Shown: positions 1 through 64,000 of the stretch, piece by piece
Numbering within the stretch: the stretch's first letter is position 1
How the letters are laid out: every line of letters starts with the position of its first letter
From: Botryllus schlosseri
Taxonomy: Eukaryota
NCBI GenBank assembly: GCA_051294905.1
Contig: CM119372.1
Span: 4,590,001 to 4,654,000, forward strand
Direction: 5' to 3'
DNA length: 64,000 nt
Translations under genes and position numbers: made by a program
Notes under the pieces: model-generated
What the model was told of the DNA's origin: nothing
Database searches by the model: none
Seen by the model: the letters and a program-made list of their open reading frames with translations, nothing else

Positions 1-1171
1 CAGCAATTAGGCATGATCTAGCTCTCCAAGTCTACAGTGTACTACGGTTGTAGCACTAATGGAGTGGCGGCACGACTCTGTAGACGCGTTTCCTCGCTGT
101 GGAAACTGCATCGACCCTTCCATATATCGGAACTTACTCAATGAGCATATGCCGTGATAGGAATCATAATGGTTTTCCCAACAGGAAACATCCCCAGGGT
201 TATGAAACATGATATTTCGACAACAGCTGCGATATTGGGTACACGAGCGCTTGGGATATGCTTCTGATTTGTGCAGCGATTTACGCATAAAGACTGCGTC
301 CTAAACAGCTATGACACTATGATTATACATAGCGTGTCGAGTAGTAAGTGTCGCGGAATCAATTGAGCATATTTCCGGGCGCTGGGTATTCGAAGGTACG
401 GCCAGTCTTCAAGCCTTCGAATAGGCGTGCTGGTGACTACGTCGAGACGGCGCTCTTCAGCAATACCTTGTGTTTTCGTTGATCTTTTAAAAACAGCGCA
501 TCCGTTCAGGTCTACGTAGTTATGCCGTATTGAGACTGTGCAGTGTGCACAGTCGGAAGCGAACTGCGAGACGTGATGCTCAGCCGGCTTCGATCGGATT
601 TCGATGCTTTGTGAATATGTTAATTTGGAATGGATTTGTTACGCTGGGAACAAATAGCGACCGTTGGCATCACCAATCGCCGGCCATTGTGCCTTGGTGT
701 AGTGGAGTGAATGAGTAACAATAGGTATCTCAAGATTTGAAGAGCTTTCGTTGAAGGCAGAGTGTTCGGTACACAATACATCGGCGAGCAAGATGGATTC
801 TTGTGTAGTCTGCAAGGCTCGGCTCGTGATATCGAGGTTCAAGGCGTGATTGAAATGCGCCGACCGGGTATAGATGTTAGCATGTTGAATTTAACGTCGA
901 CCTCGTAAAAGCGTCAGCACTTAGTGTGAAATATGTCGGCGTCAAGGTAGATTTGTAAGACATGCAGAAAGTTCTCTCTTAGATAAGTCGAGCGGTAGTT
1001 GAATTAGACTTTGAATTATTGCTTCACAGGTATTTTTTTCGAAATTAGACTAGAATTAGAGTTATAGCTGCTCAGTTTTGTAAAAATTAGATTAGAATTA
1101 GAATTACTGAAACGAAAATTTGGACATCAAACATTTCATGACACGTCTACCTCAATTATTTCGATTCAGGC

Positions 1172-4100
1172 ATGCTTAGAAGAAAAGTGCGCATCGCTCT
1201 AAAGCGTCTAGCTTGCGTTGCGTTAGTTTGTAAGTTTCTGCTGTCGTCCGGAATATTTGACGAGGTCTTGTCTTACCTGAACAATATACACAGCGCGCAA
1301 GATTTCATACTGGATAGCCCTACCGAGGGACGCGATGGAATTGCGCACGGCGCCTCTAGAAAGCGACTGCTCGAGTCGCTAAACCCCGAGACTTGCGCCG
1401 ATGTGCCCAAGCGACTGGTCGGGAAAGTGTCTCACGCTAAAGACCCGCCTGATATGAGAATAACCGAGCTTGTTAATAATGAAGTGACGGACGGTTCTTA
1501 CGAGCCCGGAGACTGTAAATCGCGCTGTCGCGTGGCTATTATAGTGCCTATACGCGGGCGTGAAAAAAACCTCCGTCATATGCTGGCTCATATGCACCCG
1601 ATTTGGCAGCGGCAAGAGCTGAGCTACACTGTGTTCACGATCACCCAAGCGGGAACGCGTACTTTCAATAAAGCAAAGCTGATGAACGCCGGTTTCAAAG
1701 AAGCTAGATCGTGTACGAAACTACGTTATTCTGTATTGGTACAGTCATCGACGACAGATCGCTATACCGGTGTCTATTACGTCACACAGCGCGTGATTGT
1801 GTCATGCTGTGGACGACCGAAAGTTCTCAGCTGTTCCAAATTGTATCATTTAGATTTATAGCTACACAGTATTGTCCAAAATATTCTTAATAATCCAAAT
1901 ATCGAATTCGCAAAACTTGGGAATTCAATTAAATTCCTAGTCGAAAATAAATACAACAAACAGAGCTCATTCCCAAAAGCAGATTCAACAACTGAAAAAT
2001 TTCCAGCTTTTCAAGATTAGATTATAATTAGTGTTATAGCTGCACAGCTTTTTTCCAAATTTGACTAGAATTAGACTTGTTGAATTCGCAAAAAACTTGG
2101 ACGTTTCGCGCCGTACGGTTGGCGGAAAACCATAAATTCGATTAGAAGTAAAATTGAAGCATAGAAAAATTTCACAAATTAGATTCGATCTTGGTCGCGG
2201 GCAATTTTGCTTTAATTAGAGAAGTTGAATTCTAGTTGTAACAGACTGGCGGCCGTTCACATGTTTCGTCGGTTGTATTATTAATGATGCTGACGCACTA
2301 TCGGCAAACATGGAAAGTGACCTCTCTCTTGTCTCCGTCGATGATTTTTGAAAGGTATTCATTCTTTTCGTAATGCGTCCCTGTCCACAGTACAGGAGTT
2401 AAGTTAAACCAAGGCTACTCAGCGTTCGACCGCGGTACAAATGCGAATATTTCCAACGCAGAATCCGGACCTTATCCGTCTTAGCATATGCTGAGTTTTT
2501 TTTAATGTAACCAAATCTAATATCGTTGATGTGCTAAAAGAATGGCCTGCTTACAGCTGCGAGTCAGCGTTTTCGATTCACGAACTTTGGAGAGAATAGA
2601 TTTCGCGTCTGTACGACAAGTGAGAACATTCGCCACTCCCACCGACTCGCTCGCAACACCTTCTTAGAACCAAGACGGAAATAACCATCAAAATGTCAAT
2701 TCACGCACTAGCTAAGTATCCAACTAACAGAACAATAAATTGAATAATATATTCATATTGAAATAAACCGGAATATTTTCGGCAGACACTCGTCCGTAAC
2801 TCGGGATTTGAAAGGACATTGTGTATCAATATTCGTACACAGTGTTCTTTCCAATTCTCTACTGGGTTCATGACGATTACCCCTGACGAGTGTCAGCCGA
2901 AAATATTCGGGCTTATTTCATTATGAATTTATTATTCAATTGTATATTGAAGTCCTGCACCTCCGAGAGCTCTTTAGAACGATAAATACATTTCGCTTAA
3001 TGGATAATACCGCTTTACCCGAATTGGTTTATAGTTATTACATTTGTACGGCTGTAATGAGAGTTATAACGGTCCTACGCAGATTTTAAACTTTTGTAAC
3101 TTGACCTTTGTTAAAAGTAGTTGAGTACCCTTTGTTTTCAGACTGTCTCGTTATTAAATGATTGCTTCCTGCTTAATACCACCGTCATCCAATTACACGG
3201 GCTTGATCATATTCCCTATTGCAGACGGTCGGTATGACTGCTTCGTATTTCACGACGTGGACGCTCTGCTCGAGGACGACCGTTGTTTGTACTGGTGCGA
3301 TCAACAGAACCCGCGGCATTTGTGCGCGTACGCGGATGTCTTCAATTATCGTGAAGTTTGGTATTTTTCTGCGTGCCGGCGCCCGGGAGGTGAGCTGGCT
3401 TCCAATGTACGAGCTCAAATCGGTTTATCGTAAGATTCCGATGAATGAAATGACAGTTGAAGCAATATTTCAATGAAACACCCACCTTGGCCACGTATAT
3501 AGACGCGTCTAATTCATTGAATTAGAAGTAACAGACAAGCGATAAAAATGAAGTAACATCTGTACGTGTGCGAAATTGATGTCAGACAGAGTTGGGCAAA
3601 TATTGCTGATTTTCCAAATTAGTATTGTAACTACACATTTTTTCAAATTAGATTCGAATTAGCCAGAAATTCAACAAAAATCAAGTTCAATTCATATCAT
3701 ATTAGAATATAAAATAGAATTGCGAATGTACCCAAAGCTTGGCTCGCTCCGCGCTATATACATACAGCGCTCCTGTGGCGTTTTCAGTAATGACCAGAAA
3801 TTTTAGCAACAAAGTTTTTTCCGCGTTATACGTTACCATTAGAATTATAGCCACACGGTTTTTTGGATCTTAACTGGATTTACTGAATTCGCAAAAGAAA
3901 TAACGGAAATCGAGTTCGGTTCGTATCAAATCTGAGTTAAATCTTGCTAGTTTCGCACTATACAGTTTTCCTGTAGCATTTTCCGGAAAACCACAAATTA
4001 GGTTGGAATTGAAATTTTTAGCATAGAAATTTTTCACGTATTAGATTAGAATTAGAATTGGAGCAAAGCAACATTTCACAAATAAGATAAGAATAAGATT

Positions 4101-7100
4101 GCATGCATTTCCCTATAATCAGGTAATTATACAGTTGCCCGAATCTGTATGATCCTACCCAAGTGCGCCAGCCTAGTCAGCACGACGTTTGCGTTCCCTA
4201 TTCAGCTGTATAACCGCTCGGCTCTTCGAGATAGTCAATATTTGCACTGCATCATTGCCAGAACTCTTCAGCCAGATCAAGCTGTTCGGCGGGGTGACTA
4301 TGTTTACCGAAGAACAGTTTCGAAGGGTGAACGGCTTTTCAAATTATTATTGGGGCTGGGGCGGCGAAGACGACGATATGTATAACAGATTAAGAAATAA
4401 AGGTGAGTTCTAGTGTGCTACATTCAGTATCAGTATGGTTGCTGAAACTTAACTCGGTAAAATTGTTAGGTTAACTACAAAACGCGCTGCATACCAAAAA
4501 TCTGCTCAATTCCAACTTGTAACAGCGAAGCCACATGACTAAAAAATGATTTCTTTTCTCAAATTTCACTTCCGACCCCATGAACTTGTTGAGTTGTCTA
4601 AAAATACGATTGTCAACAAATTTGGCTCAATTCCAACCAGTAGAAGCGAAGTTATGGGAACACTAAATTATGGATTTGAAAATCACGGTCACAAAACTTT
4701 TTATTATAGAACTACCCACCGTAAATATTATTATTTCAAATCCAAAATTTTCAACATCAATAACTTAGCTCCTACCGAGTGTAATTTGGCCAAATTTTGT
4801 ATGCTTGTCTGATTTTATCAGTTTTGTGATTTGTAATATGTGTCCTCTTTTCGGATCCCAAATTATGGTAACCCATGTAGTAGTAATACTGCTTTTGAGA
4901 AGCTTCGTGGAGGTACAGACCTTCAATATACAATTGAATGTTATATTCATATTGAAATAAACCGGGATATGTTCGGCCGACGTTCGTCAGGGACTAGTAG
5001 AGAATTGGAAAGGAAATTGTACATCAACAATCGTGCCGCCAAATATCACGTCTCCAAATTTCGAATAATAGGCGGAAAGAACATTACGTATTTTTACGGC
5101 ATGCACACCGACTCATGACAAACGTACACACGATCTGTGCATATGCATATGAGTGTATGATGTGCGCATGCCGCTGGACCAGGAAGCTGCAGATATAGCT
5201 TTTAAAGCGGGGAAGTCATGAATACCAATATTACTAATCAGTAGGCCAAGTTTTTGTTGTAGTCAAATCCAACGAAAGTTGCATTTGTTTTTCACAAAAG
5301 TTACACTACAAAGTTGCATTTATGGACAAGTTCCTGGATAATATGAGGGTATGAGATACATGAAATCTATCCGTATCCAAGGCACTGTAGCAAAACTCAG
5401 TGTTTGCGACTTCAACAAAATCGATAGCCTGAAAAGATTGACCCAGCTAATGACCCCGAAATATAATTTTCGGCGGTCTAGCCGGAATATACGTCAAATC
5501 GGAAAGGACCTCAAATTTAAGCGACAGTGAAATAATCAAGCGATCTATTTACATGTAGTGTCAAATATATCCAGTAAAAAGTCATATGCATGAAAAATCA
5601 AAAAAAATCAGGCAAAAATTTACATGAAAAATCGGAAAAAGTTGCATGAAATATCGATAAAGTTGAAAAAAAAACAGTCTGAAAAAATGTAGAAAAGTTG
5701 CACTATAGGATTCCTTCAAACAGCTTAAAACACCATACTACATAATTTCCGAGTATTTAGGAAGCTGTCGGAAGCTGTACAAAAAGTTGCAAAAGTTGCA
5801 AAAACTTGCCCTAGAGCAGTGGTTCCCAACCTTTTTGTCTTCATTCCCCACTTCAGATTTATTCCGAGCCTTCATTCCCCACCAGGACCATAACAGCACT
5901 TTGTCATCCCCACCAAAAAACGTTGGTCTTGGGCCCCCAGAACCACCTCAGCCCCGCTGAGCCTGTACGCTTTTTCCTGCAACTTATCAGCTACATGGGG
6001 TCTACTGTTTAGTGCGTCACCATATTTCGACTGAACGCGCGAAGCGCGAAAAATTTATATAATTCGTGTTTGAATCAGCCAATATGATCGGGAATTGCAT
6101 TTATTTTGGTCTCAATTTTTTATCCCCGCTCTGCTCACGTAATCAGATTTGCCGGAAGAGTTGAGTGAGGTGTGTTGGAAAAAGTAGGACCCTAAATAAC
6201 AATTGAACATCTTCGGGAAGACCCGTTGGTTTGGTACATTGACTTCGTTACAGTGTGCTATTTCGTGATCTCCTATATATGCTATGTCAAAAGATGTGGA
6301 AATCGCCAAAACCAAAAGGCATACACGATTTCAAATTGGTATCGCTTTACTGGTAAATTTTTCCCTGCGGGATGGCATTTGTCGTGTGGGGTTCAGGTCG
6401 CCAGGACAGGAACATTTGGCGTCAGCAATTTAGCCAATTAAAACCTATATGTATATTGCATATACATCGAAGTTTTGGGTCACCACAAGGGCATTCCTTC
6501 TCGGCCTCGGTCTTCTCGCTGCTGATCGTTTCGGCACACTTCTCGGAGTTGCATGTTACATGGCGTATAACTTCATATGCCTTGGCGCGTCGTGGTGCAG
6601 TAATGGCCGACGGCGAAGTCGCCATTTCTATAAATTATACGTATTTTCGTGGGGAAATGTACCCAATAATCAGATATTCGGCAATAACAAATAGCGGGGG
6701 GGGGGGTGCGGCAGTTACGGTCCTGTTCCCCACTACCCAGCACTTTTGTCATCACAGAGCAGCTATTTGCTGGTTTAACTACACAAGACACACAGCCATG
6801 CCAGCACGCAAGACAATCGCGAATAACTGCAAAATAAAACGTATTGTTAACCGATACCAGTAACGCTCAAAATTTTGCGAAAGCGTTATTTCACGTCAAA
6901 CTATAGTCGTTCCGGACGCGTTTGTGACGCCATGATTGGCCATCCAGCGTTAAAAATGAGGTTTTGTGAACAACACGCAATATAATTTTCGATACATGTA
7001 TTCCAGAGCAGTTAACTGGTAACGGTAATTGCGCAAAAGTCTCTGTGAATATGTAGACTGACCTCTATATAATTTTGAACAAATACGTCTATTCCCCACC

Positions 7101-7902
7101 AGAAACCATTGAATTCCCCACCAGTGGGGAATTCCCCACCGTTTGGGAACCACTGCCCTAGAGTAATCAGGTCTTTGGTATGGGGGATTGAATCCACGAT
7201 CTACCGATCAAGAAGCCGGACGAAGAGATCGCTTGAGCTCAACGTCCTATTCAGTATTCAAAGGTGGTACACGAACTCTTTTTGTGGCACAAACTAGGTT
7301 GGCGTATTTTGGCACGCCATTGAAGTGCCGAAAATAGGTTTGATCGAAGAAACGCTAAATCATCTTGTGTATGTGGTGTGGAACGGGCATCAGTTTTCCT
7401 GTGCGATCGTGTACAAGGCACATTATTCAACATCCCGCATCATACGAATACTTCATAACGAATAATGCTCGACCACAAGATTGTTGCCTATATTCACGCA
7501 GATCCATTTTTACATGTATCCAGGGTACGAACCGGTGAACCCTTACAGTCGCCATTGCTCTTACACACTGTTGCAACATCCTCACGAGAAGACGAACGCT
7601 CCGACCAGAGCGAAAGAATCGTTGGTGTACCATTCTAAATCTCGTCAAGACAAGGACGGTTTAAGCAACGTCAGGTTAGTGATAAGTCTGGCTTTTAACG
7701 TGTGTCATAATATTGTATCGACGCAAATAACGTGCGATTACTTAGTACGCCCGCACACACAAGCCTGCGGAAATGTTAGAGTTATAGCTCGTACTGTAAA
7801 CTGAACAGTTCCCATTAGAAAACCGTGTTAGTCTCTCTTCAGATGCTATTCATCCTTTCATATCTTTAATACACTAAGGTCAACATAGATGTTTGTTTAT
7901 GA
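1172..7902 (+). CDS. Glycosyltransferase family 7 (beta-1,4-galactosyltransferase / beta-1,4-GalNAc-transferase-like), spliced, type II membrane protein
   Basis: Phase-consistent exons 1172-1712, 3225-3350, 4262-4402 and 7524-7674, plus an uncertain last exon at ~7843-7902. The translation shows an N-terminal basic/hydrophobic anchor and GT7 motifs [38 protein letters not shown] (DxD), [28 protein letters not shown] and [10 protein letters not shown]. Paralog not assignable by eye. Confidence 0.9.
2738..2980. mobile_element. Penelope-like inverted pLTR pair
   Basis: Same repeat family in inverted arrangement; the minus-strand motif is degenerate and the plus-strand motif is intact. Confidence 0.7.
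2870..2912 (+). ncRNA. Minimal type I hammerhead ribozyme motif, intact core, in intron of the GT7 gene (sense)
   Basis: CCC-CTGACGA(2883-2889)-G-TGTCAGC-C-GAAA(2899-2902)-ATAT-TC(2908)-GGG; predicted cleavage after C2908. Confidence 0.75.
5250..5813 (+). repeat. Dispersed repeat with AAAGTTGCA motifs and a CCCTA terminus (probable hAT derivative)
   Basis: Reverse-complement copies at ~51394-51740 (begins TAGGGCAAGTTTTTG) and ~52960-53255. Confidence 0.65.
5817..7155. mobile_element. Non-autonomous hAT (Charlie-like) DNA transposon
   Basis: TIR CAGTGGTTCCCAA / TTGGGAACCACTG; exact 8-bp TSD CCCTAGAG (5809-5816, 7156-7163); subterminal ATTCCCCAC repeats; no transposase ORF. Confidence 0.9.
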
Positions 7903-9184
7903 CCGGCACCTTAATACAACCAAATACTTGATACAACCAAATGTTTGTTTATCCTCAGGTGTTTGCGCAGTCACAAAGTGTAGCCTTCTTAATTCCTCAT
8001 CTCTAAAAGTCTAAAAGAGTTGCTATCGTGCAAATATACCGTGCAAAAGATTTTCGGTGCCGCCATCGTTATAGATATCTAAGGCTTGGCGCAATGATTA
8101 AAGTACATGAATCGGAATCCCCGCATCAGTTTTAATGATTAGATAGTATTTCGCACCGTGAAAGCCTTGAAACCTAAATCGGTGGTATCACAGCCAATGT
8201 CCCCTCTCATTTCTCACGAGTCTGCGCGTACTCACCAACCTGCCGCGCGGTCCCTTGGAGAACAGTGCGTAACGACTTAAAAAAAAGGCATACTTCGGAT
8301 TTTTTGCGCGCAGCTTAAATTTTCTGTGCGCAGAGACCGTGTCAGACCAGCTCGATTGCGCACGCGCGTAGCTTAGAGGGAACATTGATCACAGCATGTA
8401 TACGAAACATGTGGTACAGGGGTTCCCAAACTAGGGGTCGTTTGCCTATTCCCTGAGGTCGCGGAGACGAAAATTTAAAATTTTCAAAATAGAAGTAAAA
8501 ACTAATGCGAACCCGGCAAACAAGACATCAGATCGGTCAAAGCGTCATTTAAAGCGCCACCTACTGTAACGCAAGATTGGTGTCTGGTCATTAGTATGGA
8601 GAAGTGTCGCAGGTTTAACTAGGCCTCTCCTCGCCATCTCACTCATTCTCAAGAAAATCGGCATGTCGTAAATGTCCATAGCAGTCGACAAACACCACGA
8701 ATGCCTCAAACAAACAAACAAAGTTTCGGTAGCATAGAAACCAATAGGACGGTTATATTTCCTTCCAGGAAAATTACAAGCGACCGGCAGTGCTGTGCGT
8801 TAACAATGTAAAACATACACGGGACACACGTAATAATCACGTAGTGATCGGTCCGTGGACACTGGACATATATCATGCGACAGTTGAGCTGATACAATAC
8901 GGTTGGGATCGGGGAGTAGGTTGGGGTTAGGTTTAGGGTTAGGATGTATATATGAGAGGGTTAGGTCAAGTTTTGGCGTTGTGAAACCACATGACGCATG
9001 CTGAAGTGTCACGTGTTGATTAGTCGTTTTTCATTGTGCGGCATGCTCCTGTGTCGGGCGACCGTTAGTCATCGGCACGCCAGATTGAGAAGTGGGGTCG
9101 CGAAACATTTTCAAATCAAAATTTGGGGTCGCGAATGTAAAAAGTGCAATGAAATCGGTCGAAAATATACCAAATTATGATTAC

Positions 9185-10074
9185 TAGGGCGATTTTTTTT
9201 TACCTAAAAAACGGAAGATTTTGACCTAACAAATCAAAATTTTGACTTTTTTTGACCTAAAAAAACTGAATTTTGACCAAATCTTGACCTCACGTATGCA
9301 AATTAGGCGTTTTCGCACCTAATGTGAAAATTGTACTACTTATCTTCATTTCTGGTTGGAACTGTCTGTCCTTATGAAGTATTTTGGCCTGAAAACACTT
9401 TTTTGGCTTGAAAACTGACAAATTTTTACATGAAAAAAACTAGTATTTCTACGAAATCTGGCCCTATGAAGAATTCCAGTAGTTACATCACGAATTATGG
9501 TAGAAATAATTAAAATTTGTTGTAGTACAACGAAAGATACTTTCCTACATTCACGGGTAGAAAGTGTCTGTCCGTACTAAGTATAGCTTGCCAAGAATGG
9601 AGAAAGAACGTTCAACAGCAGCAGTTGTTGCCTTTTTGGCTGACAGCATTGAAGTTGTGCGTACACTTCTGGTGACACACCGTGTTGCTTCATTTTGAAA
9701 ATGTTATCTACATCACAAATTTTCGTTATGCGCTTCTTGATATAAGAACCATGCAATGCCCACGCAGTCTTGCTTCAGTTAGGATATTGAGGCACATTGA
9801 CCAAACACCACATCAGCCTATTTGTTTCATTTGAATGTTTATGATTCACAATGAGCAGACAATGGGCCGTCTACAACGGTAGGCCTATAAAATAGGCTAC
9901 AAGCTGTAAAATGTCAAATAATAAGTTCACCGACAGTGCAAAATCTACGATACAAACGAAATGTAGGTTGCAAAAAAGTTTCAACTTTTTAAACAATTTT
10001 GACATTTTTTGACCTAACGCTACAATTTTGACCTAATTTTGACTTTTTTTGACATGTCAAAAAAAATCGCCCTA
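9185..10074. mobile_element. Non-autonomous hAT element (TAGGGCGATTTTT family)
   Basis: TIR TAGGGCGATTTTTTTT / AAAAAAAATCGCCCTA; exact 8-bp TSD ATGATTAC (9177-9184, 10075-10082); TTTTGAC subterminal repeats. Confidence 0.9.
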
Positions 10075-10544
10075 ATGATTACATTCGATGTGATGTTAGT
10101 ACTGGAATGAATTTGTTAGTGGTCGTTTAAAGGTACATATTTTAGCTTCGCTTATCATTCATGCTCTATTGACTTCATAATGAACGCTACTAGAACACTC
10201 GACCCGGATGCTTGATACTCTATTCAGAACCAGGCCTATAGCTATGATACGGTCAATCGAGTCTTCAAGGCTGCCACGTCGGAATGAACTTGTCGAAGCT
10301 AGGTTTCTCGCTGACAAAAGCTTTGCCGCCAAGATCCTGTACATTCGTTTCTCAATAAGATCGGCGCTTACTGCTCGACTCTGATCGTTACGATTGATGC
10401 TGGAATCATTGTGTCATAATTGTTTCAATTCAATCACGCCCTATGTTAGCCCACCTGATTAAACAACCACCAAGTACGATCTCCATCAAGCCTTTGTATC
10501 ACGTCTATAATTATCGTAGAATGCATGTCGAGTTACGCCAGTGC

Positions 10545-11605
10545 AGACTTGGACAATTACCTAATTCTAGTTGTCTAATCAGAGAGAAATGCCGGTAATC
10601 TAATTGCAATCTAATTTGTGAAATGTTTATGCTCTAATTTTAATTCTACTCTAGTTCCTGGTTTTCCTGAAAATGCTGCAGCAGAACTGTGCAGTGCGAA
10701 ACGACCCAAGCGTGATGTACAGACATTTGCCGTTATGAATGACCTGTGATTCGATGCGAACCGAACTCGATTCAATTTTCATGTTCTGGCGAATTCAGTA
10801 ATCCTAATCTAAATTTGGAATAAAACTGGGTAGCTATAATTCTAATCAAATTGGGTAAAAACTGTGTGTCTATAATTCTAATCTAATGTGGAGAAAACTG
10901 TGTAGCTATAATTCTAATTCTAATCTAATTTGGAATAACTGTGTAGCTATAATTCTAATCAAATTTGGAAGAAATGTATAGCTAAAATTCTAAGTCTAAT
11001 CTAATTTGGAAAAACTGTGTAGCTATAATTGCAATCTAATTTGGAAAAACTGTGTAGCTATAATTCTAATCAAATTGGGTAAAAACTGTGTGTCTATAAT
11101 TCTAATCTAATGTGGAGAAAACTGTGTAGCTATAATTCTAATTCTAATCTAATTTGGAATAACTGTGTAGCCATAATTCTAATCAAATTTGGAAGAAATG
11201 TATAGCTAAAATTCTAAGTCTAATCTAATTTGGAAAAACTGTGTAGCTATAATTGCAATCTAATTTGGAAAAACTGTGTAGCTATAATTCTAATCAAATT
11301 GGGTAAAAACTGTGTGTCTATAATTCTAATCTAATGTGGAGAAAACTGTGTATCTATAATTCTAATTCTAATCTAATTTGGAATAACTGTGTAGCTATAA
11401 TTCTAATCAAATTTGGAAGAAATGTATACTAAAATTCCAAGTCCAATCTAATTTGGAAAAACTGTGTAGCTATAATTCTAAGTCTAATCTAATGTGGAGA
11501 AAACTGTGTAGCTATAATTCTAAGTCTAATCGACTTTGGAGAAACTGTAGCTATAATTCTAATTCTAATCGAATTCGGAAACCCTGAAAATTTCCTAGTT
11601 ATCCA
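10545..11605 (+). repeat. Dispersed TCTAAT-rich repeat family (hosts the minisatellite)
   Basis: Related copies at ~990-1125 (-), 1885-2235 (-), 3600-4100 (-), 18215-20064 (interrupted), 27430-27880, 28265-28385 (-), 41250-41445, 46285-46990, 50160-50530 and 53690-54560 (interrupted). Ends resemble a CAGACTTGGACAATT / AATTGTCTAGTCTG TIR. Confidence 0.7.
10800..11580. repeat. Minisatellite, 35-42 bp monomer AAACTGTGTAGCTATAATTCTAATCTAATTTGG, with 224-bp higher-order period
   Basis: About 20 monomers; the marked variant CAAATTGGGTAAAAACTGTGTGTC recurs at 10847, 11071 and 11295. Confidence 0.9.
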
Positions 11606-12049
11606 ACCTCATGCGGATGAGCCGTGGCGTGTCCGTTCGTTCGCTTGGCGTGAGAATTCGCTGATTTTAAATCATCGCAAGTCAGCGAGGCGTGCAAGCT
11701 ATTCGGCGGCGTTTATGAGTCATGGACGGCCGTATTTACTGTAAATGTCAGCGCATACAGCGGCGCTTGAGACGCGTGGGATTGATCAATTAGGAAGAAA
11801 ATGTCACTGCGTTGCAAATGCGCTGTGTGTCCACTGTCCAGCGCAGTGGCTCTTAACCTTTATTAACCTGGCGAACCCTTGAAAGGTCGACTCGTAAGGC
11901 AAACAGGTGAAATTGTGAGCGGCCCCTCCCGGTGACGCGAAATCTGTCGTCTTGATAATTTTTCTCTCAAGCGGGATTATCCAACAGATGTTTGCCAATG
12001 GCAGAATTTATGGCCTTTAAACGGTAAGCAGCCCAAGCCTTGTCTATGA

Positions 12050-12630
12050 AAGGAGTTCGTGTACCATCTTAAAATAGTACATTCAAGCGCTCTCTTAACT
12101 GAGATCTCATTTCATGCTGGTGACGTCATAGTTTGTGATACGATTGTTGGTAAACAATGTTCTTTCCAATTCTTCACTAGAAGCTGACGATCACCCCTTT
12201 CGAGTGCCAGCTGAGAATATTCGGGATCATTTCAATATATATGTACTATTCAATTGTATATTGAAGTTCTGTACCTCCAAGAAGCTCTTCAAATATTTCC
12301 TGTATAGATTTTAAAATTACCCGTTTTCTCGTCCGATACTATAAATTTTGTGAGTTGTAAAACTTTCCTCTTTTCCTGTTCTCGAAATATGGTAACCCTA
12401 CTAATGCTTCATGATGAGTCAAGCCCGCCCGAGAGCCAAAAGCTTGCTTGCTGAAGTGTAACTCAGAGGTTTTATTTAGTAATATAATATTTTTTCGGGT
12501 CTACTTCAATATGAATATACCATTCAGAAGTTCTTCTCAATCCTCGCCTAGCTGCTGACGATCACCCTTGACGAGCGTCAGCCGAAAATATTCGGGTATA
12601 TTTCAATATGAATATACTGTTTAATTGTAA
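12050..12630 (+). mobile_element. Two Penelope-like pLTR fragments
   Basis: Family sequence at ~12050-12295 (hammerhead degenerate) and ~12530-12630. Other solo fragments at ~4890-5065 (-), 7230-7330 (-), 25290-25330, 38690-38740, 43315-43445, 55405-55590 and 60715-60845. Confidence 0.65.
12554..12597 (+). ncRNA. Minimal hammerhead motif, C3U variant
   Basis: ACCC-TTGACGA-G-CGTCAGC-C-GAAA-ATAT-TC-GGGT. Confidence 0.6.
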
Positions 12631-14659
12631 GCATTTTCATTGTATCGCGATCTCGCTATGTTGTTGAATCGATGGAAATATCAATAAATGAATGAAGTCA
12701 ACGGCTGGCGGTCTCCAATCTTCAGTGAAATCTTTCAATAGTCGATACGCGACCGTTTCTGCGGTCAAGAACCGTTGCGAGCCCTGTGAAATACTTAACA
12801 TCAGCTCCCTTGCGACTCTTATTGACATTGAAAAGCCCGCAAAAATATAATAGACAGTTGTAGTTTGTTTCAATGAATAACACTCGACAATCCGCGTCTA
12901 TCAATGCTAAAATAACCGAAATAGAATCTATAGAACCGTGGTTGTTAACCATTGTGAGTTTCCTGAGCTAGTATCACGAGTTCCCTAGAGGTTAGACACA
13001 CACTCAGCTCATACATAGTATTTGTTGGCCGTCATTGGTTGCATTGGTTATCATTATTTGAGTGTGAGTGTTGTACATACTCTGATTCTTGAACTTCGGC
13101 CCCGCCACCAAAAATCGTTGGGAACCACTGTTTTAGATCTTTCATGTCCGCAACACGATCCAGGCCGCGACGCTGCCTCTGATCTCTGCTGAACCGCGGG
13201 CGTGTTCGTGTCACGTGCCACCAACCGAGCGTGACGCTGTTTCTTTAAGAACCCTTGCTTGTTCAGCTTTTGTTCTCGCCTAGCCTGGCATGTAATTAGC
13301 GAATTGTACTGCCCGCATCGGTTCTGTCGAATTTGGTTTAAAAAGTCTTCCTGACTTCCGTATGTTACTGGTCTGGAACGGGCTGTGCGCTACTTTTAAA
13401 CAGGTTTTTGTAACATTATGACGCGGGATATGTTTCTGAATTTGATGTTTCATTTCTCTAGGAGAAGGCTTCAATCTCTTGCATTTTGCGATTGAGACTC
13501 AAATTGAAATATATCCTTGGCAGTGGCTCTAGCTGGGCCGATTCAAATCCACAGGATCATCGGTACTGTTGAATTGATTTACTAGGCCCATAACAGTTCC
13601 GTGGTGCAAATCTGAGATGCCGTCCTGCTATATACGTCTGTCGCACTGGAAATTCTGTATGGGTGTATTTTTTCAAGTTTTCGCCACCAATTACAAGTTG
13701 CAGTTGAAATATGTCACATGTTGATGCATAGAATATCAACTTTATTGGCAAAAATATATCAGGCTCAAAATATTGATATCGTCGTACGTTGACAACTACG
13801 TTAGTCGCCGCGGTATCGTGATTATTTAGTCCATTGTCAATGCCTTTTCATGCTTTCCAATCTCAAATCTAAACCTCGCTTTGGTTGGCCTGGTCCGATA
13901 GTATGATCATGAGTACTTGAATTTTTAAGTGCAGTACCGCGTGATGTTTAAGTAATTTTCCAGCGCGAGGCGCCACTGTAAAATACTGGATATATATTTC
14001 AATTTTAACAAACTACAGCATGATAGGCGACCCGTGTACAGAGCTTATGCGCAACCCGCCATACTTCGGTAATTCTAACTCATTGACAGCCCCATTCAAA
14101 GCATGTAACGACAGATTCGTGTTCGCTGTGTTGATGAAGTGTTGTGGTTTCGAAATGTTAGAGGTTATTATATACACGTGGCGTGTTTGGAACACGTCTG
14201 CGCGCAAGGAGGCACTTCACACTAGAAACCGGTTGGAATGCACCCTTTCAAACGGCGCGGCTTTCATCCAATCACGGTTGATTTGGAACCAAAACACTTG
14301 TCAGCTATATTGCTTAGCGCTTTGCACAAAGGAGGCGGACGACTAATTATTATACAGCGTGCTGGTGTCAAGATATTAAACTGAGCCGCTGGCATAACGC
14401 ATTCAAATTCTAAGCTACGACTGTCTGTTAAAACACTGCTGTTCAACCTTTTTTGGTGTGGTGACCCGTGGCCTACTAGTAGGCCATGGGTGACCTTATA
14501 AAGTTTTTTTATGACCAACTGGTGCACCCTAAAGCATGCAATCAACGTTTCCAAAACAGTAATATGTTCAGTTGTTCACTCACGAAAGAACATGTGTATA
14601 ATTGATAACCCTATCAGTAACAATTTCTTTAAAAAATTGTCAGCTCCTTCGCTGAAACC

Positions 14660-15092
14660 CAGGGTTGTGTCCAAGTCACAAGGTTCCGAGTCACAAGTCA
14701 ATCTCACTTTCATAGTTTTGACTCGAGTCAAGTCGAATCATTTTCAATTCACCACTGAGTCAAGTCCGAGTCAAATCAGTGAGTAAGGGCTCGAGTTCGA
14801 GTCATGGTGTTGTGACTTGAGTCCAAGCCGTTATGTTCACTGTTCAGTTTTGAGTTCGATTCGGTTCAACCCACGTTTTGAACTCTGCCCGACTGATATA
14901 GAATGGCTCGCATTCATGATATCGTGATTTTCCTCAGTCCTAACAGTTTCTGGCCCGATTTTCCAAGTATCAGGACTGATTGACGAAATACCAATATCGT
15001 GGTGACTTTACTATCCTTCGAAGTTACAATGAAATGTTGGTCTTGGCCGTCCTGGTCTCGAGACACATGACTTGGTTCGAGTCATGCACCAG
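14660..15092 (+). repeat. Dispersed repeat rich in GAGTCAAGTC motifs (probable DNA-transposon derivative)
   Basis: Collinear second copy at ~60200-60606; fragment at ~57657-57695. Confidence 0.7.
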
Positions 15093-15214
15093 TTAAACAG
15101 TCAGACCTAGTGTACAATGATATAATTCCAGTTGTCTAATTATGACGCCACAACAATGCGGATGTCGAAAGTGAAAATATATGCACGTTTTATGCAACCA
15201 CGAATAATATATTG

Positions 15215-15575
15215 GTAGTTGAATAGCATATTCATATTGAAATGAACCCGAATATTTTCGGCTGACACTCGTCAGGGCTAATCGCCAACAACTAGTCGAG
15301 AATGGAAAGAACATCGTACACCAACAATCATATCACAAAATATGACGTCACCAGCATGAAATGTCGAATACGAGAGCGTTCAACGTACTATTTTAGATGG
15401 TACATGAACTCTTTTTGTTGGCACATCCTTGGCTGGTGTATTTTGATAAAAGTCGACTCGAAGGCACACAAACGAAACGTATTCGAAATGTTCTTTTCCA
15501 TTCTCTACTAGTTGCTGACGATTACCCCTGACAAGTGTCAGCCTAAAATATTCTGGTTCATTTCAGTATGAATAT
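15215..15575. mobile_element. Penelope-like inverted pLTR pair with ORF 3' end on minus strand
   Basis: The minus strand carries FIKIHQPRMCQQKEFMYHLKIV followed by the pLTR and hammerhead; a degenerate plus copy lies at 15490-15575. Confidence 0.7.
15246..15289 (-). ncRNA. Minimal hammerhead motif, intact core
   Basis: Reverse complement reads GCC-CTGACGA-G-TGTCAGC-C-GAAA-ATAT-TC-GGGT, with one stem I mismatch. Confidence 0.65.
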
Positions 15576-16209
15576 TAGGGCTCTTCAAAAATGCCCTAAT
15601 AGGGCCCTAATCTTCATACTGAAATGTTCCACTGTGTGGCGTAATTGAATGTATGCGGCCTGCGTCTTCTACGAAATTTTAATGGTGGCCCGCGACCACT
15701 TTCGAGTTGGCAACCAGTGGCATAAGCGGTGTCTCACAAAAGCCTGGAAGTGTGCCGTGCTACATGTCGGCAGTTACGGAATCAAAAATAAGAAATATCA
15801 GCCTGGTGTAAATAACCATTGTAGTCTACTAACACCATGATTACCACAAACGACATTAGGGTTGGGTACATCGTAAATGCCGATAATGAAAGTCTTCTCG
15901 CTTCGACGAACTTCCGCGTAAGCTCCACTCTCGCACGCTGCGCATACACGTATATAATAACATACAGTCACTAAAATTGGACCTAGAAAGCAAGTTGTGG
16001 GGAATCTCGGCAGACTGGGGCCGGCGGGCCACATTATCATGTAAGACGGAACACAGTCCACGGGCCGGACAAAATCCCTTCGCGGGCCGTATGTTGCCCG
16101 CCCTTGAATTAATGGATTGGTGGTGCAAGACTTAAAGCCTTATACGGCTATATCTGTAGCTTCCTTGTCCAGCGGCATATGCACATCATGCACCTGCTTA
16201 TGAACAGAT

Positions 16210-16976
16210 CGGAGCGATTTTTTTAGATCTAAACACGGAAGTTTTTGACCTAAAAAACTTAATTTTGACCGAACTTTGACTTAACGTATGCAAATTAGGT
16301 GTTTTCCCACATAATTTTAGAATTGTACTACTTATTTTCCTTTCTGGTTGGAACTGTCTGTCCTTTCGAAGTAGTTTGGCTTGAAAAACTTTTTTGACTC
16401 AAAAACTGCCAAATTTTTACATAAAAAAGCTATATTTTAACGAAATCTGACCCAATGAAGAATTCCAGTAGTTGTATCACGTATTATGGTAGAAATAATT
16501 AAAATTTGCTGTAGTACAACGAAAGATACTTCCTACATTCTCGGGAAGAATGTACAACAGCAGCATTTGTTGGCTGACAACACTGAAGTTGCTCTGCGTA
16601 CACTGCTGGTGACACACCGTGTTGCCCCATTGTGACAATGGTGTCTACATCACTATTTTTCAGCATGCGCTTCTTGATATAAGAACCATGCAATGCCCAC
16701 GCAGTCTTGCTTCACTTAGGATATTGCGCTAGCTACGTTGAGCAAAACACCAAGTCAACCTATTTGTTTCGTTTGCATGTTTATGATTAACAATGAGCAG
16801 AGAATGGGCCGTCTGGAACGGTAGTCGTATAATGTAGGCTAAAAGCTGTAAAATGTCAAATGATAAGTTCCCGACAGTGCAAACATTTACGATACAAACG
16901 AAATGCAGGTTGCAAAAAAAATTTGACTTTGTAAACAATTTTGACTTTTTTGGCAAGTCAAAAAAAAATCGCCCTA
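16210..16976. mobile_element. Second copy of the TAGGGCGATTTTT hAT family
   Basis: Collinear with 9185-10074; right TIR intact, left TIR eroded. Further partial copies at ~45384-45880 and ~58195-58285 (-). Confidence 0.8.
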
Positions 16977-18933
16977 ATCATGAGTCGGTGTATATGCCGG
17001 AAAACCATCAAGGACAAAAATACGTCACGTCCTTTCCTTTCCGACAAATAAGTCCGCACCTTCGAAGCCCCCCAGAAAATGGTCAAACTCGACGCCCACG
17101 TTATAATCAATGCTTTAGTGCGGCAGGTTCGCGATGCACCCGTGTACAGGCCACCTTTTCGTACTGGTGTACCCCACGTTAGAGAGCGCCGTTCTAAACT
17201 ATGACCAGTCCCTCAAAGAGAAAACGCATGTAATCTTCTCTTCAGGTATAAAGTCCTTTCTTTCAAATCCAATCCCCTATACATCAACATCACCGTGGAC
17301 GTCGGCAAGCCGTCTCAGAGAATGCAAGATTTTATAGATCGCTCCCGAAACCTGTGGTTCTTCAACCAGTGCATCGTGCGGATGCCGTGGAACTTGTGAT
17401 CGCGTTTTAGGACAATTTTACTACACCAACTATGCACTACAGAAAGGAACGACCGCCCCCCCGGTTTGACTTTGAAGTTTTGTTACTTTTTATTCTGTAG
17501 AGCAAGTGCGTCGTCAGTCACTATTGCTCTGATACGCGCTGTTGCCACCGCTATACTTCACGAGAAACTATTCTGTAGCCACTGTTCAGTCAAGTTCATA
17601 ATATATCTCGTTTGAGGCTTTTACTCGTTACCTGTGTACCGTTGAAGACTTTTTTCTATATCATTTCGTCCGTGTCATCAAACCTTGTTCACTTGCGAGG
17701 GATAATTCTAGTAATCTGATTAATGTGGTCTACATTTTCACTTCTGTTATGAGGATGATCTCTGACTTGATATGGACCGGACTTGATGTTGTTGTACTTC
17801 TTTCCGATTCGGAATCCAGTTTTTGCGAATTTAGTAGTTCTGATTCCAATACACTTTGCAAACGACTTTGTAGCTATGATTCTAATATGTTCTAGGTGTC
17901 GAGCTTAGATTGGTGATTGGTTTCATATCTAAAGTGCGCGAATCTTGGTTGGAGACGATCGTGAATACGATGATATTGAGCCGTGATGATGAATCGCAGT
18001 CTATTTGTGCAAATCTATATATAAATTTATATAACGGATCTCAATCTTTGACATTCCGTGACGTCGCCGTATATTCCCTATTCGCGGTCCACCACTGTGT
18101 TAGCAAATCTAAAAACGCGGGGCTGGCGGTTATATTACGTATAGTCCAACGGCTAATCGTATCGCGTTGTGAGTTATAACGCGGAGGGAATACGCTCAAA
18201 ACTGAGTACCACAGATAGACTTGGACGATTAGATAATTGTAGCTGTCAAATTAGACTGATTACAACGTAATGCGGGTCATCTATTTCTAATATAATTCGT
18301 GAAATGTTTCTATGCTTTCATTTTGATTTCTAGTTGTCCGAGTCCGACCACGGTAACTTGCCTCTGCTCAGAGCACGTACAGCGCGGTTATCTGTTTTGA
18401 ATTCGGATTCTATTTCTGTGTGTCGTTATGTTACGACGGATAAACCGTTTCGCACTGTTCGATTTGTCGCAAGTGAAATGTTCTTGCTACCACAAAGGAT
18501 ATAGTGCCCGTTCTACGTCACAATAAAGATAATTCTGTATTATTTCAGCCATGCCTGTTTCGTTGCACTTTGGTCACGACTACACAGATATGTAATTTAC
18601 GACAGCACACGTGGCTTTGTACTATACATGTTTCGTATTCTGCGATGCGACTGGTTTTCCTGTAAACGCTACTTGAAAACTGTACAGTGTTCACTGTGCA
18701 GTAGGGCTCTTCAAAAATGACTTTTTTTTCTCAAATCGTACTGGCTACTTGATAAAATTGTTAGGTTACCTGATTTAAGCCTACACACAAAATTTGATTC
18801 AATTCCAGCCAGTAACCGCTTTGCTACATGAGAAGAAAGTTTCTATTTATTATATAAAAATAAATATTTGAACAGCTTCTTGGAGGTACAGAACTTCAAT
18901 ATACAATTGAATAGTATATTCGTATTGAAATGA

Positions 18934-18977
18934 ACCCGAATATTTTCGGCTGACACTCGTCAGGGGTAATCGTCAGC
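18934..18977 (-). ncRNA. Minimal hammerhead motif, intact
   Basis: Reverse complement reads GCTGACG-ATT-ACCC-CTGACGA-G-TGTCAGC-C-GAAA-ATAT-TC-GGGT. Confidence 0.78.
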
Positions 18978-19228
18978 AAGTAGTAGAGAATTCAAAAGAA
19001 CAGCGTATATCAACAATCGTAACACAAAATATGACGTCACCAGCAAGGAATGTCGAATACGAGTTTTTATTAAAATACACCAGCCAAGGCTGTGTCAACA
19101 AAAAGAGTTCGTGTATCATCTAAAAATAGTACATTAAACGCTCTCGTATTCGACATTCCGTGCTGGTGACGTCATATTTTGTGTTACGATTGTTGATATA
19201 CGCTGTTCTTTTGAATTCTCTACTAGTT

Positions 19229-19272
19229 GCTGACGATTACCCCTGACGAGTGTCAGCCGAAAATATTCGGGT
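19229..19272 (+). ncRNA. Minimal hammerhead motif, intact
   Basis: GCTGACG(19229-35)-ATT-ACCC-CTGACGA(19243-49)-G-TGTCAGC-C-GAAA(19259-62)-ATAT-TC(19268)-GGGT. Confidence 0.78.
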
Positions 19273-22200
19273 TCATTTCTATATGAAGATACTATTCAAT
19301 TGAAAATAAATAATAAAAAAATTTAAAATTTTCTGTTCACCCTATGAAAGTGTTAGGCTGTTTATAGAAACGATGCTCACCAAATTTGGTTCAATTCCAA
19401 CCAGTGGAAGCGGAGTTATTGCCGTCGAAAAATTTGGAATTTGAATAAAATAGTATTTACGGTGACCGATTCTTCGTTTATTTATTTCAATTGTGCTCAC
19501 CGTAGATACTATTTTATTCAAATCCAAATTTTTCGACGGCCATAACTCCGCTTCCACTGGTTGGAATTGAGCCAAATTTGGTGAGCATCATTTTTATAGA
19601 CAACCTAACACTTTCATGGGGTGAACAGAAAATTTTTAAATGTTTTAGTTATTTATTTTTATAAAATAAATAGACACTTTCTTCTCCTGTAGCAATGCGG
19701 CTCCTGGTTGGAATTGAACCAAATTTGGTGTGTAGGCTTAAATTAGGTAACCTAACAATTTTATGAAGCAGCCAGTACGATTTGAGAAAAAAGGTCATTT
19801 TTGAAGACCTCTAGTACAGTGCAGTACAGTGGGAAACGAGCCAAGCTCGCTGTACAGACATTTCCCATTCTCGTGCATATTAGAATTTGATACGAACCGA
19901 ACTTCATTCAGTGTCCTAGTTTTCGCGAATTCAGTAATTCTAGTCATATTTGCAAAAATTACTGTGTAGCTATAATTCTAGTCAAATTTGGAGCAAACTG
20001 TGTAGCTGTAGTTCTAATTTTAATCTGATTTTGAAAAGCTAAAAATTTCTAATTGTCTAGTCTGGTACCATCATCGCAGCTCTTCATTTCATTCCCCGTG
20101 TTCGCGCTACACTTCAAAGTCCGACCATCGCGCAATGCCGTGTATAAGGCGAAGTCTGTTATTTATTTTTATAGCCATGATCACACCTCTACTCTTCGTA
20201 CTTATAATATAACGTGATGTCGGTACTGTACTCTGTTGTGTTTTTGATATGCGAGTTGCTTTTTTTCGTTGCTTCGTGAGAGTTGCGTTTTTTTTTACAG
20301 AATAGAAAATTGTTTCGTATATATGTTCGTGACTGGTTGTTGGTTAGGGTGCATGCTCGTCAGCTTTTTACGGTTGGTGTTAGGTATGAATGTATCTACT
20401 GTCTCTGTACGACAAAAGAAAATTTCATGAGAGTTATAACGGGCCTAAGCAAGTTTTAATCTTTAGCAACAGGACCTTTGCTAATAATAGTTGAGTAGAC
20501 TTGCGCTAGGGAATAGTGGCATTCGGCCAAAAACACACTAAAACGGCCCGTTAACGTAAGCAACGCAATATTATACCTGTGGCACTGTGTGAATAAATTG
20601 ACTGAGAACAGATGCATAGCATACGAAAGCATTTTACCGTAAACGTAAAATGTATTTAAATCATCTCGAAAATCAACACTGCTGGAATCATACTGACCAA
20701 TTCGCTATCGGCAGTACCGTATTCAAATTGCGAAATACATACTCGGACAACGTTAAGTTACACGAAAGCGGATGCGTGAGTGAGAACGCCTCTTTGGCGT
20801 GAGAATACTTCGCACACTCTGCGTAAATGTATTGCAACAACTGTACAACATACAAAAGTCGTGTGTAGAGACAGACCCGGCAGCACAGACATATTAAAAC
20901 ATCTCGAAAACCAATATCAACTCGCCAACGCTTATTGCCGATACATCGTACTTGTAGGCCTACAGTGTATTGTACCGGCGCGGTAGATAGATAACCGGAA
21001 CATTTTACTTTCTACAGTAGGTGTATTACCATAGTCGTTTTCAGTGCTGCAAACGACTATGGTATAACATCGAAAGCAATAGCCCACACGAAAGTCCGGC
21101 AATTGCTGCCTAATGCAACACAGTCTTCTGCACATGGTACCATTAGTCATTTTATCGCGTGCAAATTTGAAAAAGTGTCCTCATTTCAGATTTCCAAAAT
21201 ATGGTAACCCTACGATATACTGAGTATCCGATAAATATTTACCCGCGACAAGATAACAGAGAATTCCGAGCACCAGATTGTGTCGCATTGGACAGCATAT
21301 ACTATGCGCGACATTTACGTCATACCATAGCAATTTACAACGTAGTAGAAAACGTTGTGAATTGCTGATATGTCGTACACATGCATACAGATGAACTAAA
21401 TATTGTCATTTTAAATCTTATGTTTCACATATTGTCGGCCATGACTGAAATAATTTTTTTAAACAAGGCTCGGTTTTAACCATTCGTGAACCCGTGTTTA
21501 CACAACACAACAATATCTCATAACCATTGCAGCTGGAAATTCGCATATAGTTCACAGTGACCACATTTTACCATAACGTTATATTTCCCACTTGTTGAAA
21601 GCTTGTTAAAGAGCATGATAAAACGAACAAAAAATAACAATCTTTAAGGGATAGGCGTAAGGCAAATATCAACGTTGAATGAGTGCCTGGCGCTGTTGAG
21701 CGAATGTACGAGTCAAGTCGGTACAAAATACACACGACACTGCACAGTGCACAGTTATTGTTTCTCAAGGCATTAAACGCCTCAAATGACTCTTAAAAGA
21801 TCGACTTCCTTTATTGCTGTCGTGGAGTTGAATAGAGATATTAAACTTCGTGAGGTTTACGACAAATATATATGTGAACAAGACGCGTGCGAGATTGAGC
21901 TTTAGTTGCAATTCATTAAAACTGACGGGTCAAACACGACTCCGTCAATTTTACGAGTTGTAGAGTTTACTTTTTCGTCTAATGACAATGGAGAAGATAT
22001 TTGTTCTGGCCTTACGCCAGCAAACATGCAACCAAGTATAGCCCTCATCGAATCGAAAATTCTGCGTAAACGCATCCGATCTGCAAACCCGTGAACATAA
22101 CACGACAGCTATATCTCATTTAGAGCCGATATCGATAATTTGCACGTTCACCGATAACCCCGATATATGCAGCCGATATTTAAAAAATATAGCGTCTAGA

Positions 22201-22463
22201 TTAATGCGCGTTTCCAAAACTTATGAGCATTTATTAGAATAGCTATACAATCATTTATATGCTTGGACGCGGAATAAACTAGAAAATCGGCATCAGGAAG
22301 CTGGAAGCTGAGATCGATGTTGTTGCTATTAGTGGCGTTCATGGTGTTTGTCGACTGCAATAGTCATTTCCATCAGGCCGATATCCTTTATTGTGATTCC
22401 GTTGCTGCCGACTTGCCGCGCAGCAGCGTGGTTGCGTGCAAAAGACGCGCAATTGCGTTATTG

Positions 22464-25400
22464 CTAACGCTGTGCTTGTTGATGAAATCGATGGATTGTG
22501 ACGCATCCGTGACAAGACACTGCTCTCGGTAGGCTTGTCACCCGGTTTATGATCCCAGCTTTCGGTTGATAACACAGCACCGCGTCCTGCGCGTCCACGG
22601 TACCCTCTTTTGTACCGCCTGAAATTGAGACTGAATTTATTAGCAGTCGTGATTTTAATTCTAATCTAATTCTGGCTTTACTGAAAATGGTAGGAGAACT
22701 GTATGATTGTCAAAGTCTGCAATTAGGCATACGCATTCAGGTATATAGGTTCTTAAAGCGATTCCTGTATTTTTTACGCGCAATGATTCATAATATTTAT
22801 TTAAATGTTCAGTTCATGCATGTTCATTCAGAATCGACCTTGTATATATACCTGTGATATAAATCTTTCCCCCACAAGCCGTGACACCGCAGTCGTCCAG
22901 TGGCTCCTTTGTGCGCGCAGCTTCGGCCCAACCGTCCGTCAGTGGGTCGTAACAGTACATGACTTTGGATTTTCCGCCTGTTCCAGTATGATTATGAATA
23001 TTTCAACATCTGATTCCATCTCGAATAGACTCATTCAACGTTCCTTACCGACTACGTATATCAAGTTATCCAAGCTGGCACCCACGGCGCACCTTTGCGG
23101 TGCTGGAATAGGAGCTTTGTATGTCCATTGGTCGACGTCTGGGTCGTAACACTGCACCTTCACGTAGATAGCTTAGTTTGTTGCGGAGATCGGTGTTTAC
23201 TTTGGTCAAAAATCGCCTCATACCTTGTCTGTAGCCCTGGATTCGTTATTTTCGCCTCCGACGACATAGATTTTTCCGTTGCACGCCGCCATGGCGCAAG
23301 AGCTGACTGCGGTCGGCATCGGCGAAAGTTCTTGCCAGGAATTCGAAAAACTGCGAAGCAAAAGAGCATGCCATTACGGATATTTGAAAGCGTTGCGTCG
23401 ATATTGTGCTAATAAATCCGACAAGGGATGTTTCACCATAGTGTCCTAAATGGTGTGGACACAGCGATATCGAACGGCTCACTGCATTTGGGCTACGTCT
23501 TAATTCCATTTGACCAAAGGCAATTTGGCCGGCTTGCCAAGCGCTAAATTTGATAAAATAGATATCAATGGAAAGCTGCTGCTGTACTGATTACGAAAAT
23601 AGAAATTTTGTTTTGCCCATAGCTCTGGAACCCCGAAATCAGCCTCGAATTTTACATTGTGATGGAGTTTGGCTTTGTGACGCAACAATGCTGTTTGGCA
23701 AACCGAGACGGCAACTCAGAAGCCAGAGCCAGACAGCATTGTTGTGTCACAATGCCAAACTCCATCAGAATGCAAAATTCGAGGCTGAGATTGGGGGTTC
23801 CACGGCCATGGGTAAAATAAAATTTATATTTTCGTAATCAGTACATCAGTAGCTTTCCGTTGGTACCCGTTTCATCAAATTCAGCACTTGGCAAGCCGGT
23901 CAAAAATGACCGTAAAATTGTCTTTGGTCAAATGGAAAGTATGACGTTACCCAAATGCAGTGAGTCGTTCAATCTCGCTGTGTCCTCACCATTTAGGACA
24001 CTATGTTTTCACAGAATATGATAATGAATTCTTATATACGGCACTCAGTGGATTCTGGATTAGCAATGTAATCCCTATTATGTTATTATGAATCAATATA
24101 TCATTGATAAATTCGAAAATGAATGTTTCACACAATATGAACGTGAATTCTAATATACGGCACTTGGTGAATTCTAGATTAGAAATGTATAAACTATTAT
24201 TATTATTATGAAAGCGTTGCATCAATATTGCATTTTAATAAATTCGAAAGTGACTGTTTCGCAGAATATGACCTTGAATTCTGATATAACGCATTTAGCG
24301 CATTCTGGATTAGCAATATATTAACTATTATTATTATTATGAAAGCGTTGCACTGGAGCCTACGATATCGTAGGCCCCGGTTGCACCAATATTGCATTGA
24401 TAAGTCCGAAAATGAATGTTTCGCAGAATATGACCGTGACTTCTGATATACCGCGCTTAGAAATACAATCACAATTATTATTATGAAAGCGTTGTACCAA
24501 TATGACTCTCGGAACTTGATATGTATGTATTAATGTATTGGTGTCAAGGGTTTAGGGTTGTTTTTGTTTTTGCTAATCATGGTGTTTCGACTACATTTGT
24601 CATTTTACACCAAACCGATATGTTCTTTATTTTTGTTCCGTATTTACCGACTTGTAGCTCGGCCCACATCTACGCTTTTTATAAGACACCGTTTGCGCGG
24701 ATCACGTGGTGAGGAGGAGCCTAGATAAGCCCACAACCCATTGGTGTTGTAGCTGTAGATTATACCACTTAACGCTATCTCGCCCGACTGGGTTTAGGGT
24801 TGGGTATTAGTCTACGTTTAGAGGTAGGTTCGGGTGCACGATATAAACAAAGGGCGGATCGGGACTTCGATTGAATCATTCTCCTTCCGCGCTCCGGGAA
24901 ACAGGCATTTCGCGGGCACGAGATTCCTTCAACCTCGACGAAAGCCCAATTCCCGACGGGCTTGTTGACAGTGGGCTAATTTCAACTGGCCATCGACGCG
25001 CAAACCCAACATATATAAAGCAGCTCCATTTATCGACCGGTTTTGTGATCATTGTCGGCGAGGTAATGTTATGAAGCGACTTTCTTCAGACGCTACCGAC
25101 CGGCACGCACCTGTCGTATCGACATATCAGACAACGTTATCTTTCGTGTGTAGCCGGGTTACTGCCGTTTCATTGTGTATTTGTTTCAAAATGGATTAGC
25201 AGATTCACCCTTTTGTGGTTATTGATGCTATTCTATAAAGCACCCGACTATTCTTTTACTTCGTAGTCCAAAATATGATATGCAATGTTTTTTTTCAATT
25301 CTCTACTAGCTGCTGACGATTACCCCTGACTTTTGTATCCCAATGGTACTTATCCGGGGTTCAAGGTTCACGCTTACCCCAAAGGTTCGCTGAGCCAGTC

Positions 25401-28400
25401 TCGGGAGTCCAGCAAAGGTCAAAACACATACATCCGACTCGTACACAGCAGAATTTACGCTGATTTGCAGGACATATTCATCTTGTTTTGTATCGAAATA
25501 GTGTTTTAATGGTCGGTGATGCACATATTGTGGTCGATTTTTGTGTTTGTGACTGTAGTCGAAATTTTATGGTTTGCGGATGGGTTCCCCAGGTTAGTAA
25601 AAGTTGATAACCACTGTCGCATTCCGAAACTCCTCGGTGAATTTCGCATTACCCATCACACTGTTGAATTTACAATGTGTAGTATCGTGTAACCTCCCTT
25701 AGCCGCCGCAGAGCCAATTATAATTTTTATTTATTAAGAAAAATAAAAAATTAAGATTTCAAATTTTTCTGTCAACCCCATGGAATTGTTGAGTTGTCTT
25801 CAAAAACATTTTTGAAGACAACTCGACAATTTCATGGGGTCGACAAAATAATTAGAATTTTTTTTCAATTTTGCTTAATATCGGTAAATTAAAAATTTTG
25901 TGGCGGCTTACACTTGTTAGCATTTAACCAAATTTGGTGTGCCACGTTTTTTAGGGTAACCTGACAATTTAATCAGTGAATGGCTGGAATCCGAAAAAAC
26001 AGTTCTTTGTGAACAACCCTACTGTACACGTACAGTGGAAGCGGAGTTATTGCCGTCGAAAAATTTGGATTTGATTAAAATAGTATTTACGGTGAGCAGA
26101 ACTATAATAAATAAACAAAGAATCGGTCACCGTAAATACTATTTTATTCAAATCCAAATTTTTCGACGGCAATAACTCCGCTTCCACTGGTTGGAATTGA
26201 ACCAAATTTGGTGAGCATCGTTTCTATAGACAGCCTAACACTTTCATGGGGTGAACAGAAAATTTTCAAATTTTTCTATTATGTATTTTTATATAATAAA
26301 TAGAAACTTTCTTCTCCTGTAGCCAAGCGGTTACTGGCTGGAATTGAACCATATTTTGTGTGTAGGCTTAAATTAGGTAACCTAACAATTTTATCAAGTA
26401 GCCAGTACGATTTGAGAAAAAAAGTCATTTTTGAAGAGCCCTACTGTGCATTCTCATTGACCACGGTTAAAAAGGCTGTCAGGCGACCAGCACCAAACCC
26501 TTTTGTTCAACATACAACAACAACAACCTGTCGTATCGCTCCACGCTGGCCAGCTTCGATTTCCCGTCGTACCCGCCAACACAGTAGACATGACCGCCCA
26601 AGGCCGCCATACGATGCTGCCGCCGGCCCTTATGCAGCGATGCTCCCCTCACCCAGCTGTTCAGATGTGACTGAAAGAGAGAACAGGTCAGGTTTATTCA
26701 CAGGGATTGCCGCAATGATTCGACTATACTCGAATCTGAATCGAGTATTAATCCTAATGATTCAATTCTAGTAGTAAGATATAATGTCGTTCGAGCACTG
26801 GAACGATACGCTACTTGCCACTGTAACTCTTATAACAGTTAATTTATCAACGAAAATTATAGTTTCGATACTATTTTACACTGTGTAAGCCTGCAAACCT
26901 TGATTGATCATTGCGTACGAAGCATGTTGTTCGAAACACAAACAAAGTGTAATTAAATATTGGCGTTATTTTATTTGTGGTTGCGTAAAACGCATATATT
27001 TCGACTTTAAACGTCATTAATACAGCTGCGATGTCATAACGCGTGATACTCGACTCGAAGAGAATCGTCGAGAGTGTGAAATGTTGTGATGGCGATGCCC
27101 TTTTGTGATACGCTTTATCAAAACATACGCATAGTTTTATCGCACCTGCGAATTCTACGTTACCATTCAAATATAGTCAACGGATTTTTGATTGTCAATA
27201 TTCGATATCCGCGCACATTCTTTATCGCGAGCGCCGAATAGCGCGATTTAACAATGGAAAACGTAAAGCCGGGAATAGCACGCGCGGGCATTGTGCATTG
27301 TACACCACCAATCGTGGATGACGCATACAAGGTTAACTGATTCGGTTAATGGCTAGTTTCATGTCACGATTTCAATTATTGCGCCAAACGTAATCTATGG
27401 CTCAACTGAACATAGCGGAATTGGCCATTATGAATTAGACTAATTAGAACGCAATGCCGCTTATATAATTCCAAACGTTTCTACGCTCAAATCCAATTTC
27501 TGGATTTCCCGAAAATGCGGACTTGAAAAACTAGATAATCCGAGTTGCCTAATTAAACTAATTTAGAGCAAAATGCCGGTAATGTAATTGTAATCTAATT
27601 TGTGTAATGTTTCTACGCTCTAATTTTAATTTTAACCGAATTTCTGCTTTTCGTAAGACTTGGAAAACTAGATAATTCGAGTTGCCTAATTAAACTAATT
27701 TAGAGCAAAATGCCGGTAATGTAATTCAATCTAATTTGTGTAATGTAATTCGGGATTTATTTCAATGCCAGAGTTTTTGCAAATTCAGCAATTCTTATTC
27801 GAATCTGATTTGGAAGAAAATCGGTGCAGCTATAATTCTAATTCCAAACAAATTTTAAAATGCTTGAAATTATCTAGATTATCTATTTGCTAACACCGCT
27901 CCTAAGACGCAACCCGCACAACGTATAGCAAGCGCTCACCTGATACAGCCAAACATCTTTCGCGTGGATTTTCCCGCCGCTGAGTATAATACTGTTCCCG
28001 AACGAAGTGACTGCGTATTCCGCTTTGGTGTAGGCCGGAATTTTGGCTAGCTGGGTCCAGGTCTGCGCGACCGCGTCGTACGCCTCCACGTAGGGCATGT
28101 TGTAGCCGCCGTCTCTGTCGCAGCCGCCCACGATCACGACAGCCTCGACGCAGCCCGTCGAGCGCCGAGGTCGGGTGCGCGCGCTGTTGGATTCGTTTAC
28201 GGTGCCTGAGAGTTGGACAATGGACATTAGACAACTATAGACATTTTCACCTTTTCCATATCATGATCAGAATTAGAATTACAGCTACACAGATTTTTTC
28301 CACAATAGATTTTGATTCGAATAATAGCTTCACAGTTTTGCCCAAATTATATTATTATTATAATTACTGAATACGCAGAAACTTTGAAGTACGTGCGTGC

Positions 28401-31400
28401 ACTAGGGCTCTTCAAAAATGACTTTTTTTCTCAAATCGTACTGGCTACTTGACAAAATTGTTAGGTTACCTAATTTAAGCCTACACACAAAATTTGGTTC
28501 AATTCCAGCCATTAACCGCTTTGCTACAGGAGAAGAAAGTTTCTATTTATTATATAAAAATAAATAATAAAAAATTTGAAAATTTTCTGTTCACCCCATG
28601 AAAGTGTTAGACTGTCGATAGAAACGAGGCTCACCAAATTTGGTTCAATTCCAACCAGTGGAAGCGGAGTTATTGCCGTCGAAAAATTTGGATTTGATTA
28701 AAATAGTATTTACGGTGACCGATTCTTTGTTTATTTATTATAGTTGTGCGATTGTTCGACGATTGGAGTATTTGGTTGTATTAAGGTAAGCATCGTATTG
28801 TGAGGCGTGAGCCCTTGCGATGTGTTGACCCTTACATATTTAACCAGACTTTCCAATCACTCTCACACCCAGGACGAGTATGGCCGCCAGGCTTTCATAG
28901 TCCGAAACCGGGATCTGAAACCGCTTGACGGGGCAGTATCCCAGGCACAAGTATGGTAGCGGAGGGATATGCGGCCACTGACGCACCCCTCCAAAGCCTG
29001 CTTGTGCCAGCTCTTTGGAGCCAACAGGGCAGGGTTTTTTCGCCGGGTTCTCCGGTTTTTTCCCGCAAAACCCCTGTTGGTCGCACCGTATACCCGAAGA
29101 GTAAAATTAAGAAGAAAAAAGAAGACGAACCGTAGTAAACATGGGTTCTTCGTGTCCTTTTCGACACCTAGTAACCCTATTACCATCGGGGAGTGCCTAC
29201 AGCTGGGTGGAATATCTCAGCTGTAGTCACAACTATCCCCACGGGGGGAGGTTGGCTGTGGCCCCTCCAGACCCCTAAAAAAATGAGCATCGTTTCTATA
29301 GACATTAGACAGTCTAACACTTTCATGGGGTGAACAGAAAATTTTCAAATTTTTTATTATTAATTTTTATATAATAAATAGAAACCTTCTTCTCCTGTAG
29401 CAAAGCGGTTAATAGCTTGAATTGAACCAAATTTTGTGTGTAGGCTTAAATTAGGTAACCTAACAATTTTGTCAAGTATAGCCAGTACGATTTGAGAAAA
29501 AAAAAGTCATTTTTGAAGAGCCTTAGCGTGCATACAAGGACGCACCCAATATATGATATTTTCTTGTCTCGAGGAGGATTTGCTGACAGTCCGGATTACC
29601 CGCGATCATCTCGTCGCATTCAATGTCATTCATAAAGTAGCTCGGATGGATCAAAGGCAGTCGGACGTAGGACAAAATTTCAGCCAACTCGCGGGATCTG
29701 TAAGGCAGTAAAATAAAGCGTGCTGGAGTTGAAAATTTTCTGTGCGAATCCACAAGCGGGGCTATATGAAGGAGCTTCCTGCCTTACCGTGATTCGATAT
29801 CGTGTTGGATCCATCTTTTGACCGCTTCGTATACCACTTCCTCGCGCGGTACATTTATGGCGTCGTCCATGATATATTCGACGATCCGATGTTTTGGTAG
29901 CTCCATGAACTCTTCATGCTGTCACGAAAATAAAGCTCAATGGTACGGCACCTATCTTAAAGATAAACTCTGGAGATTGTGCTACGGCGTGCAGGCCCCC
30001 GTTTACATAATATATTCGTATCGACATAAACCTAAATATTTTCGGCTGACACCCGTCAGGGGTTAGATTTCATCTTCGAAATACGATAGTTGATATACAA
30101 TGTTCTTTCCAATTCTCTACCAGCTGCTGACGATTACCCCTGACGAGCGTCAGCCGAAATATTCGGGTTCACTTCAGTATGAATATATTATTCAATTGTG
30201 TATTGCAGTTCCGCAGTTCCAAAAAGCTCTTCAAATAAATTCTTCTATAGCAGTTTATGTATATAAGTGCCACTGTGATTATGGCTACGTGGGAAAAACC
30301 AAACAACGTTTGCAGGACAGTATAAAATAGCATGTCGCTAGATTAGAACACGCGCGTCACGCTCGGTGAAAGGCTTGATTCAGAACAAGCAAATGTCATA
30401 AAAGTCTGCCATTGGCAAACATTTGTTGGATAATCCTGTTTGCGCGAAAAATTATCGAGACGTGTTGTCGGTAGATGTCGTTCACACTTTCATTTGGGTG
30501 CCTTGAAGTCGACTTTTATCAAAATACGCCAACCAAATCTGTGCTTACAGAAGGAGTTGTGTTCCTTCTAAGAACAGCACATTGAGCTTAAGCGCTCTCT
30601 TCGCCCCGATTATTCGACATTTCATGCCTGAGTTGATATGCAATGTTCTTTGCAATTCTCTACAAGTTGCCGACGATGACCCCTGACGAGTGTCAGCCGG
30701 AAATATTCGGGTTCATTTCAATATGAATATACTGCACTACTGCAGTGTTCATTTGTAAATTCTTCCATGGTAAATCCGCATTTTCCAGAGTTCTAGCGTC
30801 ATCTAACGGAAAAGCTCACACTCACTCGGGTCACATCAGAAAACCGTTCCGTGATCATAACAGATGCCTTTCGGTGCAAATCGGCGAGCGAATGTGCCTC
30901 AGCGAAGTCTTTCATTCTTATGCAGTTACACGGGTCCAGCTGCGCTTCGAGGAAGCGGCTACAAGCCTCGGTAAGGGGATTGATCTGAAATAGATCGTAT
31001 ACAAGTGAGACATATAAATAATTTATCTATTTGAAGATGATATTTAAAAGTCAAACTTTTGGTGGCTATTGAACACAACGAACAGATCATCATCATTGGT
31101 ACGCTTGTAAATGAGAAATAACATTGAAATGGTGCGCACATTAGTCATAAATAGGTAAATATCGCATTCGTTTTTAGAAAGTATCTCATCAATATGTTTC
31201 AGGCCCCGGGGGCGGGAAAGTTATAAGACACATATGGAAGGTGGTATCCGAACTAAGAATTACGCCCACCATATGCTGTGAAATTCGACTGTACGACGCC
31301 GAAAGTCGTAATAGGGATAACTTAATTCGACCATTGGATAGTAAATTCAGACCAAAGTGAAAACAATCAGCGTTGCTACACTCAAATACCTACTTGAGTA

Positions 31401-32958
31401 CTCCGTAAAAGTACAAGTACTTTGTTACTGTTTATATACACATCGCATATATTGTCAATACTGACGACCGGAGCCTAAATTCGATGACTATTCTAGTGAC
31501 ATAGTTAATTGTGTGACTTGGTGTCATTTTCGAAATGATGTTATGGTCAGTTTCGAACCGAATGCGCGAACTTAAGTCTTCTGGCACGTTTTCAAGGCTG
31601 TTCATCGAATCCTATGATATCATTACTCTAAGTTTAGCTTCAGCGGTCAGTTGGCAGCAGATATAAACGACTATACACGAACGAAATAATCTCAAGAGTT
31701 GGGATATCGCTATAGCATAAAAGTGAGAGAGTTGTGGTCGGTCAATACACAGAGTGCTGGAAGTTTATCTAGGCTCCTCCTCGCCATCCCATCTATGTAT
31801 GCGGCGTCTTATAAAAGCCTAGAAGTTGGCCGTGCTACAAGCCGGCATCTACGGAATACAAATGAAGAAAATTGGCCTGGTGTAAATGGCCAATGACCAT
31901 AGTAGTTGACAAACACCATGAATACCACAAACAACAACACAGAGTACTCAGACTATCGACCAAGACAACAGCTGTGTGTGTGACCGAACATAACATTGCC
32001 AGTCTGATTGTAAGCTCTTCAAAGGCAAATACCTGAAACAGGTTGGACGCCTCTAGCAGCAATTGCACATTCGCGGCCGTTATTGTAACGGTAGAAGTGT
32101 ACAAATACCCCAGCAACAGTTCCATGATGCGGCCTCCCATCCCGTTGATTTGCACCAGCATTTCGCGGGACTCGCGATGGTCGTTGCAGAACATCGCGCG
32201 AAAATATTTGCTTTCTGTTGATTTCAAAACAATTCGTGTCACGCGTGAACTCGCGAACTCCATTACGTAACTACATCGTCCGCATACGCGGGTGTGTATT
32301 TAGCGGCCAAGACATGCTTTGTTATCGATATCACAAGGTCCGGGGAACATTATCTACACAAGCAAAGCAGTAGGAGACTTCTGGTTATCACGTGGATAGA
32401 TCAGATTTCAAAATATTGTTCTGTGGGAATGGCCTACTGTAAATATTCCTGCCTGAACAAACATCGGTCCATTAGGCTTGTAGAACCATGGATGCAACTA
32501 TGCAGGATGAAAACTTGAGAAGGACCATGATGTTGCGTCGCAAACTCGCAATAACTCGCTCGAGCTCTAGTCATAATGAATAAGTCGAAAACTTGATAGT
32601 TAGCCGCTCCCCGGCAACGCCCACGCGTGCCGCTGGTACTACGTAGAGTTCAGTGGACATTATGCAAGCGACTATCATGTCGCGCAAGACAAGTATGCTG
32701 CTGCGGCTATATACGCTTACCTGCAACAAGTACAGCTCTGTGGCACGGAAATTCGCGACCGTCAGCCGATAATATGACATCAGTGAAGGCGTTCTCGGCC
32801 CGAAGCTGGTTGAAGCACGATAAAACCGATGCAGCGTGCTTTTCGTTTTTGAATGTGAACTCGTTGTCTGGTCTTTGCGCTACGTCCATGGCTTGCTTTT
32901 TTATAACAGGCGGATTAACAGTCACAGACGAACTAGTCCTTCTTAAGCGTAGCGGCAT
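22464..32958 (-). CDS. KLHL24: Kelch-like protein 24-like (BTB-BACK-Kelch CUL3 adaptor), complete 11-exon CDS, 595 aa
   Basis: Minus-strand exons 32958-32721, 32214-32033, 30984-30826, 29918-29788, 29697-29546, 28205-27940, 26670-26528, 23350-23224, 23157-23049, 22977-22852 and 22618-22464. All are GT-AG and phase-consistent, totalling 1788 nt. Peptides YFRAMFCNDHRESREMLVQING, RTRPRRSTG, YTKAEYAV and HGCVTIHRF match vertebrate KLHL24 as I recall it; KLHL35 is the close paralog. Confidence 0.93.
23437..24005. mobile_element. Foldback MITE with CATAG termini (P-superfamily-like)
   Basis: The whole 569 bp is an imperfect palindrome (CATAGTGTCCTAAATGGTG ... CACCATTTAGGACACTATG). Flanks GTTTCAC / TTTTCAC suggest a ~7-bp TSD. 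The superfamily assignment is inference. Confidence 0.8.
24006..24503. repeat. Degenerate tandem repeat, ~4 units of 120-160 bp
   Basis: Units begin TTTC(A/G)CAGAATATGA at ~24007, 24126, 24257 and 24419. Confidence 0.75.
28403..29525. mobile_element. Palindromic hAT MITE (TAGGGCTCTTC family) with a foreign ~530-nt internal cassette
   Basis: Both termini present; TSD GCGTGCAC / GCGTGCAT (7 of 8 match); 28750-29283 replaces part of the right arm. Confidence 0.85.
30126..30168 (+). ncRNA. Minimal hammerhead motif, stem III one nt shorter
   Basis: ACCC-CTGACGA(30140-46)-G-CGTCAGC-C-GAAA-TAT-TC-GGGT. Confidence 0.55.
30669..30712 (+). ncRNA. Minimal hammerhead motif, variant (GGAAATATTC)
   Basis: ATGACCC-CTGACGA(30683-89)-G-TGTCAGC-C-GGAAATATTC-GGGTTCAT; one A>G change in the GAAA region. 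Confidence 0.45.
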
Positions 32959-35900
32959 TACTAATTAATATATCTTTTGACTGTTAATATAGATGAGACA
33001 ACTATTAATTCATATCTGCCTCCGATATGTATGTATTCGGATACATTTCCTCCGGACATCAATAGTAATCAATAATCGTCAGATTATATCCTTCGCAAAC
33101 CGTTCGAGATTTCATTCACTCAAGCTCACGTGGGTAATTCCGTGACTAACAGTCACCCAGCATCAGCAAACGACACAAAGACATTAGCCTGAACCCAAAA
33201 AGATCTGCGTTATATCAACTATGTTGAATCACGTGATTTCGTGGATCCGCTGAAACAAAGAACAGTTGCGCGTCTGGAATTTGAGAATTTCGTACTATTA
33301 TGGCCTGTGTTAGCTAGCTGAACGCTGTCCCTTCAAAGAGACACTTAAAATATACATAAACGCATGTAGGCCTATACGGAGTGGAAATTTTCCGCTCACC
33401 TACACTCGACTACATTACATCAAGGTAAACAAATGGAAAGCGTAGTAAACATCTCTCTCTTTCGCGCTATTGATGACATGGTCATCTCGTGTTTGAGAAT
33501 AATTCAATAGTGGCGGTAAATTCCCTTCGTGAGGTGATTTTCACTTTTGATTGTTATCATTGGAGTGGGTTTCGTAATTGGCTAAGTCTGAAAAGTGTTC
33601 TTTTTACGTTACATGCATTTATTGTTGAACTCGTCGGGATTAAGTTTCAATATTTGCTTCAAAATGTGAAACACAGACTAACATAGCTTCTTTACGGTAT
33701 AGTGCTCCTGTTTATATAATTCTGTCTTAATCTGGAATAGAACTGGCAGTCTGGTTCCAATCCTGTTTCCGAAAAACTGACCGTTTCCTGTTTCATTGGA
33801 ATCCATCATCATGATCCTGTACACAAGATGAGTTCCTGGGTCTATCGATATACTACCACTATGCTAATAATTATCGACGGATTACACCACTTTAATGTGA
33901 GATGTGCATTGTGCAATGTGCATGTATCGATTGACTGGTAAAGGACGATTACTAATCTCCTGCAAAGGCTACGACATCTACTGAACAAGACATAGTCTGA
34001 TGCATGGAGTAATTGACAGTAGAAACGTCGTAACAGTGAAATTCAGTTCTCGTTACGACATTTCAAGTTAGCATTATAGTTAAGTTCTACTCGCTGATTG
34101 CTAAAGCTGTTTTTCGTAACGTTACCTCGCGAAATTCATGTGAATTGTACGTTTACGACGTAGCCTACTTGTGTTACGTTGCCATAAGCATTAGTCATTA
34201 TTTTAGGAGTTTCGTGTTCATTTAGTCTTATTCTCCAATCGCTTTTCATTCTTTACTCAAAATTAGACTCTGCACTCTGCAGTCAACCACTCGCATATTA
34301 TATCTTGTTATAGCTTGAGCTGTATACACCTCGGATGAACTTGGCGAGAATGATGAATCGTCAGCGATGACGATACGTAATGCATGTGATATATTGCAAC
34401 CTAACAAGTAAATGACGTAATAATTTTCAAAATTTAATACGAATGACTATGTTGTCTTCAAATATGCGTTCAGTCAAGTGCATATAGCATAAATGTAATT
34501 CCATGTAATCGTAATCGTAATCGCGCGATTACGAAGTTATTCTAATCGCAATAATCATTGACATTTATGCAGTAATCGTCCCATGTGTGACCACTATTGC
34601 TATGCAAAATCTTCGATGAGGTGCCACGTCACGTCAAAGCGCAATTTCATTGACTGTAATCCACAAAGCCAAATTTGATTAGATCCCTGTTATTTGTTCA
34701 AGAGTCCTATGTATTTTTGTCTGGGTGATAAATAGATCACAGTTTTCAATATCAATTTCACCTACCTACAAATGCCTCTTCATATTCATTATCTGTTTTT
34801 ATACTTCTGTTTTCACTATTTTTTCGTCATGTTATTCTCTTATTGGTGGCTGTAGGCCATAAGCACAGACCGATGGTGGCAAACCTGCGGCGTAGAAGGA
34901 AATTAGTGCGGCTGTGGGATACGTAATTCAACTAGTATGTGTTGGCTGCCGTCGACATGCAATTGGAATTTACGAATTGACTCCCGATTTCTTGAGAGAT
35001 TTTAACTGATCGTGAAATTTTCTTCGCGCTGAGCACGATTCAATGGGACTTCGTTTTTGGATCTAAATATATAGTAGCGCCCTTTCCAATCAGCGCCCAC
35101 AGCACAGATTCGAAGAGCATTGGAAAATGATGCGCCCCATATTGCTATACAAACTCGCAATCGTGTGGGCCTAACTATACCAACAATCCTGATGGGAAGT
35201 CACGAAATAACGGCATGCAACAAAGTGACTAAGAACAATTGGCTCACCCGAAGACGCCGCATCATTTATAACTTGCCCTAAATTTTAGAAAACGCCCTCT
35301 CCATCAACTTTACCAGTGAATCTGATCACATGGGCTAAGAAAGGGTAACAGTCTGATAGTAATCTGTAAAACTACTAATATTAATGAAGAAATTCATTAG
35401 TGAAACTGAAAAATAATTCGCGACTGTGAACAGTCCCATAACATGACCATGACCACGCAATCATCACTCACGACTTTGCTGCGTATAGTAAGCCTATGAT
35501 TAAATAGCTTAGTCCGGAGTTAACCGGAAATGGCCACAGACACTTTAAAATGAGTATTTGACGTCCAGCTAGTTCATTACGACAATGCCCTGGAATGCGG
35601 CCGTAGGCTACATCAGTTGTCAAAATGCGGCCATGAACGGCAAACAGGTTGGCCAGCCCTGGTAGCCTATATAGACCATGACAAGTCGGTTCGAACCCTT
35701 CCTTTTTTTCCACCACATCCCTTTATCGTTGTATTGGAACTGATGAAGCTCTTAATAAAACTAAACGTTCAAACACCAGCGATTTCATCAATTCTCAAAA
35801 ACAGGTGAATTTTTCCCACTTTGTGATCGGTTGACTAAAAAAAAGGTCATCTTTTCCGCTCAGAGCTCAAAATACCGTTTTTCTCTCCACATTACCAGGT

Positions 35901-36266
35901 GGATGGCTAGAAAAAAAAAAAGGTCAAATTTTCGCTCAGAGCTAAATACACCCTTTTTCACTCCTAAATACCCGCCGGAGCTTCACTTCTGTGCTAATTT
36001 GCGGCATATCACTCGCAATTTGCTCTAAATCTGACCTAAAATTTCAAAAAAGAGGACAAAAGGGCATCCTCCGAGGACACTTTCAAAAAAGAGGACAAAT
36101 CCTCTTGAAAGTAAGCCTAATCAATCAATCAATCAATCAGGTTTATTAATATTTTCATCGTTTCAAGACATCATAAGACTGCGATACAATGAAAAGATAG
36201 GAAGGTGTCGAAACAACTTGGAGTATAGCCATTAAGATCAGACACCCACCTTAGCCTAGGCGAAGT

Positions 36267-37230
36267 AGGGGAGATGTGGTACCGATGGATCCATGGGACC
36301 GAAAATACTTTGAAAATTCTCTATGATAATTCCATGATTACACTCCGTGAACTTGTCTACAATTGCATGCTGGCAAAATCTTTCCTCACATACATAAAAA
36401 TTCGACGTGCGCGAGCTATGGGGTCTCTCACAGATGTTTTTTGTTTTGGGGGGTGTAAACTAAATTTAGATCGACATATACCTTTTTCTTTGTAACCTTC
36501 AACACAAACGAACTAGCAATCATTTTTATTTTGAAGTGTAGGGCTTGTGCCAGGCTATATAATGGCACCTATTATTTTTTTCAGTACCTTCCTTGAGTTG
36601 AATTTTTTTCGATTCATGTATAAAATTCGTAGGGTGGGGACCGATGATACAATAGCCAAATCAAGCAAAATAATCAAGCATACTAATCATAAAACAAATG
36701 AAACATGCATATGTACAGAAAATCTTCATGTAATAATTGCATATGACGTTTTATCGCTATATCGAGGTATTTGGAAGTCACACTGTCGATTTTCAGGCAA
36801 TATGTATGTACACTCAAATTTATAAGTTCGAGCCTAAATCGAGACGTGATTTTATGACAACATTTCAGTTAATATTTATTCTATTTTTTGACGGTTGCGA
36901 CCTAATATTCTTCTTTGGCTTGTTGTAGCTTAGATTATAATACTGAGCAAGAAAAGTTGTCACATCTGAGTTTTTTAGGGTGTATGTGTCATAGGTCCCC
37001 GGGTCGTGTGCCATTGGACCCATCGGGTGGGGACCGATGACACGTTCGAGCAACAAATTTCGAACGTCCATAAATATTTTTTGAAAAGACGGATATTCAT
37101 GTATATGTGCGCGATAGGTAGAGCTTGTATCAAAGTGCTGAGCCAGCAAAAGATCTGCTGTTTTCGGCTGAACATTTTGGGGCCAGCGTTCATTTTCCAA
37201 TTTTTGATCCATCGGTACCACATCTCTCCT
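36267..37230. mobile_element. Non-autonomous TIR DNA transposon, superfamily unassigned
   Basis: 25-bp TIR AGGGGAGATGTGGTACCGATGGATC with 1 mismatch; internal GGGTGGGGACCGATGA repeated at ~36632 and ~37025. Confidence 0.75.
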
Positions 37231-37423
37231 GAATAAGAGGCATGCACACAGAATGAAAAGTAATGCAGAGAATATAAGACGCAAGCGACCAAAACCTCAA
37301 GTGAGAGTAGTGCTACTAGTTGGATAGAATATAGTTGCTTTGGAAAGCAAATTTTGGTAAGGGGCAGATCGATGTGTAGTTCGATTAAAATGGTATCTAC
37401 AATGCACGGGATAAAAAGGACGG

Positions 37424-37424
37424 C

Positions 37425-37456
<32 letters not shown>

Positions 37457-37457
37457 C
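37424..37457. repeat. (ACA)n microsatellite
   Basis: About 11 CAA units; this explains the poly-Val run in ORF 36975-37469. Confidence 0.9.
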
Positions 37458-38438
37458 TGGATAGGACATAATATCTTATCTATCAGCGATCAGCATCCAA
37501 GCCGTCCCTTCACTCGACCCCTGGTGGTTTGTCACAAACCAAAAGTATCAACACTAGAGGTCCCTGTACCCTAAGAATGCCGCTGGTTGTTTTTATGGTG
37601 ATTTTAGAAAATACGGTACTACGGTAGATCTCGTTCCCGGGTCGCGGGTTTGCTAACTGGCTATGCGCTGTTCGCTGCCGTGGGAGGTTGAGCTGCGAAT
37701 CCAGGTATATGCGTAATGCGCTTAGTTGAGTTATGTCGAATGACAGCGAGAGAAACTTTACTGCCATCAAAATACTTGATTTAGTTATAGTAATTAAAGC
37801 AATAAATATGACATTGTTGTCCACTGTCCAGTGAAGCTATAGTATAAATTCATTTGTTCTCCCAAGTCCCATCGGTTCAAAATCACCACAGGATTGCGAT
37901 ACGACAGAAAGATGGAAGGATCCAAGGTCTATTTGTTTATAACGCAGCAAATTCTTGATGCATAGCATGTCCTAATCCAGGTATATGTGTCCCTCCTATG
38001 CTAGAGCTATGTGCCTAAAGCCCCGTCTCCCTGAAATAGATCAAAAAGCTATGTTTTAGTCTTGTAGCTATGGCGTTAGATGAAGTTATTTGACGTTAGC
38101 CATTTAGTTAGTGAGCTCTTCGAATTTGTAATAATTGCTAAGGTTGAGTATTTTTCCAACCAGTTAGCAGCTATAGCCTAGCAGTATTCGGTTTGGATGA
38201 GATGATGAAAGATTGAAAGATAATGAAAATATTGGTCATCTCCTGACATATAAGACCTTATTTTTTATTGATGTGTTTTGCCACCATTGCCCGGATATAA
38301 CTTCACTAAAAGTCCTATAGGCAAAAGGAATATTATGACTGGTATGTCTTTTACACTTTACAGCGTCGCTGATCGCTACAATACCTGATTTGTAGACCAT
38401 CATGTGGACTGATCATTAATTGAAACGGATATACAAGC

Positions 38439-41400
38439 ATGGATAACAGCACCGAAAAGTCTTCCGATGGACACAGGAAGAGTGCTAATGGATTTACTGG
38501 GAATGCCAATGCGCGGAGCAAACTTGAGCTGATGCGGAAACAGTTTGTTAGCAAGCAGGCGGTTCGGTCAGCTCAAGCAAGACAAGTAATGTGCTTCATC
38601 TTCAAAATAAATTGTGATGTCATATTTCTTTCGATGCCCCTTGTGGTACATTTCATTGTTGTGTCTTTATATAAAATGCTCTCTTCAAGTCTCTTCTACT
38701 TGCTGACGATTAATCCTGATGTTTGTCATCCGAAAATATTCAGTCTGATGATCTTGACTATGCTGAAGTATCACAGAAGTATATTTGTTCGTGACTAGAG
38801 AATTAGCTAACGGGACACAAAATAGCCATAGACCAGTGCTTTTCAACCTCTTTGAACTCCATCCGCACTTTTTTTTGCAAAAAAAAATTTCGTCCGCACA
38901 AAACCACCGTAAATTGTCCCACGAGTAAATCGGAATCTTGGGCAAAGAAATTCACGATACCCCGTGTGTTCTGCTGTTTAGCTCTATCTATCTTGAATTC
39001 GTATAGGAGTTCAATGACCTTGAAGCCCTGGTTCTTTAACTTTCGGAACCATGACAAAATTATGAGTTTTAGTGGTATCTCGCGAGCGAAACCTCACACA
39101 TCAAAAAAAATGCCTTTTTAATGTTATAATAGTATGCTGCGATTTTACGGGCATGTATGACATCGAAAACGCGTAGACAATAGCCCAACATAGCTCCGCG
39201 CAATATGTCGGACACACGTGATATCAAATTGAGTGAATTATTTTACACTGCGCGTCGCGATTGTACTACTACCTACTCAGGTTGCGAGAATGTGACTATT
39301 TAGGGCTTGACCGAGCGTATTAACGTCGAAAGTTCTGGCCAACCAGAGACCGTCATTTTTTGCCAATGATTTGTCGCCACCGATCTTTTTGGCACCTCTC
39401 TTTCCCACCGGTATATTGACCAAAACTTCACGTCTTCATGAGTCCCGACGCTGAAGGGGTTGGCCCTTGAAGTTGCAATGAATGTGCCCCCCACCCCCGT
39501 TGCACACCTACTAAGCCTAAAGCAACCCAAATATCATCGACAATGTCTTCCAGAAATTCTAGGACAACACTTATCAATTTAAACCAATTTGTGATACAAA
39601 GGTCAGCACAGTTTCATGATCAAGCCATAGTTTTGCCCGTGTCGCTTGTTGGCTACTGTACCCAACGCAATGACCTTGGATATATGAAAGCTATCCACAA
39701 GAAATGTTTATTTTATGGCATACATATTAACAGATTGCTCTGGTGACGTGCCGACCCAAAATTGTACCCTTTGCTAACCATACTTTGAGACCCATTAAAG
39801 GGAGAAAACTTGAGTTTCAGTAACTGGCAAATGCGAGACTGTAATGATGGTATTTACTACTGTCTTTGTGCCTCGTGATAATCGAACCGTTATTATGAGA
39901 CTATCATGATTGTTCAGAAAAAGAAAGCTGAAAGTTAATTTTACGTCATTTTTCCCGCGCGTCGCAGGCTCAGACCGACTGATAAACCGTATGCGTGCCA
40001 CCTCAACTGCTTTTGAATGAGACTTCGGATCGCGTAGTGCGCAAATAATAATTCACTGCATCTGGTGCGAGTCAAAGTTATTGTAAATGCCAAGATTATA
40101 GTGGTGCGTCGTAAGTCAAACAAGTTTTTACAATTGCGTACGTTTTTACAACAGTCGGGGAGCCACTGCACCGAATTTCCTATTAGGTGTACTCGAATTA
40201 TTCCATGTCGGAAAAAGTGAGGAATATCCATGGACAATTGTCACTTAGTCCGGGTTCTCATCCGTACCGGTGCGCACCATCACAAAAGTTGAAAATCACT
40301 GCCATAGACGTTCAATAGTTTGGATTCTGTACAAACTTTTTACCACTGATGTGACAAAGAGACCCCCCCCCCCTAATCATGTCCCTCTCTCTGTGATTGT
40401 TTTGCAGTTAGGCAATAAAATTAAATTATAGATTGATTAACTATTTAATTCTAATTGATTAATTAGAGTACACCAATCGACCGATGGATAGCATGTAAAT
40501 ATACCCCATATTGGCATAACCCTCAGCTGCAACATGTGATTGCTTTGCTTGATGCATTTATAAACCGCTATCCAGGAAAAAATTATATATATTGTTGAAA
40601 TGGGCTGATGATGTGGCTGCAAGCCACCCAGAGTATGATAATATATAAGCCTACATGTGGTTTGTATTTTTCTCAGTATCAAAACCTATTATCAATTGTG
40701 ACTGGAGCTGAGCAGCAACACCTGAATACTCATAACCAAGTTCCCCATTGAAAGAATGTTATTCGAGCAGCCATTTTTCAAATTCCTTCAAAGATATGAG
40801 TATCATAAAGTCAGCAAAAGCGTTACGGACACTTTGAAATTCCGATTCTAGTATCGTGTTCAATAGCCTACTTGAGACACCTGTACGACCTATCTACTTT
40901 TATTTCAATTTCAACAGCGCAAGTTTCTTATTCCTTGTTAATGTAGTATCTTGATTCCAGAAGACTCAAAGCGAAAATTCGGACAAGAAAAGTTCCCTGC
41001 CGCGTCAAGTTCAAAACGCTAGAAGTTCCACCGCCGCCGGAACGCGAAAAGACGTCAAACTATCAAAGCTGAACCCCAATGGTAGGTCCAAGTTTTTATT
41101 CAACTCTTCTCTTATTAATTTATTTGTAGTTTATGGTGCGTTATAATGTATGAGTAGATTTTTTGTATTTGTACGCGTGAGATTTGAAGAAATTCACTGA
41201 AAATGTATAGATAGTATTGTCGATTTACATATAGCTGTCCTACTGCACTGCTGCAGGAATACTGCACAGTACGAATCTAGCCAAGCTTGCTATACAGACA
41301 TTTTCTATTCTGGTGCTTACGAGATTGAACTCTGGTTCGATATGAGCTGAACTTGGTTCAATTTTCAAGGTTTCACGAATTCAGTAAATATAATTCTGAC

Positions 41401-44400
41401 TAATCTAATTTTGAAAACTTTGTGTAGCTATAATTCAAATTAATTTTCTTGTCTGTGTGCTTAGTTATATAATGAATGTTGTTCCCGCTTCGAATGATTT
41501 CCTGTGCTCGGTCTAGTGTAAATTCTCGAGACTAATCACCGTTTGATTTAGATCCACAAATCACGACAGAAAGCAGCTCCAAAAATAAGTCAGACGAGGG
41601 TCTGGTCAAAGTCATGCCGACTCATGATAGAAATGGCCCCAGCGAAAGCAGTGAGGTTAAGGAGAAATCCAAAAGGCAGCACATCAGAAGGCCTATACAC
41701 CGGGCCGGTGTGACGTACCGCGTCAAAGACCACGGTAAGGTTTTCCTTAACTGCAAGGATTCTAAAACTGCAGTAGGTTCTAAACAAAGTCCCGTTTTTT
41801 TTTATAAGTTCAACACATAAGCCCTTTGGATCAGGACCAAAAATAGGCCTGCAACCAATTATTTATGTTTGTTTCATACATCTACATTATTTGATACCAT
41901 TTTGTTTGAAACAAACTAGAAATCATGCTGAATTGGTTTGACTTATCCCATATCATCTCAAAAATATAATGCTCATAAACATCGTGTACGTCATATTTGC
42001 GATCACGTATTTCCTCCTGTTTTCTCTTCACGTGTGTCGATTTTGACTTCACGAGTCATGTGAATTGCTATCGGTCCCGGCTTACCTGACAGGTTGACAT
42101 TGAAGTTGGTTTATTTATCCTTTTCTCAGTTCAAAACATCACAAATTTTAAAAGATGTAAATGATTCGAATGGTCTCGGCTTACAACAAAATGAATGATA
42201 ATTGTATAGCCCATAGCAAATAATAAAATACCATTAAATTGCGTGAAACATCTTCGTTTTGTGCTAATTTTGGCTTAGCTTGTTTTCCGGTGTACCGGTA
42301 TGTGTAAATATTGTACAAAAGCGATTTTGAATACTTGAATGTTTGTTTGGTTATGTTATATTTCAAATACACTTACTTTTTTTATTCCAAACTGGTAATT
42401 TGATTGTTTCTTGTCATTGTTTTCATGCATGTTTTTTCCTGTGTAAATGGTGCATGTGTTTTTCCATTGTAGGCTGACGCTTGAATTGAAATTGTTTTAA
42501 ATTTTTGCAGTAAAACCTCCCAGCGACGATACGGAGCTGCAGAACGAAAATATCTTGAATCAAATCCGTGCCAAAGGCCCCATGGTGGGTAAACAGTGTA
42601 GGCCTATTATCGCAATAATAATATAGGCCTATGTCTGAGACAATTTGTGTTGTGAGAGTGATATTTCGTGCTGCCTTGGCAGGTCGTTAAAAACAATGCT
42701 ACCGTGACTGAATTAGAGGCTGGAACGGAAACCAACAAGGCAAATTGCACCATTCCTGAGGTGAGATGTGATAAGTGTTGCCTTTTTCTGCGTATGAAAT
42801 GTTTCTCTCTCACTTTGTAAGCCGCTACTACAACAACTGCAACAATGTTTGTTATTGTGTCAGAGCGGCATATGGAATTTGTCATTCAGAGGCAAATAGA
42901 TGCTTCAACCTGACAGCGCAATGCAGTTGTGTATACGTTAGGTTGAATATCCGTCCTTAGCTGCACTCAAACTGTGGACAGAATAAGTGATAAAACTGAC
43001 ATGATACAAAATATGTAATTACTTGCATTGCATCCAAGAATCATATCGAATAATACTATCTTTTGATCAGTTTTTGAACTGCATAAATACTATGTACAGG
43101 TTTACCAATACAGGAATTTAACAATTCAGGAAACACTTGGTGGTTACCCTAACTAAAGGAAACATAAGATATGCCCAATAGTGAAGCCCACTACAGTGGA
43201 ATGATATACAAGTCTTTATACAGTGTATAATTAGTAACTGATGGCTTTAAAATGGACAATTTTTCTTTCTGCTAGCCTAGATGGATACAGTATATATTTT
43301 GGTTAAATAACGATGAGCTTCTTGGTACAGAACTTCAATATTACAGCTGAATATCATATTGATATAAGCACAAATCTATTTTCGGCTGACACTGACCCCT
43401 GGACATTCGGGTTTAATTAAATATGAATATACCATTCGATTGAATAAGACTTTAACAGCTTGATGGCACTTTGCACTTTACCTACAGAATTTTAGCCCAT
43501 ATCCTTTGATGTTTCTCTGTGTACTTTACTGTGATAAACCATAATTTTCTGAACGAAGTCGTTGTTTTTGTTCCAATATGATTTTGTCCTTTGAGTTTAA
43601 ATTGCAATATAACGTTGGCTGAACCTTTATTAATATTGATCATGAATTCTTAGAGTAGGTTATAAAAAATTAGAAACATCTCAGACAATGATTTTTATTG
43701 GCAGACGAGCAGGACAACAAGTGTGACGTCGCCGAAACTTGCAGGGAATCGTGCTCAGGTATGCTGTAAGCAGGGCCGCGCACAGTGATTCGAGTATTAA
43801 TTCCAATGCTCCGAGTCCAGTAGCGTCAGAGCACTGAAATTTTACAGTCTTTGCCACTAAGAGTTAATTTCATCAACGAGAATTATTGTTCCGATACTGT
43901 TACGCGCCGCGGGAAGCCTTGAAATCTCAATCAGTCATATCGCAGCATGCCAAATATGTAGTGCAAATCTATTGTAAGTAGGGCATACCAAATCTTCGAC
44001 GGTGCCCTTACCCATTTGCTTTGCGGACAGGCCAGCGACCGGGGGAGTCCGAAAATCAAAAGGATATCAAGTCCGGTGAGCCGTGCGCCGGTGAGGGGCC
44101 GTAACCCCTCCCCGAAGGGCCGCAATCCGTCTCCGTTGAACAGACCGCCATCGCCGAACACAGACGGAATATCGCCCTACAGTCCGGAAGACACTGCAAA
44201 AAAGGTATGTCGATATGTTGACAACAGGTATTTCGGGTAAACTCGTTTATTTCTGGGAGCGATATTTGGTTTTTAAGATTGGATTTTGAAAAATAGAAAG
44301 CAGTTTGGAATCAGTTTGCGTTGCTATTACGAGTGGAATTGTGCCTGCACCGCTTCGACTGTAGCCTATATATTTTCGAAGGTTTCACGTATTTGTAGTT

Positions 44401-47400
44401 TCATGAGTAGGGCGAGTTTTTGTTGCACTTAAATCGTGAGAAATTTTAACAAACGTTACAGTAAGCTACAAAATACCGACAGTAGGGTTGTTCGAAAATA
44501 TTTTTTTTACCGAATTTCGGGGTTTCACCAATTGAATTGGTAGGTTGCCCCAAAAAAAACGCTGCACGCCAAATATGGATCGATTCCTACTGGTAGATGT
44601 GAATGCGCAGGAGTCTGAAAAGTTTGAATGTGTTACAAAAAAATATTTTTATAAAGCGTCAAATTTTTCTGTCAACCCCGTGAAATTGTTGAGATGTCTA
44701 AAAGAACGATGCTTAACAATTTTTGCACACTTCCAGCCGGTGGAAGCGAATTTTTTGCAGCTGAAAATCTTGGACATGCAAAAATAACTTGACTGGTGGG
44801 TAATCCCAGAATCATCAATGAGAAGCTCAAATAACTGAATGTCGTTGCATTTCGGGTCCGTTTTTTCTAATTTCTCACCCGTTTAATTACAATGCGTCAC
44901 AGACGTTCGATGCTTGACTTACATTCCAAATATGTCGATAAATATTATTTACGTTTTCATGAACACAATACACGTTCCCTTTGATACCACGCCGCAGTGT
45001 TCAAAGTGGTTCTTGAGGTTTTCGAGGCATACTCTGGCGGTCCTTGATGCCCTTGTTCGCTTGTACAAAGTATTTGATCTTTGATCTCTTATTGACGAGC
45101 GTTTTCCTCGTTTGTTCCAGGTCGCCAGGGTGATGAAGGCGCGACTCTACCTTCTGCAGCAGAACGGGCCCAACTCATTTCGTATCGGAGGTGACTCGCC
45201 CGAGCATAAGTTTCGGATTATTCTGGGCCCTCAGGTACGGTTCTATGTCAATTCTGGATTGTTTCCCCGTATTGCTGTCCCGAATTGACATGAACGTATA
45301 ATAATTCTGTGGTAATTTATAGAGCTTGGCAATATCGAGTGTCTTGGGCTTGGGTTGAGTATTCGAGTACCATTGGTTATTACTAGGACCTAAAAAACGG
45401 AAGATTTTGACCTAAAAATCAAAATTTTGACATTGTTTTACCTTACAAACTGAATTTTGACAAAATTTAGCCCTCTTTAATGTAAATTAGGCATTTTCGC
45501 ACATAGTGTTAGAATTGTACTACTCATCTTCATTTCTGGATGGAACTGTCTGTCCTCCTTACGAAGTAGTTTGGCTTGAAAAATCTTTTTGCCTTGAAAA
45601 CTGACAAATTTTCATATGAAAAAACTTTATTTTAACGAAATCTGGACCTATGAAGGATTCTAGTAGTTACATCACGCGTTATGGTAGAAATAATAAAAAT
45701 TTGTTGTAGTGCAACGGAAGATAGTTTCCTACATTCTTCGGTAGAAAGTGTCTGTCCTTACTAAGTAGCTTGCCAAGACTTGAGAACGTTTAACAGCAGC
45801 AGCTGTTGGCTGGCAACACTCAAGTTGTGCGTACACTGCTGGCGACACACCGCGTTTCTTCATTCTGACAATGTTGTCCACACCTTAATACAACCAAATA
45901 CTCCATCGTTTCAGCTTACATTACTTTATGGACTCTGTTTTGCAGACTTGCAGCTGCGGCCGAACGTTCTGCGCCCATCTCCTGTTTGTCATGTTGAGAG
46001 TCTTCAAACTGGACCCTTCCAGCCCGTTGCTGTGGCGTCGGAAGCTGAAAAATTTCGAGGTGCGTCCCGACAATAATATATTCCGATATATTCTCCTTAA
46101 GTCATAATCCTTCTCGTTTAGGTGGAAAGCCTTTTGCGGGATTATCAGGAACGATGTAACTCTAGAATTTCTCCCAAACGCAAGTCAAGAGTCAAGCGAA
46201 TGGTGAATCAGATATCCCACGGCAATCAGCAGGAGACTTCCAGCAACAGTGATGACCAGTATGTATTCTCTTTGGCCAAACTTGATAGTTGTATATAATT
46301 ATATAATTAGACTAAATGGAGTGAAATGTTTCTATGCTCTGATTATAATTCTTGTCCAATTTCTGGTTTTTGGCTCAATCCCAACCAGTAGAAGTTATCG
46401 GAGTACAAGATTTTGGATCTGCAAAATATAGTATTTACTGCGGCAAATTCTTCAATTAAAATTATTTATTACAGATCCACCCACCGTAAACACTACCGTA
46501 TGATTTAAAATCTTAAATTTTGAATGTCAATAACTTGGCTTCCGCTGGTCGGAATTGAGTCAAATTTCTTGCGCGTCGTTTTTTCAGACGACTCAATAGT
46601 TTCACGGGGTAGCCAGTGAAATTTGGAAAAAAATGATATTTTTATTTTTATTAAATGAATCGTAAAATTTTATACCACAAGAACTTCACGCCGGCAGGTT
46701 GAAATGGAGTCGAAATTGGTGTGCAGCGTTTTTTTAGGTTGCCCAACAATTTTTTTATCAAGTAGCCAGTTAAATTTGAAACAAATAGTTACTTTTGAAC
46801 AGCCCCGCCAAGCTTTGTGTACGGACGGACACTTGGCATTATCGTGCTTATGAGATTGAACTCTGGTATGATTTGAACTTGATTTTTGTAGTATTTCATC
46901 TAATCAGGAATTTAAATCAATGTCCAAGTTTTTCCGAATTCAGTGAATCCAATTTTAACCTGAATTGGAAAAGCTGGATATTTTCTAGTTGTTGGCGTTT
47001 TTGTGAAGTTTTCTGTTTTAATCACCTTGTAATGGATAGTTGTATCAGCAGATATCCACGTTGTTGTGGTCGCGCACGTTAAACAGAACCGCCCAAAGGC
47101 ACCGATGATATACAGAGGGCCGTAATTACGTTGTGTTAAATTTAAATAATCTAGCAATTTAGCCTCGAGTTATGGTTGTATTATTTTAACGTACTTCTAG
47201 TCGACTGTTTGGATTCCGTATAACGTTTTATGATTTTTCGCTAAACCGTAAACGTGTTAATAATTGCCACAGTCGTAATGGTCCTAGCGATAATTTTGTC
47301 ATTGAAATTTGATATTCTCCCTCCCCCATAATTATGACGCTCAAAGATGACTCGGCAAGGTAGCTCTATCTAGCAAGGACTAGTTCTAAACGAGAAATCG

Positions 47401-50400
47401 GTATAAAACTGTAAAAATAACGATCACTGCTCCATCCTGTATCAGTTCTGTGAGTTTGATATCGTAAGATCAAAAATATTTGAAGTTAGAATCTCTCTTT
47501 ATGGACGGCATTAGACCGCAAACACGCTTGTATCATTGCAATCAAGTTGGTACATCATGCCTCACCAAATCGGTTTCATTCGAACCTCTGTTTATATACT
47601 TGTTATTGTGGAGTTACCTCTTGGTAAGAGGCACAAGTAAAGTCTACCAGTAAATTATCCTGTGAAGACAACAAATTCACGATTATTTTATTCTGTGTAC
47701 ATTGTATTCAATCAGCCTGGTATCAATAAATGCGCGCAGGAAACTTGGTAACTGTACTAATTGCAAAATCTGCAAAAACAGTGGTCTATGTGTCATGTCT
47801 CTGACGGCTTTATACGTATTTTGTTAACTATGCCGGACTTCTTGTGTGATGTATCATTCACTCATGCATCTGAATCGTACTTTCGATGCTTCAAAGTTTA
47901 TTTAAATTGTATTAGATATGAGTGGGAACGGGCTGTGCTATAATACACACTCACACGAATTGCAAAAAGTCCGAAAGATTTTCAGAGTCTCGACAGTCAA
48001 TACTATTTGATATGTCATGTAATTCAAATGTGACTTGTGTTGGGGCGTTGTTGTGTTAGGTCTTTTCATAAGGGTGCGGGATTTGGTGTCTTGTTTTGAT
48101 ACAACCATTGCGCCGGTCATTATGTACAGTGATACGTAAAGCCATGCTTCAGACGTAGGTAGAGTTATTTTGTCTGCGCTCGTTTGAGAGCTATTCGTGC
48201 GTTAAGAGTGACTGGATTTTCAGTGCTTAAATTGGCAGGTTCTATTGTATCTCGAGTCGTTAAGTTATCACATTTGTGATCTGCAAAAGTAATAGTCACA
48301 TTTGGAACTATTTCAATTGCTGGAATTCTGTTTATCTGAACACTTGGCCAATTTTTACGGTGAAGACCAAACCCTACTACGTGAAACTTCTATCACCGAT
48401 GGCGTTGCATGCTGTGATGCTCACTAATCCTTGTGCAACGATCTGTCATTTGTTTTAGACAGTACGCCTCAGTTAACTGGATTGGTATTTACAATCGTTG
48501 TGGGCGTACTCAACAAAATACGTTAGCTTCAAGACTACTTTGTAATAATTCTGCTCATACTCGATCGACACATTATGAATCACTCTCCAATGCGTAAGAT
48601 GACCGTTACGTCAAAGAAATCAATTAATTGTCGTTTGACGTTGCGATTTTGATTGATATTGTTCCTTTTGACCTGTTGTTCAGCCGTTTCTGATACCATT
48701 GTATAGTGTGGTTCACGTTTTCGTTTTTGTAAATTAGCGAATCGGAAAGTCCGCTTCGTGATAGTAACGAAACATGTATTGGCAGTGCCGTTGTCTAAGG
48801 GACGTTTCTGTAAGTATGTAACGCGATGAAAATAATGATTATGTACAACAGTTGAACACCAAAAGTCATGTAAATATGTTGTGTGGATGTCTTGAAATTT
48901 CTTGTTTCTTTGTGTATTGCAGTCGTGTCGAATGATTCTATTTTGGGGCAGACGTAATCACGTTAGCACAATATCTGATTCCGTGCATACGTTTAAAAGC
49001 AATGTTCCGTTTTATTCTCTGTATTTTGTTGGTTAAAGTTTGCATTACTTGCTTAATAACTCAATGCTAGCCTACCTTCAGCCATCTGTTTCCTATCTCC
49101 CTAGTATTCATTTTCAATGTGCTGATCTTTTCATTGCTTAGGCTCCTGGTATCGGCAGCATTTTAGTTTCACGTATATCAAGGACTCGAGGTTAATGCCA
49201 AAGTGACACAGCTCCTATCCTAATTTGACTTTCAAGCTATGTTTAGTTTGCAAAAAGTTGGACCTACTTGGCTACTTGTAATTAAACGGCCCTTTTTTGA
49301 GCCAGTATTTTCAAATCATACACAGACACTAGCGTTGTTCAATAATAACTTTTTTTTTCCGAATTCCGGGGATTCTCTGATTACATTTTTAGGTTGTTTA
49401 AAAAACGATGCACACCAAATTTGGCTCGATTACAGCCGGTAGAAGCGAACTAATTGCAATTGAATATTTTGGATTTGCAAAAATTGCCTGGACGGTGGGT
49501 AATCCCAGAATTATTAATGAAAAACTCAAATAACTTCGCCTCTACGGGTTGGAATCGCGTCGCGTTGTTTCGCGTCGTTTTTGCAGACAATTCAACAATT
49601 TAATATGGTTGACAGCATTATTTAAAATCTAAAAAAAAATTATAACAAATTCTAAATTTTCAAACTCCTTTTTAGGCAACCAAAAAATTTAATCGGTAAA
49701 TCCCCGGAGTCCGAAAAAAAAGGTTAGCCCGAAATGAAGAAGGTCATTATCGTCATGGAGCCTGCAAAATTATAATATTTCGATCTTGTAGATTTCTGCA
49801 TAGATTTTTTCAAATAAAATTTCAGGTTTTAAATTTTGGTTACCGCCAGCATATAGTTCCATTTCTTTCCCCATGTTTCTGATTAAAACAGGCAGGCCCG
49901 TTTCAGCGTAAGACTCCTCGTTTTTGCGTTATCGTTTGGATTTTTGTGTATGTCTGTCAACTTTGACGTCTCTCGTTCTCAATACATAATAGGGTCGTTG
50001 CTAATTTTGTTCCCTTTTCCGCAGTTCGTCGAAGGGAGAGGAGGAAAACTGCCCGATATGCCTCCTGCAAATGATCGACGACGAACCTATCACCGTGTGC
50101 GAGGTCGGATGCAGAAATAAACTGCACACACACTGTGTCGACATATGTAAGTATCACTATCCAGACTCACATTATCTAATTAGACTAATTAGAGCGAAGC
50201 GCCAGTAATCAAATTCTAATCTAATTTGTGAATTGTTTCTATCCTCTTATGTTAATTCTAATCCAATTTCTGGTTTTCTTGAAAATGCTGGGCAACTGTA
50301 GCCTATGCCGCGAAACCAGCCAAGCTTGCTGTACAGATATTTGGCATTCTTGTGCTGTGAAAATGAACTTTGGTTTTATACCAACTGTACTTGATGGTTG

Positions 50401-53400
50401 TCGTGTTTCTTCCTGATTCGGAGAATAGTTCAATGTCCAAGTTTTTTCCAGTGTTTCGAATTTGATTTGGAAAAATCTGCGCGGCCAGAGTTCTAATTCA
50501 AATATAATTTGGAAAAGCTGCAAGTTTTCAAGCTGTGCAGTAGGGTTGTTCAAAAAAAACTTTTTTTTCCAAATCTCACTCGCCTAGTGACTAAATCGTC
50601 AGGTTGTCTAAGAAAACGATGCACACCAAATTTGACTTAATTCGAACCAGTAGAGGCCGTGCAATCTTGAATTTAAATTAAAATTTATTATTTAAAATTA
50701 AAAAAAAAAATTTCAAATTTTTCTGTTAACCTCATAAAATTGTTGAGCTGTCTTCAAAGGCGATGCAAAACAAATTTGAGTCAATTCCGACTTGTAGAAG
50801 CGGAGTTATGTGAGTTTTTCATTGATAATCCCCGGATCAAAGATAATCCGAGAATTATCAACGAAAAACTTGAATCATTCCGCTTCTACAAGTCGGAACA
50901 ACAATTTCATGGGGTTAACAGAAAAATTCTAATTTTTTTTTAATAATTTTTAATGATAAATAAAAAAATTTAATTCAAGATTGCACGGCCTCTACTGGTT
51001 CGAATTAAGTCAAATTTGGTGTGCATCGTTTTCTTAGACAACCTGACGATTTAGTCACTAGGCGAGTGAGATTTGGAAAAAAAGTTTTTTTTGAACAACC
51101 CTACTGTGCAGCTGTGCTACCATGGTCTGTGTCGGTGATCCTGCTGCAGCTAGATTGCCGCTACCTTTCCAGGGGCGGAAGAATGCAGGAGAAACGCGGA
51201 CGCGTTAAAGTGTCCTTTATGCCGCGTCGTGTGGAAGCCGGCGGAAACGACACGGAGGCCGTTTATGGTGGAAATTCCCAGGGAGTACGAGGACACCGCG
51301 GACACCTGGGTTCGGGTGAGTGCTGGGTACAACCGAACTAATATCGGATTTTTGACACGATAAATCTGATAACTTGCACCTTCGCTGATAAGCTAGGGCA
51401 AGTTTTTGCAACTTTTTCTTTACAACTTCCGACAGCTTCCTAAATACTCGGAACTCATGTGGTGTGGTGTTTTAAGCTGTATGGAGCGATCTTATATTGC
51501 AGCTTTTTGCAACCTATCTTTATTTTTTCATGCAACATTCTGAAACTCTTTTCGATTTTTCATGCAAACAACTTTTTACTGGAAATATTTTGCGCTATAT
51601 GTAAATAGATCGCTTGATTATTTCAATATCGTATAAAATTGAGGTCCTTTCTGATTTGGCATACGCTCAGGGTAGACCGCTGAAACTTATATTTTTATTG
51701 GGTCAATTTTTACATGTGATTGATTTTGTTGAAAATAACTTAACATATTCGGCCGATATTCAAAGGATACGGCATCTAGCACAATGCACGTTTCCAGAGT
51801 ATTTCTTAGAACAGAGTCACAACCATTGTTACGCTTGGAAGTGAAATAACCGAGAATGGCTGCATCTGGACACCTGTCAGCGAATGTGGTCGATAGGGTT
51901 GTTCAAAAATAACCTTTGTTTCTGGATTCCGGGGATTTACTGATTAAATTGTCTAAAATAAATAACACCGCGCACTAAATTTGGCTCGATTCCAACTGGT
52001 TGATGTGAACGCGTGGAAAATTTTGAATTTCTTGAAAAAAAGTTTTGAAATTTTACTGTCAACCACATGACATTGGTAAGTAGTCTGAAAAAACGATGCT
52101 CAAGAATTTTTGCTCACTGGCAACCGGTAGAAGCGAGGTTATTGCAGTTTAAAATTTTGGCTTCGTTTAAAATAACCTGGACGGTTGGTAATTCCAGAAT
52201 GATTGATGAAAAACTAAAATAACTTCGCTTCGACTGGTTTGAGTTGCGTCAAATTTGTTTTGCGTCGTTTTTGTAGACACCTCAACAATTTCATGGGATA
52301 CAGTAAAATTAGGAATTTTTTTCAAACTTTTTATAATAAATTAAAAATTTTCAAACTCCTGTGCGTTCACACATCTACTAGTTGGAATCGAGCCAAATTT
52401 GGTGTGTTGTGGTGTTTTGGGTAAACTCGCAATCTAATAACCAGCGAATGCCTGGAACCCGGGAAAAAATGTTATTTTTGAGCAACCCTACGTAGGGCGG
52501 AGGATTAGATCAATGTTGTCTAGTCTGGCAGTCTGTCTGCCAATTTTGTTTACCTCAAACGGGCGATACCGATATTTCTTTGAAACCGGGATATTGACAA
52601 GATGTTATGTGCGATGATTTCCCGATAATTGACTCGAGCCGATCGAATTTGACTCGGATTTTTTGCTGACACCGTTGTTTTTCCAGGCTTTCGGTTGGGA
52701 GCTCGTCACTTGCTTGTTTTCCTCGCATGCCAACATCAGGGAGAACGGTCTGCGGAGATTGTCGCATGATATCACGGGGGCGCTACTAACTACGCAGCCA
52801 TACGACATCCCCGATGATCACTCTGAAGATTCGGACCGGTGAACATGCTTACTTTTGTTGGCAGTTGTATAAGATTTTCCAAAAGACGTCCCGATATATG
52901 GCCCCTAATATTGAATGATATATTTCAACTTTTATCAAAATACACCAACCTAAACAGAATTTTGAGGTCCTTTCCGATGTGACGTACATTTAGGCGGGAC
53001 CGCCGAAAACTATATTTTCGCTGGGTCAATTTTTTCAGGCTGTTGATTTTGCTGCAGTCGCCGACATTGAGTTTCTCTACAGTGCCTTGGATAGGAAATG
53101 ATTCGAGGATCTCACACCCTCATAATTTCGAGGAACTTGTCCATGAATGCAACTTTTTAACGCAACTTTTGTGAAAGTTAAATGCAACCTTTTTACTGCA
53201 ACTTTTGCGAAAAATTATTGTAACTTTCCACGGATTTGACTGCAACAAAAACTTATAGTAATCATCTTGTGGGCCAGATGTGGTAGTAGGGTTTAAACGA
53301 AATTTGATATAGACATCCAAACACGCTTGACGTGCACGGAAAAATTTTAATATTTGCAGGGGAAACATTCATCATAATATCGTTACGATCCGAAGCCGTC

Positions 53401-56400
53401 GCGTTATTTGTATATAATTCACATTGCAAGTGGATTATTTTTGTAAACGCCGTAACCCGTCCTGGTGATGGATTGCCGCAAATTTTCAAAGACACCCGTA
53501 GATTGCCAAGTCACGTTGTCTCTCTGCCAAAAGTAGGTTCTGGAATTGCTCGGTTCCGCGACTGCCAACGACGCCACCGCCTCTGTTTTGGATAGTAATC
53601 AATACGGGCTAGACGGAATCTCGCCTGTCACGTGCGCGTTTCGAAAATGTGCTTCCCAATATTTTGTTATCTGATGTAGCGAAGAGCCGTCAGACTTGTA
53701 GAATTGGATAATTCTAGTTGTCTTATTGAACTAATCAGAAAAAAAGGCCGGTAATCTAATTCTAATCCAATTTGTGAATCACTTTTATGCTGTAATTCTA
53801 AATATCTAGGCCTACATGGGAACTGTATAGTAGGGCTCTTCAAAAATGACTTTGTTCTCAAATCGTACTGGCTACTTGATAAAATTGTTAGGTTACCTAA
53901 TTTAAGCCTACACACAAAATTTGGTTCAATTCCAGCCAGTAACCGCTTTGCTACAGGAGAAGAAAGTTTCTATTTATTATATAAAAATAAATAATGAAAA
54001 AATTGAAAATTTTCTGTTCACCCCATGAAAGTGTTAGGCTGTCTAGTTTCTATAGAAACGATGCTCACCAAATTTGGTTCTATTCCAACCAGTGGAAGCG
54101 GAGTTATTGCCTTTGAAAAATTTGGATTTGAATAAAATAGTATTTACGGTGACCGATTCTTTGTTTATTTATTATAATTGTGCTCACCGTAAATACTATT
54201 TTATTCAAATCAAAATTTTTCGACGGCAATAACTCCGCTTCCACTGGTTGGAATTGAACCAAATTTGGTGAGCATCGTTTCTATAGACAACCTAACACTT
54301 TCATGGGGTGAACAGAAAATTTTAAATTTTTTTATTATTTATTTTTATATAATAAATAGAAACGTTCTTCTGAAGCAAAGCGGTTACTGGCTGGAATTGA
54401 ACCAAATTTTGTGTGTAGGCTTAAATTAGGTAACCTAACAATTTTATCAAGTAGCCAGTACGGTTTGAGAAAAAAAGTCATTTTTTAAGAGCCCTACTGT
54501 ATAGTGCGCAACGAGCCAAGCTTGCTGCGCAGACACTTGCTATTCTCGTGGTTATGTGATTTAACCCTAGTATACACTTTGCGAATGTGAATTTTTCTTG
54601 CCAAACCAATTAAATAACTCTCTCACTATTTCTGGCAATAGATCGTCGCCAAGGGGTGCCACCGCCGACCCTGAAATATCCACGCTAACGTCGAACGCCA
54701 ACCTCTGTTCGTGCTGCGCAATCCTGGCGATGGTCTGCGCCGATCCCGAATACAGGGTGTACGTTACCGCCTTGGTACGTTTTGCGCTGTTGTATTTTGT
54801 GTGGCTGATGTCACACATCGATTTGTTCCTGCGCAGAGAACGCTACGCGCCATGCTGGCTTACACGCAGTGCCTTTGTGTCGCCGATGTGAGCGCGTTTC
54901 GGAAGATCTTGTCGCCTGTTGTCGAGACTATTTTGTTGCGATGTGCTGACAGCACTAGGTGAGTGTTTATATACACAGTATAATTGTCTTTTACTGACCT
55001 CTACTTGAAATACGTGATCACACCATTGTCAACATGTCGATGGTTCCCAACCCTTTTCGACTCCTCCCCTCCTTGTCAAGCTCGCACAAATTTTCGCCCC
55101 TCATATCTACGGATCTGGAAAAAGACATAAACGGGAAATTTATCCACCCGACTCTGATCGCTGCTGAATCGACTAAAAAAGGTCATTCTTTCCGAGTACG
55201 TGCTCGGAAAACCGATTTCCGCGTGCAGAACTAGCCGTGGTAATTGAATATATGTTGCCGGACTGAATACAGATTTTAAAATACTTTCGTAAGAAGCGTT
55301 TATTAGCTCGAAGAACTTTTCGTGTGATCCTTGTTAAGAGATACCGGTTAAGTTGAATGCAAGATCAAATGATGTATTGTGCCGCTGTATATGAATGACG
55401 AATTTTCATGTCTTGCAATGTCACATTTCGTGTTACGACTGTTGATATAGGCTTACAAAGTTCTTTTGAATTCTCCTCTAGTTGCCGACGATTACCCCTG
55501 ACAAGTGTCAGCCGAAAATATTGATTTTTTTTTCAATACGAATACTTTATTTAATTGTACATTGAAATTCTGTACCTCCGAAAGTCTCTTGAAAAAGAAC
55601 TCGATATCAAATAAACCATCATCGAAATCTCGTACTGCTCTTACGCATACGCGGATGTTTTCTTTTTGTGTATTATTTAACTAACAACAGGTTATTTCAA
55701 GAAAATTTAGTAATTCCAGTGTTGTTTTTGACGCACGGCTCAATGCGGCGATACTGATTTCTTGCATTTTGACGTCAGACACCTCCGCAAATGTCTTCGG
55801 GAAACGGACCGCATTCACGTGATTGTGTTGACGCAATTTTTTGTGCAATTGGGTGTGTCGTGGTGTGTGGCTATTTGTGATCGATGGCAGTCATTATTAT
55901 GTAATGTTCCGCACTTCGTAGCGTCGGAGTTATATTCCAAAACGTAATATATTCACGTCCCTCACGCACAGATCGCTATGTGTCTAATAATGCAATAATA
56001 ATATCTCATGAGATGTAATATAATTTTTTTTACATCATCGGAATCCGTCAGACTCACACCTTCCATCTCTTGCTTTTCAGACGTGCCTTACAACTGTCTG
56101 TGAGTACGATCATGGAACTATGCAATGGTCAATCCGGGGAACTGGCCGTGGGCAAGGAAATTTCTGCGGGCACCGGTATTGCGTTTGGGATATTTGTTTG
56201 TTGTGCTGTGTAATATATCGCGACGATCCGTTACATGTTATCTTATGCGCCTTATGCGAAATCCCAACATGATCTGCATCTTCATCAGTGGTAATGTCAT
56301 GCTGGCTTGGTCATGGTCACCCTAGTTAACACAATGGCTTGATTGTGTTTGACTCGATATCCTAGATGCTATATGCCAGCGGTCGGGAACCTGTGGCTCG

Positions 56401-59400
56401 CGAGCCATATATGGCTCTTTTGGGTATAAGATAAGGCTCTTTTTCAAATAAATATTTTTTTTTACTGAATTGATCAATATCGCAGCAACTGGTTAGTAAA
56501 TTTTCATCACGACCACAATAATTATTCTCGTGAGCGTATAAACATGTCTTTGAGAGGTAAAGAAAATGCCGTCTTCAGGGTTAGGGGCTCGGACAGCCCT
56601 TTTCAAAATCCCCAAATTGAAGTTACTGTCGCGCCGGCGACCAATATCACTCGCGAATTCGATGTACCTGACCCGAAATCTTGGATTGCACGATACGTTG
56701 ATTGATCAAAGAGAATAGCAGAAATGGTGATGCCCATAAATGACAACGTAGTTATCAAATATAGCCTATATACGCACCGTTTTCCCGATCTACTGCGCGA
56801 AATGAACTGCCGTGGAAGTGACATTCACAATTACAAACAACGCCATATCCACGTTCTTGATTGGTGTGTCGCTTTGTGACACCAGCGATAAAATGTAGGC
56901 ATGTAGCGCAACGTTATATGTTCTCGCCAAATACTTTCAGAATTGAGAAGTCGATCAGTATTTAGATTTTCGGAATCAATGCAACAGTTACATTCGGTTC
57001 ACATCAGTTATTATAAATTCTAAGCTATTCACGATGAATTGCGGTATCCATGGCGAAGTTTGGCCCGTCTGTGCCTTACCTATCGCATTGGGCTGTACTT
57101 TCGAATAATAAATATGCAAGTCGCCTAATTTTGGGAGGAAAATGTTCAAAATTCAGTCATTCATTAACATCGATAGAAAATACCAATAAAACTAGCAATA
57201 GTAATTGAAATTTTCACAATTTTCGTTCACTCATCGTAGCGACAGGTGACGAACTGCCTCGCTTGCCTCCCCTGACCCCATGTCACTGATGTATCACACC
57301 TTACATTGGGTATATACGGCTGTAGTGATCATGTTTGGCTCCATTTACGCATGTGATCATGGGTTGTCGCATTTAAAAGCAGCATCACGACGAAGCTACG
57401 TTCTCGCAACTCAAATTTCGCATGCTTGAATGCGGTTACCAGCATGATTAGTACGAATTTTTACAGATAAAATGAGGCGCACACGACGAATCCCCAATGT
57501 GCTACCATGACGTCACAAATTTTCAATTGTGACGTAACAGTTGATCGACATGTATGGCTCTTCGGGAGTTGAAATGGAAAAAATTGGGCCAATATGGCTC
57601 TTCGGACGAAAAAGGTTCCCGACCACTGCTATATGCTATCCATTATAGTGTGGATACAGTGTTGTGGCTCGAGTCCAAGTTCAAGTCACTTGGTTCTCTG
57701 TTCAGTAGGAGTGCTCTAAAATGACTTTTTTTCTCAAATCGTACTGGCTACTTGATAAAATTGTTAGGTTACCTAATTTAAGCCTACACACCGAATTTGG
57801 TTCGATTCCAACCAGTAGCCGCATTGCTACAGGAGAAGAAAGTTTCTGTTTATTATATAAAAATAAATACCCAAAACTTTGAAAATTTTCTGTTCACCCC
57901 ATGAGAGTGTCTATAGAAACGATTTTAACCAAATTTGGCTCAATTCCAACCAGTGGAAGCGGAGTTATTGCTGTCGAAAAATTTAGATATGAATAAAATA
58001 GTATTTACGGTGGGCACCACTATATTAAATAATTAAAGAATTGGTCATTGTAAATACTATTCATTAAAACCGCCAGCCTTATCAGTCTCATTTTTAATTG
58101 AATTGAAATTTTCAGCGTTGCTTTGCCTTGAATACCCAATTCTGACTGCTTTGATCAAAAAATCTGTTGATTACGGCGATGTTTATTGACATTGCACAAA
58201 AAGTCAAAATTTTTTCAAAAATTGTCAAAATTGTCTATGAAGTCAAAATATTTTTGCAACCTGCATTTCGTTGGTGTCGCAGATTCCGTTTTTTAGGTCG
58301 AAGAAATATCCATCTGAAATCGGAAAAAATGTAAATTTTACAAAAACGCGATTTTAAGTTTGATAAAATGGACATACGCTGCGTTAATTCCACCGCGACG
58401 ATATCTCGTCAGCACCTTGAAATATTGGCGACATTAGTTTTTACCGGTCGTTCTTTTGTTTGCAAGAATCACTTGGCGTAGGCGACGTCGATTACTTCCT
58501 GGAGTTTCTCGAATCGGAACGAGCCCCGGACTCGGCGTCTTGGCAGTGGCGGCTAGGACGTCTGAACGTCCTCAACGAACTGTTTAAGGAATTCAAGGAA
58601 AAATTCACGCATCCGTGAGATTCTTCGTCTGGCTTTTGGTGATTGTATCGTGTCTCAATTCGACAAAATTTTAACAGGGAGAGTCACACCGACGGTGCAG
58701 TGTCTGCTAGATTGTCGAAAGTGACCAAGTACACTGCCGACTGTTTGAGGATATCGAAGCATCAGTACGTGGTGAAGATGGCGCACAAAGTGTTTGTTCA
58801 GGTAGCGCGAGTTTGTGACTACATAATGACAACAGTTTAGATCACTCATAAACAAAAGCAAAAAATCGTTCATCTTTTACTGTAACATTACTTCTCCGAA
58901 TTTGCTGTTACCAACTATAGATTTGAAGCCAACGCATCAAGCAATCTTTCTGCAGAGTGATTTACGGAACGACCTAAAACGCTGTTTCCACAAAAAATTT
59001 GCCTTTTCTGTTTTGTCTGAAATTAAAAGCTGTTAACGAGAGAGATGGCTCGGAATTGACGACGAAATGTGGTGTGCTTGAACTCAATCGCGTTGTCTAT
59101 GTTCGCGTTGACACGTGAAGATGGAGTTTTGTGTGCCACCAGCTAAAAAAGTTTGGGAACCACTGATTTAGATAGATCGAAAGAGAGAGAGAGAATCTCT
59201 TGAACTACGGTAGCTGTGTACTGCCTACGATAGCAATCTGATAAAAAAAATGGTGAGGATAATCGACTTGAATATACAATTGGATAGTATATTCATATTG
59301 AAATGAACTCGAATATTTTCGGCTGACACTCGTCAGGGGTAATCGTCAGCAACTAGTAGAGAATTGGAAAGAACATTGTATATCAGCAATCGTATCACAA

Positions 59401-62400
59401 AATATGACGTCACCAGCTTGAAATTTCAAACGGTGACGTCATATTTTGTGATACGATTGTTGATTGACAATGTTTTTTCCAATTCTCTACTAGTTGCTGA
59501 CAATTACCCTTGTCGAGTGTCAGCCGTAAATGTTCATGGCTATTTCAATATGAATATACTATTCAATTGTATATTGAAGTTTTGTACCTCCAAGAAGCTC
59601 TTCAAATAATCGACTTGTTGTTCATTTTCTGCAAACAAAATGAACACCGACAAGTTTTCTACCTGCGCTGCGGCGCATATGAGATATATACTTGACCGCC
59701 AACTTTGACAATCTCATTCCGATTATTTTCACAACGCAGGCAGTCAATTTCGGGAGCAAGGACCCGCAATTCATGAACGTATGCATGCAGCTCCTGCAGA
59801 ACTTGGATTATCCCAGGCTGCGGAAGAGGGTGGCGCAATTTCTACCCGAAGACGTATCGGTGCCAGTGGAATGGTACGATATCGTCTCATTTCTTCTTTA
59901 CTCCCGTATCTATCCGTGTCGAATTCTAGGGGTAATCTGTCGGGGTCGTGCGACGAGCAGAGCGATTGGATCACCGGTCCGGCCGCGATTAAGAGCCCGG
60001 TTTTGGATTCCAACCCGGGGGCCGGCGAGATCGGGATTGCGTCTTCGAGCGTGGCCAGATACCCGTCCTACGTGGTCACGTCTCACAGGGCCACGTTTCC
60101 GTCTCCGAGTCTGGCCGAGGCGTCCATGCAACTGGCGTCGTCGCCGTCGACTAACGAAGAATATGACGAAGGTAGGTTTCTGGCAGTGGGTAAAGTTTTT
60201 TGGGTTCAGATTCATAAGTCAATCTGACTTTTGTAATTTTGACTCGAGTCAAGTCGACTCATTGGTGATTCATCACCGAGTCAAGTCCAAGTAGGTGAGT
60301 AGAGGGTCGAGTCCGGGTCATGGTGTCGTGAATCGAGTCCTATAGTCCAAGTTATTGTATTCACTCTTCGGTTTTGAGTTCAATCCAATTCAACCTAATT
60401 CTTTCAACTCCGCTCAGGTGATACAGAAAGGCTCACATTCATGATACACTAATTTCCATAATTCTTAAAAGTTTCTGACTCTATTTTCCAAGTATCAGGA
60501 CTGATAGACGAAACACCAATCGTGCGGTGACTTCACTATTCTTCGAAGTTACAATGAAATGTATGTCTCGGCCGTCCTAGTCGCGAGTCATATGACTTGG
60601 TTCGAGTTTTTTCGAATTCGGTTATTCTAATTCTGATCTGGTTTGGACAAGCTTATAGTTTTACACTTGTTCATCTCTGGTGACGAAACCTTTGATTATT
60701 TGAATTTTCATGACCGTGACATATTTTGTGTTACGATTGTCGATTTACAATGTTCTTTCCAATTCTCTACCAGTCGCTGACGGTTACCCCTGACGAGTGT
60801 CGGCCGAAAATATACGGGCTCATTTCAATTTGAATATACTGCTCATTTGTGAATTTCGCAGAATTGAACAACATGCATCGAGATGGGATACTTCTGGGCG
60901 GATCGTGCGCGCACCCGCCTACCCCGCCCCCATCGTCGGACGACACCACTAATTTAACGGACGCCATTCAGGTAAGACTGACTCATGACTCTAGTACAAC
61001 GGTACGAATTATGTGGAAAGTTGAAATGTGCACGTTTTATGAAGTTGAAATATGCACGTTTTATGTGACCATGAAGATAATTTGGTATTTTTCAACCATA
61101 CGTATTTCAAGGCACTTTGTGGTGACAATGATGTATTTTGATCATGACCTCACAGTTACGTCATTTCCATTAGCGTGCGTAGTTGGGGTGTTCAAGTTTC
61201 ATCGGCTTGGTTGTCAAATTGTCGGGTTACCTAAAAAAAAACGTCGCACACCAAATTTGGCTCAATTCCAGCCGTTAGATGCCGAGGTCAGCCAGATTGA
61301 AATTTTGGTCATATTTGGAAATAGCAGTGTTATGGTGGCAAATTTAGTCACTACTCAACATGGCCAAAAATCGTATACCCTGAATGGGGCAGGGATGTTT
61401 TTCTACTGTGTGATTTGTATGCTACGTAAGACAAGTCAAGGTCTGTAGGCTTTTTCAGTGAAAAGTTGTATCGTAACTGTAATTCTCATTAGTAAATTTA
61501 CTCTTGGTGGCGAGGAGGGTATGATTTCAGTCTTTGAAAAAAAATATTCGTTTTGCGTCGCGGCATAATCAAATCCTGGGACTACTTTTTGCAGGTCAGC
61601 CTGTTTCGACCGATTCGCAGCGCCAGCCCCGGCGCGGATTACTCCAACGCGAGACCGCCCGTCTTGGACGGGCGTCACCGGGACATCTCGGCCGACGTCC
61701 CGCCGCCCCTGCCCGCCAAAGAAAAGAAAGCGGACCAGACAAAATCCGTTACAGACTCGACAGCGTCACCAAACGCGCGTCGCCAGCGGCCCACGCTGCT
61801 ACGCCTTAGGTCCGAAGTGTCCGCGTTTAGACAGACCACCTCTAACACCATGTCCAAAAAGGCCAGGACGCCGGATTCAGACGCCAGTTCGTCGTGTAGG
61901 GAACGTAGCAGCAGCAGAGAATCAGATTCGTCTTTGGGCAAAAATTCGGACCGGCGGCTCAGCGTTAAAGAGCTGGCCGAGAGCATAAACAGAAAACACA
62001 CCCGGCCCACCGGTCCCGTCCTCAAAAAAGACCCCAAAAATATCACGACACCGCAATCAAAAATGACCCCCGGCCCTGGTTTTGATCGTGACGAGACATT
62101 GTCAAGCACCCTGGACTCGCCCACAAAGCCCCCACCTTTACCGCCACCGCATACAAAGCCCCACCCGCCCGACCCAGACCCGGGGCAGAACCCGAAAAAG
62201 CCTCCGATGCTGCCATCAAAATACGAGAGTCACCCAATCAGCCGTAACATAGCCCGTCGGGGCACTATGGAGCGGTACAAAGAAAGGAAGAGGCTGGAAG
62301 GGTTCGCGAACCACCCGCAAACATTACATGAGGTGCGCACCCCGGACGAACCGCCGGAGGCGTGCCCCGACAAAAGTGCCCCGCCGTTAAATTTGTACAA

Positions 62401-63860
62401 TCGGTCGGCGGCTGAAATTTCGTCGAATAAAACTAGACTGCCGATGAGGGGGATATTGAAACACAGTGGTAGTGTGGAGGTGGGGCGGCGTCCGGCCCCT
62501 GTCCCGGCACGGCAAAAATCAGTCACAACTGATAGTGGTCATGCGTCGTCCAGCTCGATTGATTGTGTGTCAGATGATAAGGATAATTTTAACCCCGCTT
62601 TTAGCCCCGGTAAGTGCCCCGATGTGTTCCCGGGTCCGTATGACGATCACAGGTTAGAAGACGGGTATCCGTTAATACCACCCCCTTTACCACCGAGGCC
62701 ACAGCTTGAGTCCGGGTCCGACTCGGATTGTGTTGGTTCTGAAAAGCGTTTCGGTAACGCGAGGGACTCGTTAATCGACCACCATGGCGCGTACAGGGTC
62801 ACGTTTGGTAACGGGCAGGGCGCGAGGCCTATGCGTCCGAAACATTTGAAGCGCAATGCGAAATCGCCGACCCGCGACTCAAAACACAGTGTGATGTCAC
62901 CGACGGGCCCCCCTAAGACAGGCGTGACCCACGTTACAGAATCTGTCCCGTCTAAGGACGGGAAGGAGTCGTTGTTTTACGTGCGGACCGCGAGACAAGA
63001 TGAGGAAAAGTGAGTCGTAGGTTATTTTCTCTTGGGTGGTCATCGAATTTCCAATATAATCATTAGGGCTGTTCAAAAATAACTTTTATTTCACATTTTA
63101 GCAGCTCTTTGATAAAATTGTTAGGTTGGCTAAAAAATCGATTCAAACCAAATTCAGCTCGATTCCGAAGAGTAGAAGTGCAGCTATTAGAGTTGGAAAA
63201 TTTTGAATTTATTACGAAAAATCTTATTGAATTTGCAGCTATTAATTAGAGTTGGAAAATTTTGAATTTATTACGCAAAATCTTATTGAATTTTGCCGGC
63301 CAACCCATGAAATTGCCTACAGAAACGCTACAAAACAATTTTGACTCAATTCCGACCTGTAGAGGTGAAGATATTTGAGTTTTTCATTAATAATTCTAAG
63401 ATTGTCCTCAGTAAACAGTAAGTTTTCTACTCCAAAATTTTCAACTCCAGTAACTTCGCTTCGACTGGTTGGAAAGGAGTTAAATTTGCTGTACATCGTT
63501 TATTAGACAACTTTACAATTTCGTAGGGCGGAGTTATTTTCGAACGACCGTAAGCCACAATTGCAATTGCAAGCCTGAGAACCCTCGCGTCCGCTTTTTT
63601 GTTCTAGCCACGAATGCTTTTTTCATTTGCAGGCCGGGCACCAGCGCGCAAATGAAGCTGCGTACGTCGTCGGACCAGTCCGGAAGCCAATCGCAATCCA
63701 CCAGCGCCAACACGCCAGAGGTAATAGCAACAGCCGCATACTAAATCCGCGCGCACACCCTGAAAACATTTTTCAATTCAGAGCCAAGCGACTCTCGAAG
63801 ATCTGGAATCGGACACTTCTCAAGCCGACAAGACGCCAATCACTTTCAAATCGGAAATAG
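38439..63860 (+). CDS. MAP3K1: MAP kinase kinase kinase 1 (MEKK1), 5' portion; continues past window end
   Basis: Phase-consistent exons 38439-38585, 40961-41081, 41552-41734, 42511-42584, 42683-42760, 43705-43758, 44031-44204, 45121-45234, 45946-46059, 46122-46258, 50025-50146, 51173-51315, 52687-52838, 54642-54774, 54837-54958, 56081-56175, 58467-58614, 58678-58801, 59740-59873, 59930-60171, 60862-60971, 61595-63009, 63633-63720 and 63782-63860. MEKK1 hallmarks: [95 protein letters not shown] and TFKSEI. The first ~6 exons rest mainly on splice sites and phase, so they are less certain. Confidence 0.92.
38834..40301. mobile_element. Non-autonomous hAT element in MAP3K1 intron 1
   Basis: TIR CAGTGCTTTTCAAC / GTTGAAAATCACTG; exact 8-bp TSD CCATAGAC (38826-38833, 40302-40309). 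Confidence 0.88.
50541..51103. mobile_element. Palindromic hAT MITE, related TAGGGTTGTTCAAAAA subfamily
   Basis: Inverted arms; exact 8-bp TSD CTGTGCAG (50533-50540, 51104-51111). Confidence 0.9.
51894..52490. mobile_element. Older palindromic MITE, TAGGGTTGTTC subfamily
   Basis: TAGGGTTGTTCAAAAATAAC ... GTTATTTTTGAGCAACCCTA; no clear TSD. Related decayed copies at ~4430-4850, 25740-26022, 44483-44835, 46370-46805, 49330-49730 and 63064-63552. Confidence 0.75.
53831..54496. mobile_element. Full-length palindromic hAT MITE (TAGGGCTCTTC family)
   Basis: About 330-bp inverted arms; exact 8-bp TSD CTGTATAG (53823-53830, 54497-54504). Partial copies at ~26035-26443 and ~57705-58045. Confidence 0.92.
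56377..57628. mobile_element. Non-autonomous hAT (Charlie-like) element
   Basis: TIR CAGCGGTCGGGAACCT / AGGTTCCCGACCACTG; exact 8-bp TSD CTATATGC (56369-56376, 57629-57636); TATGGCTCTT subterminal repeats. Confidence 0.9.
59270..59607. mobile_element. Penelope-like inverted pLTR pair
   Basis: Near-perfect inverted arms centred at ~59425; same family as 18867-19302. Confidence 0.72.
59307..59350 (-). ncRNA. Minimal hammerhead motif, intact core, antisense in MAP3K1 intron
   Basis: Reverse complement reads GCTGACG-ATT-ACCC-CTGACGA-G-TGTCAGC-C-GAAA-ATAT-TC-GAGT, with one stem I mismatch. Confidence 0.65.
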
Positions 63861-64000
63861 GTGATCTGTCTTGCCGTGTTATGTTTCTTTCTTTTTTAAC
63901 ATTTGTTTTTTTACCTTATCACATTGATTTATCCTGGCAGACCAAAGCTTGGACTGTGTTCTGCGCTGTGCAGTTTTTTTCTAAATTATAAGCATACTAG

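Follow-up and report, generated by a model that had tools for sequence, protein, structure and literature searches.

A candidate minimal hammerhead in an abundant Penelope-like element of Botryllus schlosseri, with a proposed, covarying upstream pseudoknot at the place of stem II

The repeat and the element that carries it

The window studied here, i.e. the whole 64,000-nt stretch of contig CM119372.1 of Botryllus schlosseri that was analysed, contains a dispersed repeat whose copy at 19229-19272 (+) raises a simple question: can a sequence that has the core nucleotides of a hammerhead ribozyme, with a single base pair where stem II should be, be read as a ribozyme, and what kind of element carries it? 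Reading the sequence directly, we found ACCC-CTGACGA-G-TGTCAGC-C-GAAA-ATAT-TC-GGGT at 19239-19272 (+). A 30-mer of this motif matched 11 sites of the window with at most three mismatches, as compared to 0 in shuffles (n=100). Using the 165-nt arm of the locus as query, nhmmer returned 19 copies in the window, and a covariance model of the motif gave 19 window matches at E≤1, i.e. 17 at E<0.01 and two weaker ones. An earlier note on this DNA had estimated about 18 copies per 64 kb, which agrees well with the 17-19 copies obtained by nhmmer and the covariance model. Its list of intact and variant copies was also correct within a few bases. Thus, the copies described as intact at 15246-15275 (-), 18934-18963 (-) and 19243-19272 (+) carry no mismatch, while those at 2883 (+) and 59307-59336 (-) carry one each (GGGC, by which one stem I pair is lost, and GAGT, respectively). 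The copies described as variants show U3 with G8 (12568), one A fewer after GAAA (30140) and GGAAA (30683). Across the genome of 495.5 Mb, we counted 2,539 exact copies of the 44-nt motif (control: 0).

These repeats are the 3' or pseudo-LTR ends of a young, very abundant Penelope-like element (PLE). One longer copy (L038) holds a 501-aa open frame, which ends 106 nt before the motif and matches Pfam RVT_1 (L038 3516-5018; E 8.4e-8, 32.6 bits at a cut-off of 29.6). The C-terminus of this frame matches GIY-YIG (PF01541) over the first 28 profile positions only and below the cut-off of 22.6 (21.2 bits, E 3.6e-4), and the frame shows the string VVYEF...YVGRT...R..R..QH. A search of the genome with the L038 protein gave at least 88 matches among those listed (9,051 candidates at first look) and revealed open frames of up to 857-860 aa. 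Seventeen young copies inspected with their flanks (97-99% identical) have one common 3' end and differing 5' cut points, and head-to-head pairs are frequent among them. Tandem copies are spaced by 2,683-2,692 bp, giving a unit of ~2.7 kb. At two tandem junctions (L049 and L050), 106 nt separate the stop codon of one unit from the core box, and the long frame of the following unit starts at the UGA within CUGACGA. Its first in-frame ATG follows the predicted cut by 14 nt. The motif thus occupies the head of the ORF within the pseudo-LTR, as it does in other Penelope elements (PMC11167929).

The architecture of the copies is that of a PLE in further respects. Their pseudo-LTRs arise from partial tandems, and an inverted, 5'-truncated copy lies alongside. 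Moreover, some copies stop at ..CAATTG and others extend for 38 nt more, which corresponds to the optional tail of 30-40 bp on one side that has been described for PLEs in the available texts of PMC8557442 and PMC11167929. The retroelement origin that had been proposed for the repeat is therefore upheld by the RVT_1 frame, the common 3' end, the variable 5' truncation, the tandems and the optional tail. The element itself is an ordinary, very successful PLE.

At the locus in question, two 5'-truncated copies of this element lie head to head:

18857-18865: left target-site duplication AAAATAAAT; the same 9-mer stands at 19303-19311, and its final T could be the tail's
18866-18903 (-): optional 38-nt PLE tail, on the left arm only
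18904-19063 (-): left arm, an inverted 5'-truncated PLE 3' end that bears the antisense ribozyme motif at 18934-18977
19064-19302 (+): right copy, a 5'-truncated PLE 3' end with the final 24 RT/EN codons and the stop, followed by the pseudo-LTR with the ribozyme motif
19135-19137 (+): RT/EN stop codon TAA
19303-19311: right target-site duplication AAAATAAAT, matching 18857-18865

The antisense motif of the left arm is matched by the covariance model at 18932-18979 with 62.9 bits, and 19065-19302 is matched by many copies at 97-98% identity. The copies in the window are truncated, dead insertions, and the motifs that they bear are passengers. The right copy ends at 19302, and exactly at this end of the insertion begins an unrelated repeat of ~58 nt (19303-19360), which also occurs at 19601-19659, 26231-26289, 28557-28614, 29310-29367, 53984-54041 and 54288-54345 (copies 89-97% identical). 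The Penelope insertion hence seems to sit within or beside this repeat.

The two arms at 18899-19063 and 19143-19307 (165 nt, 96% complementary) and the many copies that occur as (-)/(+) pairs might also be taken for a miniature inverted-repeat or foldback DNA transposon, in which the likeness to a hammerhead would be due to chance. We regard this as vanishingly improbable. The continuation of longer copies into the reverse-transcriptase frame and the variable inner cut points refute it; furthermore, the arms are unequal in length, the ends bear the PLE tail and the motif covaries across families. A comparison of 21 head-to-head insertions, including the one in the window, shows that the inner junction differs at each locus, and several of them have separate target-site duplications of 9-12 bp. 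With their own junctions and their own duplications, these are independent, ordinary Penelope-type insertions. The 409-bp palindrome at 18899-19307, considered as a non-autonomous unit (21 end-to-end loci), was rejected on the same grounds. Six head-to-head Penelope insertions (L013, L014, L018, L023, L024 and L027) have flanks in common on both sides and apparently represent one insertion that was recopied inside another repeat.

A hammerhead layout shared by several families

Having assigned the repeat to a PLE, we turn to the motif itself. Numbered as a hammerhead, the right copy is composed of the following parts:

19229-19234 (+): GCUGAC, putative pseudoknot 5' strand replacing stem II; covaries with 19252-19257 across families
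19235-19238 (+): 4-nt linker GAUU, of the same length in every family read
19239-19242 (+): stem I 5' strand ACCC, pairs with 19269-19272
19243-19249 (+): core box CUGACGA (C3-A9); its UGA is the stop that opens the next unit's long frame
19250 (+): G10.1, with its partner C11.1 at 19258
19251 (+): single bridging U
19252-19257 (+): GUCAGC, putative pseudoknot 3' strand, pairs with 19229-19234
19258 (+): C11.1
19259-19262 (+): GAAA (G12-A15.1)
19262-19267 (+): palindrome AAUAUU; stem III possible in a dimer only
19268 (+): C17; the cut is predicted between 19268 and 19269
19269-19272 (+): stem I 3' strand GGGU
19283-19285 (+): where the element has its first in-frame ATG, 14 nt past the predicted cut (from the tandem junctions L049 and L050)

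The core boxes stand in the correct order, i.e. CUGACGA at 19243-19249, GAAA at 19259-19262 and UC at 19267-19268, and both the 4-bp stem I and the palindrome AAUAUU are as the earlier note stated. Another CUGACGA box lies upstream (19230-19236); as a core it was rejected, having neither a G10.1-C11.1 pair nor a usable stem II.

Searching the genome for the pattern TTGAAAAG-N5-12-CGAAA gave 3,142 matches compared to 224 for the control, and two further patterns gave 869 matches (control: 2) and 489 matches (control: 5). Short stretches around the pattern matches were read, revealing four more families of identical layout in this genome. The common order is a hexamer, a 4-nt linker, a 4-bp stem I strand, the core, G, one base, a hexamer, C, GAAA, a palindrome, C and the second stem I strand. 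The families differ as follows:

Window's family: hexamers GCUGAC/GUCAGC; stem I ACCC/GGGU; C3-G8; palindrome AAUAUU
Family G: hexamers ACUGGC/GCCAGU; stem I ACUG/CAGU; palindrome AAGCUU
Sub-line of family G: hexamers UCUGGC/GCCAGA
Family F: hexamers UGUGCC/GGCAUA; stem I AUUC/GAAU
Family A: hexamers (U)GUGCC/GGCAC(C); stem I ACUC/GAGU; U3-A8; AAG-U-CUU
Family B: hexamers as in the window's family, with one extra U; U3-A8; palindrome AAGCUU

Families G and A are separate PLEs, which have their own endonuclease ends, with 45-55% protein identity to that of the window's family. Within the linker (19235-19238 in the window copy), the first base G and the third base U are conserved to at least 90% across families and may be engaged in a tertiary contact. 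Other pattern matches do not parse as hammerheads and were rejected, i.e. TTGAAAAG-CGACACCG-CGAAA, the abundant TTGAAAAG-GGGGCGATGRGT-CGAAA and the match at L073. The TTGAAAAG-GGGGCGATGRGT-CGAAA repeat makes up the bulk of the 3,142 pattern matches, and two copies of it stand in tandem 332 bp apart at L060 (G000:C1:1181598-1182174).

For the comparison of families, we used an alignment (A4) of 43 rows, 41 of them distinct. Core, spacer and CGAAA were the sole criteria for including a row, irrespective of its upstream bases. Of 45 small loci (L051-L095), the alignment leaves out the duplicates L053, L056, L069, L070 and L078, family B (L055, L056) for its extra base, L054, L082, L085 and L091 for their non-homologous upstream part (5'-truncated), and L073 and L057-L060 as not being hammerheads. 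In the 43 rows, which represent five families, conservation is at least 90% for each of the core bases U4, G5, A6, A9, G12, A13, A14 and A15.1. Among the 41 distinct rows, C3-G8 appears as CG in 20, as UA in 10 and as UG in 2, and is unpaired in 9, while G10.1-C11.1 is GC in 39. Stem I was counted on an alignment of 53 matches fitted to a model that contains stem I, a bias in its favour; here, 89.4% of cells are paired (slid controls 12-39%) and each of the four pairs shows changes in both strands. Stem III has no hairpin and is represented only by the 6-nt palindrome AAUAUU, or elsewhere by AAGCUU or AAG-N-CUU, so that its helix needs two copies. Dimeric PLE hammerheads have reportedly been described by Lunse et al. 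in 2017. The stretch from A9 to G12 leaves room for only 9 nt, in which no stem II hairpin of at least 2 bp is found.

The core bases are thus fixed across related PLE families, whereas stem I, stem III and the C3-G8 pair vary by compensating changes. This comparison supports a reading of the motif as a type I 'minimal' hammerhead. Curated models do not recognise it: at the gathering threshold, Rfam gave no hammerhead match and no family at its threshold in the whole window, and at E≤10 over 18800-19500 again no hammerhead match. A genome scan with RF00163, in which 73 of 70,463 candidates were scored, gave none above the cut-off of 34, the best one (22.8 bits) lying elsewhere. Sub-threshold Rfam matches to WsnRNA46 and MIR8742 at 19007-19199 are artefacts of the long hairpin formed by the inverted arms.

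Pairing of the stem II loop with the flank of stem I

The one-pair stem II of the earlier note is correct for the hairpin, in which only G10.1-C11.1 forms, but the pairing of 19229-19234 with the loop had been overlooked. Six of the seven nucleotides of the stem II loop (19252-19257) are complementary to 19229-19234, which lies 4 nt 5' of stem I. In the 41 distinct rows, many of them picked for a mutated loop hexamer, 81.7% of these pairs are formed, as compared to 26-39% when the partner strand is slid by 1-3 columns. Both strands vary at each of the six pairs, and the covariation score is 0.393 versus 0.149 in shuffles, with none of 500 shuffles reaching 0.393. As judged from this comparison, at least four PLE families of the genome show covariation in the putative pseudoknot, in stem I and in the C3-G8 pair. 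Covariation hence demonstrates the pairing, and we infer its role as stem II.

Rare variants of the loop hexamer were considered separately. The GCCAGA variant has four copies in the genome, each with the partner UCUGGC; as they lie in two head-to-head insertions, they count as two events. Of 39 copies of the window's family with GCCAGC in the loop, 38 have no compensating change, and a further 20 variant copies are mostly uncompensated, with a compensating change in L076 only. Given 2,539 exact copies, such rare variants are expected from random decay. We therefore read the uncompensated ones as the decay of dead copies, which neither helps nor hurts the pseudoknot. In L076, the hexamers are ACUGGU/ACCAGU and stem I is GCUC/GAGC, so that both helices are compensated; two other ACCAGU copies retain ACUGGC. 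This hints at a further sub-family with L076 as its single example.

Our best explanation, which we consider probable, is that the repeat represents the pseudo-LTR end of a young PLE with a minimal type I hammerhead, whose stem II would be supplied by the upstream pseudoknot. The helix between the upstream hexamer and the loop would stack on G10.1-C11.1 in the manner of an H-type pseudoknot; with one bridging nucleotide before the helix and none after it, such stacking is expected. In H-type pseudoknots, a single nucleotide can span the deep groove of a 6-bp helix. Through the 4-nt linker, the outer end of our helix would be tied to that of stem I, and the pseudoknot would thereby hold stems I and II side by side.

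The same pairing could also act as a switch, which silences single copies for as long as neither a second copy nor a protein opens the hairpin. Covariation reveals a selected pairing and does not tell which conformer was selected, and the plain hairpin of 19229-19234 with 19252-19257, which encloses the 5' strand of stem I and the core, is stable (-7.4 kcal/mol). Moreover, a protein-assisted PLE hammerhead is reported in the available text of PMC11167929. We nevertheless judge a switch to be quite improbable. The geometry is fixed in all families (except for one extra U in one of them), as is needed for coaxial stacking but not for a blocking hairpin, and a ribozyme without the pseudoknot helix would have no stem II. 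A point against our best explanation is that, in the window's family alone, GUCAG can also pair with CUGAC of the core, and this inactive form is the minimum-energy fold of a single copy (-10.5 kcal/mol).

Predicted cleavage and comparison to known ribozymes

Tandem or paired transcripts would be expected to cut themselves after C17, i.e. C19268 in the window copy. The predicted cut would release an RNA of unit length, which would start 14 nt ahead of the AUG. Two RNA runs mapped on the tandem junction L049, X24 (depth ~540) and X22 (depth ~1,400), show no pile-up of read ends at the predicted cut. Most reads (97% in X24 and 69% in X22) continue into unlike flanks; they cover the pseudo-LTR part only, with both strands alike, and the depth over the ORF is 0-6, i.e. 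there is hardly any expression of the full-length element. The unlike flanks and the bare ORF indicate that the reads stem almost only from solitary fragments within other transcripts, in which a dimer-dependent ribozyme is not expected to cut. As the read-end test responds only where a fifth of the depth ends at a single site, and the reads come from solitary fragments, these data rule out efficient single-copy cleavage only.

The closest relatives are the minimal hammerheads of PLEs (Cervera & De la Pena 2014, PMC4209133). They too are of type I, lie in the pseudo-LTR, have a stem I of 4-5 bp, a conserved G10.1-C11.1 pair and a U3-A8 core variant, and use a palindrome for a stem III that forms in a dimer. 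Their genomic arrangement is also alike: motifs may be paired on opposite strands at a distance of 100-700 bp, and truncated solitary copies are numerous. The published PLE hammerheads cleave poorly in vitro and are thought to act as dimers (PMC4209133), a model into which the palindromic stem III of our motif fits, as the earlier note had assumed. The difference concerns stem II. In the published examples, it is a long hairpin of 6-8 bp whose 5' end carries one unpaired base, whereas the window motif has a single-pair hairpin and takes a helix strand from upstream of stem I. The PLE hammerheads tabulated in the available part of File S2 of Craig et al. 2021 likewise all have hairpin stems II, of 3-9 bp, unlike the window motif.

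These comparisons also bear on the possibility that the motif descends from a hammerhead that no longer cuts, its fold and its core bases now being retained for another step in the life of the element, e.g. reverse-transcriptase binding, a promoter function or the start of translation. We consider this unlikely. It would agree with the one-pair stem II, with the lack of an RNA read end at the predicted cut in X24 and X22, and with the low in vitro activity of PLE hammerheads (PMC4209133). Furthermore, catalytic mutants of a PLE hammerhead leave insertion in vitro unaffected and the Anolis RNA-seq has no ends at the cut, as far as the available text of PMC11167929 goes, and PLE clades that are described in the available text of PMC8557442 as lacking canonical hammerheads multiply well. 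Against it stands a core that is fixed while the stems change, across families at 45-55% endonuclease identity. The double change from C3-G8 to U3-A8 also speaks against it, being the very switch that has been described for PLE hammerhead cores (PMC4209133).

A hammerhead in a similar position is found in the Poseidon PLE of Anolis carolinensis (PAc, PMC11167929). According to the available text, the PAc hammerhead also lies at the start of the ORF in the pseudo-LTR, and the element also has an optional tail of 30-40 bp, which is explained there by internal starts of reverse transcription. That text likewise reports no RNA-seq ends at the cut site, and it describes one PLE hammerhead as dispensable for insertion in vitro. 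The two differ in the position of the start codon, which in PAc is located at stem II, 26 bp before the cut, while the ATG of the window's family lies 14 nt after the predicted cut.

The closest parallel for stem II comes from a type II ribozyme found in a metagenome and published in 2011 (PMC3088659). As described in the available text, its stem II consists of one base pair, and it needs a pseudoknot for fast cleavage, which exceeds 1.2 per min in 0.5 mM Mg. This type II ribozyme has an open stem II, a loop that closes stem I and a normal stem III. The window motif, by contrast, has an open stem I, a pseudoknot strand that joins C11.1 directly at its far end and a palindromic stem III, and its host is an animal retroelement. 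The window motif looks like a type I counterpart of this ribozyme, as far as the equivalence of the two topologies can be deduced from the text of that paper. Core helices also form pseudoknots in the non-circularly permuted hammerheads of type SGC, in which, by the available account (PMC10085705), a linker of ~3 nt joins the far ends of stems I and II, as compared to 4 nt in the window motif. Whole blocks are reordered in type SGC, unlike the window motif, which keeps the classic type I order and has only the 5' strand of the second helix displaced.

A literature search that covered full texts and a small part of the supplements found no description of a pseudoknot replacing stem II in a Penelope hammerhead. 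What is known, therefore, is the presence of hammerheads in PLEs; what is new here is a one-pair stem II that is completed by a covarying, putative pseudoknot. The motif passes no curated model and seems one stem short; the stem appears to come from upstream and has been kept over deep divergence. Penelope elements with 'HHR_core only' have been reported to fit no hammerhead descriptor (available text of PMC8557442). Stem-loop descriptors and Rfam models miss the present design, so that the same design may explain these elements. More broadly, and tentatively, a whole clade of animal PLEs could use this undescribed hammerhead with a one-pair stem II and a 7-nt loop held in a pseudoknot of 5-6 bp with the 5' flank of stem I, a type I counterpart of the type II ribozyme; we regard such a wide distribution as possible rather than probable. 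Were it true, Penelope hammerheads may be far commoner than catalogued.

If the RNA cleaves, the set of natural hammerhead topologies in animals would be wider, and descriptor searches would under-count such ribozymes. The motif would then also provide a compact natural system of ~44 nt with thousands of copies in several covarying families. Such a system would be a testbed for how stem II can be replaced by a pseudoknot, and for how a stem III that forms in the dimer only controls cutting beside a start codon.

Two other features of the window were recorded. The region 60001-64000 has a G+C content of 0.47 compared to ~0.40, and two open frames in it (199 and 486 aa) lack a Pfam match. The 229-aa open frame at 1172-1861 (+) resembles glycosyltransferase family 7 in its N-terminal region (beta-1,4-galactosyltransferase type; E 3.4e-29), which points to an animal genome, and is probably an exon of a host gene.

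Follow-up and report, generated by a model that had tools for sequence, protein, structure and literature searches.

The hammerhead motif and its repeat family

The window, which is the whole 64,000-nucleotide stretch of Botryllus schlosseri DNA analysed here, contains on its plus strand, at 19229-19272, a motif that reads GCTGACG-ATTACCC-CTGACGA-G-TGTCAGC-C-GAAA-ATAT-T-C/GGGT, where the slash marks the predicted cut (Table 1). Judged by this layout, the motif is a candidate minimal type I hammerhead. A CUGANGA box is followed by helix II and then by GAAA, and both boxes are nearly invariant in 120 aligned copies. Position 17 is C in the repeat family to which the motif belongs (family A) and U in the sister families B and M, as expected for a position that is H (not G). 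Furthermore, the 5' and 3' flanks close a stem I that is supported by covariation. Loop III is palindromic, as in the minimal hammerheads of Penelope-like elements (PLEs); family A has AAUAUU, whereas families B and M have AAGCUU.

Loop II can pair with the 5' arm GCTGACG over all seven positions, as the preliminary description had proposed, through six Watson-Crick pairs and a terminal G.U. The arm is also, as described there, a duplicate of the start of the core box, CTGACGA being present at 19230-19236 and again at 19243-19249; two such boxes, 14 nt apart, are found in families A and B3. The alternative hairpin CTGAC-GAGT-GTCAG between core and loop II is likewise present in the sequence. 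We could also verify that the copies at 12576 and 30148 have the loop CGTCAGC, and that the copy at 30669 is mismatched, its arm (30669-30675) being GCCGACG and leaving one C.A. The upstream CTGACGA was considered as the true core and rejected: it is not conserved, reading CUAACGU in subfamily B1, and neither a stem I nor a stem II can be fitted to it.

Table 1. Features of the hammerhead motif, its copies in the window and related repeats. Positions are those of the window unless a contig is named.
Feature	Position	Strand	Sequence	Basis or remark
Family A unit, copy bearing the motif	19185-19302	+		blastn, window against itself
5' arm	19229-19235	+	GCUGACG	sequence; homologous columns covary
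Conserved pseudoknot strand (arm positions 1-6)	19229-19234	+		
Arm position 7	19235	+	G	possible extra G.U with loop position 1 in family A
Spacer, 7 nt	19236-19242	+	AUUACCC	sequence reading
Stem I, 5' strand (3' part of spacer)	19239-19242	+	ACCC	stem I pairs covary across families
Catalytic box (C3-A9)	19243-19249	+	CUGACGA	nearly invariant in the 120-copy alignment
Stem II, 1 bp, G10.1 (19250) with C11.1 (19258)	19250-19258	+		G-C in 104/105 rows
Loop II, 7 nt	19251-19257	+	UGUCAGC	arm partner is loop positions 2-7
GAAA box	19259-19262	+	GAAA	sequence reading
Palindrome	19262-19267	+	AATATT	sequence reading
Helix III, A15.1-U16.1 only	19262/19267	+	around palindromic AUAU (19263-19266)	A-U in 100/105 rows
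C17	19268	+	C	predicted cut between 19268 and 19269
Stem I, 3' strand	19269-19272	+	GGGU	4-bp stem I with ACCC; sequence, cross-family covariation
Mirror copy of the motif	18937-18977	-		arm 18971-18977, core 18957-18963, loop II 18949-18955
Mirror copy, predicted cut	between 18938 and 18937	-		
Family A copy	12554-12593	+	loop CGUCAGC	7 Watson-Crick pairs with arm
Family A copy	30126-30165	+	loop CGUCAGC	
Family A copy	30669-30708	+	arm GCCGACG	one C.A mismatch
Subfamily B1			arm ACTAAC; loop II AGTTAGT	
Subfamilies B2, B7			arm ACTGAC; loop II A/G-GTCAGT	
Subfamilies B4, B5			arm ACTGGC; loop II A/G-GCCAGT	
Subfamily B5w			arm ACTGGC; loop II GGTCAGT	G.U intermediate
Subfamilies B3, B6			arm GCTGAC; loop II G/T-GTCAGC	
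One inverted pair (B sample)			arm TCTGGC; loop II AGCCAGA	
One single copy (B sample)			arm ACTGGT; loop II AACCAGT	
Family M			arm TCTGACG; loop TGTCAGA	
B1 tandem motifs	G000:C1:22034530, 22037308, 22040086; C2:4939687, 4942465			
CTGATGAG repeat, examples L096-L099	G000:C1:1478434, C1:7163025, C1:40180282, C3:3092543			

According to a self-comparison of the window by blastn, the repeat unit that carries the motif is only ~160 bp long. Its 20-mer core has 15 matches within three mismatches in the window, versus none in 100 shuffled sequences, and 10,407 matches within one mismatch in the genome (495.5 Mb, 219 contigs), versus none for the reversed control. Inverted head-to-head pairs are frequent in the family. 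Five are found in the window, with the minus copy on the left and the plus copy on the right. The pair 18944(-)/19243(+) flanks a palindrome at ~19007-19199 that consists of the 5' halves of the two repeats.

A recognisable arm is present in 12 of the 15 window copies. Of these 12, nine pair fully with their loop over the seven positions, a further two show a single mismatch and the last shows two; the three arm-less copies are explained by 5' truncation or a 13-nt deletion. A flank-anchored pattern that is blind to both arm and loop retrieved 2,628 copies, and by an eye count the stretch from arm to loop is identical in ~62 of the first 100 listed. Family A is therefore very young, and private mutations in its copies are uninformative on RNA structure; a covariation test within the family is unusable because the copies are too uniform.

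A 13-nt segment that includes the arm is missing from one family A copy in the window (4946-5014, minus strand) and from one B1 copy (L069:1679-1747, plus strand). In both, the upstream flank abuts the core. These two copies may represent deletions between two CTGA-like boxes, or else an arm-less ancestral form.

Sister families with other arm and loop sequences

A search for loops changed at positions 4 and 5 gave 67 matches versus 12 in the control, mostly decayed family A copies, and brought family B to light. Superfamily B is defined by the pattern CTGANGAG-N7-CGAAAAGCT, in which loop II is left free and the palindromic loop III is changed to AGCU, and has 1,014 matches in the same genome. 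The first 100 listed of these matches, 30 taken as loci and the rest as 131-nt regions, yielded 82 distinct copies. The B subfamilies differ in stem I, N7 and loop II, and in every one of them an equally spaced arm matches the loop. Most families have a spacer of 7 nt between arm and core; two variants have one of 8 nt.

Family M was found on metagenome contigs of another organism, with a scan pattern blind to arm and loop, and has different flanks. Arm and loop are fully paired in 33 of the 35 copies with enough upstream sequence, and the family M loop has no exact match in the Botryllus schlosseri genome. Both related families thus retain the complementarity that had been described for family A, despite arms and loops of other sequence.

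A further search, with another base after CGAAA, gave 404 matches, the majority of them decayed copies of A and B. A recurrent repeat, CTGATGAG-GTGGACT-CGAAAT, is represented by at least eight copies among the first 100 listed and has conserved flanks. These flanks hold neither a stem I nor an arm, and the repeat was rejected as a hammerhead; it is probably a chance match to the core inside another repeat.

Covariation of the arm and loop II

For the covariation analysis, we aligned the 15 window copies with 23 flank-anchored family A copies and the 82 copies of superfamily B (120 copies, 105 distinct rows). The complete hammerhead with its pseudoknot has 79.3% of cells paired, compared with 25-41% for slid partners, and a covariation score of 0.324 versus 0.170 after shuffling, a score reached by none of 500 shuffles. 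Taken alone, the 6-bp knot has 87.8% of cells paired, compared with 6-34% after a shift of the partner by 1-3 columns. Five of its six pairs change on both sides, and its covariation score of 0.325 (shuffled, 0.195) is again reached in 0 of 500 shuffles. Arm position 1 and loop position 7 form A-U in 50 rows, G-C in 38, G.U in 5 and U-A in 1; arm position 4 and loop position 4 form G-C in 80 and A-U in 9; arm position 5 and loop position 3 form A-U in 75, G-C in 15 and G.U in 5. At the seventh position, the arm G and loop position 1 fail to pair in 70 of the 105 rows, so the conserved helix comprises 6 bp (arm positions 1-6 with loop positions 7-2).

All six arm/loop pairs are present in 65 of the 105 distinct rows from the animal's own genome. 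In a background set of 114 unrelated sequences from metagenome and viral contigs that fit the core pattern, six of six pairs occur in the same register only once. Three metagenome matches of the background set (L226, L276 and L174) have six of seven arm/loop pairs, G.U included, and no convincing stem I. Their pairing is probably due to chance, although each could be an unrelated pseudoknot hammerhead.

A second alignment holds 17 hand-picked representatives, namely the modal haplotypes, two low-copy variants and one family M copy. Here all 102 knot cells are paired and four of the six pairs change on both sides, with A-U in ten, G-C in five and U-A in two representatives for arm position 1 and loop position 7. 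Stem I also changes across the families, its pair 2.1/1.1 being C-G, A-U or G-C and its pair 2.4/1.4 A-U, G-C, U-A or G.U.

The compensatory changes are mostly transition pairs, for which G.U can serve as an intermediate; switches of transversion type are limited to U-A pairs, seen in family M and in one inverted pair. By inspection of the 17 representatives, rather than from a computed tree statistic, we infer at least six independent compensatory events, a small number given that the families are all related and that copies of one subfamily are not independent. Loop mutations found in single copies are mostly uncompensated, as expected for dead copies. Hand-picked odd loops, mostly private mutations of this kind, were kept outside the argument, except for those that belong to the 120-copy alignment through the first 100 listed. 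The single mismatches (27 GU versus 18 AC) are too weak to use.

The statement in the preliminary description that covariation is not shown therefore holds within the young family A, while the comparison of sister families reveals such covariation. These sequence comparisons support the view that the helix of arm and loop II behaves like one under selection in the RNA.

Probable association with Penelope-like elements

An open reading frame ends 180 nt upstream of one B1 motif. It matches the reverse transcriptase family RVT_1 with an E-value of 9e-7 (29.2 bits, cut-off 29.6) and GIY-YIG with an E-value of 0.004 (18 bits, cut-off 22.6), both just under the Pfam cut-offs, and in the Atlas it lies closest to clusters of animal RT/GIY-YIG proteins (score 0.98). 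Because this copy adjoins a reading frame with RT and GIY-YIG signals, we regard the sister family as probably Penelope-like. Among the matches listed, B1 motifs occur on one strand at a spacing of exactly 2,778 bp, three on C1 and two on C2; these arrays are probably tandem full-length Penelope-like units. No reading frame is linked to the window copies of family A, which is a relative with a short, non-coding unit of ~160 bp. The inverted head-to-head arrangement corresponds to an insertion form known from PLEs, as outlined in PMC4209133 and PMC8557442.

Rfam models and RNA reads

No Rfam family reaches its gathering threshold anywhere in the window, and no hammerhead is reported around the site at E-values up to 10. 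On a B4 copy, the model Hammerhead_1 (RF00163) scores 16.6 bits, below its gathering score of 34. The best weak match on B1 and B2 copies is RF03152, with 18.8 and 18.4 bits versus a gathering score of 56.3. Weak matches to WsnRNA46, mir-1263 and MIR8742 on both strands were rejected as hairpin look-alikes; they arise from the long near-perfect palindrome of the inverted pair.

Raw RNA reads from three runs (3-6% of each) cover family A on both strands. The read depth is continuous across the predicted cut site of the left copy. In these portions of the three runs, no pile of molecule starts or ends is seen at either predicted cut site of the inverted pair, a result still compatible with cleavage, the data being ordinary RNA-seq over some ten thousand mostly dead copies.

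Proposed fold of the ribozyme

We consider it likely that the motif at 19229 is a minimal type I hammerhead of a PLE lineage in which a pseudoknot takes the place of the hairpin helix II. Stem II would be closed by G10.1-C11.1 alone, with six of the seven loop II nucleotides paired to the 5' arm, which lies at a fixed 7 (rarely 8) nt upstream of the CUGANGA box. Stacked, presumably coaxially, on G10.1-C11.1, the 6-bp knot would give a helix II of ~7 bp, a length equal to that of the published hairpin helix of PLE hammerheads (PMC4209133). The arm had at first been proposed to supply a contact between stem I and loop II. The part of this proposal that stands is the pairing, which covaries like a selected RNA helix; the knot is more plausibly the body of helix II itself than a supplementary contact.

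The 3' end of the arm would run into the 5' strand of stem I after the constant 7 (rarely 8) nt. This arm-core spacing of 7-8 nt equals the length of stem I in family B (7-8 bp), and for this reason the distal ends of helices I and II would be tied together, one helix both building stem II and tying it alongside stem I. Loop II position 1, which is variable and mostly unpaired, is likely the crossing strand and would pass over the deep groove as a single nucleotide. In H-type pseudoknots, one nucleotide can span the deep groove over 6-7 bp.

Since helix III consists of 1 bp with a palindromic loop, catalysis probably needs a dimer of two copies, as for other PLE hammerheads; the palindromic loop III of families A, B and M likewise speaks for dimers. 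The ribozyme may cleave, and cleavage may trim the retroelement RNA.

In such a dimer, the arm could instead pair in trans with loop II of the partner molecule, as a second contact beside the palindromic helix III. The 1-bp helix III with its palindromic AUAU or AGCU, found in all families, is a hallmark of dimer-acting PLE hammerheads (PMC4209133) and would suit this arrangement, and covariation cannot separate cis from trans pairing. However, the fixed arm-core spacing, matching stem I of family B, is what cis geometry predicts, and the tested pseudoknot precedents outlined in PMC3088659 are cis; we regard pairing in trans as very improbable. The arm/loop complementarity might also have no function in RNA at all, being a leftover of the CTGACGA duplication or a DNA inverted repeat kept by templated repair or by a DNA-binding factor. 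The double CTGACGA box of families A and B3, the two copies that lack the 13-nt arm-bearing segment (4971, minus strand, in the window, and L069, plus strand) and the absence of RNA ends at the predicted cut site in the reads would all agree with this. Yet even where the arm has lost its resemblance to the core (CUAAC, CUGGC, UCUGAC), the loop still matches it, both at subfamily level and in another organism, and the G.U states, both in the B5w intermediate and at the helix end, fit pairing of RNA and not of DNA. Moreover, a ribozyme deprived of the arm would have no helix II, and conservation or covariation is nevertheless seen in the core, G10.1-C11.1, A15.1-U16.1 and stem I. A repeat devoid of RNA function is, in our estimate, quite unlikely.

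The preliminary description further saw in the arm a decoy within a bistable switch, in which loop II would alternate between an inhibitory hairpin with the core CUGAC and the arm, thereby gating cleavage; the arm would then serve mainly to pull loop II off the core. Both pairings are possible in the 19229 copy and their energies are close (-7.8 kcal/mol for arm:loop, -5.4 for the core:loop hairpin). A nested folding model gives them ensemble shares of ~0.38 and ~0.57, respectively, but these shares swing from 0 to 0.99 among near-identical representatives, because such a model cannot hold stem I and the knot together, and were not used as evidence. Across the sample the hairpin can pair in 89% of cells, and as an isolated helix the arm pairing is the more stable in all 17 representatives, by 1.7 to 7.2 kcal/mol. 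In contrast to the arm helix, the hairpin between CUGAN and loop positions 2-6 shows no covariation beyond shuffles (214 of 500 reach its score), since the core is not free to change. Opposite the invariant loop G2, N7 varies among C, U and A, and the two are unpaired in 23 rows. In B4 and B5, where the A6 and N7 pairs are broken, three hairpin pairs are left (-1.2 to -1.5 kcal/mol), yet the arm is perfect; the B4 change of loop U3 to C breaks the pair with core A6 and is matched by a change of arm A5 to G. The likeness of the arm to the core box is itself lost, with CUAAC in B1 and CUGGC in B4. Loop II therefore tracks the arm, whose helix is the more stable and in which loop changes are compensated, and not the core. 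The hairpin potential seems to be a side effect of the arm's origin as a duplicate of the core box. The switch is without support overall and we think it unlikely, although it may operate in family A.

Relation to known hammerheads

The loop of the RAGATH-1 hammerhead reportedly forms a pseudoknot. The consensus of RAGATH-1 (RF03152) shares with the present motif a layout of 5-bp stem I, CUGAUGAG, 1-bp stem II, 7-nt loop and CGAAA, and differs from it in a long helix III and an upstream hairpin, both of which are absent in the family A and B elements.

Pseudoknots that hold stems I and II together, including examples with a 1-bp stem II, were described and tested by Perreault et al. in 2011, where about 40% of hammerheads are judged to use such a knot (PMC3088659). 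As in the knots outlined there, the end of stem II forms Watson-Crick pairs with a strand attached to stem I, which places the stems in parallel, and in the present families this pairing is backed by covariation. The examples described in that account are mostly bacterial or phage type II hammerheads (loop I with a 3' tail), with a stable helix III and acting as monomers, whereas the present ribozyme is type I, with a 5' tail that abuts stem I, a 1-bp palindromic helix III and an animal retroelement as host.

With the PLE hammerheads of Cervera and de la Pena (2014; PMC4209133), our families have in common the type I topology, a palindromic helix III of 0-1 bp and a short helix I. Further shared features are the thousands of copies per animal genome, a probable location in PLE flanking repeats, and pairs on opposite strands 100-700 bp apart, with a dimer as the likely active form. 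In the published consensus, helix II is a hairpin of 7-8 bp, and A9 and G10.1 are separated by an additional nucleotide (PMC4209133). In families A and B neither feature is found: A9 directly precedes G10.1, and stem II is 1 bp with a 7-nt loop.

Two other groups offer partial parallels. In the permuted type-SGC hammerheads, as summarised in PMC10085705, the stem I and stem II sides are likewise joined by a very short linker, which may help to bring the stems together; type-SGC is a non-circular permutation of the three core blocks, whereas the order here is the classical one of type I. Animal non-LTR retrozymes and SINE-like hammerhead repeats resemble family A in being short (~160 bp), non-coding units with a type I hammerhead, dispersed and in short tandems and probably mobilised by PLEs (PMC7229834; bioRxiv 10.64898/2026.07.22.740005). 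Retrozymes differ in that their hammerheads are canonical, with loop-loop contacts and a helix II of 4 bp (PMC7229834), in contrast to the pseudoknot and frequent inverted pairs of family A.

PLE hammerheads rank among the most numerous ribozyme motifs of animal genomes. An article by Lunse, Weinberg and Breaker in RNA Biol reportedly belongs to the work on the minimal PLE forms. Neither titles nor abstracts yielded a description of a PLE hammerhead with a pseudoknot helix II; that article or the supplements of PMC4209133 and PMC8557442 could contain one. The word 'pseudoknot' has no occurrence in PMC4209133, PMC6155905 or PMC7229834. The pseudoknot principle and PLE hammerheads are thus both known, and their combination is, as far as we could find, apparently undescribed.

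PLE hammerheads have been regarded as nearly inactive in vitro and devoid of tertiary contacts (PMC4209133, PMC6155905), a review stating that they lack the characteristic tertiary interactions (PMC6155905). The present alignments suggest a more elaborate fold in at least one PLE lineage, with helix II supplied by a covariation-supported pseudoknot, and an arm-inclusive construct is now defined for activity assays. Such copies may escape descriptors and Rfam models in which a hairpin helix II is required, and the window copy indeed has no Rfam match. In practice, thousands of repeats could be annotated better; conceptually the advance is modest, as the principle dates from 2011. Among PLE sequences, 'HHR_core' motifs (CUGANGA...GAAA) that fit no stem/loop descriptor are outlined in PMC8557442, and an arm-built helix II might explain these cases. 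It is a speculative extension, and one we would not expect to hold, that many 'minimal' animal PLE cores are pseudoknotted ribozymes, with a loop that toggles between arm (on) and core (off) in the lineage with a duplicated CUGAC. If true, the toggle would be a built-in gate on retroelement RNA processing that depends on dimer formation and folding.

Other features of the window and of the repeat arrays

Hammerhead repeats are dense in the window, with 15 in 64 kb versus ~21 per Mb genome-wide, and exons of host genes lie amid them. One encodes a Glyco_transf_7N domain (1142-1861, plus strand, E-value 3.7e-29) and another a BTB/POZ domain (31835-32299, minus strand, E-value 2.2e-11). Just downstream of the family A copy at 60790, an open frame of 491 amino acids (61538-63013, plus strand) matches no Pfam family at E-values up to 0.01.

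Elsewhere in the genome, among the matches listed, the loop variant TGTCAGT occurs in six copies on the same strand of C2 (G000:C2:34054563-34165870). Their spacing is roughly 21.3-24.8 kb, with four intervals of about 21.7 kb, which suggests a large tandem segmental repeat with one family A copy per unit.
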